Shown here piece by piece: positions 1-64,000 of a DNA stretch of 64,000 nucleotides. The translations under genes and the position numbers were made by a program. Origin of the DNA: Mobula birostris (lineage: Eukaryota); NCBI RefSeq assembly GCF_030028105.1, contig NC_092383.1, positions 86,819,921-86,883,920 on the forward strand. Direction: 5' to 3'. How positions within the stretch are numbered: the first letter of the stretch is position 1; each line of letters begins with the position of its first letter. The notes beneath the pieces were generated by a model that saw only the letters and a list, made by a program, of their open reading frames with translations, did no database searches and was not told the DNA's origin.

Positions 1-272
1 AGGTGAGTTTGAAAGATAAAGGCTGGAGAAGAAGGGCTGGACTCTGATAGAAGAGGAGAGTGGACCATAGGAGAAAGGGAAGATGGAGGGGTTCCAGGGG
101 AGGTAGAGGCAGTTAAGAAAAGGTAAGAGGCCAGGGTGGGGAATTAAAGAAGAGTGAAGGGGGAAGGACTTTTATTTAACAGGATGGAGTAACCAATATT
201 CATGCCATTAGGTTAGAGGTTAACCAGATGAAATATAAGGTGTTGCTCCTTCACCCTGAGGGTGGCCTCGTC
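1..272 (-). mobile_element. Penelope-like element 3' fragment (end of GIY-YIG region)
   Basis: Reverse complement of about 190-272 reads DEATLRVKEQHLIFHLVNL*PNGMNI, resembling the C-terminus of Penelope ORFs, followed by a pyrimidine-rich tail. Confidence 0.6.
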
Positions 273-291
273 TGATTCTATACCACCCCAG

Positions 292-748
292 TGTGAGACA
301 ATAGAAGAATGGTGATATTAAATTGCACTTAATCAAGCCTTCAGGATAAAATCAGGGGAACCATTAAGTGGCCGTCTCCTGAATTAATACAGTATTAAAG
401 GCCTTTGTATAGTCACGGGGTCATTGCTCAACTTTGCAATAAAAGATATACATTTTGGGTGCCTGGTGCTTATGCTGAGAGGACCAGCCACAAGTCTATT
501 AAAATTCAGATATGCTGTTCATTTGGGATGTCCATCCATTATAAATATGCGATTCTGCAAAAGCTGCCAGTCTATTTTTAAAAATTAAAGTTAAGGGTTA
601 AGTAATAATAGCTATTAAATTGCATTTATTCACTGTTTGTTGTCTTTTTATTTACAAGGTATAAAGCATCACTGTACTGATGCTTGCAGAGAGCAGAAAT
701 AGACTCTCTCGATCTGCTGTGTTGAATAAAGTTCTTCTGTATCTCACA
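292..748. mobile_element. possible solo LTR
   Basis: Begins tgtgaga and ends tctcaca (7-bp inverted ends, TG..CA), with AATAAA near the 3' end (726-731). No target-site duplication found. Confidence 0.3.
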
Positions 749-924
749 TGTTCGGTGTTCATGTGGCTCAGTTCAGCACTCACAACAATCTCGTAGAGTT
801 ACAGAGCAATACAGCATGGATAAAGGCCTTTCGGCCCAGACTGTCCATGCTGACTGCAGTGCCCACCCCAGCTGCTCCCAGTTCAGGTAGGAGAAGTCTA
901 GTGAACACACACCAGTGCACAGTG

Positions 925-1660
925 AGGGATCAGCAGTGAAAAGGGTGAGCAGTTTCAAGTTCCTCAGTGCCAACATCTCTGAATATCTATCCTGGGCCCA
1001 ACATATTGATGCAATTACAATGGAGGCATAATGGCGGCATATTTCATCGGAAGTTTGAGGAGACTTGGTATGTCGTCAGTGATACTCACAGATTTCAACA
1101 GATGTACGGTGGAGAGCATTCTAACTGAATCCATCATTGTCTGGCATGGAGGGGTAATTGTACAGTAAAATCTGCAGAAAGTTTAAACTCAGCCAATTCC
1201 ATCGTGGGCACTATCTTCCCACAATCAAAGACACTTTCAAAAGGTAATGCCTCAAAAAGACAGTATACATCATTGAGGACCCTCTTTACATAGGGCATGC
1301 CCTCTCCTCATTGCTACCATCAAGGAGAATGTACTCAAGCCTTAAATCAAACACTCATTGTTTCAGGAACAGCTTCAAACCCTCAACCAGCAGATTGGTG
1401 AATGGACAGTGAACCCATGAACACTATAACACTACTTTTTCCTCCTTTATGCATTTAATTTAATTATTTTTCACACTTTCACAATACTTTCTGTAAATTT
1501 CAGTGTTTTAATAATTAATACACTGAAACTTGCAATAGGTATATATATATATATATAGTAATTTACAGTGTTTTATTATTATGTCTATCAATGAAACTCT
1601 GATGTGACCCATCAAATTTCACGACATAGGGCAGTGATATTAAACCGGATTCTGATTCTC
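925..1660 (+). mobile_element. Rex1/Babar-like (L2-related) LINE 3' fragment
   Basis: Degenerate RT C-terminal motifs (YRCTVESILT-like) and a gattct-repeat tail. Same family recurs at 30920-31870, 13300-13740, 22250-22510 and 46787-47073. Confidence 0.65.
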
Positions 1661-3329
1661 ATTTCCTGCATTCAGCCCACATCTCTCTGAGCCCTGCCAC
1701 TTCATGTACCTATCCATGTGCTTCTTAAATGGGTACGTTTGTACCTGCCTTATCACTTCCTCTGGAAGACTCTGCAACTCAAACTTCTGCTGCCTTGCAG
1801 TAATACCCACTCATGGGTAAGGCTTGGGGAGTATCTGGAGCTGGAGTCCCTATTCCAGTCCGACATTGAGTTCAATGCTGAATGGCAACTCCTGTGATGC
1901 TGCTGGTGCCAAACTGTATTTATATCTGCCATTCCTTTGGAATCATTGGCTGTGTGAAGAAGGCGAGCCTGCTACATGGGCAACAGCTTACACTCTATAT
2001 TGTACTGGCTTGCTTATCATGTAGACTGCTGGGACACAGCATACAAGGTCAACCGTGACCAACAGAGCACCACTTATTATTTTTTTTTTTAATTTCTCAG
2101 CTCAAGCTGGTAAAATTTGAGGTACGGGCATAGCCAAGCACACACATTTCTTAATTGCTATGAACTTTCCGACTGTTCTAGTGGTGTTTGGTATTGTGGA
2201 TTTCTGAAGACTTACATAGATACTAGACAATGGGGTGACCTATTGGGGCACCCTTTGAGAGAAGAGTAGTGCAATCTGATGTGACCAGAATGAACATTTT
2301 AAATTTTCCTCAATGCTATTGGTATCACTTTGCTTTGGAAACTGAAGTAGAAAACCTCAGTTTATTAAAGAAGAATGACATGTAGCAAAGCAAATATAGC
2401 TCCTCCTCATTTAATGAAGGACACTTTTGATGGCATCATTTCTGGTTTATCTGCTACCCTTGTGCCTCTCATTGTCATTCTGAAAATGTGCAGTCCTTTC
2501 ATCCCCCATCTCTTCATCCTTCATCCTTCATCTCACTGATCTCTGATCTTGGAGACATTCATGCCTCTCCTCCTCTGTCTCTTCTTCTCTCATCTTTTTT
2601 TGTCCTGACTCTATGATCCTGGAGTCTTGTGGCCCTGGCCTCATCCGATTCTTGTTCTCTCCATCTCCTTACCAGTTCCCAACGACGTTTGGCGTCATCT
2701 CTTGATTATAATGTCCCCCTTCCCTTTCCACGCGGCATAATTAGGCTGACCATTTTTTTTTTACCCTAATGCTGGATAGAAGATATGAAGCAGTAACACC
2801 AAAGGATGCTGATTATTCTTGATGTGGTTGGCACTTCCCTAAATGGATGTGATATAGTCACCGCTGTCCTTTGACTGCAGCAAAGGGTTTTATGGGTATC
2901 TTGAAGTACGTCATTACAATAAGATTTAATTATCCCTTATTGATGGGTGGCAGTTAGATTTGTCCCAATCCTGCACATGCTGATGGTGATTAGCAGAATG
3001 TGACCCCTCGAAATAGAGCTGCCCTGCCATTTTGATCCAGTAGGTGTCGCTGCTGAGGCTGGCTGTGTGCATGCATTGGGCTGTCACGTCCCGATTTCCA
3101 TGATGATGGATCAGCTCTTGGGTGAATGCGAGCCTGTTGATTTGGAGAATGAGCAATTTTATACAAATATATAACCCTGAACTTTGCCTACATTCTGTAA
3201 CTTAGCGCATTTTAATTCGATTTAGCCAAAAGAAGTGCCACTGTAATACACCGTTTGCCCTAATTGGAGGTCACAAACAGACAAACAGACAGACAGAGCT
3301 TGAGAGTTTTAGTAGTACATAGATTACCG

Positions 3330-3833
3330 TGCAACCCTAATTGTTTAATGCTATTGTGCAGTGCCTTTGGGATGATACTAGTTGTAGATTTTACTATCAG
3401 GCAATGTATACCCTGTTCATGTTCCAAAGTCTTTCAATTTCCTCTTTTAATTCAGCATGTTCCTGCTGTTTTTCATTTATTGATTTCTGTAAGTTAGGTG
3501 GGTTTGGAATAGCTTTATCTACTACATGAGTTGTTCTTACTTAATTATTGTGTATTATTATTTCTGGACATTATTATAGATTGTCCTATCTGTAATAACT
3601 GATGAGTCGTAATATAATTTGTGGTATTGTGACTCTAAAATTGGATCAGGCTTGGATTTATAGTAAAGTGTGATTTCATTTCTGAGTTTGTATTTTAAAG
3701 CAAGATTTTGATGAATGATGTTTGCCACTTGATTGAGCCTGCGTAAGTAATCAGATTGTGTTAAACCGCTACAGGATCCCCTTAATGCGTTGGATTGTTT
3801 CTGTTCTTTCTTGTCATGATCTATATTTATCAT
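3330..3833 (-). mobile_element. R4/Dong-like non-LTR retrotransposon fragment (restriction-like endonuclease region)
   Basis: ORF 3558-3833 CSGLTQSDYLRRLNQVANIIHQNLALKYKL..KLYYDSSVITDRTIYNN continues downstream as a degenerate ..AIPNPPNLQKSINEK..LKEEIERLWNMNRVY, as in PD-(D/E)xK endonucleases of R4/Dong elements. Confidence 0.65.
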
Positions 3834-4619
3834 CTTGAATTTGTTGGTCTTTTATTATGTATTTTTGGTATGTTTATATTATTATTATTATTTCTACTTT
3901 TCTTTTCGTATTTGTATGTTGGTTCTTTGTCCATTTCTGTTGTGTGTGGTTTTTCACTGATTCTATTGTGATTCATTCTATTAACCCACAGGAAAATGAA
4001 TCTCAGGGTTATATGTGGTGACATGTATGTATTTTGATAATCAAATTACTTTGAACTATCCATACACTCACTACCCTCTGTATCAAAAAGTTGACCATCG
4101 GGTCTCTTTTAAATCTGCCCCTTCTCACCCTAAGTCTATGGCCTTATTTTTGGAGTCCCCTACCCTGGGGTGAAATAAAACTGTTACCATCTACCTTATC
4201 TATGTCTCCCATAATCTTAAACACTTCTATAAGGTCATTCTTCATTTTCCTGCATTCCAAGGAATAATGATCTAACCTGGCCAACCTCTCACTATAACTC
4301 ATTGCCCTCTTGTCCTGACAACATCCTTGTAAAACTTCTCTGCACTATTTTGGTTTAACCATATCTTTCATCTAGCAGGGTGACGAAAACTATACAAAGT
4401 ACTCAACAACAAATTATGCAACTGCAGCATAATATCCCAATTCCTGTACTTGGTGTCCAGACTGATGAAGGCCAGTGTGCTGAATGTTTATTTCACACCA
4501 CCTTTGCAGAGTTTTCAGTGAACTATGCACTTGTACTCCTGGGTTATTCTGTCGCATTATGCACCCTAACACCAAATCATTATAAATCAGATGGTGGCTT
4601 GACATCCAAAATGCATCTT

Positions 4620-5220
4620 TTTTTAACAAAACTATAAAAGTTTATTTACAACACAGAGGTACAGACAATCAATATCTAGTCATAGTCACAGTCATACTTT
4701 ATTAATCCCGGGGGAAATTTACAACACAGTAAGTATACTGAAGTTAAAATATGGTTACTACAATATATAAAAACAGTCAATACCATGGTGGGGTCCACCG
4801 TTTATGGAAGTCCTCCGATGTGCCCGCTGCGACAGCCGGACGTGAACGTATCCTCAGGGAAAAGGGCAGGCAGTCGGCCCGGGCAGCACTCTCCACCTTC
4901 CGCCACCTAGACCCATGAATGGCCATCTTGGCCAGGATCAGGAACAAGCCCACCAGGAGGTCCAGCAACCAAGGCAAGTCCAGTCAGCAGACGAAGGCAG
5001 GGAAGTGAAAGGTGTGCAGGAGCAGCCTGTATAAGAAGCACTTCAGCACGTCCTGGAATGGCATGGAAGGCATCCCCATGAGATGGCCAACAACCGCACT
5101 TATATTTATTGAAATCCATTTGCCACTCCTAAGTGCACCTCCCTAACTGATCAAGAAACTCCTGTAATCTATAGCAACCTTCTCCAGTATCAGTAACATC
5201 TCTTAATGTTGCGCCCTCCG
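4620..5220 (-). mobile_element. Tx1/L1-like ORF2 3' fragment
   Basis: ORF 4777-4977 LLVGLFLILAKMAIHGSRWRKVESAARADCLPF resembles Tx1 ORF2 C-termini; aataaa and an A-rich end near 4620-4650 on the minus strand. Confidence 0.55.
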
Positions 5221-5919
5221 GAGACTTACTTGTGCGTTTGCATCGGAACGATTGATAAAAAATAAATAAGGAATAACAAGAGCCGAGACACTGATACTTG
5301 TGGCATGACAGGAGTCACCAACCTCCATTCCGAGAAACAGCCTTCAAGCACCAACTTTTGCTTCCTACCTCAAGTCAATGTTGATTCCTCCTAGCTATCT
5401 CTCCATGGATTCCTGATTAACCTCCATTATGGGGCCTTCTTGAAGTCAAATTAGACTACATCCAAGGCTCTAAAAATTTGGCCAGGCATCACTTTCCCTG
5501 GGAAAGTGATCGTGTGGTTTACTCTTTCTGTGCCCCCCACGGCTTTATGCCTCTCCATAAGATCAGTAGACATCTACAAGGTCACTGAAGCAAAGAATAT
5601 TTCACCTAAACCCACAGCTTTGCTCCTTCTTCAGCAACAAGTTTCCCAAATGTGTTTGTTTGAATTCTTATTAAGGCAGGTCCAGAACAAGTGTAAGTCA
5701 ATAACTCCGCAAAGTTTAGAACAGAGAGAGATGGTAAAGTAGGTGGTGAAGAGAGCTTATGGCATTGGGCCAGCATTGAGCAGTCAAGAATTCATGATGC
5801 AAGTGTATAAAAACATAGTTAGGGCACATTCGTGGTTGGTGTGTAGATGTGTTTCCTGCATCACAGGAAGGATGTGGAAATATTGGAGAGATTGTAGAGG
5901 AGGTTAACCAGATTGTTTC

Positions 5920-8725
5920 ATAGAAACATAGAAACATAGAAAATAGGTGCAGGAGTAGGCCATTCGGCCCTTCAAGCCTGCACCGCCATTTATTATGATC
6001 ATGGCTGATCATCCAACTCAGAACCCCGCCCCGGCCTTCCCTCCGTACCCCCTGACCCCCATAGCCACAGGGGCCATATCTAACTCCCTCTTAAATATAG
6101 CCAATGAACTGGTCTCAACTGTTTCCTGTGGCAGAGAATTCCACAGATTCACCACTATCTGTGTGAAGAAGTTTTTCCTAATCTCGGTCCTAAAAGGCTT
6201 CCCCTCTATCCTCAAACTGTGGCCCCTCGTTCTGGACTTCCCCAACATCGGGAACAATCTTCCTGCATCTAGCCTGTCCAATCCCTTTAGGATCTAGTAC
6301 GTTTCAATCAGATCCCCCCTCAATCTTCTAAATTCCAACGAGTACAAGCCCAGTTCATCCAGTCTTTCTTCATATGAAAGTCCTGCCATCCCAGCAATCA
6401 ATCTGGTGAACCTTCTTTGTACTCCCTCTATGGCAAGGATGTCTTTCCTCAGATTATGGGACCAAAACTGCACACAATACTGCAGGTGTGGTCTCACCAA
6501 GGCCTTGTACAACTGCAGTAGTACCTCCCTGCTCCTGTACTCGAATCCTCTCGCTATAAATGCCAGCATACCATTCGTCTTTTTCACCGCCTGCTGTACC
6601 TGCATGCCCACTTTCAATGACTGGTGTATAATGACACCCAGGTCTCATTGCACCTCCCCTTTTCCTAATCGGCCACCATTCAGATAATAATCTGTTTTCC
6701 TATTTTTGCCACCAAAGTGGATAACTTCACATTTATCCACATTAAGTTGCATCTGCCATGAATTTGCCCACTCACCCAACCTATCCAAGTCACCCTGCAT
6801 CCTCTTTGCATCCTCCTCACAGCTAACACTGCCACCCAGCTTCGTGTCATCCGCAAACTTGGAGATGCTGCATTTAATTCCCTTATCCAAGTCATTAATA
6901 TATATTGTAAACAACTGGGGTCCCAGCACTGAGCCTTGCGGTACCCCACTAATCACCGCCTGCCATTCTGAAAAGGTCCCGTTTATTCCCACTCTTTGCT
7001 TCCTGTCTGCTAACCAATTCTCCACCCACACCAATACCTTACCCCCAATACCGTGTGCTTTAAGTTTGCACACTAATCTCCTGTGTGAGACCTTGTCAAA
7101 AGCCTTTTGAAAATCCAAATATACCACATCCACTGGTTCTCCCCTATCCACTCTACTAGTTACATCCTCAAAAAATTCTATGAGATTCGTCAGACATGAT
7201 TTTCCTTTCACAAATCCATGCTGACTTTGTCCGATCATTTCACCGCTTTCCAAATGTGCTGTTATCACATCCTTGATGACTGACTCCAGCAGTTTCCCCA
7301 CCACCGACTTTGGGCTAACCGGTCTATAATTCCCCGGTTTCTCTCTCCTTCCTTTTTTAAAAAGTGGAGTTACATTAGCCACCCTCCAATCCTCAGGAAC
7401 TAGTCCAGAATCTAACGAGTTTTGAAAAATTATCACTAATGCATTCACTATTTCTTGGGCTACTTCCTTAAGCACTCTAGGATGCAGACCATCTGGCCCT
7501 GGGGATTTATCTGCCTTCAATCCCTTCAATTTACCTAACACCACTTCCCTACTAACATGTATTTCGCTCAGTTCCTCCATCTCACTGGACCCTCTGTCTC
7601 CTACTATTTCTGGAAGATTATTTATGTCCTCCTTAGTGAAGACAGAACCAAAGTAATTATTCAATTGGTCTGCCATGTCCTTGCTCCCCATAATCAATTC
7701 ACCTGTTTCTGTCTGCAGGGGACCTACATTTGTCTTTACCAGTCTTTTCCTTTTTACATATCTATAAAAGCTTTTACAGTCCGTTTTTATGTTCCCTGCC
7801 AGTTTTCTCTCATAATCTTTTTTCCCCTTCCTAATTAAGCCCTTTGTCCTCCTCTGCTGAACTCTGAATTTCTCCCAGTCCTCAGGTGAGCCACTTTCTC
7901 TGGCTAATTTGTATGCTTCTCTTTGGAATTGATACTATCCCTAATTTCTCTTGTCAGCCACGGGTGCACTACCTTCCTTGATTTATTCTTTTGCCAAACT
8001 GGGATGAACAATTGTTGTAGTTCATCCATGCAACCTTTAAATGCTTGCCATTGCATATCCACCGTCAATCCTTTAAGTGTCATTTGCCAGTCTATCTTAG
8101 CTAATTCATGTCTCATACCTTCAAAGTTACTCCTCTTTAAGTTCAGAACCTTTGTTTCTGAATTAACTATGTCACTCTCCATCTTAATGAAGAATTCCAC
8201 CATATTATGGTCACTCTTACCCAAGGGGCCTCTCACGACAAGATTGCTAATTAACCCTTCCTCATTGCTCAAAACCCAGTCCAGAATAGCCTGCTCTCTA
8301 GTTGGTTCCTCGACATGTTGGTTCAAAAAACCATCCCGCATACATTCCAAGAAATCCTCTTCCTCAGCACCTTTACCAATTTGGTTCACCCAATCTACAT
8401 GTAGATTGAAGTCACCCATTATAACTGCTGTTCCTTTATTGCACACATTTCTAATTTCCTGTTTAATACCAACTCTGACCTCACTACTACTGTTAGGTGG
8501 CCTGTACACAACTCCCACCAGCGTCATCTGCCCCTTAGTGTTACGCAGCTCTACCCATCTCGATTCCACATCTTCCCGGCTTATGTCCTTCCTTTCTATT
8601 GCGTTAATCTCTTCTTTAACCAGCAACGCCACCCCACCTCCCCTTCCTTCATGTCTATCCCTCCTGAATATTGAATATCCCTGAACGTTGAGCTCCCACC
8701 CCTGGTCACCCTGGAGCCATGTCTC
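5920..8725 (-). mobile_element. CR1 LINE, 5'-truncated, near-complete frameshifted ORF2 (AP endonuclease + RT)
   Basis: ORFs 7904-8632 (VGVVYRPP, GDFN, SDHN endonuclease motifs), 6645-7697 (RT, KFADD), 6294-6617 and 6018-6281. Tail is a catagaaa repeat; tgtttc occurs at both ends (5914-5919, 8726-8731). Confidence 0.95.
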
Positions 8726-9803
8726 TGTTTCCTGTATTAGAAGACCATAAGACCAAAAGACATAGAAGCAGAATTAGGCCTTTCTTCCCATAGAGTCTAC
8801 TCCACCATTCAAACATGGCTTATTTCTCTCTCTTCTCTTATTTTCCTGTCTTCTCTCCGAAACCTTTGACGCCCTTACTAATCAAACTCCACTTTAAATA
8901 GATCCAATGACTTGACCTCAAAACTGTTTCTATAGCAGTGTTTGAATACCTGTAGACACTAAAGATGTCAGAAACTAGAGGTCAGAGTTCACTCTTGGAG
9001 GAACTCAGTGGGTCAAACTGCATTTGTCAGGGGGAAGAAAAATGTCAATGGTTTGGGTCGAGACCCTGCATCAAGTGTGAGTGGAGAGGGAGAGAGTGTA
9101 AATAGGAGAGGAGGAGGTGTGAGACTGAATCTACTTAGTGGTGACAACTGAGGAGGGGTGAAGCACAGCAGGCAAATGGAATGGGGAGGAAATAGGGTGG
9201 AGTTTGGAGGTGGGTGAGAGATGGAAGCAGATAAGGAGAAAAGGGGAATAGTGTGGAACCAGGTGTGGGAAGACTATATCCAGCTGGAGAAATCTCCTGG
9301 AGGGTGTTAAGCAAGAACATCAGGTCTACCATTGCCGGAATCTGATTTCACTCTGCAGGGATCACTACGACAATTGACGTCATTGTCTTGAGATCAGAGA
9401 TTTCTGTCCTGAAAGGTCTTTCCGATCCAGATGGGATTTTGACAGTCTGGTAGCTGATCACTACCATTATCGATATGTGATTTTTTTATTGCAGAAATAA
9501 TTAATAAATTGTATTTAAACACTCAATGTAACCTTTCAGAAATTGCAATCACACCTGGATTTCTGGGCACTAAAGTGGCAACAACCACTGTTGCAGCACC
9601 TTCTAACTACACAGAGAAATACTTGACAGGTACAAAATATAAAATTTCCATCAGAACCAGAGGGCACAGTTACAGACGTCATGAGGGGTTTCTTTCTGCA
9701 GGTTATAAAATTGTATGTGAGGAGCAAGTCAGGACATTGGCCTCAAGTGACCCTACCAACCCCATCTCAACCCAAGAGTTCCCTGGAATCTGAGACAAAT
9801 AAA

Positions 9804-9806
<3 letters not shown>

Positions 9807-9860
<54 letters not shown>
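9807..9860. repeat. (AC)27 microsatellite
   Basis: Read directly from the sequence. Confidence 0.95.
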
Positions 9861-9862
<2 letters not shown>

Positions 9863-10226
9863 GTCTGGAAGCCTCCCAAATGAAATATCTGGCATCGTTG
9901 TGTACTTTTGAAAGGCTGATCGTAATCTGAGGTAACTGAAAGCTCAACACTGCTGCTCTCCCTCAGTACTGCACTGGAAGATCAGCCCTGGGTTTCTGCT
10001 CAGGACTCTGGTGTGGGAAGTGAACCCACAATGTACTGACACAGGGGAGAGAGCACTGACACAGTAACAGCACTGACTGCACTTCACACCAAAATCATTG
10101 GCTGGGGTGTCATGGTCAACATGCTGGACGTGACCTGGACCTGATTTTACTGTCAAGTTCAAAAATATTTTTTACATTAATTTGTTCCTTTCCCCTCAAA
10201 TCTGAAAATGCCCTCCTCAGTTTCAG

Positions 10227-10545
10227 TTATATTGTGGGCAGAAAATACATAAGAGGAGTTGTGGGAAGAGAGATCACAAACGAATGTCACTATGAAGCAA
10301 AGTACTACTCGTGCACAAAGTATTGGTGCCATGGATGGACTCAACAATGTTCAGTTTTAGTGGAAACAAATGGGCATCACAGATGGAGTGGACGAGTGTC
10401 AATCACAGATAACATGGAATGGAGAATATTTACTGTTACTATGGTGGATCTTCGCTCTGGAGATACAGGATGGTACAGCTGTGGAAGTATAACAACAGGT
10501 CCCAATTTGATGATTAATGTACAATTAATGTACAAGTGTCTGATG
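10227..10545 (+). pseudogene. Unit A V-type Ig exon, frameshifted
   Basis: Acceptor tttcag and donor gtagg match the B V1 exon. A 1-nt deletion gives TAA at 10250-10252, and there is a 5-nt insertion near 10520-10530 (319 nt versus 315 nt in intact copies). Confidence 0.9.
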
Positions 10546-10589
10546 GTAGGTTTCTCAGAGACTGATTTTGTACTTCCAACAAAATAAAT

Positions 10590-10885
10590 GTCTCAGTAGA
10601 GGAGGCCATGGACTGACATGTCGGAATAGGAATGGGAAGTAGAACTGAAATGGGTGGCCACTGGGAGATCCAGTCTTTTTCTGGTGGATGGAGCATAGGT
10701 GCTCAGTGAAACAGTCTCCTAATCTATGTCAGATCTCACCGACATACATGAGTTGACACCGGGAGCACTGGATATAGTAGATGACCCAGCAAACTCATAG
10801 GTGAAGTGTCACCTCAGCTGGTAGGACTGTTTGGGGCCCTGAATGGTTGTGAGGGAGGGGGTGTAGGGGCAGGTGTGGCACTTGC
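10590..10885 (-). mobile_element. Penelope-like GIY-YIG endonuclease fragment
   Basis: Reverse complement reads approximately KCHTCPYT..IQGPKQS..HFT....VIYYIQCSRCQLMYVGE..RLGDCF.EH. Confidence 0.7.
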
Positions 10886-11364
10886 TTGCAATTCTAATTT
10901 GTCTGCGTGATTTCATGTCCCTTCTCCCTTTCGCCATCAGTCACACGTCATTTATTATCTTTCACATCTATCCGCATGGATTCTATCACTGTCTTCCTTA
11001 CAGCAGTGTCCACTTCCTTCAATTGTATTTCTTTATCACTGTCGCACCTCTGCACTTCACTATTTCCTTCTCTTCCTTTCCAAAATTTATTTTCACTTTG
11101 CAATTTCTGATTTACAGTCTTCATTTTTGTGCAGTCATGTCCCAGTAATTAGGTCTGTAGCTGATGATCAGAGGTTATTTTATCTCTCTCTCAGTTGAAC
11201 ACTACTTTAGTCTCCTATTTGAACCCCCCCCCCACCCCGCCAGTTCAGCTGCTTTACCTCACTCCACTCCACTAAGATTACAGTGGAAATAGGAGGCAAA
11301 TGTTTCAAATGCAAAGCCACCTCATTTCCTCGCAATGATTCTATAACTCTTCCATTTTGCTCAG

Positions 11365-11455
11365 TTTCATGATATGGAAGGTGGGTCGTTGGCTGCTCTT
11401 CGCTCTCCTGATGATCAGCACGAGTTCAGTCGTGTGGTTCACAAGGGAAACTAAG
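11365..11455 (+). pseudogene. Unit A transmembrane exon
   Basis: Acceptor gctcag; encodes FMIWKVGRWLLFALLMISTSSVVWFTRETK; weak donor gtagac; paralog of 47431-47521. Confidence 0.8.
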
Positions 11456-11710
11456 GTAGACTTAAGGAAATCAGTGGAATCAAATATACTGATCATTTGA
11501 GGAAAAACTTTAAAATATATGAATCCTTTCTTATCCTGTAGTCAAATTCAATTTTATGCAGATGATATGGCTTGGCTTTGACATGGTCTCTTGTGTGTAG
11601 AATGAATGGAATACTTGCTTCAGACAGAATTCCATTGTGAGTGACCGTGTGAACTAAAGCAGAGATCCCATTGTTGAAGAATCTGATGGGTTGACCATTG
11701 CCTTTTGCAG

Positions 11711-11761
11711 AGACGTGATGAATCTGATCCTTTCAGTCTGGTGGTCCAGGAGGTAAAGTGA
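11711..11761 (+). pseudogene. Unit A cytoplasmic-tail exon
   Basis: Acceptor ttgcag; encodes RRDESDPFSLVVQEVK*; paralog of 47770-47817. Confidence 0.7.
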
Positions 11762-12059
11762 AGACTCCCAGATTACACTGACTGTTCTGGAATTTTGCAT
11801 CAAGATCAAATATTCATTCTTCTGCACACTTTGTGCAGAGAAAATTAACCTCTTGTCATTAAACTGTTGACTCCATGAAAATGAAAACCGACCAAGAGAT
11901 AATGTCGCCATCCTTCAAGTCAGTGACTTTGATTTTTGATTTCCTTCTCCAACATGTTACCCTCATCGGTGTCAGTATTACGACAGTTTTATCTCTGCAG
12001 ATGCCTCCTGATTCACTGAGTATTTCCATTATTGGCAAATTTCATTTCAGATAGTCACA

Positions 12060-13020
12060 TATTTATTGTTCAAGTTTAATTGTCATGAATACGCATGAAT
12101 ACAGCCAACAAAACAGCGTTACTCTGGGGCTAAGTTGCAAAACACAATACCACCAGTCACACACAGCACAAAACACTATAACACATATAAATGCAAGCTC
12201 ATTTCAGATATCAGTAAAATACAGTCACACAAGTCCCACGAAGGTTGCAAAAATCTGCAGTTGAACACAATACGGCTCGTCCGCTGCCGAGCGAACACTA
12301 GGGGACAGCACTGACTCCAGCTTGGGCGCCTTCCACAATGCCTCCAAGGGCGGCACCGAGTCTGACGATTCTCTCCCTGGCGGCTGTAAACAGGCGACAG
12401 CTTGGTGCCGAGTCCTTGCTATGACTGAAGCCACACAGTTTTATCGTCATCTGCCAATAACTCAGTGATTCGGACTTGCAGCATTCCACTTTATCTATGT
12501 CCAACAGAGTTTTGTGATATCAAGAAAAATGACTAAGACAATCACTGACTGCTAAACTTCGCGCACCTGACACAGGCAGCATCACGGTCCGCTCCAAGTA
12601 CGACTCCTTCAGTTTCTCCACCAACGAACAACTCGCTGATGGGGTAGACCCGGAGTACTTTAAGATCTTAATGTCCAGCAGGGTCTTATGACCCTGTAGC
12701 AGCCGCAGAGATCGAACGCGCCGCTATCTTATTTTGCTCTCCCATCTACTGCTACCAACCTAAAAGTTCCCACACCTCGCACTAATTTATAATAAATACT
12801 ATGTACAACAGGATAGTCAATATAACATGGAAATACAGTTGTGTCTATATGAATTAAGCAAACTGATGGCCTGGTGGAAGAATCTGTCCCGGAAACAGTT
12901 GGTCCTGGCTTTTATGCTAGGGTATCATTTCCCGGATGGTAGAAGCTGGAACAATTTGTGGTTGGGGTGACTTGGGTTCTCAATGATCCTTCGGGCCCTT
13001 TTTAAACATTTGTCTTTGTA
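12060..13020 (-). mobile_element. composite of a non-autonomous retroelement and a Rex1/Babar-like fragment
   Basis: Recurrent 3'-tail sequence (gttcaagtttaattgtc.. on plus) near 12065, and Rex-like RT antisense sequence at about 12830-13020. Confidence 0.45.
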
Positions 13021-13299
13021 AATGTCCACTGATAGATCTGGACCTATTCAACCTGAGCTTGTCAATGCTGTTACGGAAGGAATGCTTAAAATGGATAGCA
13101 CATCACAAAGCACTTCAGAGACAGAGTGGAAAGCATTACAATATTCCACAGTTGAGTTTGCTGGATTGGAATTTGATTCAAGCAAATATGATTGCACAGT
13201 ATTTTCACTCATTTCACTGAATTGTTGTATGGTGTTGAAACTCCAATCCAGCTGCGGAAACACAGGAGTGTTTCATATCTGTACACTTGTTCTCAGAAT

Positions 13300-13740
13300 C
13301 AGGTTCATTAGCACCTGTCTGTGTCGTGAAATTTGTTAACTTCGTAGCAGCAAAACAATGCAATACATGATAATATAGAAATTTTAAAAATAAATCAATT
13401 ATGTTAAGTGTGTGTGTGTGTGTACTATATATATATACACACACATATAGAGAGAGAATAATATAGAATAGATTAAAAATAGTGCAAAACAGAAGCAATA
13501 TATATTTAAAATGAGGTAGTGTTCATGGGTTCAATGTCTATTTAGGAATCAGATGCAGAGGGAAAGGAGCTGTTCCTGAATCATTGATTGTGTGCTTTCA
13601 GGTTTCTGTACCTCCTCCCGATGATAACAAGGAGAAGGCATGTCCTGGGTGATGGGGGTCCTTAATAACAGACGCTGCCGTTCTGAAGCACCGTTCCTTG
13701 AAGACGTCTTGTATACTACGAACACTAGTACCCACATGAT
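13300..13740 (-). mobile_element. Rex1/Babar-like LINE 3' end
   Basis: agaatcag tail on the plus strand and 3' UTR shared with 1300-1660 and 31550-31870. Confidence 0.6.
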
Positions 13741-13992
13741 TGGCTGGTTAGAAATTTGCTTTAAAGTGTGGGTGTACAGTTGTATCCAATAAAGTAGACA
13801 CTGACTGTATTTGCATACATACCTAATAAAGTATGCTGTACTGTTTTCCTCTAAAGAAATAACAAATATAGAACGATAGATCCCATGTATGTTAAATTAT
13901 TTTATTATCTTGCTATTTACACAAAAAATGAAATTAAGCTTTTACAAACACTTGTACGAAGTCAGAGACAAATTTTCAGGCAAATATAAATC

Positions 13993-15143
13993 AATTGCGT
14001 TTGACAAGATTCCACATGGTAGGCTTATTCAGAAAGTTAGAAGGTATGGGATCCAGGGAAGTTTGGCCAGGTGGATTCAGAATTGGCTTGCCTGCAGAAG
14101 GCAGAGGGTGGTGGTGGAGGGAGTACATTCAGATTGGAGGATTGTGACTAGTGGTGTCCCACAAGGATCTGTTCTGGGACCTCTACTTTTCATGATTTTT
14201 ATTAACGACCTGGATGTGGGGGTAGAAGGGTGGGTTGGCAAGTTTGCAGATGACACAAAGGTTGGTGGTGTTGTAGATAGTGTAGAGGATTGTCAAAGAT
14301 TGCAGAGAGACATTGATAGGATGCAGAAGTGGGCTGAGAAGTGGCAGATGGAGTTCAACCCGGAGAAGTGTGAGGTGGTACACTTTGGAAGGACAAACTC
14401 CAAGGCAAGTACAAAGTAAATGGCAGGATACTTGGTAGTGTGGAGGAGCAGAGGGATCTCGGGGTACATGTCCACAGATCCCTGAAAGTTGCCTCACAGG
14501 TGGATAGGGTAGTTAAGAAAGCTTATGGGGTGTTAGCTTTCATAAGTCGAGGGATAGAGTTTAAGAGTCGCGATGTAATGATGCAGCTCTATAAAACTCT
14601 GGTTAGGTCACACTTGGAGTACTGTGTCCAGTTCTGGTCACCTCACTATAGGAAGGATGTGGAAGCATTGGAAAGGGTGCAGAGGAGATTTACCAGGATG
14701 CTGCCTGGTTTAGAAAGTATGCGTTATGATCAGAGATTAAGGGAGCTAGGGCTTTACTCTTTGGAGAGAAGGAGGATGAGAGGAGACATGATAGAGGTGT
14801 ACAAGATAATAAGAGGAATAGATAGAGTGGATAGCCAGCGCCTCTTCCCCAGGGCACCACTGCTGAATGCAAGAGGACATGGCTTTAAGGTAAGGGGTGG
14901 GAAGTTCAAGGGGGATATTAGAGGAAGGTTTTTTATTCAGAGAGTGGTTGGTGCGTGGAATGCACTGCCTGAGTCAATGGTGGAGGCAGATACACTAGTG
15001 AAGTTTAAGAGACTACTAGACAGGTACATGGAGGAATCTAAGGTGGGGGCTTATATGGGAGGCAGGGTTTGAGGGTCGGCACAATATTGTGGGCCGAACG
15101 GCCTGTACTGTGCTGTACTATTCTATGATTCTATGATTCTATG
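13993..15143 (+). mobile_element. CR1 LINE 3' portion (RT C-terminal half)
   Basis: ORFs 13889-14419 (AFDKIPH..GVPQGSVLGP..KFADD) and 14440-15072; ctatgatt-repeat tail at about 15120-15143. The flanks rejoin to match the empty site in the paralogous segment near 26750. Confidence 0.9.
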
Positions 15144-15280
15144 AATTATTTTCTCAGATCACCTTTTTACTCTACAGTGAAATCAAGAATAAGCAGTTAA
15201 AAACAATGTATTACTTCCCCAAAATGTGTGAACATATGGGAACTGTTACTCCTGTACTGAATCTCTCCTCATATTTCACC

Positions 15281-18200
15281 TTTTTTTATTCAGTTACGCG
15301 ATGTGGGCATCTCCAGCTAAGCCGGCATTTATTACCCATCCCTAGCTGCCCTTGAGAAGTGGTGACAAGCTGCTTTCTTGAACTGCTGCAGTCTCTGAGG
15401 TGTAGCTACACCTACAGTGCTGTTAGGGAGAGAATTCCATGATTTTGACCCAGCGACAATGGTGATATGTTTCCAAGTAAGGATGGTGAGTGACTTAGAG
15501 AGGGATGTCCAAGTGGTGGTGTTCCCAGGTATCTGCTGTTCTTGCCCTACTAGATGATAGTGGTTGTGGGTCTGGAAGGTGCTGCCTTAGGAAGTCTGGT
15601 GCGTTGTTGCAGTTCATCTTGTAGATAGTATACACTGCTGCAACTGTTTGTCGATGGTGGAGGGATTGGATGCTTGTGGAACGGGTACTAATCAAGTGAA
15701 CTACCTTGCATTGGATGGTGTCAAACTTCTTGAGTGTTGATGGAGCTGCACTCATCCAGGCGAGTGGCGATTATTCCATTACACTCATGACCTGAGACTT
15801 GTCGATGGAGGACAGGCTCTAGGGAGTCAGGAGGTGAGTTACACACCGGAGGATTCCTAGGTTTTGACCTGCTCTGGCAGCCACAGTGTTTATATAGCCA
15901 AACCAGTTCAGTTTCCTGTCAATGGTAACCCCCAGAATGTTGATAGTAGGCGATTCAGTGATGGTGATGCCACTGAATGCCTAGGGACGATGGTTAGAGC
16001 CTCTCTGGTTGGAGATGGTCATTGCCTGGCACTGGCGGGGTTCGAATGTTACTTGCCACTTGTCAGCCCAAGCCTGGATATTGTCCAGGTCCCGCTGCAT
16101 TTAAGTATGAACTGCTTCACTATCTGAGAAGTCACAAATGGTGCAGAACATTGTGCAGTCATCTGCGAACATCCCCACTTCTGACCTTATGACGGAAGGA
16201 AGGTCATTCATGAAGCAGCTGAAGATGACTGGTCCTTGGACACTTCCCCGAGGAACTCCTGCAATGATGTCCCGAGGATGAGATGATCGACCTCCAAACA
16301 CCATAACCATCTTCCTTTGTGTCAGGTATGATTCCCACCAATGGAGGGTTTTCCCTGTAATTCCCATTGGCTCCATTTTAGCCAGGGCACCTTGATGCCA
16401 TACCCGGTCAAATACTGCCTTAACATCGAGGGCTATCACTCTCACCTCACCTCTGGTATTTAGGTCTTTGGTCCATGTTTGGACCAAGAAGGTGATGAGG
16501 TCAGGAGCTGAGTGGCCTTGATGAACCCAAAACTGGGCATCTGTTAGCGGATTATTACTGAGTAGGAGCTGCATGATAGCACTGTTGATGACCCCTTCCA
16601 TTACTTTGCTGGTGATTGAAAGTCATCTGATAGAGTGGTGATTGGCTGGGTTAGACATCCTGTTTCTTGTGTACAGGACATACCTGGGCAATTTTCCACA
16701 TTGCCGGGTAGATGCTGGTGTTGTAGCTGTACTGGAACAGCTTGAGTAGAGGCATGGCAATTTCTGGAGCACAAGTCTTCAGGACTATTGCCGGGATTTT
16801 GTCTGGGCATGTAGCCTTCACAGTAGCCAGTGCTTTCAACCCCTTCTTGATATCATATGGAATGAATCGTGTTGTCTGCATACTGACATCTGGGATGCTG
16901 GGAACTTCTGGAGGAGGCTGAGCTGGATCATCAACTTGGTACTTCTGACTGCAGATTGTTGCAAATGCCTCAGCCTTATCTTCTGCACAGGTGTGCTGGG
17001 CTTGTCTATCATTGAGGATGGGGATATTTCTGGAGCATTCTCCTCCAGTGAGTTGTTTGATTGTCCACCACCATTCACGGCTGGACGTAGCAGGACTACG
17101 GAGCTTAGATCTGACCCTTTGGTTGTGGGACCCCTTTGCTCTGTCTATTACTTGCTGCTTATGGTATTTAGTTTGCAAGTAGTCCTGTACTGTGGCTTCA
17201 CCAGGGTAACACCTCATATTGAGGTATGCCAGATCCCCTGGCCTGATGGTCATGTTAGAGTGGGGGATATGCTGGGTCATGAGGTTACAGATTGTAGTTG
17301 AGTACAATTCTGCTGCTTCTGATGGCCCACAGCATCTCATAGATCTCAGTCTCGGGCTGCTAGATCTGTTCGATCTATCGCAGTTAGCACGGTGGTAGTG
17401 CCACACAATGCAGTGGAGGGTTTCTTCAATGTGGAGACGGGATTTACTCTCCACAAATAGTGCGTGGTGGTAACTTCTACCAATGCTGTCATGGACAGAT
17501 TCTTCCGCGGCAGGCAGGTTGGTGAGAATGAGGTCAAATATGTTCTTCCCTCTTGGTGGTTCCCTCACCACCTGCTGCAGTCCCAGTCTAGTAGCCATGT
17601 CCAGTACCTCAGTCTGTGGTGGTATTACCAAGCCACTCTTGGTGATGGACATTGAAGTCCTCCATCCAGAGTACATTCTGTGCCCTCGCCACCCTCAATG
17701 TCTCCTCCAAGTGCTGCTCAACACAGAGAAGTACTGATTCTTCAGCGGAGGGAGGACAGTATGTGGTCATCAGCGGGAGACTTCCTTGCTCATGTTTAAC
17801 CTGGTGACATGAGACTTCATGGGGTCCAGAGTCGAGGTTGAGAGTTGCCAGGGCAACTCCCTCCCTACTGTATACTACTGTTCCACCACCTCTGCTCGGT
17901 CTGCCCTGCCGGTGAGACAGTACATACCCAGGATTGGTGATGGTGGAGTCTGGAACGTTAGAAAGGAGGACTTTGCAGGGTCGACAGGGCTGGTTTTGCC
18001 GTTGTTGTTTCCAGTGCCTAGGTCGATGCTAGGTTGTCCGTCCAGGTTAATTCCTTACTATTTTCTCTTTAGTGGTTGGATACAACTGAGTGGCTTGCTA
18101 GGCCATTTCAGGGGGCATTTAAGAGTCTGTGGGTCTGGAGTCACATATAGGCTAGACCAGGCAAGGATGTCAGGGTTTCTCCCCTAAAGGACGTTAGTGA

Positions 18201-18343
18201 ACCAGATGTTTTTTTTACAACATTTACAACATATTTTTATTGAATTCAAATTCTTCATAGTGCTATGGTGGGATTCAAACTCATGTCCCCAGCGTATAAT
18301 TGGTTCTCTGGATTACTGATCCAGTGTTAATTGCCACACCACC
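15281..18343 (-). mobile_element. CR1/L2-group LINE (AP endonuclease + RT) with an apparent tRNA-derived SINE-like 5' head
   Basis: ORFs 16651-17676 and 16101-16601 (GVPRGSVQGP, FADD). Endonuclease motif GYVLSHRQGRPSRGGG near 17890-17950. Degenerate A and B boxes at about 18240-18343; A-rich tail at 15281-15290. Confidence 0.8.
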
Positions 18344-18439
18344 AAATCTGTGGCAGCTAATCACACAGCATGAACTGGATAGACCACGTTTCAATTAACA
18401 TCTAATGATCTAACCAGGTGAACAGTGATATTGTGGATT

Positions 18440-18985
18440 TATAAACCTAAGAGATTCTGCAGACGCCAGAAATCCAGAGCAACACACACAAAATGCTGGA
18501 GGGGTTCAGCCAGACAGGCAGCATCTCTGGAAGGGAAAAAGCAGTTGATGGTTCAGGCTGAGACCTTTCATCAGGACTGGATTATCAGGACAAGTTGTTG
18601 AATATTGTTGAAAAAAACTCCATCCTCACCCTTCTTCTTCTATTCCCCATTCTGGCCTCTTACCTCTCTCCACTGCCTTTCAACTCCCCCTGGATCCCTT
18701 CCTCCTTCCCCTGCTCCTATCATCCAGTCTCCTCCCCTATCAGGTTCCTTCCTCTCTAGCTTATTATCTTTCCAACCCACTTGGCTTCACCCTTCAAATT
18801 CTAGATAACCTCCTTTCCCTCCCTCCACATTTTTACTATGGTGTCTTCCCTCTTCCTGCCCGGTCTTGAAGACCTTAGCCAGAAACGTTGACTGTATATT
18901 CCTTTCCGTAGAGGCTGCCTAACCTGCTGAGTTCATCCAATGTTTTGTGTATGCTGCTTTGAAAATCCAGCATCTGCGAAATTCC
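18440..18985. mobile_element. Penelope-derived short element
   Basis: Ends cacaaaatgctgga..gcagcatct and its reverse complement. Same family at 26810-27210, 43640-43830, 57590-57680 and in intron 1 of units A, B and C. Confidence 0.55.
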
Positions 18986-19420
18986 TTGCGTTTATATATT
19001 GTGGAATTGGCAATTTTCAGTAGCTGAGAAAGTGAGTGAAGGTATGCTGGGTTAGAGTTAATGGAGATCATAGGGGGAGAGAGATACTGTACATGTGACC
19101 TGTCCAAATTCTGTTCTGTATCATCCTATGAGAAATACTTAAGCGACTTACACAGACCATTTCCTGTCAAAATGGATTTAATTTGTTTCAAGAACAGAGC
19201 CGACACAGATTTTATGACTGTAATAAAATGCATGTCACCACAATGCATGAATGTGTCATTCCTCTCAGCTGTTTCCCCCTAATATTGAACTGAAGTAAAG
19301 TGAAATCCCATCGTAGCTCTTGAAATTACACTGACCAATGGAATATATTTCAGAAAAAGTGAGTTTAAACGTTGCCTGAAAAGATCTGACACAGTCTTCA
19401 AAGGAAATGAAGCCACGTAT

Positions 19421-19513
19421 GACGAAAGGTCTCGGCCCGAAACGTCGACTATACCTCTTCCTAGAGATGCTGCCTGGCCTGCTGCATTCACCAGCAACTT
19501 TGATGTGTGTTCT
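19421..19513 (+). mobile_element. 93-bp Penelope-derived insertion with hammerhead-like core
   Basis: Flanked by acgtat on both sides (19415-19420, 19514-19519); the paralogous site near 58285 is empty. Confidence 0.7.
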
Positions 19514-19749
19514 ACGTATTGCATGCTGAGTTTGCACGAAAGGCCCCTTCTACATCATGTCAGCTTCCTGCTTTGCTCGTTCCTCAGAGGCAGCTTCTCC
19601 AAAACAGATTTGACTGAATTATCACCAAGGCAGATCCAGAATGATGTGCAAAGCTTGGAGTGGAGGTTCATAACTCTGTGAAGCTGGTAACATAGACAGA
19701 CGCAATGTCGGAGGTAAAACAGGCTTCAGTCAGGACATTAACCAAAAGA

Positions 19750-20230
19750 GTTATGAATGCATGTAGCAGCTGTATAAAACTTGGCTTAAGCCACATTTTG
19801 AGTGTGTGTGTAGTTCTGGCTGCCGCAAGGATGTGGAGCCTTTAGAGTGGCTGCAGAAGAGGTTTACCTGCCTATTTTCTAGATTAGGGTATATAAGCTG
19901 TATGGAGTGGTTGTACAAACTAGGATTGTTTTCTGTGGAGACTGAGGAGACATCAGAGAGAAGTGTATGAAATTTTAAGCAGCTTTTAGGCAGAGTCAAA
20001 GTAATTTTCTCCAGGATCAAATATGAGAGGAGAGAGTGGTAAAACCTAAAGGAATTTTACACATAATTGTACATGCCTGGAATACACTGCTAGGTTAGAT
20101 AGGAGAAGATGTGATGATGACACTTAAGAAGCAATTACTCACACACATGAATATGCTGGGACGGAGTGATAAGGAACATCATTGGGGAGATTTGATTAGC
20201 ATATTTGGCATCATAGTAAAGGCAGACTTT
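19750..20230 (+). mobile_element. degenerate CR1 3' fragment
   Basis: CR1 ORF2 C-terminal remnants (YKTWLKPHFECV..LQKRFT). Confidence 0.6.
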
Positions 20231-20889
20231 TCCTGTTTTTTTACTGTTTCATGTTCTATTAACTAAACATAAGCATGATATTGATTTTGTTAACTTCTCC
20301 AACCAATGGAAAATACAGGCAGGCGGCCAGCATTTATGATTTGTTCCTGCGTTCACACTCTGACCCCATGACTCTAGTTTGCAACAAGTGAAGAACATTA
20401 CTGACATTCATAATATAAATTTTAGGTATCTGTGCAGAGGCAGAATTGACATTTACCTTGGGATCATCATGCAGACTCCTGATGATCAAAGGCCTCCCTG
20501 GTTTACATTGGAGAGTGCCTAACTCGGGAATCCATTATCACTGCAAGGGTAGCGGGATGAACAGGAGATACCGACACATGAGGGAGGTAAGTGGAGCTAT
20601 TTGTTTGATTCGGTTAAGTTTGAATACAAGTTTAAATTGCTTTAAATGTGTACCTACTCTATTTCTTCTGAATTAAAATTTTTGACCAATTTATCATAAT
20701 GAACAAGATTGTTCAACGTTACAGGCCGGTGACATTAAGAGATTTTACTCTGCCTCTGTCAACAAGCTCTGGATCAACTGCTACACCTCTAGGTTTATTT
20801 AATTCCCCTCTGCTGTCAAAACAGATGGGGGTGGTTGTTGATGGAGGGGACTATTCCATTCATATGCAAAATAACACTCAACATATATT

Positions 20890-21370
20890 CGACAGGAGGT
20901 GTTTAATAAAGTGGCCACTGGGTGGATGCTTGTGGTTTTCTGCTGCTCTAGCCCATCTGCTTCCAGGTTTGACGTGTTGTGCTTTCAAAGATGATCTTCT
21001 GCACACCACTGTTGTAACATATGGTTATTTCAGTTACTGTCAGGTTGAACCAGTCTGACCATTCTCTATTAATCTCTCTCATTATCAAGGCATTTTCCCC
21101 CCACAGAACCGGCCACTAACAAGATGTTTTTGTTTAATTGTTTGCACTGTTCTCAGAACTGTTTGGAACAGTTTTAAGTATGGTTTCAGAGGACCCTTTT
21201 GGAACTCTAAAATCAAATACAACTCAGGGACTGTTTTTTGTGCCATTTGCGGTAGATCAGCAGTTTCTGAGAGACTCAGACGGACCGATCATTCCACAGC
21301 CAGAGTCACCTCAATTGTATTTCTTCCCCATTCTGAGGTTTGTTCTGAACAAGGGAACATATTGATAAAC
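20890..21370. mobile_element. Tc1-like non-autonomous element (MITE)
   Basis: aataaagtggccactg terminal motif and an internal sequence shared with 30210-30660 and 31960-32500. Confidence 0.55.
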
Positions 21371-21399
21371 TCTCTCCTCTTCCTCTCATTATTTTCTCC

Positions 21400-21778
21400 T
21401 CCTCAGTTAACTTCTCACTGTGAAACTCAATGACTCATGATGGCTGACATTTTCACTCAAGCAAGAAAAAAGTCTTCTGGAACAACTTAGGGAGTCAGAG
21501 AACATCTACAGATGCAGAGTGGTCAACATTTTCAGATAAAGCCCCTGCTTCACAACACCTCCAGCAATTTATTTTTACTCCAGATAACATCTACTGTTGC
21601 CGGTGTCCAACAATTCAACTTTTCTCATCATTTCTATCAGTCATTGGGAACTGTTTTTTAAAAATGTAACTACAAACTTTTCATTTTGTCACATATCACA
21701 CTTCAGTTGGTTAACTGCAGTTCAAAATCGGATTTTCTGCTCCCTTCTTCCTTATTTTGATTTGACAGTTACTTCCCC
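21400..21778 (+). promoter_or_regulatory. Unit D promoter-region relic
   Basis: Aligns with the upstream regions of B (about 27680-28065) and C (about 60790-61150), e.g. gcagagtggtcaacattt. Confidence 0.7.
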
Positions 21779-21978
21779 AATGTCCACTCTCCTACTTACA
21801 CAGACTTTCCCCTCCAGTCAGATTCTCTGCAGGGTCTCGACCCAAACCGCTGTCAATTCCCTTCTCCCTGACAGATGCCAAGTTCCTCCAGGAATTTTCT
21901 CTGAACTGCAGTTTCCAATATCTTCGAACGCCAAACCAAAACTGATGATGAAAATGTCCCATGCTGGTTGTCACTCAC

Positions 21979-22016
21979 TGGGTAGGAAACTAAATTAGAA
22001 GAATTGAAATCCACAT
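21979..22016 (-). pseudogene. Unit D leader exon, inverted and frameshifted
   Basis: Reverse complement is ATGTGGATTTCAATTCTTCTAATTTAGTTTCCTACCCA|gtgagtgacaaccagc: MWISILLI then TAG from a 1-nt insertion. Homologous to the leaders at 28115 and 61194. Confidence 0.85.
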
Positions 22017-22509
22017 TGTTTTCTTTGCAGAGACCGGGCCAGCACTGGTCTGCTCACAGGGTTCTGAACGAGTTAGCAGAAGAGATTGTGGAGGAATTAG
22101 CAGTGATCTTTCAAGTAAGGCTTCAGAGGATTGGAAAATTACAAATGTCAATCAACACTTTAAGTAGGGAGGGAAACAAAAGCAGGAAATTATAGGCAAA
22201 TTAGCCTGACCTCAGTGGTTGGTAAGATGTTAGAATCTATTATTAAGACCTGGATAGGTGTTCATAAATGATGAGTGTTGTTTTAGCTCCTTGAAAATGT
22301 GCTCAACATTAAGGTGGGGTTTATCTGTGATGAATTGGGCTGTATCCACCACCTTTTGTAGGTTTTTCTGTTCAAGGTCATTGGTGTTTTCATACCATGC
22401 CATGATGCAACCAGTAAGAATGCTCTCCACAGTGCATCTATAGAACTTTGTCAAAGGTTTAGATGACATTTTGATCTTCGCAAACTTCCAAGAAAATGGA
22501 GGCAGAAAA

Positions 22510-23330
22510 TACACTCGGAAGTGGAGGTGGCGCTAAACGGCAACTCCTTTGCTTGCATTTTCGGAAATAGCTCTGTTTCAATCTTTAATATCTTTATATT
22601 TCCCTTTCAGGGTTCTTTTGAAGACCCTGACCTGGAATTTCACGCTGACTTTGGTTCTTTGCAGAAATGGGACTCGTTCTCGGGGTTTCAGGACTGGCCG
22701 TTGGTCGGCACGCCAAAGGTTCGACCTGAGAGTCCAGCTCAGGTTTGGAAGCCTAAGATTTCGGGGCACTGGAGATGGGTGGATCAAGAGTCGGTGTCAC
22801 GGCAGGAGATCTGTGTGTCGTCTGGGGAGTCGGGATATCTGCTGTACGCCCAAAGACCAGGGATCATTGAGATCTTTGGGAACAGAGCTCGGAAAAAGCG
22901 ATGTAATGGACTTTTAACATCGTCAACCAGTGAGTTTTTGTTATGTCTCCCTGCTCGCTGGGAAAAAGGGAGACACCTCCTTCTCCCTTATAAGGGAGAG
23001 AGAGAAACTGTGGTATGTCGAATGCTGGGTGAAATGCGAAGTCTTTGGGGTAACTGCAAGTCTGTGTCTTTGCTATTGCTTTGCTCACGCTTGAGTGCTC
23101 GGTGGCAGTGCCTATGCTTGCTTTATTTTTGCCAGTGGGGAGAGGGAAGATTATTGCCCACTGCCACTTATGCACGGGAGGGGGACTTTGGGGTTCTTAC
23201 ATTTAACCGTTGTTCATTCTTTGGGGCACTTCTCTGTTTTCATGGATGCTTGCGAAGAAAAAGCATTTCAAAATGTATATTGTATACATATCTCTGACAT
23301 TAAGTTGGACCTTTGAACCTTTGAATCTTT
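22510..23330 (+). mobile_element. non-autonomous, non-coding retroelement (ctttgaa-repeat tail)
   Basis: Homologous to the reverse complement of 59870-60767 at both ends, e.g. ccctttcagggttcttttgaagaccctga. Confidence 0.65.
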
Positions 23331-23539
23331 GAAATAAGGCACTGCCATGCCTTCTTTGTAATGGCTGTTAAATGCTCGACCCAGAACAGATCCAAGGAAT
23401 TTAATGTTATTGACTCTTTCCACCTCTGATCCCCTGATGGGGACTTGCTCATGGACCTCTGGATACCTTCTCCTGTTCTTAATAATCAGCTGTTTGGTTT
23501 TGCTGATGTTGAGTGGGAGATAGTTGTTGTGACACCCTT

Positions 23540-26500
23540 AATTGAACCCAGTTTCAGTTCTGGGACACCATTTCAGATCTGTATTAAAAGTGGAAGACTG
23601 TCAGTTTAGAAAGCAGATATGGTCAGAGAAATGATGTGTCAGATAATAGACGATACATTTTAGTCCCAGGTTATGAAAACCTGACTTATGGACACTTCTA
23701 CATATGAACAAGCTTCTGTTATGTTACTTAATTCAAAATTCCAATGCATGTACACATGTTTACACATGATATGAAGATTGTCGGTGTTGTGGGTGGTACG
23801 GAAGGTTGTTGAACGTTACTACAGGATGTGGTGCTGGGTGAAGAAGTGGTAGATGGAGTTTAACACAGAAAAATGTGATGTGATGCACTTTGGATGATCA
23901 AACTTGAAGGCAGATTACAAAGTTAATGGTAGGATTCTGACCAATGTGGAGGAACAGATGGCTATTGGTCTCCAAGTCCGTAACGTTCTTCAAAGTTGCT
24001 GTGCAGGTTGAAAGTGTGGAAAAGAAGGTGTATGAGGTGTTGGAATTCACTGGTCAAGGGAATTCAATTCAAGAGCGGCAAGGTAATGTTATCGCTCTAC
24101 AGAACTCCGGTTACATCACACTTGGAGTATCGTGTTCAGTTCTGATTGCCTCATTATAGGAAGGTTATGGAAGCTTTAGGGAAGGTGCAGAAGAGGTTTA
24201 ACAAGATGCTGCTTGGATCAGAGAACATATATTATGAGGAAAAGTAAAAGTTGAGTGAGTCAGTGATCTTCTCTTTGGAGCAAAGGAAGGTGAGAGATAA
24301 CTTGATAGAGAGGTGTAGAAGGAGTGTATACGGCATAGACTGAGTGGACAGACAGCTCCTCTTTCTCATGGTGACAATGACCAATACCAGAGAATGTCCA
24401 TTAATGGTGAGTGGAGGGAAGATTAGGGGAGATGCAAGAGGTAGTGTTGTTTTTCATTGATTCTGTTGTATTTCTTTGTTCTACTTTGAATGCCTACAAG
24501 AAAATGAATCTCTGGGTAGCATATGGCGACGTAAATGTAATTTGATAATACATTTACCGTGTACATTTTGAACTTTGATCAGGTGCATGATTACTGACCT
24601 TTCAAAATGCATTTTGAAGAAATGGAGTGAGAAAGAGACACAAGCATGAACATTTCCAGTCACTGTACAAAGGTCCAAAAGGAGAACGAGCAATGGAAAT
24701 TAAAGTTGGGTGCTGAATAAAATGAGTGAGGGGCAAATTATTGCAACTTGCATTGGTCGTCAGGGTATGAATCTGCAAATAGAAGGTGTAACTTTTCTCA
24801 GTACTGATCTGTGACTGTGACCCAAGAACGTACAACAAAGGGACTTGAAAATGAGAGAAGGTGAACTGCATTATTATCTTATAATCAGGGTAGTTTATGG
24901 TGACATCGTACTGCACGTTGATAAATTTAATTTGAATTTTGAACTTTGAAATGCCCTACTCACCAGGAGGAATATCACAAAATATCTTTCACCTGCTATG
25001 TGAGGATGTGAAGCGGTAACACCAGATTCTGTTTGGAGCTCATGATCTCTTCAGTTCAGGGTTATCTGTTGGGTGTTGTTTAGCTGCAGATAACTCCAGA
25101 AGCAGTGGTCCCACTTGTGAATCTGGGCCTGTTAAACCTGAGCTTGTTAATCATCTGAGGGAAGGAACTTGCTTTTGTTTCTTTATTCTGCTGCAAAACA
25201 AGAAATTTTGCATCAGATGGCAGTGTAAATAAATTCGATTCTGATTCTGAATCAGGACATCATAAAGCAATTCTCAAAGAATGTGGTTAGAACTTTTGTG
25301 CCCTTTTACTTGACTTATAAAACTGAACTTAGGGAAGTTCCAATGGATGCCTCATGAAAATAAATTGTTCCATCCTCTTCCTGGACTGCTCCATCACATA
25401 AGACCACAAGACCAGAAGACCATAATACAAAAAGACATGGGAACAGAAGTAGGCCATTCAACCATTCACTCTGTTCCACCATTCAATACTGACAGCTTTA
25501 TTATTCCCCTCAACCACATTCGCATCGTAACCTTTGACAACCTTACCAATCAAAAACTACTTTAAGCTCTGTGTTAAACATACCCAATTACCTGGCCTCC
25601 ATAGCTGCCAGTGGCAGTGAATTCCACAGATTCATCACCACCTGGCTAAAAAATTCCTCTTCATCTCTCACCTAAAGGGACATCCTTGTATTCTGTGGCT
25701 ACACCCTCTGGTCTGAGACTCCCCCACTATTGGAAACATCCTCTCCACATACACTCCATTGGGGTTCCAGGCCCTTCACTATTCAAGAGGTTTCAATGAA
25801 ATTTCCCCATCATTCTGAACTCCAGCAAGTACAGGCCCAGAGCCATCAAAAAATTTTTATATGTTAACCCTTTCATTCTTGGGATAATTCTCATGAACCT
25901 CCTCTGGCCCCTCTCCAATTACAGCATATCCTTCAATGGATAAAGGACCCAAGTTTGTTCACTATTTTCCCAGTGTCATCTGACTAATACCTTATGAAGC
26001 GTCAGTTCTTGGATAACTTCTCAACAACGAATGAAAAAATGTTGTACAATCCCACCATTATGTACATGAGTGGGATTAGGTTTAAACACAGTGGCTAAAT
26101 GGCCTTTTCACTTTTCTTCACCAAATTATTATTGTTGTTCAGCGATCTAGTTGCCGAAACAAAAATGCTTCACTGAAGATGTTTTATATCTCTGCACTTG
26201 TTCTCAACAGCGTATTGAACCATACTACTACTACGTCAACCACTACGTAAGGAACCATAATTGTTGAGAAGTTTTCCAAGAAGTGACAGGACAATGCAGG
26301 AAGAGTCCAGAACATCTGTCAGTGTGTAGCATCCATTGGTACTTCTCATATTCTGTTTGTTAAGACAATTAAATAAAACAGAAGTCCTACCCACATCAAT
26401 GCTTACTTTTTGCATTTTAAAGTGTACAGTATATGTCTGACTGGGCAACAATAATTTCCTTTGCGATAAAAAAAGATTTATCTTCTCTTATCCTTTGCTG

Positions 26501-26830
26501 AGGGTGAACATTACATAAATGACAGCAGTGGCTGATACATAGAGTCATCACTCATACTATACAAGGTGCAGAATTTAAGCAGATGTACATTCACAGCTAA
26601 TATATTGCACTGTTTCCCCTGAAAAAATATTTAACAAAAACCACTCTACATGTATACGGAATTATTTTATCATTTATCTATTTGCATACAATGTGGAGTT
26701 AAGTATTTATAAGCAATTGCAAAGTCAGCCAACAAAAATTCAGGAGAATATAAATCAGCCAGGTTCTTGGATCACCTCAACCCTCGCACCACAATGAAAT
26801 CAAAACCGACACACCCAAAATGGTGGAGGA
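23540..26830 (+). repeat. segmental duplication block X (intergenic), paralogous to 53170-57620 and more distantly to 13030-15200
   Basis: Colinear matches, e.g. 24590-24850 with 53375-53640, 24975-25180 with 55900-56080, and 26740-26830 with 57520-57620. Both copies share a CR1 fragment (25380-26010 / 56290-56900). Confidence 0.85.
23770..24420 (+). mobile_element. degenerate CR1 fragment
   Basis: CR1 RT C-terminal remnants (EFNTEKCDVMHFG); absent from the paralogous X copy at about 53300. Confidence 0.65.
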
Positions 26831-28020
26831 ACTCAGCAGACAGCATCTATAGATATGAATATATTGTCGAGGTATCAGGGCATGACCCTTATTTTACTTC
26901 TTCTCAACTGCCTGTTACTTCCCCTGGGTCCCCTCCTTCTTCCTTTTCTCCTGTGGTGCACTGTCCTCTCTTATCAGATTCCTTCTTCTCCACCCCTGGA
27001 CCTTTCCCACCCACCTGGCTTCACCAGTCACCTTCCAGCTAGCCTTCTTCCCTTCCTCCCAGCTTTTTATTCCAAAACATTCCTCCTTCCTTCTCAGCCC
27101 CAAAGAAAGGTCTTGGCCCGAAATGTCGACTTTCTGTCATTTCCATAGATGATGATTTTCTCCAGCATTTTCTGTGTGTTGACTTCCAGCGAATACAGAT
27201 TTTATCGTGTTTACAATGAAGTCAGGGTTGAACAATTAACATTTTTAGTTAAAGTTCAAGATGGTGCCGATAAGTGGCTACTCTGTGTACAGCTCCAATG
27301 GGAATCATCAAATATTCCCATTTAGGACTGCTACAGCTAATTACACTTTAAATATATCCAATGACTTGGCCTCCACAGCTGTCTGTGGCAGTGAATTCCA
27401 CAGATTTACCACTCTATGACTCAAAAAATTCTTCCTCATCTCTGTTCTAAAGGAACATCCTTGTACTCTCAAGGCTGTTCACTCGGGTCCTAGACTCCCC
27501 TACTATAGGAAACATTCTCTCCACATTCTCTTTATATAGGCCTTTCAATGAGATCATCTCTCATCCTTCTAATCTCCAGTGAGTACAGGCCATCAAACGA
27601 TCCTCTGGGCGGGACTCGGGGTGACGTAACTTTCCTCTCACACTCACAACACCCAAAATGGGCTCTTTCCCTTTCCACCATTAACTTTTCATCATGAATA
27701 CTTTCCGCCATGATTCGCCTCTGCTAACATCTTAAATCAAGCAAAAAATAAAACTTCTAGAGGAACTTCGGGAGTCATGTGGGATCTACGGAGGCAGAGT
27801 GGTCAACATTTCAGAGAAACCCCCTGCTTCGCGACACCTCCAGCCGTTTATTTTTGCTTCAGATTAGAACATTTACTGTTGCTTCTGTCCAATATTTTAA
27901 CACCTCACCATTTCATTTGGTCTTTGGGAATTGTCCAAATGTTTCTGTATTGCTAAGTACAACAAAAAGCTTTTCAGATTGTCATGTACCACACACTAGT
28001 AGGGTCACTGTGGTTTTTTG

Positions 28021-28060
28021 ATCAAACTTCCTGCTGACTTCTTCCTCATTTTTATTTCAG
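28021..28060 (+). promoter_or_regulatory. 40-bp conserved element upstream of the unit B leader (Ets/PU.1-like boxes, or a 3' splice site)
   Basis: 39/40 identical to 61101-61140; contains acttcctg and ttcctcatttt (reverse complement aaaatgaggaa) and ends in tttcag. Confidence 0.5.
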
Positions 28061-28111
28061 AGTTTTTTCTCAGAAGGACAGACAGATCCAGGCCGGGTCT
28101 CTGTGAATAAA

Positions 28112-28151
28112 ATGATGTGGGCTTTGATTCTTCTGATTGGTTTTCTACCTG
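28112..28151 (+). CDS. Unit B exon: signal peptide MMWALILLIGFLP(G)
   Basis: ATG, hydrophobic peptide and phase-1 donor g|gtgagt; joins the V1 exon in frame to give ..FLPGALWAEKY. Confidence 0.9.
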
Positions 28152-29520
28152 GTGAGTGACAACCAGCACTGGACATTCTTTAATCAATGTTTCCTTGGGG
28201 CTGTACATTGTTTCCAGAAGAGTACTTGAATATCTGTAGGCACTAAGGATGTCAGAAATCTGGAGTTCAGAGGAGCTGCTGGAGGAGCTCAGCAGCTCAA
28301 GCAGCATCTGTCAGGGGAGGGGAAAATGTCAACGGTTTGGGTCGAGACCCCTCATCAAGTGTGAGTGGAGAGGGAGATAGTGTAAATAGGAGAGGGGGAG
28401 GTGTGAGACTGGGTCCACTCGGTTGTCAGGGACTGAGGAAGGGTGAAGCACGATAGACAAACGGAATGGGGAGGGAAAGGAGTGGAGTTTGTTGATGAGT
28501 GAATGGGAAAGCAGGTAAGGAGAAAAGGGGAATCGCGTGGAGCCAGGTGGGGAGAGAATATGTCTAGGTGGAGAAATTTTCTGCGGGCTTTCAAGCGAGA
28601 ACATCACGTCTACCATTGACGGAATCTGATCTCACTTTGCAGGGATCACTATGACAGTCGATGTTATTACCTTTCAATCAATCTTTCCTGGGCCATTTCA
28701 GTGGAGCAATTAGTAATGAACATTACTAGATCTGGAGTCAAAGGTAAACCAAGGTGTGTAGGGATGAGAGATTTCTGTCTCTAAAGGCCTTTCTGATCCA
28801 GATGGGATTTTGACACTCTGGTAGCTGATGTTTATCATTACTGATGTGGTTTTTAATTCCAAAACAACTAACAAATTATCTTTAAACTTCCAATGTATCC
28901 TTTTAGAAATAGAAATCACACTTGGATTTCTAGACACGAAAGTGGTAACGACCACTGTTGCACACCTTCTAACTGCACATAGAAACACTTGACAAACACA
29001 AAAGATAAAATTTCCATCAGAACCAGAAGACACAGTTTCAGACATCATGATGGGTTTCTTTCTGAAGTTTATAAACGTGTCTGTTAGTGGAGGATGTCAG
29101 GACATGGAGAGAATTGAAACATGATCTCAAATGGTCCTACCAATCCCCATTCCAACTTCTGAGTTCCCTGCATTCCGAGACGCACACTCAGGAGCATCCC
29201 AAATGAATTCTCTGGGAACTTAGTGTACACTTGAAAGGGTGACATGGTCTGAGGTAATTGATAGACTACATTGTGGCTCTCCTTCAATACTGCATTAGAA
29301 ATTCAGCCCTGGATTTCTGTTCAGGATTCTACAGTGGGAATTTAATGTGCTGACACAGTAAAAGCACTGACTGCACTTCAAACCAAAGTCATTGGCTGTG
29401 CTGTCATGGACCACAGGCCGGATATGACCTGGACCTGCTTTACCATCGTGTTCAAAGTTATTTGTTTGCATTAAGTTGTTCCTTTCCCCTCAAATCTGAA
29501 AATGCCTCTCTCAGTTTCAG

Positions 29521-29835
29521 GTGCATTGTGGGCAGAGAAATATGTAAGAGGAGTTATGGGAAGAGCGATTACAATCGATTGTTACTATGAGGCAAAGTAC
29601 CGCTCACGCACAAAGTATTGGTGCCATGGATGGACTCACCAATGTTCAGTTTTAATGGAAACAAATGGGCAACACAGACGGAGTGGACGAGTATCAATCA
29701 CAGATGACCCAGAATGGGGAATATTTACTGTTACTGTGGAGGATCTTCACTCTGGAGATACAGGATGGTACAGCTGTGGAATTTCAACACCAGGTCATGA
29801 TCCGATATTTAATGTACATTTACAAGTATCTGATG
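29521..29835 (+). CDS. Unit B exon: V-type Ig domain 1 (CD300/pIgR/MDIR-like)
   Basis: tttcag acceptor, gtagg donor, 315 nt, phase 1-1. ITIDC..KYWCHGWTHQC..DTGWYSCG gives four Cys including the C-C' pair typical of CD300/pIgR V domains. Confidence 0.95.
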
Positions 29836-32500
29836 GTAGGTTTCTCAGTGATTGACTTTGTGCCTTCAGTAAAATAAATGTCTTATCCATGTTTCCCCTG
29901 GGAAGGGTCAGCGTATTAGATGTCCTGGGGAGTGACGATGTGCTGATCCCAGGGTTAAGCTTGTACAGTGGAGAAATGTCCATCTTGTGGATGTGTCTGA
30001 AGAACAGCAATCTCCTCCTCCTCCTGCTCAGCCTCTGCACAGATTACAAGACCTGTGTCCTGACTCTGTCCATCTCTCACTATTTCTGCATTAATATCAG
30101 TGCCATATGTTTCCCTCTCTATGGCAGGTCACTGAATCCAGTCACAATTTCATTTCCGCCTGAAAGCCACTAAACATGTGATGGGTATCTCACAAGTTGC
30201 TGCCTTTAAACACTCGGTGGGCACCTCATTTGGTAACTTTTATACCAAATAAAGTGGCCACTGAGCATCTGTTCAAGGTCTTCTGCTGCTGTGACTCATT
30301 CACTTCAAGCTTTGATGTCTTGTGTGTTCAGATGCTCTTCTGCACACCACTGTCATAAAATGAGGTTATTTGAATTTCTGTCATCTTTCTGTCAGCATGA
30401 ACCAGTCTGGCCATTCTCCTCTGACCTCTCTCATTATCAAGGCATTATTGTTCACGGAATTGCTGCTCACTAGATATTTCTTGTTTTTCACACCATTCTG
30501 AAGACTGTTAAACATGCAAGTCCCAGGACATCAACAGGTTCTGAGGTACTCAAACCGCCCCGTCTGACTCCAACTATCATTGCATGGTCAAAGTCACTAA
30601 AATCTCATTTCCTCCCCATCTGATATTTGTCCTGAACAACAACTGAATCCCTTGACCATAGGCACTGTATCTGATGGTAGGTTTCTCAGTGAGTAACTTT
30701 GTGCCTTCAATGAAATAAATCCATGTTTCCTCTGGGAAAGGTCAGAACATGAAAACTCTTGGAGAGCGATGATGTGCTAATCCCAGGGTGAAGCCTGTTG
30801 AATGGAGAAATGTCCAACTCGTGACATGTCTGAAGAACAACAATCTCCTTCTCCTTCTCCTCCCACTCTGCCTCAGCACAGTTTAAAAGATCTTTGTCCA
30901 GACACTGTCCATCCCTCACTATCTCTGTATTAATATCATTGTCAAATACCATCTATAAATTTGCTGATGATACAGCCATTGTTGGTAGAATCTCAGATGG
31001 AGATGAGAAGGCATATGGGAGTGAGATATGCCAACGAGTGGAGTGGTTTCGCACCAACGAACTTGCACATGACGTCAGTAAGATGAAAGAGCTGATTGTG
31101 GAATTCAGGAAGGGATTGTGGACTTCAAGAACACATACCAATCCTCAAAGAGGGATCAGAAGTGGAGAGAGTGAGCAATTTCAGGATCCTGGGTGTGAAG
31201 ATCTCAGATACCTAACCTGGTCCCAACATATTGATGCAATTATAAAGAAGGCAAGACAGCGACTATACTTCATTAGGAGTTTGAAGAGATTTGGTACGTC
31301 AACATATACACTCAAAACCTTCTATAGATGTACAGTGGAGAGCATTCTGACAGGCTGCATCACTGTCTGGTATCGGGGGTGGGGGGCGGGCTACAGCACA
31401 GGACCGAAAGAAACTGCAGAGGGCTGTAAATTTAGTTGTCTCCATCTTGGATACTAGTTTACAAATACCCAGGACATCTTCAAGCAGTGGTGTCTCAGAA
31501 AGGCAGCATCCAATATTAAGGACCTCCAGCATCCAGGGCATGCCCTTTTCTCACTGTTACCATCAGGTAGGAAGTACAGAAGCCTGAAGGCACACATCAG
31601 CGATTCAGGTACAGCTTCTTCCCCTCTGCCACCTGATTCCTAAATAGACATGGAACCCATAAACACTACAACACTTTTTTAATATATATTATTTCTGTTT
31701 GTTGCACAATTTTTAACCTATTCAATATGTTTACTGTAATTGATTTACTTACTTATTATTATTTTATTATTTTTTTCCTTCTTCTTCTATATTATGTATT
31801 GCATTTAGATGCTTCTGCTAAGTTAACAAATTTCACAACACATGCCAGTGATAATAAACCTGATTCTGATTCTGAAATGTTTCCCTTTATACAGCGGGTA
31901 GTTTTTTCCTGATAGCCATCAAACATGTGACAGATATCTCACAAGCTGCTGTCTTTAAATACTCAGTGGCCACTTTATTAGGTACCTCCTATAACTAATA
32001 AATTGGCCAAGGAATATGTTCATGGTCTTCTGCTGCTGTGGCCCATTCACTTTAAGCTTTACTGTGGGTTGTGTGCCCAGATGCTCCTCTGCATAACTGT
32101 CATAGCACGTTTATTTGAATTTCTGTCATCTTTCTGTCAGCCTGAAACTACCTGGCCATTCTCCTCTGACCTCTCCCATTGACGTCATTTTTGCTCACAG
32201 AATTGCTGCTCACTGGATACTTTTTGCTTTTTGCACCATTCTCTGTAAACTCTGCAGACTATGTATGAATATTCCTGGAATTCAACAGTTCCTGAGATAC
32301 TCAAACCTCCCTGTCTGGCACCAGCTATCATTCCATGGTCAAAGTCACTAAGATCACATTTCTTCCCCATTCTGATGTTTGGCCTAAACAACAGCTGAAC
32401 CTTTTGAGTATGTCTGCATGTTTTTATGTACTGTGTTACTGCCAGATGATAGACTAATTAGATATTTGCATTAACAAGCAGGTGAACAGGTGTACCTAAT
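29826..32500 (+). repeat. internal tandem duplication in unit B intron 2 (29826-30660 versus 30667-32500)
   Basis: Both copies start gtatctgatggtaggtttctcagtg and share downstream sequence and a MITE; the second copy carries a LINE at about 30920-31870. Confidence 0.8.
30920..31870 (+). mobile_element. Rex1/Babar-like LINE 3' portion
   Basis: ORF 30894-31457 YKFADDTAIVGRISDGDE..KARQRLYFIRSLKRFG..FYRCTVESILTGCITVWY; gattct-repeat tail. Confidence 0.85.
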
Positions 32501-32569
32501 ACATTGGCAGAAGAGAGTTTGATTTTCAGATGTTCATTCAGTGTCTGATTGTTCAATTCCTTCCCACAG

Positions 32570-32890
32570 AAACTGTGTCTGTTCCTGTGCTTCGAAATCT
32601 GTCACCAGCAAATGTCTCCCATCTCGGTGGCTCCGTGTTAGTGTCCTGTGAGTCTCTCCAGGGATCCCTTCCCATTCAGTACTCATGGTATGAACAAACC
32701 TCATCTGGGGATCAAATGATCTCAGACACCGATGAACTGGTTCTACCTTGTCAATCCTTAGACCTCCAAGCCCATCAATATTACTGCAAAGCCTCAAATA
32801 GGCTTGGAATAAAATCCAGCGGAATGCTAAATGTGACAATCTTCAACAGCAGAGAGATCTGCAGATATGTGACAAGAATTAATGGCACCA
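32570..32890 (+). CDS. Unit B exon: C2-type Ig domain a
   Basis: cccacag acceptor, a|gtaagt donor, 321 nt, phase 1-1; VSVPVL..VSCESLQGSLPIQYSWY..YYCKASN (Fc-receptor-like C2). Confidence 0.92.
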
Positions 32891-33286
32891 GTAAGTTCTC
32901 CTTTCAAGGAAGGATACATTTAAAGATTTCTTTTTGTTACTCTGTTACTGCTGTTCTTATACTTCTACTGAGGGTAAGGAATTTCTTTGCATTCGTAGAA
33001 GCTACACATTGCAGCCTCCATGGGGTAGATCAAAGTGTAGTCAACAGTTAAGTCTGTGACTTCTCCTGGAAAATGTGGAACATCTTAAACATAGCTGGAC
33101 TTGCAGCTCCAGACAAATTGGTGGCATTCCATTCATACTTCTGGTTTTTGCACTGAAGATACTAGAATGAGTGTTGAATCACGAGACAGTGGCACTGTCA
33201 TAAAAGGAAAAGGAAGGACATATAATATAGCAAGAATTTGTGGGAAGTTAGAGAATTGGGGAACTTTAAAAAAACCAACATAGTCA

Positions 33287-33700
33287 TAGTCATACTTTAT
33301 TGATCCTGGGGGAAATTGGTTTTCATTTCAGTTGCACCGTAAATAATAAATAGTAATAAAACCATAAATAGTTAAATAGTAATATGTAAATTATGCCAGT
33401 AAATTATGAAATAAGTCCAGAACCAGCCTATTGGCTCAGGGTGTCTGACCCTCCAAGGGAGGAGTTGTAAAGTTTGATGGCCACAGGCAGGAATGACTTC
33501 CTATGACGCTCTGTGTTGCATCTCGGTGGAACGAGTCTCAGGCTGAATGTACTCCTGTGCCCACCCAGTACATTATGTAGTGGATGGGAGACATTGTCCA
33601 AGATGGCATGCAACTTAGACAGCATCCTCTTTTCAGACACCACCGTGAGAGAGTCCAGTTCCATCCCCACAACATCACTGGCCTTACGAGTGAGTTTGTT
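33287..33700 (-). mobile_element. Rex1/Babar-like LINE 3' end, second family (tatgac-repeat tail)
   Basis: ORF 33428-33763 ..RKSFLPVAIKLYNSSLGGSDTLSQ is nearly identical to 58851-59087. Confidence 0.8.
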
Positions 33701-34870
33701 GAAGAATGTAACAAGAAAAGCCAAAAGGAGAGAAAAGATTAAATATAAAGGGAAAATAGTCAATAATATAAAAGAGGAGACTAGAAGATTTTCAGATATA
33801 TAAAGTGTAAGAGAGAAGCAAGAGTGGATATTAGATCACTGGATAATGAAGCTGGAGACATAGAAATGAGGTACAAAGAAATGGAGGATGGTCACTGAGG
33901 AAGACACAAGCAGTATGACAGAAATTCAGCAATGTCAAGGGGCAATGTCAAGGAGTGAGTGTAGTTGCTCTTACTAAGGAGAAGGTGCTTGGGAAGCTGA
34001 GAGGGCTGGAGGTAGGTATATAGGTCACCTGGCTCAGATGGTCTACACCCCAGGGTTCTTAAAGAGGAAGCTGAAGAAATTGTGGAGGCATTAGTAGTGA
34101 TCTGATTCTGGGTTGGTTCTGTGGGACTGGAATATTGGAAATGTTACTCCACTCTTTCAGAAGAGAGGGAGGCAAATGAGAGGGAATTATAGACCAGTTA
34201 GCCTGACGTCAGTGGTTGGGAAGGTGCTGGAGTTCATTATGAAGGATAGGATTTCAGGGTACTTGAAGGTGCATGATGACATTTGGTTTCATTATGGGGA
34301 AATCTTGCCTGAAAAATCTGTGGGAATTCTTTGAGGAAATAATAGGCAAGACAGATAAAAGAGAGTGGATATTGTTGACTTGGATTTTCAGAAGGCCTTT
34401 GACTAGGTGCCACATATGAGCCTGCTAAACAAGATAAGAAGCCAGGTATTACTAGAAAGATTCTAGCATGGATGAAAGATTGGGTGACTGGCAGGAGGCA
34501 AAGAATGTGAACAAAATGGTGCCTTTTTGTTTGCCTGTCAGTGACTTGTAGTGTTCCACAGGGGCTGGTGTTAGGACTGCTACTTTTTATGGTGTATGTT
34601 AATCACTTGGATGGCAGGTTTGGGGATAACAAGGTCAAAGTCAAAGTTTGCACCGTTTGTTGTCCATTGATTCTGGTTACAGTTACTGTACTGTAAATTT
34701 GCTAAGTATGCCGCAGCAAAAGAATCTCAGGGTTGTGTGTGGTGAGATGTACGCACTCTGATAATAAATCTCTACTTTGACTTTGACTTTAAGGGGAATC
34801 TCAGTGAATCCAATCGAATATTGAAAGGCCTAATTAGAGTGGATTTAGAGAGAACGTTTCCTTTAGTGGG
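33700..34870 (+). mobile_element. degenerate CR1 fragments
   Basis: ORF 34113-34334 NVTPLFQKRGRQMRGNYRPVSLTSVVGK. Confidence 0.7.
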
Positions 34871-35326
34871 GCAGAGATATGAGAAGGGAGCCCACACCTT
34901 CTAATTGAGTCTATGCACGGAAATGATCAAGGCTGCTGCATTTCGTGATTGAGAATAGAATAATAAACCTTCAAAATCCATGGGAAACACTATAGAGATG
35001 CCTGTTGTAGGCAAGGAATGGGCTGGTGTTCAGCTTGCTGCTCCACAGGGTTTACTCGTCTCTGTGCTGAACTGAGGCTGCAGCTTGCAATTAACAGGCT
35101 CCTGAATCGGCTGCAGTGATAACTGGCTTTGTGTCTGTGACCCATTTTTGCGAATTTCAGTTCCGAACGTAATTTGCTTACTTTTATGGTTTGCATGATT
35201 TTTATTTCTGCATATTGGGTGTTTGACAGTGTTTTTTTAATGGGTTCTATTTGGTTTCTTTATTTTGTGGGTTCCTGTAAGGAGACAATCTCAATGTTGT
35301 ATATAGTATACATACTTCGATAATAA

Positions 35327-35790
35327 CAACGCCGTCTCTGCTGACTGGGCCACGTACACCGAATGTCAGACGGGAGGATCTCGAAAGACCTGCTGTACGG
35401 GGAACTGGCCTCCAGCAATAGAGCACAAGGATGGCCCCATCTTCGTTTCAAAGACGTTTGCTAGAGAGACATGAAGTCATTGAAAATGAACGTCGAGAGG
35501 TGGGAGGGCATTGCAAGCGATCGCTCTCACTGGAGGCTGGAACTACGCAGAGGTCTAAAAAGAGGAGAAGAGAAGCTGAGGCTTGCTGCTGAAGAAAAGT
35601 GCACTCGTCGGAAAAACAGCACCAAGACAACACTGAGGGACAGCGCCTTCAAGTGCAGTCGCTGCAGCCGAGACTGTCACTCCCGTGTGGGCCTCTACAG
35701 CCACAACAGACACTACTCTAACACAGACTGAAGCGAGACTTTCCAGGCGCAGATCCATGGTCTCGCGAGACTAATGGATGCCACCACTTT
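35327..35790 (+). mobile_element. RTE-clade LINE 3' fragment
   Basis: WLGHVHRMSDGRISKDLLYGEL..RFKD and a C-terminal CSRCSRDCHSRVGLYSH zinc motif. TSD gataataa (35319-35326, 35791-35798); the paralogous site at about 63333 is empty. Confidence 0.85.
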
Positions 35791-37875
35791 GATAATAAAT
35801 GTACTTTGAACTTCAAACATCTCAGTTGAAGTGTAAGCTGATTGGCTGTGATTCCAAAAGCTATCACACCTGTGCAGTGAAATAGAATTCTGAATTTAAC
35901 CTTTCAAAAGTGTGGTCCAGTTCAGAGAAGATGCAGCAGAGTCATAGAGTTACAGGTTTTGGAAACAGGAGCTTCAGCCCAAGTCCATAGTCTCTTCCTG
36001 AGCTTCTCCCATTTCCCTGTATTTGGTCGGTATGCTTCTCAAGCTTTCCTGTCCATGAACTTTTCCAATTGTATTTTAAATTTGTGCCCACCTCTAGCAC
36101 TTCCTCTGACAGCCTTTTCCATGTACACACTGCTCTGTGTGGAAAACACTGCCCCTCCAGGCCCTCTGACCTTCAGTCTAGACTCTCTAGTTTTCGACTC
36201 TCCTACCCTAAGATAAGGAATGCTACCATACTTTTGCCCCTCTTAATTTGTGAACCTCTATAAGGTCACCCCTCAGCTGCCCTCACTTCAGGGAAAACAG
36301 TCCCAGCCTATCCATAACCCAAACCCTCCAGTCCCAGCAGCATCTTTGTGAATGTTTTCTGTCACCCTCTTGAATTTAATCACACTCTTCCCCTGGAACT
36401 GCACAGAGTAGTCCAGATGAGATCTTATCAATGTCCTTTATAGCTGTAACATGCCATCCCAGCTGTACTTAATGCCCCATCCAATGAAGGCAAGCAGATC
36501 GTATGACTTGTTCACCACTTAGTCCACCTGTGTTGCCACTTTCAGGGACCACTGTCATTGCACATCTCGTTCTCTACAGTGTAAGTTGTGCTCTTGTTTA
36601 ATTTCCCAAAGTGCATCACTCCACACTGCCTGAGTTCAATTCCATCAGCCATTTCACTGGCCACATTCCTAGTTCAAAGTTCAAAGTAAATTTATTGTCA
36701 AAGTACCTATATCACAAACAACTAAGAGATTCATTTTCTTGCAGGTACCCACAAAACAAAGTAACACAGTAGAATTCATGACAAGACACACAGAGCAAAG
36801 ACTGACAGACAAGCAAAAGATGACAAATCGTGCAAATCATAACAATATGTAAACAAATAATACATGGAACATGAGAGGCAGAGTCTCTGAAAGTGAGTCC
36901 ACAGCTGTGGAGTCAGTTCAGTGCTGCGGCGAGTGAAGCCAATCCTGGAGCACGATGGCTTAAGGGCAACAATTGCTGGCAAACCCAGCGGTGTGGGACC
37001 CAAGACTCCTGCACCTTCCGCCTGATTGTAGAAATGAGAAGAGAGGGAGACAGGTCAAATGCAGGCAGACGGGACGGGCTCAGGTGGGGGAGTCATGCTA
37101 GCACAGAGTAACGGGGCTGAACCCTGGTTCATTTTCCAGGTCCCATTGTAAGCTTAGATCTTTCCATTGTCCACCACACTACTCTGTCATCGGCAACTTA
37201 TTAATCACGTCACCTACATTTTCATTCCAAATTATTAATGCAGATGACAAAAAACTTTAGTTGGCAAACAACAGCACTGATCTTGATGGCACCCCAGTGG
37301 TGATAAAGTCAGATGTTGTCAGTAGACCAACAACCACAAAGTGACTATTTCCACCAAGCCTCTTCAGTATCCATCCAACTAGCTTACCATGTGATCTCAC
37401 ATTACACATCAGTCTGCTATGCAGGGTCTTGTCATAAGCCTTGCTAAACTCATGTGCTAAACTCTATTGCCCTGTTCTCAACAGTTCCTTTGATCATCTC
37501 TTCACAAAAATCTCAAGACAATTTTTTTTTGAGAGATGATTTCCCACACACAAAATCAGGTTGACCATCCAAAATCAGAGCTTCCCTTTGCAAGTTCAGG
37601 TGATCTATTGTTACACAATTTACCCACCACTGACTTCAGGCTCACCTGCCTGGAATGGGACTGGATCAGTTACCCATTGACTCAGAAATGTGGAAACAGA
37701 CTGAGACATTAGTGGGCAGTGATAATGATGACTCCAATCAAATAAAAATCATGAGTTGTGAAGAGCTGTGAGCTCGTGTTGAGGGACGATGCTGTTGTCT
37801 TCCCAGACCACATGCAGTCTGTATAAGTTTGATTTTACCTGTCCATTTTCTGAAGAACTTCTCCCTCAGTTTCAG

Positions 37876-38190
37876 GTGCTTTATGGGCAGAAGATAAAGT
37901 AAGAGGAGTTGTGGGAAGAGTGATCACAATCGATTGTCACTATGCAGCAATGTACCGTTCACACACAAAGTATTTGTGCCGCATGTGGGATCGCCAATGC
38001 ACATCATTAGTGAATACAAATGGGACAAATGAGCAGTATGGAAGAATGACAATCAGAGATAACACATCCCAGGGAATATTTACTGTTACTATGGAGAATC
38101 TCGTCTCTCAAGATACAGGACTTTACAGATGTGGAATTACAACATCTGGCAATCATCCAGTGTTTGATGTGCATCTACACGTGTCTGACG
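37876..38190 (+). CDS. Unit B exon: V-type Ig domain 2
   Basis: tttcag acceptor, gtagg donor, 315 nt, phase 1-1; ALWAEDKVRG..IDC..KYLCRMWDRQC..DTGLYRCG. Confidence 0.93.
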
Positions 38191-38589
38191 GTAGGTTTCT
38201 CATTGATTGACATTATGTCTCCATTGAAATGTCTGATCCATATTTTCCATGGGAAGACCCAGGGCAGCACCAATATTCTGAGGCTCCGTTAGGCTGAGGC
38301 TCAACAGACTCCGCTCAGTCCCCCTGGAGCAGGGCAACCCAATCCCCATCTTCTCTCAGGGATCAGTCACACCCTCTCCAGCCCCACTGCCTCTATCTCC
38401 CTCTTTCTCTCTCCCTCCATACCAGTCAAGGAGCTCCGAGTCCCTACCTGTAGTGCCTGCTGACCTGCCTGACCATTCCCATGTGGAAAATGCAGAAATG
38501 GAACTACAGAAGAAGATTGAACATGGAACAGCCAGCACAGAAGTGATGATACTGAGGATGCGTTTGGCCAACATGTGCTCCACTGACCA

Positions 38590-39040
38590 TGTTCCCTGGA
38601 ATGAAAGGGTTAACATATGGATGGCACTGAGGCTTTACACACTAGAATTTAGAAGAATGAGATGGGATCTCATTGAACCTATAGTATATTGACTGGTTAG
38701 ATAGAGTAGATGTGAGAAGTATGTTTCCAGCAGTGGAGAAGTTGAGACTAGGGGAAAGCCAACAGAAGGACATTCCTTTTGAACAGACCTGTGGAGGAAT
38801 TTCTTTTGCCAGAGGATGGTGAATCTGTGGAATTTATTGACACAGAAGGCTGTGGAAGACAAGTTATTGGGTATACTCAGAGTGGCAGTTAATAGGTTCT
38901 TGATCAGTAAGTGTGTCAAAGGTTTCAGGGAGAAGGCAGCAGATTGGGGATGAGAGGGAAAATATATCAACATTATTGAATGGTGGTGCAAACTCAATAG
39001 GCCAAATGGCCTAATTCTACTCCTATGTCTTATTGTTCTA
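38590..39040 (+). mobile_element. CR1 3' fragment
   Basis: LRLYTLEFRRMRWDLIE motif and a CR1 tail ending in ctatgatt. Confidence 0.7.
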
Positions 39041-39533
39041 TGATTTTATGATGTCAGTCTAAGCTAATTCCATCTGCTTGCAAATGTCCATAATTACACC
39101 TGTGCCAAACTTTTTGTGGGTTAGTCTAAATGCATTCTAAATATTGTTGTTATACCTGTTCCGCCTTCTTGCCTGACAGAACAGTCACCACACTCATTGT
39201 AGCTAAAGAACTTGTCTCACAAATCTCCTTTAAATTGCCCACCTCTCACCTTAAAACAATATTTGCATTGATTTTTTAAAAACTCCACTGGAGACTGTCT
39301 CCTTGTTGCTGAGAGAGATTGCACCCTGACTTTCACACTGACCCATCACATTCTCAATATCATCACTGCTGTCCTGATCCTGATAATGGCAGATGTGGCG
39401 GTTCAGGCATCTGGGAGGATGCAGACACACAGATGGATTTAGAGGTGAGACACCCACCTGCAGATCCTGGCTGAGATGCAGAGCTGCTGAAATCTTTATT
39501 GATTTTCTGATGTTCACTGATTCTTTCCCACAG

Positions 39534-39845
39534 AACCGGTGTCTGTTCCTGTACTTCAATTTCTGTCTCCTGCAAATGTCTCGTGTGTTGAGGGCTCCGT
39601 GTCAGTGTCCTGTGAGTCTGTCCAGGGATCCCTTCCCATTCAATACACATGGTATGAAAACACATCGTCTGTGATCTCTGTCACCAGTAAACTGGATCTA
39701 CATTGTCAATCCTTCAACTACCAACACCATCAATATTACTGCACAGCCTCGAATACTCGTGGAGCAAAGTCTAGTGAAATAGTGAACGTGTCCATCTACA
39801 ACAGGGAAGGCAATTGCAGTTTTGTGATTCAATTCACTGGCACTG
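39534..39845 (+). CDS. Unit B exon: C2-type Ig domain b
   Basis: cccacag acceptor, g|gtaagt donor, 312 nt, phase 1-1; VSVPVL..VSCESVQGSLPIQYTWY..YYCTASN. Confidence 0.92.
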
Positions 39846-40949
39846 GTAAGTGGTGGAGGGTGCGAATCATCAGGGTGATTGATTGAGTATCATGTACCGT
39901 TTTCAAGATTCAAGATTGCTTAAAGTCATTTCTAGTGCTCAAGTGTAAGGGTCCAATACAGCACAAAAACACAATATGATATAGAACACAACAATAAATA
40001 AACAAAATAATTATAAATACATAAGATTGTTTATATGTAGTGACTGTGTATGTCCATAAAGTGACACTAGGCATAATAGTGTTTGTACCTAAGGTGGGTG
40101 ACATGAAATGATAACGTAGTGGTGGTGCGTGTTGTGGAGGGGTGGGTTAGTGGGTTGAAGTGTTAATCTGTTATGTTCTTTAGGCTGCATTCAGGCATTT
40201 CTGGACTATTCTGTCTCCGCTGTGACAATTCTTGCAGAGAATCGAATGCCATATTCAATAGCTGAGAACTGAGTCTTTCACCAGAGTACTTCCTGTCTGC
40301 AGCCAGTTCTTGCTGACGATGGTGGCTTTGTGTCTAAGCAGCTGATGTTTCTGGTTGATGACTGAGATTGTTTCATCCTTGAAAAAGAGCAAATACTCAA
40401 ACTCGCTCCTTCTGGATCTATAAATAGTTGCCAGTGGTTTGTTTCGTGGAAAATAGAGAGAATTGTAGAGACTAAAGAAACAGTGGAAACCACCTGCAGT
40501 TAGTGCAAGAACTCAGGAAGGATGGCCGCAGCAGGCTGTTTAGTCTCTGAAGTCTACTCCATTATTCAATATAATCCTGGCTGACCTATACTTGGCCGTC
40601 CCTGCTCCTCTATGCCCTTTCCCACTTCTCCATTCGCTGAACTATATCAAAAATATATACTTTCTGTTTAAATATCTCTACCACTCCACTTTCCCAATCT
40701 TCCAGGTGGAGAATTCCAAGGACTGTGAAGAAGTTCCTATGCATCTAATTTTAAATTACCCAATCCTAATCTTGCTACTATGCCTCCTCATTTGAGACAC
40801 TCTGACAATTGAAACTGGTTTGCCCACAGAGGTCAGTGGGTGGTAGTAGATAATGTATTCTGCCAGGAGATGGTGACCAGCGGTATTACACAGTTATCTC
40901 GTGACTTTTGATCTCAATTCTCTGATTAATGGAGGCTTGTTCCGTTCAG

Positions 40950-42890
40950 GAACCTCTGTCCTTTGTGATTTTTATAAGGGACTTGACTGAAGAAGTGGAA
41001 GCGTTGTTTAGCATGTTTGCATTTATACATTAAATCCACTGTGATTCAATATTGTAAAACAATAAAACCTTGAACTTCCAAGGGGGTTGAATACTTTTTA
41101 TTGGCATTATAAAAGTAAGGATGTAATGCTAAGGCTGTGTAAGGCAGTGTTGAGGCCTCACTGGGACTATTGTGAGCATTTCTAGGCCTATTATCTAAAA
41201 TGTGTTGACTTTGGAGAGGGTTCAAATGAAGTTCACAAGAATGTTTCTGAGAATGAAAGGGTTATCATATGAGCAGCAACTGAAAGCTCTGGGCCTCTAC
41301 TCACTGGAATTTAGAAGAATAAGGGGGCATCTTATTGAAACCAATCAAATGTTCAAAGGCCTAGATAGAGTGGTTGGGAAGAGCATGTTCCTTTGGTGAG
41401 GGAGTCGAGGACCAGAGGGCACATCCTCAAAAGAGAAGGATGTCCATTTAGAACAGAGATAAGGAGGAATTTCTTTAGCCGGAGGGCAGTGAAACTGGAA
41501 TTCTTTGCCATGGGCGGCTGTGGAGGTCAGGTCACTGGGTGCATTTAAGGCAGTGGTTCATAGGTTCTTTGTCATGTGCCTTGTAGCTTTCCATAGAGCG
41601 TTGACCTTCTGGGGTGTTTAAGCAGCTGTATTTGCTAATCAGTGCCTTAACTAGAGTTGATAAGCCCTTGTGTTTTCGGTTTGACTTGTCAGGTTAATTG
41701 TGGCTGGCTTATGTTTTCCTCAGTCTATGATTATTTAAGGAGGAATCTCAGTTGCTGCCTCAGGGGTGGTCATTATGTCAGAGAGGATGAATTACTTCAT
41801 GATGTTACTCATCGCTTTTCAGAGGCTTTGATTTCCGTGTCTTACCTTGCACCTCATCCTGGGGAACCTGCTGTTTCTCTACACCTGGATCCAGCCCTCA
41901 GGGTGTGCACCATGACAGAATGACTCCCACTGTATGGACCCAATGGAGGTTCTGAGCTTCTCCGGTCTGTGTTCAAGATTTTTTCCACAGCTATCTGGGT
42001 CAACAAGTTTCATAAGGTCTCCCATCTTAGGCTTTTTTCCTGAGTTCAACGCTGTGTTTCCAAGTTACATGCTGTGCATCCAAGTCAAGTGCTATGGTTC
42101 CAAGTCAAATGCTATGCCTTGAGCTCCAGTTCTGTCGTGTTTTTTCAGACCTGCCTCGAGAGCTCCAAATCTGTTCTGGATTCTCCAGCGCTGCCTCAAG
42201 CTCCAGGTCCCCCTTGTGTTTTTCAGACCTGCCTCGAGAGCTCCCTTGAGGTATGCCTTGCGTATATAAGGCATGCCTCAGGAGCACCAAATCTTTTCCA
42301 GATTCTTCAGTGCTGCGTCAAGATGCAGCACTGCCCCATGTTTTCAGACCTGCCTCGAGAGCTCCCTAGTCAGTCAGGTGCCAGCCTTAGGAGGGGAGGA
42401 ACTGAGTTGAGCCCTGCTGCGTGCTGTAGTGCATTCAGCTTCTGGTGTGTTTAAGCAGCTGTGGTACTAATCAGTGCCTTAACTAGAGTTGATAAGCCCT
42501 CGTGTTTTCGGTTTGACTTTGTCAAGTTAATTGTGACTGGCTCATAATTCCCTCAGTCTATGATTATTTAAAGAGGATAACCAGTTGGGTCCTTGGGGTG
42601 GCCATTGTGTCAGAGAGGATGAATTACCTCATGGTTTTACTCAGTCGCTCCTCCGAGACTCTGATTCCAACATCTTACCTCTTGGTTCCGTCTCATCCTG
42701 GGCATCCTGCCATTCCTCCGCACCTGGGTCCAGTCCTGCAAGAGCGCTCCATAACATTCTTGATTAGTCAGAACGTGAAAGTTTATGGGGAGCAGGAAGG
42801 AGAATGAGGTTGAGAAGGAAATGGATCAACTATGATAAAATGGCTGAGCAGACTCGATGGGCTGAAGGCCTAACTCTATGGTCTTTGTCA
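40950..42890 (+). mobile_element. CR1 3' fragment interrupted by the mini-LTR element
   Basis: ORF 41202-41399 LERVQMKFTRMFLRMKGLSYE; the CR1 sequence resumes after 42756 (ataggttctt|gattagtcag). Confidence 0.75.
41570..42756 (+). mobile_element. miniature LTR retroelement (TRIM-like, Gypsy-type ends)
   Basis: LTR-like direct repeats of about 350 bp (41570-41917 tgtcatg..catgaca; about 42403-42756 tg..ca). Polypurine tract 42389-42401; 5-bp TSD ttctt; no pol sequence. Confidence 0.8.
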
Positions 42891-45800
42891 TCTTATGGAG
42901 ATAGACAGAGTGCAGAACTGGTCTCTGAAGAGGCAGATGGAATTCTATCTGAAAAAGTGTGAAGCTATATGTTAGGTAAGATGAAATCTTAAAGCAAAGT
43001 ACAAGATTAATGGCAAGATGTTGGGGTCAAAAACCAAATATCTTTTGAAGTTGACACACAAGTTGATAGGATGGTGAAGTAGGCACCTGCTATGAGCCAC
43101 AAGGTAATGCTAGGGCTGTATGAAACTCTGGTTAGTCCACACTTGGAGTATAGTGTTTAGTACTGGTCACCTCATTATAAAAAGAATGCGGCAACTTTAG
43201 AGGTTTTAGAGGAGATTCAGCATGATGCTGCTAAATATATCAGGTATATTTAAGAGACTCTTAGATTAGCACATGGATGGTTGTGTGCTGTGTAGAAGGA
43301 AAGGTTAGATTGATCATGGAGTAGGTTTAAGGCTGTGACATCATGGGCTGAAGGGTCTGTACTGTGTTTTACTGTTCAATGTTGTATATAAAAGGGATAT
43401 AAGGGGCAGTATTTTTACACAGAGATTGGGGGGTTATCTGGAACAAATTACTGAATGAATTGGTAGAGGTGGATAACATAAAAATGACTTTAAAACATTT
43501 CTGGAAAAGAGATATGAACTTAATATTGGCAAGAGAGACGAGATGAGTTAAACAAACTCATCAGAGTGAATGAGTTGAGCTAAAGGGCCTGTTCCCATAC
43601 TGTATAACTGTCTGATGTTCAATGATGTTATTAGAACAGGAACACAAGAGATTCTGTAGATGCTGTAGACAAGATCAACGTTTACAAAATGCTGTAAGAA
43701 CTCAGCTGGTCAGGCAGCATCTATGCAAAGGAATAAACAGTCAAAGTTTCAGGCCAATACCCTTCATCAGAAAGATCTCGGCCTGAAATGTTAACTGTTT
43801 ATTCTTTACGTAGACGCTGTCTGAACTGTTGAATTCCTCCCGCATTTTACATTATACCAGGAGTTGTCTTTTCATTGAGAAAAGAAGCATTACCCTGTCG
43901 TATCAACAACTGAACTTGGTCCAATATCTCCACATACACTCAGTGCAGAGATGTATTCATCCCTCTGGTGAATGTTGCGACCCCAACAACAGATCTCCCA
44001 GAGCTGGTAGTTGTCATTTGCCTGGCTGGAACTTTCACTTCCAATTAAATAGAGTTTGTGATCCCAACGATCCAAGCCCCATAACTTCCCCAGGAACATG
44101 GGTGTTCGCATTTGCACAGGAAACAGAAATTACTCACCTCCATGTAACCAAGCAACCCTTTATTCAAGGAAAGAGTTTCCACCTGTCAACCATGTACTCT
44201 TGCTTGGCTGCATTTGCAAAGCACATGAGACTGAATTATCTTTCCTTGCCTCAACAGGAAGTGAATATTCATGTGAAACATTTACGACAGTATCAACTGT
44301 AAGGTAAACCTCTTGATCTAGTTCTGCTTAAGGGTACAATGTTCTTATTGCTGGCACTATGATTGGTCCTGTTCCCATATGAGAGATAATTAAGGGAGAA
44401 GTTACAGTTTTACTTGTACAGAATGCCTGTGAGAGTATTGTTTTCAGTTCTACAACCAGTGGTAAAACCAACACTCTCCTACATGTTTTAACCCCAAGAC
44501 TCCAAGATAAATAAATAAATCTCTCTAAATACTTTGTAATAACTTAGACTTCAAAGTTGATATTAGTTCATATTTTAGAAGTAAATAATTGTAGTGTTTA
44601 TTAATCATCCAAAGGGGAAAGCTTCAATGAACTTCATTTGCCTCATCAACACCCACAAAATACTGAAGGAATTCAACAGGCCAGGCAATATCTTCACTTG
44701 CCACATAATTGAAATTTTCCCACAACCAATGTAATAACTTTCAAGGACTCTTCAATTCATGTTCTCAATATTTATTATTTATTTATTATTTCTTTTTCAA
44801 ATTGCACAGTTTGTTGTCTTCTATACTCTGGTTGAATGCATTACTTGGGTAGTTTTTCATTAATTCTGTTCTGGTTATTAATCTATAGATATTTTAAGTG
44901 TGTCCACAATAAAAAAGAATCTCAATTGTGTATGCTGACATTTATGTCCTTTGACAATAAATCTACTTTGAACTTTAAGGCTCAGAGTTCATATCATGGT
45001 GTTGTGTAATAGGTGCTTGAAACAACCTTCCAACCAACTTTCTTATAAAATTGTATGACTGCGTACCTAACAGATTTGATCCAGTTTTAAAGCCAATATT
45101 GATTTGATTTATTTTTTTTTTACTATTTGCTGCTCTATATGGCATATATTTGATACATAGAGACTTTTCATTTCATTATTTCTGAGAGCATCTTCACTTT
45201 ACAGAATTATTTTACATGTGCTTAAGACATTTGCACAATTCTGTGCAACAAACCCTATCTTCCAGCACATGGCCCAAAGCCTTCTGTGGAGATCTGACTT
45301 AAGACCACATTCAGACACTTCACCAAACACTGACTGTGACTCTGTTTCCACCACTCTCTGGGTAAAAACAATCCATTCAAATCCCTTCTAAATCTATGTC
45401 ATCTAGTTTTATTCACCTCTGAGAATGGGGAAGTTTGCTGTCGCCTATCCAACCTGTACATCTCATAATTTTGCATCCCTCAGTCATATCCACTCTTAAC
45501 CTCATTCTCCACGGAAAGCAAGTCTAGTTTCTTATAATGTTTATTCTTAGGAAATTAGAATCATTTGCTGCACTCAAAGAGTAGCCATGCAGTGTTTTCC
45601 ATAACTACTCCTTCACTAACCTCATCCCATGGTGTGAGGATGAGTTTTGTTTGTTTGTCAAACCCTAGGATGCTTTTTCCGCTTGTAATATTCACTGATG
45701 TTTACTGACTCAAGGATTGCAGGTAGAGCAATAAGCAATAAGGTAGCAACTTGCAGAGTTGACCAATGTCTCAACAACAGTAATTGCAGGAAAAAAATGA

Positions 45801-46786
45801 TTCATTTGTAGATGACACTCAGACAATTTTTAAGACAGTGAATAGGAAACCATAGAAACCAAAGAAAAACTACAGCACAAAACAGGCCTTTTGGCCCTTC
45901 TTGGCTGTGCCGAACCATTTTCTGCCTAGTCCCACTGACCTGCACACGATTTTGAAGAGTTACACTGGATCTTTATCAGCCTGGTATTTGAGCTGAGGAA
46001 TATCAAGTGGAATTTAATTTAGATATGTGCAAATTTTTGCATTTTCAAAAGTCAAATCAAGTAAGACTTTCACGATGATTGGTCAGCCTTGAAAAGTGTT
46101 AAGTGACAGTGGGATCTTGGAATTCAGGTACATGGTTCCTTGAAAGTGTAGTCAGAGTTCAAAAGGGTAGCGAAGAAGGCATTTGGCATCAGTCAGTGTA
46201 CAGAAGTTGGGATGTGATGTTTCAGTTGTACAAGACAATTGATGAGATGACACTTGGAGTGTTGTGTTCAGTTTCGGTTCTCTGCTAAAGAAGAGAAGTG
46301 ATTGAACTGGATGAATTGTAGACAAGATTTCAAACCTGACAGTACATATATATCACCATATACATCCCTGAGATTTGTTTTCATGCAGGGATACTCAGTA
46401 ATTCCAATAACCACAATAGAATCAATGAATGACCACATTGAAAATGTTGCCATTGTCTTGTCTTGATATAATTTGCTTTTATTCCTACCTGGTTCCTACT
46501 ATCTTATCATCATAATTACATTTTATTGTGGTCATTTTCATTGCCCTGATTGATTTACCCCATTGCTTCCTCAATTTACAAAGTCTCTTAACAGGATTTT
46601 AGATCTTCTGTTGTGAGTGAGTCCTTTAGAAACCGTTGAACTCAATTTTGCTTTGCCCACTGCAGTCAGGGAATGACATTTTTTGATCACCCTCATGATT
46701 GTTTTTCTCAGTTCGATATTCAGTCATGCATCTTTCATTATCTTTCATATCTACCTACATGTTCTCTATTTCTGTCTTCCTCACAG

Positions 46787-47073
46787 AATCAGATTTAATA
46801 TCACTGACATATGTCATGAAATGTGTTGTTTTGTGGCAGTAGTACAGTGCAACACAAAGACTATAAATTACAGTAAGAAATATATATTCATAAGTAGTAC
46901 AAAAAGAAAGCAAAAATACTGAGGTAGTATTCATGGGTTGGTTTATTGTGACTTCCGGAATCTGATGGTAGAGGGGAATAATCTGTTCCTAAAATATTGA
47001 GTGTGTGTCTTCATGCTTTTCTACCTCCTTTCTGATGGTGGTAATGAAAAAAGATCATGTACTGTGTGACATG
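46787..47073 (-). mobile_element. Rex1/Babar-like 3' fragment inserted at the stalk-exon splice acceptor
   Basis: Flanked by ttcctcacag (46777-46786) and ttccttacag (47074-47083); unit A has the empty site at 10991-11003. Confidence 0.8.
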
Positions 47074-47083
47074 TTCCTTACAG

Positions 47084-47117
47084 CTGTGTCCACTTTCTCC
47101 AGTAACATTTCAGTATC
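47084..47117 (+). CDS. Unit B candidate stalk micro-exon (A)VSTFSSNISVS
   Basis: cttacag acceptor, tc|gtaaag donor. 34 nt converts phase 1 to phase 2 as the TM exon requires; the donor is absent in unit A. Confidence 0.45.
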
Positions 47118-47430
47118 GTAAAGGCACTTCTATACTTCATTATTTTTCCTAAATCCATTTTCATCTACTACTTCCTAATTCAGAGAACTCATTTGTACAT
47201 GACCAAGTCACAGTGATTGGGTCTGTTACTGACAATCACGGGTTGTTAACCCTCCCGAATCCTGCTGTTCAGTCAATACTAGTGTAGCCTTCTAGCTGAA
47301 CTCCTCTGACTCTCTTTATTTACCTCACTCCGCACCACAAATGTTACAGAGGGAACAGAAGGTTAATGTTTCAAATACAAAGCCATCTCGTTTCATCTCA
47401 TCAGTTCTGTATCTCTTCCCCTTTGCACAG

Positions 47431-47521
47431 TTTCGTGATATGGAAGGTGGGTCGTTGGCTGCTCTTCACTCTGCTGTTGATCAGCACTATTTCAGTCACA
47501 TGGTTCACAAGACAAATTAAG
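47431..47521 (+). CDS. Unit B exon: transmembrane segment
   Basis: gcacag acceptor, aag|gtaggt donor; FVIWKVGRWLLFTLLLISTISVTWFTRQIK. Confidence 0.85.
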
Positions 47522-47769
47522 GTAGGTTTATGGACATCAATGGAATTTGCTTTCAAACATACTCATCATTTGAGGAAAGACATTTAAACACATTTCATTT
47601 TCCTTATCCAATGGTCAATCCAAAGCTATCTGCAGATGATATTGTCAAGATGTTGACACACTGTATGTGTGCAGAATGCTTGATGTGAATATATTGAACT
47701 CCAGACACAACTCTAAAGCAGAGTTCCCAGTGTTGATGAATCTGATGATTTGACCTTTGCCTTTTACAG

Positions 47770-47817
47770 AGACACAATGAATCAGATCCTCACAGACTGG
47801 TCCATAAGGTAAAGTGA
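47770..47817 (+). CDS. Unit B last coding exon: tail RHNESDPHRLVHKVK*
   Basis: tttacag acceptor. gtaaagtga (VK*) is conserved in unit A, as is the downstream sequence with ATTAAA (47923-47928 / 11858-11863). A donor at 47809 is an alternative reading. Confidence 0.7.
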   Translation, partial: RHNESDPHRLVHKVK

Positions 47818-50176
47818 AGACTACACTAGTATTGACTGCTGGAATTTTGCACCAAGATAAAATAATCATAGTTCTTCCTTCTTGTGCAACTTGTATAATT
47901 TGTGAAGAGTTAACCTCTCATCATTAAATTGTTAACTTCATGAAGGTGAAAAAGTAATGTTACCATACTTCAGGACAGTGACTTCTTTTTCAGCATTCTA
48001 TTTCCAACATGTCAATCTCACTGATCTCAGTATGATTTTTTTTGTTGTCACATCAACAAATTTTAACCCTATCGTGGCTGTGAACTGATTGAGACCATTT
48101 TACTCTATTAAACTCTCCTCTATGGTTTCACACGTTAGAGGTCAGTGCTGTTGTATATTCTAATAATTAATAATCAGTTAAAATACTTGTTTATAAGCTG
48201 CTGTTGTTAATAAGTGGTTTATCCTTTTGGTTTAGTTGAGAATGAAAATTCATACATGGCAAACAGATTACATTCAGGCTCCTGAGTTTTCCTGAGGGAG
48301 TCAAGACCATAAGGCCATAAACATAGGTTCAGTGTTAGGCCATTTGGCCTGTTAAGTTTGCTTCAAGGGTACATGGCTGAATTGAAGAGAATGTCTGAGC
48401 ATTGTCAGTTTGATAATGTGATTAATGATGCACTGAGAGGTTGTTTAGTTTGTGGAATCTTACAAGAAAACATTCAAAAATGACTCCTAACTGAATCATA
48501 TCTACATCCAAAAGAGCAGTGGAAATTGGTGTTTCATTAGAAACCACAGAAAGAGATGCAATTGAATTGTAGTTAGGAATGAAAGTGAATGTGAACAAAT
48601 TTCAATTTCTGAACCAAAACCAGCCATGCCAAACAAATATTGTGTTACTGTTGTGTCAGGGGCTCACATTCACCAAACAAATTCTGGTTTAAAGGTGAAA
48701 CTTGAAGAAAGTGCAACAAAGCAGGACACATACAAAGAGCATATCAGGCAGAGAAACAAATAAATGGACAGTACAAGGAAGAGAAAAAGTTAAAAAGTCA
48801 AGTTGCTGCTTCAGAAGAACACTAATCTACATGCTGTAGATGAAAAATCTGATAATGATGAGATGACACAGGACTATGTAGCCTAAGGAGTTACAGTGTA
48901 AAAATTAACAATAGACAAGCAATATGGCTTACGCCAGAAATAAATGGGGCAACTAATTAAAATGGAATTGGACACTGGGTTCAGCTGTTTCAGTCTTTCA
49001 GTCATTCCACAAAATGAGTTTGAACAGCATTTCAAAGTTTCCTAAGGTCTGCAGGTACTCAGCTAAGAACTTATCCTGGAGAAAAGAAAACTCCTGTAGG
49101 AATAACATTTGTAACTGTGAAATACAACAAACAACAAGCCACATTGAGCTTACACGTGCTAACAATAGAAGGACCAGCATTGTGGAGACATCCTTGGCTG
49201 AGACAACTTCTACTTGATTGGAGACCCGTAAAATAATTTGCACGCCATATCCCCTGTGATGAAGCCAACTGAAAACACATTAAGAAAGGTACTGGATGAT
49301 GCCACAATGGTCTCCATGACAAACAACATGAACCATTGCCCAAAAGAGGACTAAGGGGTGTTGGTGCCAATATCTGTACTTCTGGTTGGAAAGCATATTG
49401 GACCAGGGAAGGAGCATGCTGATCAGAGGAAGTGTGAAAGTCACGAAAACACTGGTCCATTTACAACAGTTTTTGTGGGCAATATTTCAAAAGAAAGCTT
49501 CTGGCATATTAGTCAGGCAGTTATGTGTAAAATACGGCTAGGTCTTAAGCTGTAAGAGAATTCAAGGAGCTTCAGGAAAGTTGCAAGTATTCAGCTTTTG
49601 TGAGTATGAAGAACCAGAACCTACTCTGCATGCATTATGCTTATTACATGAATTTCAAGTGGAAGACAAAAAGCGTCGTAAAAATAGAAGCAAAGACCAA
49701 AGCTCAGCTGGATTAATGGAAGGTCAAAAGGAAAGGAGTCAATGAGAAGTCGAAAGCAGACGTTTCGTCAGATGATGATGTGGATGAGGAAACCAAGAGG
49801 AGAGATCAGATCATAAAGGGAGAACTAGAAGGATTAATAAGAGAATACTCCAATTAACCAACTGCATCTTCCCAAGACCAAAATGCATAAACAAGAGAAA
49901 GAAAGGGGAAGGAGAAGCAAAGTGTCCAGAGCTGTCAGAACCACTTCCTGCAGTCTTAGCGTCAGCTCCTACAGCCGCCACACAGGAGGCCCCAGAACCT
50001 GAGATAGTTTCTCAGCCACATCTTACCTGCCAAGCAGAGTGATCCCCCTTGTCAGTCAAGGTGTTACCCCACAAGAGCATGAAATCCTCCACAGTGATTA
50101 AATCTTGAGGCCTGCATGGGACAATTTTAAAATTTACCATGCTGTGGATGTCTGCATATATTAGTTGTATGATATA

Positions 50177-51640
<1,464 letters not shown>

Positions 51641-51789
51641 TAGTATACTGTGTATATAGTTGAGATGCATTCTATATTGAGTTGAAGTTTACAGCTAAGC
51701 AGGAAGGAGTGTTGTGTATTTAATATTTCAGTAATATTTGAATAATATTGTAAATATTGTTTGAGTAAGCACGCTTGTTTGTTTAAATA

Positions 51790-53022
51790 CAGTCGACCTT
51801 CACTAATCCAACTACCTGTAATCCGGTTCCTTTGATAATCCAGCACTGATTTCAAATTTTCTGCACAACTGTAATTTCAAATTTCCCGGGCCACCGTACC
51901 AATCTGCTGCGCATTGTTGTGGTTGCGCTAGAACTGTTCACGTGTTGGTGTGCTCTTGTAAGCAGAGACAGATGATTCCTGCTTGTTTTCCTGCTTTTAT
52001 CAATATCATTGGCCCTTTTCTAGCCCCAATTATGTCCCCAATCAATAAAGAAAATGCACCTCATGCTATGAAGTGAAAACACCGCACATTATCATTTGAA
52101 GGTAAGATTGAACTCTTGAAAAATCTGGACTGTGGTGTATCGGTGAAAAGCTTGTGCGAGTGTTTCAACATTGGCTCTTCCACAGTGTACGATATAAAGA
52201 AACAGAAAGAAAAACTGCTACGTATTTTTGCTGATAGTGGCTCAAAGAAACAGATGCGCATAAGAAAAACACTGAAAGACAGAAGAAGTTCGGAACTAGA
52301 TAAAGTGCTGATAATGTGGTTTAATCTTTGTGTAAGTGAAGGTGTTGAACTATCTGAAGATATGGTGATGGAACATACAAAACTGTTTCATGAAGAACTA
52401 GGACTAGATTATGAGTGTAACTATAGTGAAGGCTGGCTTCAGCAGTTCAAGCAGCGTCAGGGCGTACAGTCTTGTGCAGTGTGTGGTGACAAGAAAGCAG
52501 CAGCAGAGTTTGTTGACGAGTTCGCCAAGTTGCTCTCCGATGAAAAATTAAGCCCCGAGCAGGGGTATAATGCCGATGAGACTGCTTTGTATTGGAGATG
52601 TACACCAAGAAGAACACTAACAAGAGCAGATGCACAATCACCAACAGGGTATAAGGCAATTTGCTGTAATTCACCATGCTAACAAAATGCTGATGATCCT
52701 GATGACCCCACACTTGCAGACATGTAACTTTGCCTGAAGGTATATTAAACATCTGACTTTAGAAGTGGAAGTGCTCAACTTCTCTGTACAAGTTAATTCC
52801 TGTACATTTACCTGTACCTTTTATTTTAACTGTGCATGTACAGTATTACTTTATTAAAATTTCACTTGCTACTCATTTAATATTTGTTTCATTATTTAAC
52901 GTACTGATTTACATGATATTTTAAAGGTATAATGAGGCAGTCAGCTATTGCTTAATGTGATCCTTCTGTAATTCGCCATTTTCACTAATCCAGCACTCCG
53001 GATACAGGTGAAGGTCGACCTG
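51790..53022 (+). mobile_element. Tigger/pogo DNA transposon with internal deletion
   Basis: TIRs cagtcgaccttcac / gtgaaggtcgacctg with TA TSD. ORF 52116-52682 (frame starts at 52032 with a TGA at 52074) encodes CENP-B-like HTH domains and YNADETALYW; most of the DDE domain is missing. Confidence 0.9.
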
Positions 53023-53719
53023 TAACTCATTCCAGTTTATAAGCAAAGACTTGAATTGCATATGTCACAATACTATCACTTAAAGTAAAAATACAAAATA
53101 AGATTCACATTTCTCAGCTCTCTTGTTTTCCTTTGAATTCATTTATTGTTTTGAACTACAAACCATAACAGGGACCATTCATTGATCTCAGTTTCAGGTC
53201 AGGGACCCCTCCTCAGATCTGGGTTAAAAGTGGAAGAGTGACAGTTTAGGAAGCAGATCTGGTGGGAGGAATGATGTGTCAGATAAAAGACTATTTAGGC
53301 ACAGGCTACCTACATTAAGAAAAAAATGAAGTATTCTAAAGGAAAGATGGCACAATCATGACTAACAAGAGTGTGATTACTGACCTTTCATAACATACTT
53401 TGTAGGAGGGAAGAGAGAAAGAGACACGGCATCAACATTTCCAGTCACGGTACAGAGGTCTTAAAGGAGAACAAGGAATGGAAATAAAAGTTGGGTGCTG
53501 AACAAGATGAGTGAGCTGCAAATTACTGCAACTTGCATTGGTCATCAGGACATGAATCTGCAAATACAAGGTGTAACTTTTCTCAGTACTGATCTGTGAC
53601 TGTAACCCATGAATGGACAATAAAGGGTCTTGAAAATGCATTATTATCATTATAATCAGGGTAGTATATGGTGACTTACTGCACTTTGAATATCAATTTA
53701 ATTTGAATTTTGAACTTTG

Positions 53720-55885
53720 AAATGCCTCATTGACAGATGGGTACCTAAAGTCAGATGTATCAGCTTTATAGTGGAGTAAATGGAATTAGAGGTATGAAAG
53801 AGGAATTGGCCAGAATTGATTGGAAAAGATATTGTCAGGTATGACAGTAGAGCAGCAATGGCTGAAATTTCTAGAAGCAATTCACATGGTACAGTATATT
53901 TACATACCAAAAAAAGAAGAGGTATTCTAAAGGAAAGAAGACACACACATGACTAACAAGAGAAGTCAAAGCCAACATAAAACCTCAGGAGAGGGTATAT
54001 AATAGAGCAAAGATCAGTGGGAAGTTGGAGGATAGGTAAGCTTTTAAAAACCAACAGAAGGCTACTAAAGTCGTCATTAAAAAGGTAAAGATGGAACACG
54101 AAAGTAAGCTAGTCAATAATATTAAAGAGGACACTAAAAGTTTCTACAGATACATAAAATGTAAAAGAGATGCAAGAGTAGATATAGGAATGCTGGAGAG
54201 GTAGAAATAGGGGACATAGAAATAGCAGATGAACTGAATAAGTATTTTGTATCAGTCTTCACTGTAGAAGGCACTGGAAATATACTAGAAGTTCCAGGTG
54301 TCAGAGAGTATGAAGTTAACATAACTAGAGGGAAAGTTCTTGAGAAAGTGAAAGGTCTGAAGACAGATAAGTCACCTGGACCAGATGGTATACAACCCAG
54401 GGTTCTTAAAGAGGTGTCTGAAGAGATCATGGAGGCATTAGTAATGATCTTTCAAGAATCACTAGATTCTGCAATGGTTCCGGAAGACTGGAAAGTTGCA
54501 AATGTCACTCCACTCTTCAAGAAGGAAGAGAGGAGAAGAAAAGAAGCTGTCAGCCAGTTAGTCTGACTTCAGTGGTTGGGAAGATGTTGGAGCCAACTAT
54601 TAAGGATGAGGTCTCAGGGTACTTGGAGGCACATGTAAAAGCAGGGAATAGTCAGCACGGTTTCCTCAAGGAAAAATCTTACCTGACAAATGTGTTGGAA
54701 TTCTTTGAAGATGTAACAAGCAGAATAGACAAAGGAGAGTGGGTTAATGCTGTGTACTTGTATTTTCAGAAGACCTTTGACAAGTGCCACACATGAGGGT
54801 GCTTAACAAGCTATGAGCCCATGGTGTTATGATAAAAATCTCACATGGATAAAGTAGTGATTCGCAGAAAGCGAAGAGTGGGAAAAGTGAGCCTTTTCTG
54901 GCTGGTTGCTGGTGACTAGTGGTGTTCCACAAGGTCCTGTGTTGGGATTCTTTTTACATCATATGTTAATGATTTGGATGGTGGAATTGATGGCTTTGTC
55001 ACAAAGTTCACAGATGGTGTGAAGATAGCTGGAGGATCAGGTAGTGTTGAGGGAGTAGAAAGGCTAAAGGACTTAAACAGATTCAGAGAATGGGTGAAGA
55101 AATGGCAGATGGAATAATGTGCTGGGGAGTGTATGGTCATGCACTTTGGTAGAAGAAATGAAAAGGTTAACTATTTTCTAAGTGGAGAGAAAATACAAAA
55201 ATCTGAGACACAAAGGGACTTGGGAGTCCTTGGTCAGCATTCTCTAAAGATTAATTTGTAGGTTGAGTCGTGGTGGAGGGGGAAAATTCAATGTTAGCGT
55301 TCATATCAAGAGGATTAGAACTTAAAAGCAAGGATGTAATGTTGAAAATTTATAAAGCAGTGATGAGGCCTCACTTGGAGTATTGAGAGCAGGTTTGGGC
55401 ACCTTATCTTAGAAAGGATGTGCTGAAACTGGAGTGGGTTCAAAGCAGGTTCACAAAAACGATTCCAGGATTGAATGGGTTGTCATATGAAGAGTATCTG
55501 ATGGCTCTGGACCTGTATTCATTAGAATTCAGAAGAATGAGAAATGACCTAATTGAAAGCTATTGAATAGTGAAAGACCTCGATAAAGTAGATGTGAAGA
55601 GGATATTTCCTATGGTGAGAGAGTCATAGACTAGTGGGCACAGCCTCAGAAAATAGGTGAGGAGGAATATCCTTTGACAGAGGTTGGTGAATCTGTGGCA
55701 GCCAAGTCTTTATATTTAAGGCAGAGGTTGATAGATTTTTGATTGTTCAGGGCATGAAGGGATACAGGGAGAAGGCAGGAGATTGGGGCTGAGAAGAAAA
55801 TTGGGATCAGACATGATGAAATAACAGAGCAGTTTCAATGGGCCAAATAGCCTAATTCTGTTCCTATATCTTATGGTCTTATAGA
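53720..55885 (+). mobile_element. degenerate CR1 LINE (RT region to tail)
   Basis: ORFs 54348-54566 and 54572-54796 (DKSPGPDGIQPRVLKE, QHGFLKEKSYLTN); absent from the paralogous X copy at about 24950. Confidence 0.85.
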
Positions 55886-57729
55886 ATATGGCATGATAAT
55901 CTTCACCTGCTCTGTGAGGATGTGAAGCAGTAACACCAGAGTCTGTTTGGAACTCTTGACCCCTTCAGCTCAGGGTTATCTGATGGGTGTTGATTAGCTG
56001 CACATAATTCCAGATCCCACTTGTGAATCTGGACCTGTTAAATCTGAGCTCGTTAATGGTCTGAGGGAAAGAACTTGCTTTGTGATATTTCTGCCGCAAA
56101 ACAGAAAATTTTACCTCAGAAGAGAGTGAAAATAAACCTGCTTCTAATTCAGAAAGGGACCCTTTCCCTTTCTGAGGACATCCCAAAGCAATTCCCAAAG
56201 GATATGACTGGAACGTGTGTTCTCTTTACTTTTCGTAGAAAACGTAATTTAGGGAAGAAAAAATGAATGTCTCATGTAAACAAATTGTTCCATCCTCTCT
56301 TCCTGCATTATTCCATCACTTAAGACCAGAAGACCATAGTACAAAAAGACACAGAAACAGAATTAGGCCATTCAGCCCATTCATTCTGCCCCACTATTCT
56401 CTAATGGCTGATTTATTATCCTCAACCACATCTGCCTCGTAATGTTTGACACCTTCACTGATCAAAAACCTATCAAACTCGGTTTTAAATATACCCAATG
56501 ATTTGGCCTCCACAGTCATCTGTAGCAAAGAATTCTATGATTCACTACCCTCTGGCTAAAGAAATTCCTCTTCATCTCTGTTCTAAAAGAATGTCCTTGC
56601 ATTCTGAGGCTGTGCCTACCAGTCTGGAACTCCTGTGTTGTAGGAAACATCCTCTCCACATGAACACCATTTAGTTTCTAGGCCCTTCACTATTGAAGAG
56701 GTTTCAATGATAAGTCCCCTCATTCTTCTAAACTCCAGTGAGTTCAGGCCCAGACCATCAAACACTCTTCATACATTAACCCTTTCATTCCTGGGACCCT
56801 CTCCAATTACAGTACATCCTTTAATACATAAGAGGCCTAAAATTGTTGGCCATATTCCAACTGTAGTCTGACTAATGCCTTATACAAGCCTCACTTCTTA
56901 GATAGCTACTCAATAACCAAATGGAAAATGTTTTACAATCCCACTGTTACATTTACAGGCACACACAGGATTGGGATCAGGTTTAAACGCAATGGTTAAA
57001 TGCCCTTTTTACTTTTCTTCACAGAATTGTTATTGACGTTCAGCGATCTGGTTGGTGAAACAAAAAAAGTTTTGCTGAAGATGTTTTGTATCTCTGCACT
57101 TGTTCTCATCAGCATATTGCACCATGGTTATTGAGAAGTTTTCCAAGAAGCATTGGGCAATGTAGGAAGAGACCAGAACAATAGGTCAATGTGTAGCATC
57201 CATTGGTACTTCTCTATATTCTGTTTAGTAAAACAAGTAAAGAAAAGAGAAGTTCAAACCACATCCTTCGCTGAGGGTGAACTTTACACGGAAGCCAGCA
57301 ATAACTGATGCAATAGATACAACACATACTACACAATGTACAAAATTTTAGCAGATATACATTCACGGCTAATATACTGCACTGTTTTCCCCTAAAACAA
57401 ATTTAACAAACCTAAAGTAACAAAAGCTCTCTGTGTATACTGAATTATTTTATCATTTACCTACATTTGTATTTATATACAATGTGAAATTAAGTGCTTA
57501 TAAACAATTGCAAAGTCAGCAACTAAAATTCAGGACGATATAAATTAGCCACATTCTTGGATCACCTCAACCCTCGCACTACAATGAAATGAAAACAACA
57601 CACAAAATGCTGGAGAAACTCAGCAGGTTGGGCAGCTTCTACGGAAATTAATAGATAGTTGAGGTTTTGGAGCCCTGAAGCTAATTCTAATCTCATACAG
57701 TATGTCGGTGATAGAAACCTGATTCTGTG

Positions 57730-59340
57730 TTACTTCTCCAATACGTGTGACACATAAGAATTGTTATCCCTTGTACTGAAGCTCTCTTCAGACCTCATCT
57801 GCCCCAGGGAATTACACAGCATGAATCACACTTCGACTAACTTTGCAAGATCTAACCACGATCACAGGTATATTGGGAAACTAGCAATGGGGAAGATGAG
57901 CTAAGGTATGCAGGGTCAAGGGTCAGAGCAACCATGGGGGTGAGATAGGTCAGATAGAAATGTCTTCACCTTGGACAAGTGTGAACTGTTCATTTACTGT
58001 ACCCTATGACTCTATGAGAAATAGAAATAGCAGGGGTTGTCTACTCACATAGACCATTTCCTGTCAAAATGTTGATTTAGTTTCAGAACACACCTGACAT
58101 GGATTTTACCCATCGTGACTGTGTAATCCCATTCAGTAGCTTTTCCCCTGACATCTAACTGAAGCAAAGTGAAATCCTGTCAAAGCTCTTGAAATTGCCT
58201 CAACAAGTGGAATAATTCTCAGAAGAGGTGAGCTTTCAAGGTTCCTTCAAAGAGCGGAATCAGCCTTCAGAGAGATGGAATGAGGCCAAGCATGTATGCT
58301 GAGTTTGCATGAAAAGCCTCTACACTTATCTCCTACTTTGCTCCCTCCTCAGTAGCAAGTTCCCAAAAACAGGTTTGATGGAAATATCACAACACACACA
58401 CAAAAGCTAGAAGAACTTATCAGACCAGGCAGAATCTATGGAATAGAGTAAACAGTTGACTTTTCAGGCCAAGACCTTCCAGCTTAATGTGAAAAAGACT
58501 AAGGAGCTGGTGGTAGACCTGAGGAGAGCTAAGGTACTAGTGATCCCTGTTTCCATCCAGGGGGTCAGTGTGGACATGGTGGAGGATTACAAATACCTGG
58601 GGATACGAATTGACAATAAACTGGACTGGTCAAAGAACACTGAGGCTGTCTACAAGAAGGGTCAGAACCGTCTCTATTTCCTGTGAAGACTGAGGTCCTT
58701 TAACATCTGCCGGACGATGCTGAGGATGTTCTACGAGTCTGTGGTGGCCAGTGCTATCATGTTTGCTGTTGTGTGCTGGGGCAGCAGGCTGAGGGTGGCA
58801 GACACCAACAGAATCAACAAGCTCATTTGTAAGGCCAGTGTGTTGTTGGGATGGAACTGGACTCTCTCACGGTGGTGTCTGAAAAGAGGATGCTATCTAA
58901 GTTGCATCCCATCTTGGTCAATGTCTCCCATCCACTACATAATGTACTGGGTGGGCACAGGAGTACATTCAGCCAGAGACTCATTCCACTGAGATGCAGC
59001 ACTGAGCGTCATAGGAAATCATTCCTGCCTGCAGCCATCAAACTTTACAACTCCTCCCTTGGAGGGTCAGACACCCTGAGCCAATAGGCTGGTCCTGGAC
59101 TTATTTCATAATTTACTGGCATAATTTACGTATTACTATTTAACTATTTATGGTTCTATTATTACTTATGGAGCAACTGTAACAAAAACCAATTTCCCCC
59201 AGATCAATAAAGTATGACTATGACTATCAAGTCTCATGTCATGTCTTTCTCGTGTCTCGTATTTGACTGAATTATCACCAAGGTCCAGAATGATGTACGG
59301 GTCTTGGAGTGCAAGTCCTAAACTCCCCGAGATTTGGAAC
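57730..59340 (+). repeat. segmental duplication block Y, paralogous to about 15200-19750 and partly to 5500-5715
   Basis: Matches such as agaccatttcctgtcaaaatg (about 58052 and 19154) and gactgaattatcaccaagg (about 59265 and 19613). Confidence 0.8.
58480..59227 (+). mobile_element. Rex1/Babar-like LINE 3' portion (second family)
   Basis: ORFs 58456-58686, 58717-58992 and 58851-59087; tail caataaagtatgactatgactat. Confidence 0.85.
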
Positions 59341-59869
59341 AGAGAGGGATGGTAAAGAGGACAAGCATTGAGCATTCAAGAATTCATGTTGCGGAAGAGA
59401 GTCACCAGATTGGTCCCTGTATTAGAGGACCAAAAGACCAAAAGGCATAGGTGCAAAATTAGGCCCTCTCAACCCCATTCACCTGCCTTCTCCCCATAAC
59501 CTTTGACACCTTCAATAATCAAGAACCGATCAACCTCCATTTTAAATATATCCAATGACTTGGTCTCCACAGCCATCTGTGGTAGTGAATTCATGGATTC
59601 GCCGCCCTATGTCTGAAGAAATTCCTCCTCAACTCTGTTCTAAAGGAATATCCTCGTGTTCTGAGGCTGTGCCCACTGGTTGTAGACTCCCCTACTACAG
59701 GAAACATCCTCTGCACATACACATCTAAGTCTTTCAATATTTAATAGGTTTCAATAAGATCTCCACCTGGTCCTTCAAATCTCCAGTGAGTACAGACTCA
59801 GAACCATCAAATGCTCCTGTTGGTTGGGCTAGGGGTGACATAACTTTCTACTCACACTCACAACTACAC

Positions 59870-60075
59870 TCAAAGGTTGCAAGGGTACATTTAATGTCAG
59901 AGAAATGTGTATAATATACATCCTGAAACACTTTTTCTTCGCAAACATCCACGAAAACAGTGGAGTGCCCCGAAGAATGAATGACAGCTAAATACTGGAA
60001 ACCCACAGCACTCCCCCCCACAGCGCCCCCCCACCCACGCATAAGCAGCAGCAAAGCAACAACCCCCCCACCCAC

Positions 60076-60112
<37 letters not shown>

Positions 60113-60767
60113 CGGCACCTCCCCACCGAGCACTCAACTGTACAGCAAAGTATCCATAAGGACAGAGGCTTGCAGTACCCCAAAGACTACTCGTTCAATC
60201 AGTAATTCGACATACCATAGGCTCTCTCTCTCTCTCTCTCTCCCTCCCTAATAAGGGGAAAAGAGGTGTCCCCGTTTCACAGCGAGAGGGGAGACATAAC
60301 AAACAACTCGCTGATTTACGATGTTAAAAGTTTGTTGCGTCACTTTTTCTGAGCTCTGTGCCCAAAGAACTCGGGTCTCTGGACACACAGGCAGCAGCCA
60401 ATTCACTGCTTTCGATCTTCCGTGTGATCCCACTACACGTCAGGCAGTGGCACCGACCCTGAGTCCACTCACCTCTGGAGCCATGAAATCCCAGAACCCT
60501 GAAGGTGCGCTAATCTTCTAGGCCGCATCCTTGGCATATTAAATAGCGGCCAATCGTGAGATCCCGAGAGCAGGTTGCATTTCTGCAAAGGACCGAAGCC
60601 TGCGTGTAACTCCAGATCAGGGTCTTCAAAAGAACCCTGAAAGGGGAAAATAGAAGTATTCTATTAAATAGAGCTGTTTAATAGAGCTGTTAAATAGAAG
60701 TATTAAATAGAGCTGTTTCTGAAGATGCAAGTAAAAGAGTCACCGTTAGGCGCCATCAGCTCCTCGG
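59870..60767 (-). mobile_element. non-autonomous retroelement inserted in the unit C upstream region
   Basis: Same family as 22510-23330; the flanks rejoin to match the uninterrupted B sequence at about 27645-27665. Confidence 0.75.
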
Positions 60768-61193
60768 CTCCACATAGGCTCTTTTGCTTTCTACCATTAA
60801 CTATTCAACATGACTCACCACGGCTAACATGTTAAATCAAGCAAAAAATAGAAGATCTGGAAGAATCAGGTGGGATCTGCAGAGGCAGAGCAGTCAACAT
60901 TACAGATTAATCCCTGCTTCCTCGAACCATTTACTGCGGCTTCAGATTAGAACACTTGCTGTCGTGTCCAATATTTTAATTCTTCTCACCATTTTGTTCA
61001 GTCTGGGAAATATTTAAATATTCCTGTCTTGCTAAATATAACTGACAGCCTTTCAGATGTCACACACCACACACCAATTGTGTCACCCTTTGTTTTTTTG
61101 ATCAAACTTCCTGCTGCCTTCTTCCTCATTTTTATTTCAGTTATTTCTCGCTGAGGACAGATAGGTCGTGGCTGTTTCTCTGTGAATAAAAAG

Positions 61194-61230
61194 ATGTGGT
61201 CTTCGATTCTTCTGACTGGTTTTCTATCCG
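61194..61230 (+). CDS. Unit C exon: signal peptide MWSSILLTGFLS(G)
   Basis: ATG, hydrophobic peptide and phase-1 donor g|gtgagt; flanks homologous to the unit B leader. Confidence 0.85.
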
Positions 61231-62291
61231 GTGAGTAACAAGCTGCACTGGGTACTTCCATAATCAGTGTTGGTTTGGGGGTCAGACACCATTTTCAGAA
61301 CAGTACTTGAATATCTGTAGACACTAAAGATGTCGGAAACTGGAGTTCAGAGTGCACTCCTGGAGGAATTCAACGGAACAAGCAGCATCTGTCAGATGGA
61401 GAGGAAATATTAATGGTTTGGGTTGAGACTCTGCTTCAAGTGTGAGTGGAGAGGAAGAGGATGTAAACAGAAGAGAGGGAGGCGTGAGACTGGGTCCACT
61501 AGGTGGTTGGGGACTGAGGAGGGGTGAAGCACGACAGTCAAATGGAAAGGGGTGGGGTTTGGACATGGGTGAGAAATGAAAGCAGATAAGGAGAAAAGGG
61601 GGAATAGTGTGTAGAAAGGTGGGGGGTGGGGGGAGAAAACATCCAGCTGGAGAAATTTCCTGCAGGCTGTTAAGCCGGAACATCGGGTCTACCATTGGTG
61701 GAATCTGCAGGAATCACTACAACAATCGGCATTATTGTGTTGACAGCAGTGTCTTCCCTGGGCCATTTCAGTGGGGCAATTAGTAAAGAACATTACTAGA
61801 TCTGGAGTCAAAGGTAAACCAGGGTGGGTGGGGAGGAGAGATTTCTGTCCTGAAAGGCCTTTCCGATCCAAATGGGATTTTGACATTCCAGTAGTTGAAC
61901 TTTATCATTATTGATATGTGATTTTTGTATTCCAGACATAAATAATTCATTGGATTTAAACTCTCAATGTATCTTTACAGAAACTGAAGTCACACCTGGA
62001 TTTCTAGACACTAAAGTGGTAATGACTACTGTTGCACCACTTTCCAACTACACATAGAAATACTGGTCAGGTACAAAATATAAAATTTCCATCATAACCA
62101 GAGGGCACTGTTTCAGACATCATGAGGGGTTTCTTTCTGCAGTTTATAAACTTGTCTGTAAGTGAGGAGGAAGTCAGGTCGTTGGCATCATGGAGAGAAT
62201 TGAAACATAACCTCAAATGATCCTACCAACCCCCGACTCAACCCCGAAGTTCCCCAGAATCCGAAACATACACACAAATCCCAAATAAATT

Positions 62292-62973
62292 TTGGGAGGA
62301 GGAGAATATGGCAGCACGACGCAGCGCGCAGCGGCCACTCCGGTGAATGATATCTGTTATCTGTCAAGTAGGGTGCCATGCACAATCCTGATTTGATAGA
62401 GACAGACATGAGAGCACGCAGTCAAATCTGGAGAAACTTCTGAAATGCCTGCTTCGCTGCCGCTGCTACTGTGTGATCCAGAATCTCCGGAGAAGGCTCT
62501 GAGTCCTCGGCTTTGCTTGTTGCTCGGCAGCCAGGGTGGGTTTAAGGCGCTCGGCAGAGGATGATGCTCGGGAGGCTGTATCGGAGGGGCTGGTGGGAGG
62601 CTCGAAGTTTTCGGACGGACTCAGAGTCGGCTGTGGTCGGGTGTTTCCAATGCATCGGCAGTTGTTGGCGCCTGGAGGTTTATGATAGGGAGAGTTTCTC
62701 CCTTTTGCCGCCTGCTATCAGGACTATCGGAAGTTGATCGGAACTTTGAGACTTTTTTTTACCGTTCCCACGGTCTGCTCTTTATCAAATTATGGTATTG
62801 TTTTGCACTGCTGTAACTATACATTATAATTATGTGGTCTTGTCAGAGTTAGTCTTTGGTTTGTCTTGTTTTTGTGATATCACTCTGGAGGAACATTGTA
62901 TCATTTCTTAATGCATGCATTTCTAAATGAAAATAAACCAGGACTGAGTGTCCTCATAATCTAAAATCTAAGC
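62292..62973 (+). mobile_element. 682-bp non-autonomous retroelement in unit C intron 1
   Basis: TSD taaatt (62286-62291, 62974-62979); aatcta-repeat 3' end; site is empty in A (about 9885) and B (about 29205). Confidence 0.75.
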
Positions 62974-63089
62974 TAAATTAGCTGGGATCTTTGTGTACAT
63001 CTGAGGTAACTGCAAGTTCAAAACTGCGGCTCTCCCTCAGTACTGCACTAGAAGGTCGGCCCTGGGTTTCTGCTTAGGACTCTGGAGTA

Positions 63090-63228
63090 TGATAACCCTT
63101 TCATTCCTGGAATCATCCTTGTGAACCTCCTCTGAACCCTCTGCAAAGTCAACTCATCTTTTCTGAGACGAGGAATCCAAAATTGTTCACATCAAGGTGA
63201 GGCCTCTCCAGTGCCTCAAAGCTTCACC
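63090..63228 (-). mobile_element. CR1 fragment at the unit C rearrangement junction
   Basis: Reverse complement resembles ..RKDELTLQRVQRRFTRMIPGMKG. Confidence 0.7.
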
Positions 63229-63403
63229 ACATTGGGTGTTAGAGCATCTTTTTTTAGTCAGTTCTATTGATTTTCTTCTCGTTTGTGGCTGACTGTAAGG
63301 AGGCGAATCTCAAGATTGTATATAACATATTTGATAATAAGTGTATTTTGAACTTTGAAATCTGAAATCAAAGTGCAGTCTGATTGGTGGTGACCCCATA
63401 AGC

Positions 63404-63646
63404 TTGAGGAAAATCTTTTTCCACACAGTTGTGGTTTTGTGGAATGCTCTGCCTCAGAGGGCAGTGGAGGCCAATTCTCTGGATGCTTTCAAGAAAGAAA
63501 TAGACAGAGCTCTTAAAGACAGCAGAGTCAAGGGATATGGGGAGAAGGCAGGAACGAGGTACTGATTGTGGATGATCAGCCATGATCACAGTGATGGCAG
63601 TGCTGGCTCAAAGGGCCAAATAGCCTACTCCTGCACCTACTGTCTA
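63404..63646 (+). mobile_element. CR1 3' end insertion
   Basis: CR1 tail flanked by ataagc on both sides; the paralogous B site at about 35860 is empty. Confidence 0.7.
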
Positions 63647-64000
63647 TAAGCTGTCACACCTATGCAATGGAATAGAATTCTGACTTTAAACTTCCAGAAG
63701 TGTGTTCCAGTTTAGAGAGGGTGCTGCAGAGTCAAAGAGTTATAGGTCATGGAAACAGGAGCTTCACCCCAAATCATCCATGCTAACTATGGTGTCTTCC
63801 TCAGCTTCTCCCATTTCCCTTCATTTGGCTCATACCAATCTAAATCTTTCCTATATATGATCTTGCCCAAATGTATTTTAAATAGTGTATTTGTATCCAT
63901 CTCTAGCACTTCTCCACATACACACTGCTTTGTGCAGAAAACACTGCCCCTCCAGGGCCTCTCAGACTTTGCCCCCTCACTTTCAGTCTCGGCTCTCTAG

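What the first reader, a model, noticed from the sequence alone, without database searches (positions are those of the whole stretch)
10546..11003. Unit A joins V1 directly to the stalk/TM region across a Penelope fragment
Seen: after the V exon, A matches B intron 2 for only about 45 bp. It then contains a Penelope endonuclease fragment (10590-10885) and resumes as sequence matching B about 46690-46786, just before the stalk acceptor. About 17 kb of B (C2a, V2, C2b) has no counterpart. Inference: with units B and C, three ectodomain architectures (V; V-C2; V-C2-V-C2) sit side by side, and both length-changing junctions hold transposon fragments. Symmetric phase-1 exons allow such module loss in frame.
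Basis: partly seen in the sequence, partly recalled or inferred. Interest (0 to 1): 0.7.

Follow-up and report, generated by a model that had tools for sequence, protein, structure and literature searches.

The report
Broken remnant of ray immune-receptor gene
Unit A is not a working one-domain receptor but a leaderless, frame-broken leftover of a four-domain ray immune-receptor gene; its 16.8-kb gap (four exons, the stalk exon included) is bridged by a 0.3-kb internal scrap of a Penelope-like retroelement, which is ordinary gene-family decay with a tidy repair-patch look.

Summary
The sequence observation largely holds. After A's V exon (10221-10545), 48 bp match the intron after B's V1. A ~300-bp minus-strand piece of a high-copy GIY-YIG (Penelope-like) repeat follows (10594-~10891). 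Homology then resumes with B at 46683/46705-46786 and runs on into the TM exon. About 16.8 kb of B has no counterpart.

One detail is wrong. B 46786 / A 11003 is not a stalk acceptor. B's real stalk exon is 44258-44303, inside the missing part.

- There is no leader exon upstream.
- The V exon carries a 1-nt deletion that gives a stop after 10 codons. A related species shares it. The exon also has a species-specific 5-nt insertion.
- The V exon ends in phase 1 and the TM exon starts in phase 2, so no V-to-TM splice is in frame.
- A's V exon changes at its intron rate, whereas B's is constrained.
- No A-specific RNA was seen.

A is therefore a pseudogene fragment, not a third architecture. The repeat piece is cut at both element ends and has no target duplication, tail or hammerhead. 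Either it was captured as a patch when the deletion was repaired, or it is what later deletions left of a larger copy. Transposon pieces do sit at both deletion junctions (A and C). This scan had already filed units B and C as MDIR-family genes.

The parts
8731..8924 (+). Truncated copy of a window-wide interspersed repeat that abuts A's 5' edge. Nothing upstream of it matches B's leader exon or promoter.
   Evidence: The joint to intron-1 homology lies at a ~14-nt microhomology.
8925..10220 (+). A's part of intron 1. It is homologous to B 28209-29514 and C 61301-63088 and starts 56 bp inside the intron. It holds a (CA)n run at about 9800-9860.
   Evidence: Identity is 79.5% to B and 80.8% to C.
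10221..10545 (+). V-set Ig exon of unit A, V1 type, 325 nt against 321 in B. A 1-nt deletion near 10243 makes the phase-1 reading stop at TAA after 10 codons. A net 5-nt insertion forms an 11-nt tandem duplication at 10513-10534.
   Evidence: Pfam V-set E 7.9e-7. Alignment with B V1 and V2. Exon lengths. Tandem duplication. Cross-species contigs.
10546..10593 (+). Intron stub of 48 bp, homologous to the start of the intron after B's V1 (B 29836-29883). The start of the intron after V2 is similar.
10594..10891 (-). Internal fragment of a Penelope-like element, covering the CxxC linker and the N-terminal half of the GIY-YIG nuclease. It has two stops and two frameshifts. It is cut at both ends relative to the family and has no target-site duplication, tail or hammerhead.
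   Evidence: In one search, depth is 1e4-7e5 and the loose-end consensus continues before 10594 and behind 10884.. There is no other copy in the window.
10892..10907 (.). About 16 nt of unassigned origin between the repeat piece and the first recognisable B homology.
   Evidence: and reading of the sequence.
10908..11364 (+). The 3' part of the intron before the TM exon, homologous to B 46683-46786 plus 47085-47430. It contains no exon. In the upstream extension of the TM exon that some paralogs use, A has an in-frame TGA at 11336-11338.
11365..11455 (+). Transmembrane exon (FMIWKVGRW...). The frame is open, it starts in phase 2 and ends in phase 0.
   Evidence: tblastn with P0029, P0037 and P0042 gives 68-75% identity. 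B's counterpart is 47431-47521.
11711..11752 (+). Small cytoplasmic exon (RRDESDPFSLVVQE), phase 0 to 0, with a GT donor.
   Evidence: B's counterpart is 47770-47808.
21443..22052 (.). Unit D 5' piece. The promoter-like stretch 21443-21775 is on the + strand. The leader exon 21868-22052 is inverted and has an in-frame TAG. The piece ends at B-coordinate ~28198, just where A begins (28209).
24618..24713 (+). Last cytoplasmic exon of the A/D unit, a paralog of B 53406-53498, within the unit's 3' part 23534-26873.
44258..44303 (+). For reference, B's true stalk exon (GSEYSCETFTTVSTVS), 46 nt, phase 1 to 2. It is absent from A.

Best explanation
Unit A is a non-functional remnant of an MDIR / CD300-pIgR-like receptor gene of the V1-C2a-V2-C2b-stalk-TM type, a paralog of units B and C.

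Shown:
- A keeps only part of intron 1, the V1-type exon, the TM exon and one small cytoplasmic exon.
- Its leader and promoter are not upstream. A decayed, inverted leader and the unit's last exon lie 10-13 kb downstream as 'unit D'.
- The V exon is frame-broken.
- The stalk exon that adapts phase 1 to phase 2 is gone together with C2a, V2 and C2b, so no V-to-TM message can be in frame.

Inferred:
- The 16.8-kb gap is a derived deletion.
- The ~300-bp piece that fills it is an internal scrap of a Penelope-like retroelement, not a normal insertion.
- Most likely (about 0.45) the scrap was captured as filler when a double-strand break was repaired, in the manner of endonuclease-independent LINE-1 'patches' that come with target deletions.
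- Otherwise (about 0.35) it is what two later deletions left of a conventional insertion.
- Either way the event hit, or made, a dead gene. It predates the split from a species that is ~4-5% diverged.
For: Leader:
- B's leader and promoter (27600-28260) find only D and C elsewhere in the window. In A the homology starts at 8925 = B 28209.

Frame:
- Relative to both B V1 and B V2, A lacks 1 nt near 10243 and has 5 extra nt near 10524-10530. The exon is 325 nt against 321.
- The phase-1 reading from the acceptor stops at TAA.

Exon model of B:
- tblastn with XP_062921369 (P0029) places the stalk exon at 44258-44303, 46 nt, phase 1 to 2.
- The same search shows the TM exon starting in phase 2.
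- No stalk-like exon of either known type (YSCE-type or AEQTTT-type) exists in A.

Constraint:
- Changes unique to A number 20 in the V exon against 68 in intron 1. Changes unique to B number 10 against 114. Fisher p = 0.0045.
- A deviates at 7 of 47 conserved V columns, against a family median of 2.

Direction of change:
- A, B and C are a near-trichotomy in intron 1, with K2P distances 0.245, 0.225 and 0.294.
- B has V2-C2b, and C has homology to B's C2a-V2 intron (35211-36167); an earlier follow-up of this scan reads C as having kept V2-C2b.
- V2 domains form an old clade with 100/100 support that includes other proteins. A's V lies outside it.

Repeat piece:
- Depth is 1e4-7e5.
- In other copies the sequence runs on before 10594. 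On the minus strand this continues the reading frame after ...GLLYC.
- It also runs on behind 10884.
- No direct repeat of 8 nt or more flanks it, and there is no hammerhead.
- There is no copy at the matching sites of B or anywhere else in the window.

Age:
- Contigs of organism B (run X8) bridge V exon to repeat (record 26) and repeat to right flank (record 27).
- They share the 1-nt deletion (record 24, no gaps) but lack the 5-nt insertion.

RNA:
- Every contig of the putative RNA run on A's V and TM exons differs by 5-9%. At diagnostic sites all the depth carries the other letter, so these contigs come from paralogs.

Precedent:
- Sen et al. 2007 (PMC1920257) describe insertions with 3' truncation, no TSD and no tail. 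Of 21 such cases, 18 came with target deletions, one of 14.5 kb.
Against: - The V exon still has an open 106-codon Ig frame with both canonical cysteines and the tryptophan.
- The TM and small cytoplasmic exons are open and keep their splice sites.
- dN/dS is about 1 for every V pair, including B's functional V1 against V2, so it cannot show decay.
- The RNA evidence is thin: three small runs, contigs only, and their RNA status is a guess.
- The pre-deletion state is inferred from paralogs, not from an orthologous empty site. A shorter ancestor (for example V-stalk-TM) is not excluded, and the true size of the deletion is unknown.
- The 48-bp left stub is also similar to the intron after V2, so it does not identify the intron uniquely.
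- One-step capture and multi-step trimming leave the same end product.
- Pfam support for GIY-YIG is below threshold (E 0.13 on a 21-aa piece, and nothing on the X-joined read).
Confidence: 0.78

Rival explanations
1. A is a working or recently working single-V receptor, made by in-frame loss of the C2a-V2-C2b module, with transposons promoting such module changes.
For: - B's Ig exons are symmetric phase 1.
- Single-V proteins with the same TM type exist in rays: P0037 of Mobula birostris (184 aa) and P0042 of Hemitrygon akajei (275 aa).
- Transposon pieces lie at both junctions.
- A's V, TM and small cytoplasmic exons have open frames.
Against: - There is no leader exon.
- There is a stop after 10 codons from the acceptor, and the V exon length is 325 nt.
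- The stalk exon is deleted and V to TM is out of frame.
- The functional single-V relatives all keep a stalk segment between V and TM.
- A's V exon evolves at its intron rate.
- No A-specific RNA was seen.
Confidence: 0.04
2. The short V-to-TM intron is ancestral, meaning A descends from a single-V gene, and the Penelope piece merely inserted into it.
For: - A's V groups weakly (83/87) with P0042, a single-V protein, and P0031 rather than with B V1 in the protein tree.
- The first ~45-70 bp after V exons are conserved between V1 and V2, so the left stub does not prove descent from B's intron 2.
Against: - The piece lacks the element's 3' end, tail, hammerhead and target duplication. Earlier notes of this scan describe normal insertions in this genome with 14-15-bp duplications.
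- The homology on both sides ends flush with the piece.
- Without a stalk exon the ancestral gene could not have been in frame.
- A is no outgroup to B and C in intron 1.
Confidence: 0.06
3. A multi-step history. A conventional Penelope insertion entered the long intron region of the A lineage after the A/B split. Two separate deletions, each with one breakpoint inside the element, then removed its ends together with the 16.8 kb.
For: - The locus is an old pseudogene with many other rearrangements: the A/D split, a truncated repeat at 8925, and C's deletion.
- The piece is old, with two stops, two frameshifts and mostly 90-95% identity to other copies.
- There is no microhomology at the left joint.
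Against: - It needs three events where one suffices.
- C's junction shows the same pattern of a short internal repeat piece bounded by both breakpoints. Under this model that again needs two deletions.
Confidence: 0.33
4. An assembly artefact. The junction is a mis-join through a high-copy repeat.
For: The piece is a very high-copy repeat, the kind of sequence in which assemblers collapse.
Against: - Independent contigs from another species (run X8, records 26 and 27) cross both edges of the piece into A's unique flanks.
- Record 26 has only 28 nt inside the repeat and record 27 only 25 nt, both under the tool's 31-nt bridging rule.
- The flanks on both sides are single-copy and collinear with B.
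Confidence: 0.03

Closest known systems
Modular domain immune-type receptors (MDIR) of skates, and the wider CD300 / pIgR / TREM-like IgSF group. From my own knowledge: Cannon et al. 2006, Immunogenetics. The family is mentioned in PMC3031540.
   Same: - The V-set domain has the CD300-type extra cysteine pair.
- V and C2 exons are symmetric phase 1, and the genes sit in tandem multigene clusters.
- The number of ectodomains varies between members. Proteins with one, two and more V stretches appear among the hits.
- The TM segment carries a charged residue.
   Different: A is not a member with fewer domains. It is a dead fragment: no leader, a frame-broken V exon, no stalk exon, and incompatible phases.
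Endonuclease-independent (non-classical) LINE-1 insertions at double-strand breaks (Sen et al. 2007, PMC1920257). Morrish et al. 2002 is cited from my own knowledge.
   Same: - It is an internal retroelement fragment truncated at the 3' end as well as the 5' end.
- It has no target-site duplication and no tail.
- It sits exactly where kilobases of target DNA are missing. In the paper, 18 of 21 cases came with deletions, one of 14.5 kb.
   Different: - The element here is a Penelope-like element, not L1.
- The pre-insertion state is known only from paralogs, not from an orthologous empty site.
- The element's cleavage-site preference could not be tested.
Canonical EN+ Penelope-like elements, Neptune-like (Craig et al. 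2021, PMC8557442; Frangieh et al. 2024, PMC11167929).
   Same: - A GIY...YVGE core with CxxC between the two motifs, and H residues after it (the CCHH pattern).
- A CxxC linker motif upstream.
- Very high copy number.
   Different: - Only about 97 codons of the nuclease region are present.
- There is no RT, no pseudo-LTR, no hammerhead and no tail.
- There is none of the fold-back or tandem structure typical of real insertions.
Processed decay of tandem immune-receptor arrays (KIR, LILR and CD300 pseudogenes and gene fragments). General knowledge.
   Same: Truncated, frame-shifted copies lie between intact paralogs, with breakpoints in interspersed repeats.
   Different: Nothing essential. This is the category the locus falls into.

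Membership tests
MDIR / CD300-pIgR-like receptor gene (as a functional member) | V-set Ig domain of the family type | tested here: met
   - Pfam V-set E 7.9e-7.
- 1783 relatives at E<=0.001, the nearest at 72% identity.
- A's V falls among V1-type domains.
MDIR / CD300-pIgR-like receptor gene (as a functional member) | Leader (signal peptide) exon upstream, in phase 1 | tested here: not met
   No match to B's or C's leader in 1-8925. The only other leader-like copy is inverted, downstream, and has a stop.
MDIR / CD300-pIgR-like receptor gene (as a functional member) | Open reading frame through the exon chain: leader to V, to stalk, to TM | tested here: not met
   - TAA after 10 codons from the acceptor.
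- The V exon is 325 nt.
- The stalk exon is absent.
- V ends in phase 1 and TM starts in phase 2.

MDIR / CD300-pIgR-like receptor gene (as a functional member) | Transcription | tested here: inconclusive
   Contigs of the one putative RNA run laid (X2) that cover A's exons are 5-9% different, so they come from paralogs. The runs are small and their RNA status is a guess.
Penelope-like element (EN+) | GIY-YIG nuclease with the CCHH pattern and, in Neptune or Nematis types, an upstream CX2-5CxxC linker | tested here: inconclusive
   - The motifs are visible in the translation and fit the description in PMC8557442.
- Pfam GIY-YIG gives only E 0.13 on the 21-aa piece, and nothing on the X-joined read.
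Penelope-like element (EN+) | Reverse transcriptase upstream of the nuclease | not testable with these tools
   The fragment holds no RT. No family consensus or fuller copy is available in the window.
Penelope-like element (EN+) | Dispersed high copy number | tested here: met
   Depth is 1e4-7e5 in runs of three further species and in the putative RNA run of the window's species, against ~10-300 in the flanks.
Penelope-like element (EN+) | Signature of a normal insertion: intact 3' end with tail and hammerhead, plus target-site duplication | tested here: not met
   - The family sequence continues past both ends of the piece.
- There is no Rfam hammerhead in 8000-13000.
- No flanking direct repeat of 8 nt or more.
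Endonuclease-independent retroelement patch (criteria of Sen et al. 2007) | 3' truncation, no TSD, no tail | tested here: met
   The criteria were read.
Endonuclease-independent retroelement patch (criteria of Sen et al. 2007) | Verified orthologous pre-insertion site showing that the insertion and the deletion are one event | not testable with these tools
   - Only paralogs (B, C) show the undeleted state.
- The one related species with readable contigs already has both junctions.
- Large genome records could not be fetched.
   The removed set includes the 46-nt stalk exon, which is phase 1 to 2. The TM exon is phase 2.

The most novel reading that the evidence does not exclude
The 0.3-kb Penelope piece is a one-step, endonuclease-independent capture of retroelement cDNA (or a template switch into a copy) during repair of a break. 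The same repair removed 16.8 kb and four exons. C's 5.9-kb deletion, which is filled by a 127-nt internal piece of another repeat, would be a second case in the same cluster. That would make repeat-patched break repair a recurrent way in which domain modules are lost in this receptor family, and the first such case described for a Penelope-like element.
Probability: 0.35. Interest if true: 0.4.

Novelty: new member of a known kind. Interest (0 to 1): 0.2.

Why it matters
The result corrects a tempting reading. The three units do not show three working ectodomain architectures side by side. A is a dead fragment, so it should not be counted as a single-V receptor in a census of this cluster.

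The family's variable domain number was already known. What remains of modest interest is mechanistic. Two independent module-removing deletions in one cluster (A and C) each carry a short internal repeat fragment at the junction. A cluster-wide or cross-species census could test this as a repair-patch signature.

Tried and rejected
Rejected: B's real stalk exon is 44258-44303. B 46787-47084 is an insert flanked by a direct repeat. A's phase-1 reading from 11004 hits TGA near 11107.
- An extended TM exon, as in P0016, using the upstream acceptor at A 11282. In the TM frame A has TGA at 11336-11338, and the phase-1 reading ends in a stop at the TM exon.
- An AEQTTT-type stalk mini-exon, as in the single-V proteins P0037 and P0007. 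None is in the window.
- A second Penelope copy in B that would allow recombination between two copies. None is in the window.
- dN/dS as a test of decay. It is about 1 for all V pairs and therefore uninformative.
- Pfam on the X-joined nuclease read gave no hit.
- The search for homologous proteins with A's V exon gave a blank. Given the length rule and the obvious relatives found, this means nothing.
- Fetching genomic loci of the single-V genes P0037 and P0042 to compare introns returned no DNA, because the files were too large.
- Hammerhead or other RNA families in 8000-13000: none found.
- RNA support for A. The runs listed hold 1-3% of the words, and the contigs laid come from paralogs.

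Full report
WHAT IS IN THE SEQUENCE

A self-comparison of the window shows that unit A (8925-11978) is collinear with two separate parts of unit B.
- A 8925-10593 matches B 28209-29883 at ~78-80%.
- A 10937-11978 matches B 46720-48033.

Local alignment places the left break at A 10593 / B 29883, 48 bp after the GT donor of the V exon. The right resumption is at A 10922 / B 46705, probably from about A 10908 / B 46683.

THE PIECE IN BETWEEN

On the minus strand, 10594-~10891 reads as follows, across two frame changes and two stops.
- First a ...CHTC... linker.
- Then VIYYIQCSRCQLMYVGE...RLGD.F.EH...
- Then LPVATHF...DMSVHGLLY.

This is the pattern that Craig et al. (PMC8557442) describe for the nuclease region of EN+ Penelope-like elements of the Neptune type: a CxxC linker, and a GIY-YIG core with a CCHH pattern. 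Pfam support is weak, with GIY-YIG at E 0.13 on the 21-residue piece and nothing on an X-joined read.

Laying contigs of four public runs on 9870-12300 shows that it is a dispersed repeat. Depth is 1e4-7e5 over 10594-10890, against roughly 10-300 in the flanks.

The same call gives the key anatomical fact. Hundreds of contigs from other copies run on beyond both ends of A's piece.
- Before 10594 their consensus continues the minus-strand reading frame after ...GLLYC.
- Behind 10884 it continues toward the linker.

A's piece is therefore an internal fragment, cut at the element's 3' side as well as its 5' side. It has no flanking direct repeat of 8 nt or more and no hammerhead or other Rfam match nearby. 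No other copy exists in the window, in particular not at the corresponding sites of B.

Normal Penelope insertions keep their 3' region and tail (PMC11167929). Earlier notes of this scan describe them in this genome with 14-15-bp target duplications (I did not test those notes).

B'S TRUE EXON CHAIN AND THE 'STALK'

A HMMER search with A's V exon returned, among 1783 relatives, XP_062921369 of Mobula hypostoma (P0029; named). tblastn of that protein on the window, plus a motif scan and the sequence itself, give B's exons:

| Exon | Coordinates | Length and phase |
|---|---|---|
| Leader | 28112-28153 | |
| V1 | 29515-29835 | 321 nt |
| C2a | 32570-32890 | 321 nt |
| V2 | 37870-38190 | 321 nt |
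| C2b | 39534-39845 | 312 nt |
| Stalk | 44258-44303 | 46 nt, phase 1 to 2 |
| TM | 47431-47521 | starts in phase 2 |
| Small cytoplasmic exon | 47770-47808 | |
| Last exon | 53406-53498 | |

B 46787-47084 is a 298-bp insert absent from A, flanked by a direct repeat that ends in TTCCTYACAG and so mimics an acceptor. The real stalk exon lies inside the part that A lacks.

WHY A CANNOT ENCODE A V-TM RECEPTOR

(i) There is no leader. B's promoter and leader find only C and D elsewhere in the window. A's homology starts 56 bp inside intron 1, directly after a truncated interspersed repeat.

(ii) The V exon (10221-10545) is 325 nt instead of 321.
- A 1-nt deletion near 10243 makes the reading from the phase-1 acceptor stop at TAA after 10 codons.
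- A net 5-nt insertion, now a perfect 11-nt tandem duplication at 10513-10534, shifts the 3' end.

(iii) Even with an intact V exon, phase 1 joined to the phase-2 TM exon gives a stop after two codons. With A's actual frame the TM exon is read out of frame to a stop.

(iv) Alternatives were checked.
- The longer TM exon used by P0016 has an in-frame TGA in A.
- No YSCE-type or AEQTTT-type stalk exon exists in A.
- The functional single-V relatives (P0037 of M. birostris, 184 aa; P0042 of Hemitrygon, 275 aa) all keep a stalk between V and TM.

SIGNS OF LONG NEUTRALITY

Changes were polarised with the third sequence. A has 20 unique changes in 267 nt of V exon and 68 in 989 aligned intron-1 columns. 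B has 10 and 114. The Fisher test gives p = 0.0045.
- A's exon changes about as fast as its intron.
- B's exon changes about a third as fast as its intron.

A deviates at 7 of 47 columns that are at least 85% conserved among 38 related V domains, where the median is 2. dN/dS is about 1 for all pairs, including B's own V1 against V2, and says nothing.

DIRECTION OF CHANGE

In intron 1, A, B and C are nearly equidistant, with K2P distances 0.245, 0.225 and 0.294. A has the shortest branch, so it is not an outgroup.
- B has V2-C2b. In C, homology to B resumes in the C2a-V2 intron (B 35211-36167); the earlier follow-up s1-145340 reads C as having lost only V1-C2a.
- In a tree of 56 V domains the V2 domains form a clade with 100/100 support that includes domains of other proteins. 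A's V lies outside it, among the V1-type domains.

The longer form is therefore older, and A's gap is a loss.

Two caveats apply. This rests on paralogs, not on an orthologous empty site. And the first ~45-70 bp after V exons are similar for V1 and V2, so the left stub does not identify the intron uniquely.

AGE AND REALITY OF THE JUNCTION

Contigs of run X8 come from organism B, which holds about 21% of the 31-mers and is thus about 4-5% diverged.
- Record 26 crosses from the V exon into the repeat (10460-10621).
- Record 27 crosses from the repeat into the right flank (10860-10969).
- Record 24 carries the 1-nt deletion (10182-10340, no gaps).
- Record 26 lacks the 5 nt at 10524-10530.

The deletion, the patch and the first frameshift therefore predate that species split, and the 5-nt insertion is younger. 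These contigs also argue against a mis-assembly, although records 26 and 27 have only 28 and 25 nt inside the repeat.

RNA

No listed run is on record as RNA. Contigs of the putative RNA run X2 that lie on A's V and TM exons differ from A by 5-9%. At diagnostic positions all the depth carries the other letter. They come from paralogs, so there is no evidence that A is transcribed. The data are thin.

HOW THE JUNCTION AROSE (INFERENCE)

The end product is an internal, doubly truncated retroelement fragment without target duplication, sitting flush between two sequences that lie 16.8 kb apart in the paralog. This matches the criteria that Sen et al. (PMC1920257) used for endonuclease-independent L1 insertions at double-strand breaks. 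Of their 21 cases, 18 came with target deletions, one of 14.5 kb.

The alternative is a conventional insertion trimmed later by two deletions. It needs three events but cannot be excluded in a locus this decayed.

C's 5.9-kb deletion junction (C 63088 | 63228, = B ~29335 | 35211) is likewise filled by a 127-nt internal piece of another repeat family. This favours capture at repair slightly. I put one-step capture at about 0.45, multi-step trimming at about 0.35, and the rest at about 0.2.

WIDER CONTEXT

A is only one of two complementary pieces.
- 'Unit D' holds a promoter-like stretch (21443-21775) and an inverted leader with an in-frame TAG (21868-22052).
- After a gap it also holds the unit's 3' part with the last exon (23534-26873; exon 24618-24713).
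- D's leader piece ends at B-coordinate ~28198, and A begins at 28209.

One ancestral unit therefore appears to have been broken in intron 1 and its parts permuted.

VERDICT

The idea of an in-frame, transposon-assisted route to a third working architecture is not supported for A. The family (MDIR / CD300-pIgR-like) and its variable domain number are already known (PMC3031540; Cannon et al. 2006 from my own knowledge). This is an ordinary pseudogene fragment with a tidy, possibly one-step, repeat-patched deletion.

Noticed in passing
window 21443-22052 and 23534-26873, against 8925-11978: Units A and D are complementary pieces of one unit. D's inverted leader piece ends at B-coordinate ~28198 and A starts at 28209. 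D also holds the last exon (24618-24713). The order is permuted, with A lying upstream of D's promoter. D's leader has an in-frame TAG.
   Followed up: partly
window 8731-8924: A's 5' edge is a truncated copy of a repeat family with at least seven other copies in the window, for example 25413-25933, 56327-56796 and 59416-59864. It is joined to intron 1 at a ~14-nt microhomology.
   Followed up: partly
window 63088-63228 and 63407-63647: C's 5.9-kb deletion junction (B ~29335 | 35211) is filled by a 127-nt internal piece of that same repeat family. A separate repeat copy at 63407-63647 looks like a later insertion.
   Followed up: partly
window 46787-47084: A 298-bp insert specific to B, flanked by a direct repeat ending TTCCTYACAG. 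Its left edge mimics a splice acceptor and misled the exon model.
   Followed up: partly
window 10513-10534: A perfect 11-nt tandem duplication (ATTAATGTACA twice) at the 3' end of A's V exon. The bridging contig of a related species lacks 5 of these bases, so the duplication is young.
   Followed up: yes
P0029 (XP_062921369, Mobula hypostoma isoform X3): This annotated isoform is V1-C2a-C2b-stalk-TM, with the V2 exon skipped in frame. Symmetric phase-1 exons are thus used for module skipping at the splicing level in this family.
   Followed up: no
window 47347-47430 and 11283-11364: The ~85 bp upstream of the TM exon are homologous to a coding extension of the TM exon in another family member (P0016). 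The frame is open in B and has one stop in A. B has a CAGAG tandem acceptor there that could in principle accept a phase-1 exon.
   Followed up: partly
window 12084-12247: Another very high-copy repeat (depth ~1.5e4), just beyond the end of A's homology with B.
   Followed up: no
window 11363-11848 (run X2, record 23): A 546-nt contig of the putative RNA run joins a TM exon to the small cytoplasmic exon and then reads on past its donor. It is 5-9% different from A, so it comes from a paralog whose message ends there.
   Followed up: no

Follow-up and report, generated by a model that had tools for sequence, protein, structure and literature searches.

The DNA studied here very probably holds a single chondrichthyan MDIR-family gene that is intact and transcribed and encodes a type I membrane receptor of V-C2-V-C2 architecture. 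The gene (unit B) lies on the plus strand of a 64,000-nucleotide stretch of the Mobula birostris genome, referred to as the window. The predicted product begins with a signal peptide and continues with two V-C2 pairs, the V domains of the CD300/pIgR type and the C2 domains of the FCRL type, followed by a 16-residue stalk, a transmembrane (TM) helix and a short cytoplasmic tail. The first-pass annotation, made from the sequence, had joined eight exons (28112-28151, 29521-29835, 32570-32890, 37876-38190, 39534-39845, 47084-47117, 47431-47521 and 47770-47817), all with AG/GT borders, into 1476 nt, corresponding to 491 aa and a stop. That arithmetic was reproduced. As a gene model it was partly confirmed, and its interpretation, an MDIR-like receptor with a (V-C2)x2 ectodomain, is supported by skate MDIR5, which aligns over its full length with an identical domain order. 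The revised exon set with a new stalk exon, shifted V acceptors and a possible further 3' exon gives 528 aa, with all exons open and bordered by AG and GT.

Exon structure of the gene

The leader exon (28112..28151) begins with ATG, encodes MMWALILLIGFLP and ends in phase 1 at a GTGAGT donor; 12 of its 13 residues are identical to the Mobula hypostoma ortholog. Further leader-like copies in the window were found only at 22040-21953 on the minus strand and at 61130-61280. Four immunoglobulin (Ig) exons follow, V1 (29515..29835, 321 nt), C2a (32570..32890, 321 nt), V2 (37870..38190, 321 nt) and C2b (39534..39845, 312 nt). Each is phase 1-1, as had been claimed for the initial lengths of 315/321/315/312 nt, and in-frame skipping of a domain is therefore possible. 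Both V exons proved real with their acceptors misplaced by 6 nt each, transcripts and homologs using 29515 and 37870; for V1, the LPVSGALW of the homologs requires the upstream AG.

V1 is a V-set domain of the CD300/pIgR type (Pfam V-set, E 9e-12), which matched CD300A at 3e-18 and pIgR D1 at 3e-13 among PDB sequences. V2 is a second such domain (Pfam V-set, 9e-11), in which Leu occupies the core Trp position (KYLC). Both V domains contain four Cys, and their matches include CD300, pIgR, NKp44 and TREM2. C2a is an FCRL-like C2 domain (Pfam Ig_2, 1.5e-6), and C2b was recognised by Pfam Ig_3/Ig_2 at about 1e-5; the C2 match to FCRL5 reached 8e-26 as a total across the repeated domains of FCRL5.

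The stalk had to be moved. A 12-aa stalk had been placed at 47084-47117, which is in frame and reproduces the 1476 nt; this segment is used by neither RNA nor homologs and was ruled out on both grounds, and its insertion behind the true stalk exon would introduce a stop. The true stalk exon, absent from the earlier model, lies at 44258..44303 (46 nt, phase 1 to 2, borders AG and GTAAAC) and encodes GSEYSCETFTTVSTVS. A stalk exon is present in all homologs, which read GREYSCETFTTVSTVS at this position. A 408-nt RNA contig from run X8 spans 39617-39846 with 0 mismatches and continues from C2b into the stalk exon. Loose contig ends behind 39846 correspond to the first 30 letters of the stalk exon in four runs; the match is perfect in X8, and X1, X4 and X6 show 2 differences. 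Another stalk acceptor in the 47-kb region, 46787 (AG at 46786), was tried and rejected, as no exon combination using it reached 1476 nt; alignment with unit A identified 46787-47073 as an inserted repeat.

The TM exon (47431..47521, 91 nt, phase 2 to 0; FVIWKVGRWLLF...TRQIK) and the tail exon (47770..47817; RHNESDPHRLVHK) had been placed correctly. The TM module could be aligned in > 40 relatives, and its Arg recurs across the family. The tail exon could either be read on into a VK-stop at 47817, giving a 499-aa form, or be spliced from a donor after 47808 to a terminal exon. Relatives from M. birostris, Hypanus and Hemitrygon end in the resulting ...YKVK tail. A candidate terminal coding exon at 53406..53501 encodes 31 aa and a stop, includes SRYRGL, which fits the ITIM pattern, and matches the final exon of the M. 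hypostoma isoforms at 90% identity by tblastn. Products that include it would measure 528 or 515 aa, exactly as long as isoforms X1 and X2 of that species. The gene probably extends beyond the tail exon, through the candidate exon, to about 53.5 kb.

Orthologs and the MDIR family

The M. hypostoma ortholog is represented by the computed models XP_062921367-69, isoforms X1-X3 of a 'polymeric immunoglobulin receptor-like' protein, and is annotated as a single gene that has a V-C2-V-C2 isoform. The 528-aa product is collinear with isoform X1 without gaps at 94.3% identity; of the 30 residues that differ, the two V domains together account for 16 and the TM for 5. The gene of M. hypostoma extends over 25,508 bp, matched by about 25.5 kb in the window, and the same alternative forms are possible in both; the annotated isoform X3 lacks V2. 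An AlphaFold2 model of the ortholog sequence shows four domains folded as beta-sandwiches and a single TM helix (455-486), with pIgR ectodomains as the best structural matches.

MDIRs are modular domain immune-type receptors, a family known since 2006. The window gene combines V domains of the CD300/pIgR/TREM type with a second disulfide (V-set E about 1e-11), V and C2 domains in modular order with one phase 1-1 exon per domain, and full-length similarity to a cloned MDIR. It also belongs to a multigene cluster with activating- and inhibitory-type members, including other units in the window, and its relatives comprise both TM-Arg/short-tail and ITIM-tail types. Skate MDIR5 (ABC86800.1, 501 aa) aligned to residues 2-491 of the initial model at 60% identity, and MDIR3 was 57% identical to it. 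MDIR5 comes from a skate (Raja/Rostroraja eglanteria), whereas the window gene comes from a myliobatiform ray; both have the V-C2-V-C2 order, a GxEYSCE stalk, a WKVGRWLLF TM segment and a short acidic tail. The possible extra 3' exon is found in the Mobula models only, not in MDIR5. As judged from sequence comparison, the correspondence with MDIR5 would be a likeness among many paralogs. Our statements on MDIRs rest on database entries and on PMC3031540.

The first-pass annotation had also proposed that a V-C2 cassette was duplicated. The shared flanks were found again: the V1-V2 alignment (77%) reaches 15 nt beyond the exon on the upstream side and 70 nt on the downstream side, and that of C2a and C2b (75%) reaches 40 and 6 nt, respectively. 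ALWAE opens both V exons. The duplication itself was retained, but it is not specific to this unit, since batoid D3 V domains form their own clade. It is old, because the V-C2-V-C2 plan is shared by rays, skates, sawfish, sharks and a chimaera; we counted it in 19 relatives, from chimaera to rays.

Comparison with CD300, FCRL and pIgR

The V domain with its extra disulfide resembles CD300, as reflected in the CD300A match. CD300 proteins, however, carry just one stalked V domain and lack C2 domains, whereas the window gene encodes four Ig domains. Likewise, the repeats of FCRL5 match the window C2 domains, with which they share a vsvPVL...GSLPIQY pattern, but FCRL proteins consist of C2-type domains only, without the CD300-type V domains of which the window gene has two. 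With pIgR, the likeness lies in the type of V domain and in the serial array of Ig domains; pIgR differs in its V-only ectodomain, its long sorting tail and its position outside any tandem paired-receptor family.

NCBI labels relatives of the gene 'polymeric immunoglobulin receptor-like' or 'Fc receptor-like 5'. The 'pIgR-like' names, together with pIgR chains as the top sequence and fold matches, might suggest that the gene is a genuine pIgR ortholog, with a role in carrying polymeric immunoglobulin across epithelia. We consider this extremely improbable: one V domain scores 69 bits against CD300 and 53 bits against pIgR D1, and it is only the presence of five V domains in pIgR that raises its summed score. 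Moreover, the window protein has interleaved C2 domains, which pIgR lacks, and a tail of just 15-48 residues, and the gene belongs to a large tandem family.

The gene is an ordinary addition to a known family, the MDIR family and the V-C2-V-C2 architecture both having been known before; with the family described in 2006 and the ortholog already annotated, it raises no new question. What is gained is a corrected MDIR-type gene model in an apparently unannotated ray genome. The plan, which runs throughout the cartilaginous fishes, helps to trace how V domains of the CD300/pIgR type and C2 domains of the FCRL type, today in separate mammalian families, once shared one receptor.

One gene or two, and the status of V2

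Matching exon phases could make two neighbouring two-domain genes, V1-C2a and V2-C2b, appear as one. Two-domain V-C2 relatives are known, such as MDIR2 and many 'CMRF35-like' models, and some database models of the family plainly fuse adjacent genes, with a TM segment in mid-protein (P0009, P0024). RNA contigs did not capture this gene's own C2a-to-V2 joint either: no contig joined 32890 to 37870, C2a having only about 4x word depth with contigs ending inside the exon (186 nt with 0 mismatches in run X2, 175 nt with 1 mismatch in run X4), and over 32450-38400 transcribed intron repeats swamped the signal, so that no joint of this gene was recovered. Against two genes, the interval 32891-37869 contains no leader-like sequence, as the first-pass annotation had noted, and no stalk- or TM-like sequence; the ortholog is annotated as a single gene, its X1 product being collinear with the window over 528 aa; and the cloned cDNA of MDIR5 has the same four-domain plan. 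Paralog RNA contigs also join the end of a C2 exon directly to a V2-type exon, matching from 37870 onwards. The joint is thus supported by the annotated ortholog, the paralog contigs and the lack of a leader, stalk or TM exon in between, and we regard two separate genes as highly unlikely.

Within a single gene, the main product might be a three-domain V1-C2a-C2b form, with V2 as an optional exon in decay. This form is exactly M. hypostoma isoform X3 (P0023), the core Trp of V2 is Leu, its pN/pS is about 1, and the own-species contigs over V2 derive from a more strongly expressed paralog; V2 inclusion is seen in RNA of the sister species only. However, V2 retains an open frame, its four Cys and sound splice sites, batoids retain D3 V domains, and V2-C2b-stalk contigs, including the V2-C2b joint, occur in three sister-species runs (X1, X4 and X6), with no C2a-C2b joint listed. 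We therefore find V2 skipping as the main mode unlikely and prefer the four-domain product. Positive selection on V2 was considered and rejected (pN/pS 0.95 between the two species, not significant); the ratio could reflect relaxed constraint.

Possible function

The CD300 (CMRF35) family has paired activating and inhibitory members, the activating ones carrying a charged TM residue. The window gene likely encodes an activating paired receptor, because the TM arginine is kept in nearly all short-tailed relatives; of the short-tailed TM modules that were aligned, spanning sharks to rays, nearly all have Arg at the VGRW position. A separate count of TM motifs was set aside as circular, its search pattern already containing the Arg. 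From the sequence alone, this arginine, near the outer end of the helix, would be predicted to recruit an FcR-gamma- or DAP12-like ITAM adaptor, and the product would represent the activating arm of a paired-receptor family. It is doubtful that the one locus supplies both arms and several ectodomains by splicing, with V2 skipping giving four or three domains and alternative 3' ends, where the choice may lie between the 15-residue tail (47817) and 53406-53501, which adds SRYRGL behind the Arg-bearing TM segment. The inhibitory arm would consist of relatives with an uncharged TM segment and long ITIM tails. Three aligned relatives without the TM Arg (P0172, P0180 and P0165) have long tails with [SIVL]xYxx[ILV] motifs.

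Gene structure and predicted products

The V-C2-V-C2 receptor gene starting at 28112 (unit B) is intact, expressed, and real; the positions of its stalk, its two V acceptors, and its 3' end are corrected here. The leader exon (28112–28151) and the Ig exons V1, C2a (32570–32890), V2, and C2b (39534–39845), all on the forward strand, have AG/GT borders in the window, and the Ig exons are in phase 1-1 as described in the first-pass annotation, whose eight exons, including a stalk at 47084–47117, a TM exon at 47431–47521, and a tail exon at 47770–47817, indeed join into exactly 1476 nt (491 residues and a stop). That stalk must be replaced: homologs carry GREYSCETFTTVSTVS between C2b and the TM segment, and the window counterpart, GSEYSCETFTTVSTVS, is encoded instead at 44258–44303, an exon with splice sites AG (acceptor) and GTAAAC (donor) that runs from phase 1 to 2 and is compatible with the phase-2 start of the TM exon. 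The V exons, previously placed at 29521–29835 and 37876–38190, begin at 29515 and 37870, because VSG-ALW and ISG-ALW in the homologs require an AG 6 nt upstream. The gene probably also extends beyond the tail exon, as the last exon of the Mobula hypostoma models is found at 53406–53501 with 90% identity (candidate terminal exon).

A 287-bp repeat inserted at 46787–47073, in the intron preceding the TM exon, is flanked by a ~10-bp direct duplication (TTCCTCACAG / TTCCTTACAG) whose downstream copy is the discarded stalk acceptor (47083); the false site arose because an AG was duplicated around this repeat. The first ~45 nt of the repeat recur at 1654–1610, 13291–13367, 25243–25188, and 31868–31825, and the repeat is absent from unit A (about 11003). 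The exons of unit A (10186–11823) are a V exon with 86% identity to V1, one TM exon, and one tail exon; tblastn against it found neither a GSEYSCE stalk exon nor any C2 exon, and its V and TM exons are not directly compatible in phase.

With these corrections, the predicted window product has 528 residues and is 94.3% identical, collinear and gap-free, to isoform X1 (528 aa) of the M. hypostoma ortholog, a gene whose span of 25,508 bp matches that from 28112 to ~53.6 kb here and whose three isoforms are the nearest relatives of the product. Skipping the tail exon gives 515 residues, the length of isoform X2 (515 aa, V-C2-V-C2), and read-through of it gives 499; isoform X3 (421 aa) lacks V2. 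The two species differ at 30 residues, of which V1 and V2 together hold 16 and C2a and C2b together 4; V2 has 10 non-synonymous and 3 synonymous changes (pN/pS 0.95, not significant).

RNA evidence

The RNA runs were small sets of Logan contigs. Runs X2 and X8 agree with the species of the window. Translation of the X1 variants reproduces the V2 of the M. hypostoma protein exactly, so X1, X4, and X6 derive from M. hypostoma or a very close species. In the searched interval 37840–39880, a 408-nt X8 contig matches C2b with 0 mismatches and continues, without a difference, into the opening 30 letters of the exon at 44258; the same joint occurs in X1, X4, and X6 contigs with 2 differences in the 30 letters. 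These three runs also contain the V2-to-C2b joint, and a listed joint from 38188 to 39533 with an intervening T is the 38190-to-39534 joint with a synonymous C>T at 38189.

For C2a, contigs of 186 nt (X2, 0 mismatches) and 175 nt (X4, 1 mismatch) lie inside the exon and end before its donor; the C2a-to-V2 joint of unit B itself was not seen in the RNA contigs, in which C2a coverage is too low to be informative. Repeats in this intron (33246–34440, 35435–35832, and 36629–36827), some with reverse-transcriptase-like ORFs, reach summed contig depths of up to ~1e5 in all RNA runs, and this very high depth swamped the joint and loose-end tables of the intron.

The V2 contigs of X8, plus a short one of X1, start at 37870. 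Ahead of this point they carry the end of a C2-type exon (…YVTEINGT) unlike the C2a end of unit B, which assigns them to a paralog; even so, they show splicing of V2-type exons to C2 exons rather than to leaders. The V2-type exon of the paralog, present in X2 and X8 RNA, is 96–97% identical to unit B V2 (37870–38190), and its summed contig word depth, which measures expression poorly, is ~10–100 times that of the exons of unit B. The paralog and the M. hypostoma ortholog have the variants 37921C, 37947C, 37993A, 38006G, and 38049G in common, a hint of gene conversion among V2 exons.

Domain identity and origin of the V-C2-V-C2 plan

Both V exons match Pfam V-set (E about 1e-11), encode four cysteines each, and resemble CD300A (3e-18), pIgR D1, NKp44, and TREM2, and both C2 exons match Ig_2/Ig_3 as well as the domain repeats of FCRL5. 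AlphaFold2 modeled the M. hypostoma ortholog, with 24 aligned relatives, as four beta-sandwich domains (mostly pLDDT 80–93; mean of the model 74.8), a disordered stalk, and a helix at 455–486; its best Foldseek matches are pIgR ectodomains, with the low TM-scores expected for a flexible domain chain.

An exhaustive HMMER search with V1 (E<=1e-10) returned 856 proteins, the closest being cartilaginous-fish models that combine such V and C2 domains. The proposed MDIR-like receptor with a (V-C2)x2 ectodomain is borne out by the cloned skate MDIR5 (501 aa), which has an equal plan and 60% identity over the full length. Family and architecture are already known, from MDIR5 and from the NCBI annotation of the M. 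hypostoma ortholog.

Similarity searches between C2a and V2 found no leader-, stalk-, or TM-like sequence, in agreement with the earlier statement that no leader-like exon was seen there. The proposed duplication of a V-C2 cassette is real, as V1 and V2 align at 77% over the exon plus 15 nt before and ~70 nt after it, and C2a and C2b at 75% over the exon plus 40 nt before and 6 nt after it; this duplication is not specific to unit B. In the mapping, 19 of 23 proteins have the V-C2-V-C2 plan, and these come from rays, skates, a sawfish, sharks, and Callorhinchus. In the V-domain tree, the third Ig domains (D3) of batoids form one clade apart from the first (D1) (SH-aLRT 91), so the duplication predates at least the ray radiation. 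In Heptranchias and Callorhinchus, D1 pairs with D3 within each species. Intron 2 holds a V-exon relic (30663–30745), consisting of the 10 nt at the 3' end of a V exon (GTATCTGATG), a GTAGGT donor, and ~70 nt of V-type downstream intron; it is 84% identical to the V1 flank, and the sequence upstream of it lacks V coding sequence.

Proposed signaling type and candidate terminal exon

Receptors that use FcR-gamma or DAP12 typically have an arginine close to the outer end of the TM segment. Among the aligned relatives, from sharks to rays, more than 40 have the TM module (I/V)W-x-V-x-R-W-L-L-F with a short tail behind it; the three arginine-less ones (P0172, P0180, and P0165) carry several ITIM-pattern motifs in long tails, and this is the usual layout of paired receptors. 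From its TM arginine and short tail, we infer that the unit B gene would be an activating member and that the arginine-less ITIM-tail relatives would be the inhibitory type.

The candidate terminal exon, which among the aligned relatives appears only in Mobula models, differs at 3 of 31 residues between the two species and encodes SRYRGL in the window and SQYRGL in M. hypostoma, fitting the ITIM pattern. The stretch made up of this exon and the sequence after it (53374–53726) is duplicated at 24588–24955 with 83% identity, and this piece is therefore part of the tandem repeat unit; the paralogous copy has lost the ITIM pattern, reading SLYKGP in place of SRYRGL.

Follow-up and report, generated by a model that had tools for sequence, protein, structure and literature searches.

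A probable intron-to-intron deletion of two immunoglobulin domain exons in a modular domain immune-type receptor gene of Mobula birostris

The modular domain immune-type receptors, or MDIRs, were reportedly first described by Cannon et al. in Immunogenetics in 2006. In PMC3031540 they are characterized as a CD300/TREM/pIgR-like family. Variable domain number is a defining trait of MDIRs. They are organized, like the array presented here, as a multigene cluster whose members differ in domain number, and two-domain V-C2 members exist. The membrane anchor of family members bears a charged residue in the activating type, while the inhibitory type has ITIMs in its tail. Skate MDIR5 resembles gene B of our array in its layout, including a charged membrane anchor of the WKVGRW type. 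A further comparison is offered by a Mobula hypostoma protein of 528 aa annotated as 'polymeric immunoglobulin receptor-like' (XP_062921367, in the following P0243), which shares about 93% identity with B when the exons are compared one by one and whose gene has a similar span of about 25.4-25.5 kb.

The window, i.e. the whole stretch of 64,000 nucleotides of Mobula birostris DNA that was analysed, contains genes of Ig-superfamily receptors in a tandem array that includes the units A, B and C. Pfam V-set domains were matched by V exons at 10234-10587, 29502-29855 and 37911-38210, and two further exons (32530-33051 and 39539-39886) matched Ig_2/Ig_3. When the V2 exon of B was used as query in an exhaustive HMMER search, 2277 relatives were returned, and a sample of 271 homologues was retrieved by this type of search combined with word-based searches. 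The latter led to ray and shark proteins with the automatic names 'polymeric immunoglobulin receptor-like', 'CMRF35-like' and 'Fc receptor-like'. The best protein matches of the window genes came from Mobula, and MDIR2, MDIR3 and MDIR5 of the clearnose skate were direct matches in the homologue searches. By sequence homology, these direct matches identify the family of units A, B and C as the known MDIR family.

Architectures in the sample of 271 homologues range from one to more than eight domains, the commonest being the two-domain V-C2 arrangement (37 proteins). Domain number also varies inside the window, as V1 of A is directly followed by a transmembrane (TM) exon, four domains are present in B, and C is without V1 and C2a. 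All Ig exons of the array are of phase 1-1. A strict SGALWA-like start is kept in 80 of the 110 internal V domains of relatives, and most of the others begin with near variants. At the internal V domains of ray and shark MDIR-like proteins this motif is a fossil of module duplication. Since the signal-peptide end SGALWA has been retained in each V exon, such an exon is able to follow a leader.

Gene B served as the reference copy, and its exon model was obtained exon by exon by tblastn with XP_062921367 (Table 1). All exons are open and B reads intact from one exon to the next. Pfam recognized two V-set domains in this unit (E 1e-11 and 4.5e-9) in addition to Ig_2/Ig_3 domains. The V2 exon, of phase 1 at its 5′ boundary, opens with (x)TT TCA GGT GCT TTA TGG GCA, equivalent to xSGALWA, and reads xSGALWAEDKVRG. 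V2 exons have kept (V/I)SGALWA, the end of a signal peptide, at their start. Protein searches did not find a protein of the manta itself with at least 90% identity to B (28112-53498), so B may be missing from the public manta annotation. Intron 3 of B harbours two inverted copies of a repeat, R1 (35110-35862 and 36672-36927), which are about 74% identical and lie about 0.8-1.4 kb apart. Pairing of the two copies could fold the pre-mRNA into a hairpin, or the copies could favour rearrangements. An origin of intron 3 as an internal duplicate of intron 1 was considered and rejected, as the V1 and V2 regions become similar no more than about 15 bp ahead of the exons (29506 corresponding to 37861).

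Unit A (8925-11470; 24618-24713) looks like a decayed one-domain derivative. Its homology to B begins at 8925, past the position of the leader, LINE ORFs occupy 7904-8632 upstream of it, and a peptide scan with annotated ray leaders did not find a leader-like peptide in A. The V1 exon has suffered a 1-bp deletion after ALWA, leading to an in-frame TAA. A TM-type exon (11360-11470) is located only about 770 bp after V1, and from this direct succession it follows that C2a, V2 and C2b are missing from A as well. In Mobula hypostoma, the entire 45-kb locus of P0243, the B orthologue, is spanned by a 1350-residue product annotated on the other strand. It is probably a chimeric model stitched together from inverted MDIR exons of both sides.

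Unit C and the MDIR gene B are paralogs by descent, as the leader, upstream region and introns of C match those of B. Self-BLAST aligned 60774-62291 with B 27658-29209 (76.6% over 1586 bp), so that about 420 bp on the 5′ side of the leader are still alignable to B. The leader exon, already noticed in the preliminary description of this DNA, is intact including its donor, and its position is now fixed at 61194-61230. The encoded peptide, MWSSILLTGFLS, aligns with the B leader, MMWALILLIGFLP. A conserved ATG at 62122 (MRGFFLQFINLS; 9681 in A and 29047 in B) was rejected as leader start because the annotated ray leader type, MWxxILLIGFLP, sits at 28112 in B and at 61194 in C. The ATG opens a mini-ORF (MRGFFLQFINLS / MMGFFLKFINVS) followed by GT within intron 1 of all three units. 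It mimics a leader exon without being the annotated one and could mislead gene finding.

According to the preliminary description, C follows intron 1 of B almost up to V1, passes through a CR1 fragment of 140 bp and continues as intron 3 of B, leaving about 5.9 kb of B with V1 and C2a without counterpart. This outline holds, with several refinements. At 63085-63088, equivalent to a point 180 bp before the V1 exon of B, the intron-1 homology of C stops. The CR1 fragment is an antisense piece of ORF2 of about 145 bp, and the stretch lacking a counterpart (29336-35205) measures 5.87 kb. Similarity to intron 3 of B extends to the end of the window and reaches B position 36202 instead of 36150. It is collinear but interrupted by a 459-bp insertion in B (35327-35785) and a 241-bp insertion in C (63405-63645). 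Within intron 1, C also has a 707-bp insertion found in C only (62292-62998), which had not been mentioned. No other copy of this insertion was detected within the window at E <1e-5. Its first half is CpG-rich and its end lies near an AATAAA.

The junction itself is occupied by the CR1 filler, detected by tblastn with the CR1 ORFs of the window as queries. It is devoid of its 3′ end toward 63088 and, next to R1, of its 5′ part. By blastn, the filler (63088-63233) resembles at least five CR1-like copies in the window (55495-55338, 41269-41127, 25860-25962, 6373-6505 and 14717-14599). Beyond the filler, self-BLAST paired C 63223-63340 with B 35206-35326 (75.6%, E 2e-17), C 63330-63404 with B 35788-35862 (76%) and C 63643-63997 with B 35853-36202 (73.9% over 364 columns, E 1e-61). 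An Ig exon was not detected between positions 60000 and 64000.

Table 1. Features of gene B and unit C (positions within the window; P0243, Mobula hypostoma XP_062921367).
Feature	Position	Strand	Evidence
B leader, MMWALILLIGFLP	28112-28150	+	92% to P0243 (12/13; P0243 residues 1-13)
B V1 exon	29515-29838	+	93% to P0243
B stretch without counterpart in C, 5.87 kb	29336-35205	+	end of intron 1, V1, intron 2, C2a, first 2.3 kb of intron 3
B C2a exon	32567-32889	+	98% to P0243
B V2 exon	37870-38189	+	~90% to P0243; Pfam V-set E 4.5e-9
B C2b exon	39531-39850	+	~98% to P0243
B stalk exon	44254-44301	+	79% to P0243 (19 aa)
B TM exon, SFVIWKVGRWLLF..., charged, activating type	47429-47521	+	84% to P0243
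B short exon	47764-47808	+	87% to P0243
B last exon	53406-53498	+	90% to P0243
C upstream/promoter-side region	60774-61193	+	paralogous to B 27658-28111; within self-BLAST match
C leader exon starting ATG..., MWSSILLTGFLS with one extra base (phase 1), then donor GTGAGT	61194-61230	+	peptide scan with annotated ray leaders; alignment to B leader
C intron part 1	61231-62291	+	paralog of B intron 1 (28151-29209) and A 8936-9807; self-BLAST 77-85%
Unclassified insertion of 707 bp, private to C intron 1	62292-62998	+	absent from A and B; three-way alignment
Last intron-1-type segment of C	62999-63088	+	90% to A 9925-10014; 76% to B 29248-29335
Junction filler, internal antisense CR1-like LINE ORF2 C-terminal fragment (CEQFWIPRLRKDELTLQRVQRRFTRMIPGMKGLSYS), ~145 bp	63084-63233	-	tblastn 63191-63084, 64%, E 6e-13
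C segment paralogous to B intron 3, with the 3′ portion of repeat R1 and a unique flank	63223-63404	+	B 35206-35326 plus 35786-35862
C-specific 241-bp CR1 3′-tail insertion	63405-63645	+	7-bp direct repeats ATAAGCT at 63398-63404 and 63646-63652; B empty site ~35858
C paralog of B intron 3 including old repeat R2, to window end	63646-64000	+	B 35853-36202

Our reading of this arrangement, to which we assign a probability of about 0.75, is that C is a tandem paralog of B, itself an MDIR gene with four domains, and that a single deletion of approx. 5.9 kb joined intron 1 to intron 3 in C. A leader spliced to V2 and a two-domain receptor would be the predicted consequence. Judged from the sequence, it is highly probable that the junction is real and was made by deletion, and the alignments support well that approx. 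5.87 kb with V1 and C2a would have been lost from a B-like ancestor. The intron-1-like and intron-3-like parts of C are equally diverged from B (about 74-77%), suggesting that the ancestor of C held both introns and hence was B-like. V1 directly follows the shared intron-1 segment in both A and B. A is 90% identical to C right before the breakpoint, yet continues into V1. Moreover, all complete annotated relatives begin with a V1-type domain. Retention of V1 in A and B, equal divergence of the two intron parts and the V1-first relatives thus favour a deletion in C over an insertion in B. They likewise agree with the earlier preference for deletion from a B-like gene over an origin of B by fusion.

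The CR1 filler suggests how the deletion might have come about. Retrotransposition keeps the 3′ ends of inserted elements and truncates their 5′ ends. The filler lacks the 3′ end where it faces intron 1 and the 5′ part where it faces R1, and two steps can therefore be proposed. An antisense CR1 would have inserted into R1 of intron 3 in the lineage of C, its 5′-truncated end now abutting the position equivalent to B 35206. Subsequently, an end-joining deletion that began in intron 1, at the equivalent of B 29335, would have reached into the inserted CR1, removing V1, C2a and the CR1 3′ end together. Non-allelic recombination between two CR1 copies is disfavoured, because a retrotransposed copy in intron 1 would have kept the 3′ end that the filler lacks on this side. 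A single end-joining deletion between introns would be tolerated because the exons are phase-symmetric and the V exons carry the signal-peptide end.

The leader of C ends in phase 1, with one extra base before GTGAGT, and the V2 exon of B opens with two codon-completing bases. With these matching phases a splice between leader and V2 would be in frame. When the V2 exon of B is used as a stand-in, the joined reading is MWSSILLTGFLS-V-SGALWA/EDKVRG..., the slash marking the end of the signal peptide. The earlier suggestion that the ALWA start of V2 completes the signal peptide therefore fits the B exon in sequence and phase (...VSGALWA/EDK). By the spacing in B, the next exon of C would be V2-type and located about 1.67 kb past the end of the window, and we consider it fairly likely that an exon of this type follows the hybrid intron. 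Splicing from leader to V2 would give a normal secreted N-terminus, and the resulting receptor would have two domains, V2 and C2b, and a charged membrane anchor of the activating type.

Whether C is a working gene is a separate question. A competing explanation, which is directed only against the functional part of our reading, accepts the deletion and regards C as a pseudogene whose remaining exons are broken or missing. We give it a substantial chance, somewhat short of even. Decay would have a precedent in the same array, where copy A is without leader and carries a frameshift in V1. None of the 271 retrieved homologues has the leader of C. Also, no plus-strand gene has been called in the corresponding flank of Mobula hypostoma, over the 10 kb downstream of B's orthologue. 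The signal core of C, SSILLTGFLS, is less hydrophobic than that of B; against this, a Hemitrygon gene employs a very similar leader, MWSSILL. The intact ATG and donor of the C leader, the alignable 420 bp before it and the exon-by-exon integrity of the sister copy B also speak against a dead relic. On balance, it is possible but doubtful that C is intact and makes the predicted two-domain receptor. The V2-type module is internal in every complete annotated relative. A leader-V2 start was not found among the complete annotated ray models, and the V2-first models are all N-terminally truncated predictions. The most far-reaching proposal, that C is intact and expressed as a two-domain activating MDIR with the V2-type module outermost and that any module might become N-terminal after an intron-to-intron deletion, seems unlikely to us.

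A junction within a dispersed repeat, in a tandem array of similar genes, is a setting prone to misjoins, and two paralogous copies might have been joined wrongly by the assembly inside the CR1 repeat. We consider such an artefact very improbable. The paralogs differ by 10-25%, far beyond what long reads would confuse, and the CR1 piece is just 145 bp long with unique sequence on either side. Furthermore, the intron-3-like part of C is 74-76% identical to B and has an insertion of its own. It is not a copy of B and must come from a separate existing locus.

The main risk to our reading comes from the repeats, from which most of 63088-64000 is derived. The tail of R1, TTTGATAATAAATGTACTTTGAACTT, occurs in four copies in the window (35788+, 36677-, 44950+ and 63330+). 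After this tail, the next 120 bp or so are common to B and C only, while the copies at 36677- and 44950+ run into unrelated sequence. Past this flank, B and C both go on into the old repeat R2, and order and spacing agree between them. On top of the shared mosaic each copy has acquired private insertions. The one in B (35327-35785, 459 bp) is bordered by a 13-bp target duplication, ACTTYGATAATAA, and C has the empty site; the one in C (63405-63645) is bordered by the 7-bp duplication ATAAGCT, and here the empty site is found in B. A shared mosaic overlaid by private insertions indicates that both stretches come from one ancestral intron. On this alignment evidence the match between C and intron 3 of B is one of descent and not a chance meeting of repeats. 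The view that nothing more than a cluster of transposable elements, from families also present in intron 3 of B, breaks up intron 1 of C, with the remainder of this intron and V1 lying beyond the window, draws on the abundance of CR1 pieces, R1 tails and R2, of which weak copies exist at 795-884 and 43646-43513, but is very improbable given the non-repeat flank, the unrelated surroundings of the other R1 copies, the reciprocal empty sites and an internal CR1 fragment without 3′ end that simple insertion could not produce.

A deletion of V1 and C2a as we propose it for C would provide a clean, dated example of a change in domain number in a modular immune-receptor family. Birth-and-death evolution with gain and loss of Ig modules is an established principle in MDIR, KIR and LILR-type families, and C is thus an illustration rather than a surprise. 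The deletion is an ordinary event for the MDIR family, and the sole possibly new point is the V2-type domain at the tip of the receptor. If the shortened gene is expressed, a normally internal domain would be placed there, which could alter ligand reach. Should the V2-first product prove true, the family would possess an inherent means of quickly reshaping its receptor ectodomains.

Compared with described MDIRs, the predicted product of C, whose Ig exons are themselves predicted, differs in its first domain, which is of the membrane-proximal V2 type and not of the V1 type. A related case is the predicted isoform X3 (P0125) of Mobula hypostoma, in which one Ig exon (V2) is skipped in frame by splicing from a complete gene. 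Here V2 is omitted at the level of splicing, whereas in C V1 and C2a are lost at the level of DNA. The in-frame skip suggests that symmetric phases tolerate the loss of modules. Mammalian CD300 and pIgR share with the ray genes V-set domains with an extra cysteine pair (YWC...C). The similarity is distant only, and the ray genes, in which V and C2 domains alternate, are not pIgR orthologues. The human KIR2D genes arose from a three-domain KIR through loss of one Ig exon. As proposed for C, a phase-symmetric Ig exon was deleted or inactivated among tandem immune-receptor paralogs, which shortened the receptor while leader and tail were retained. KIR2D receptors belong to an unrelated Ig family, however, and the analogy is one of mechanism only.
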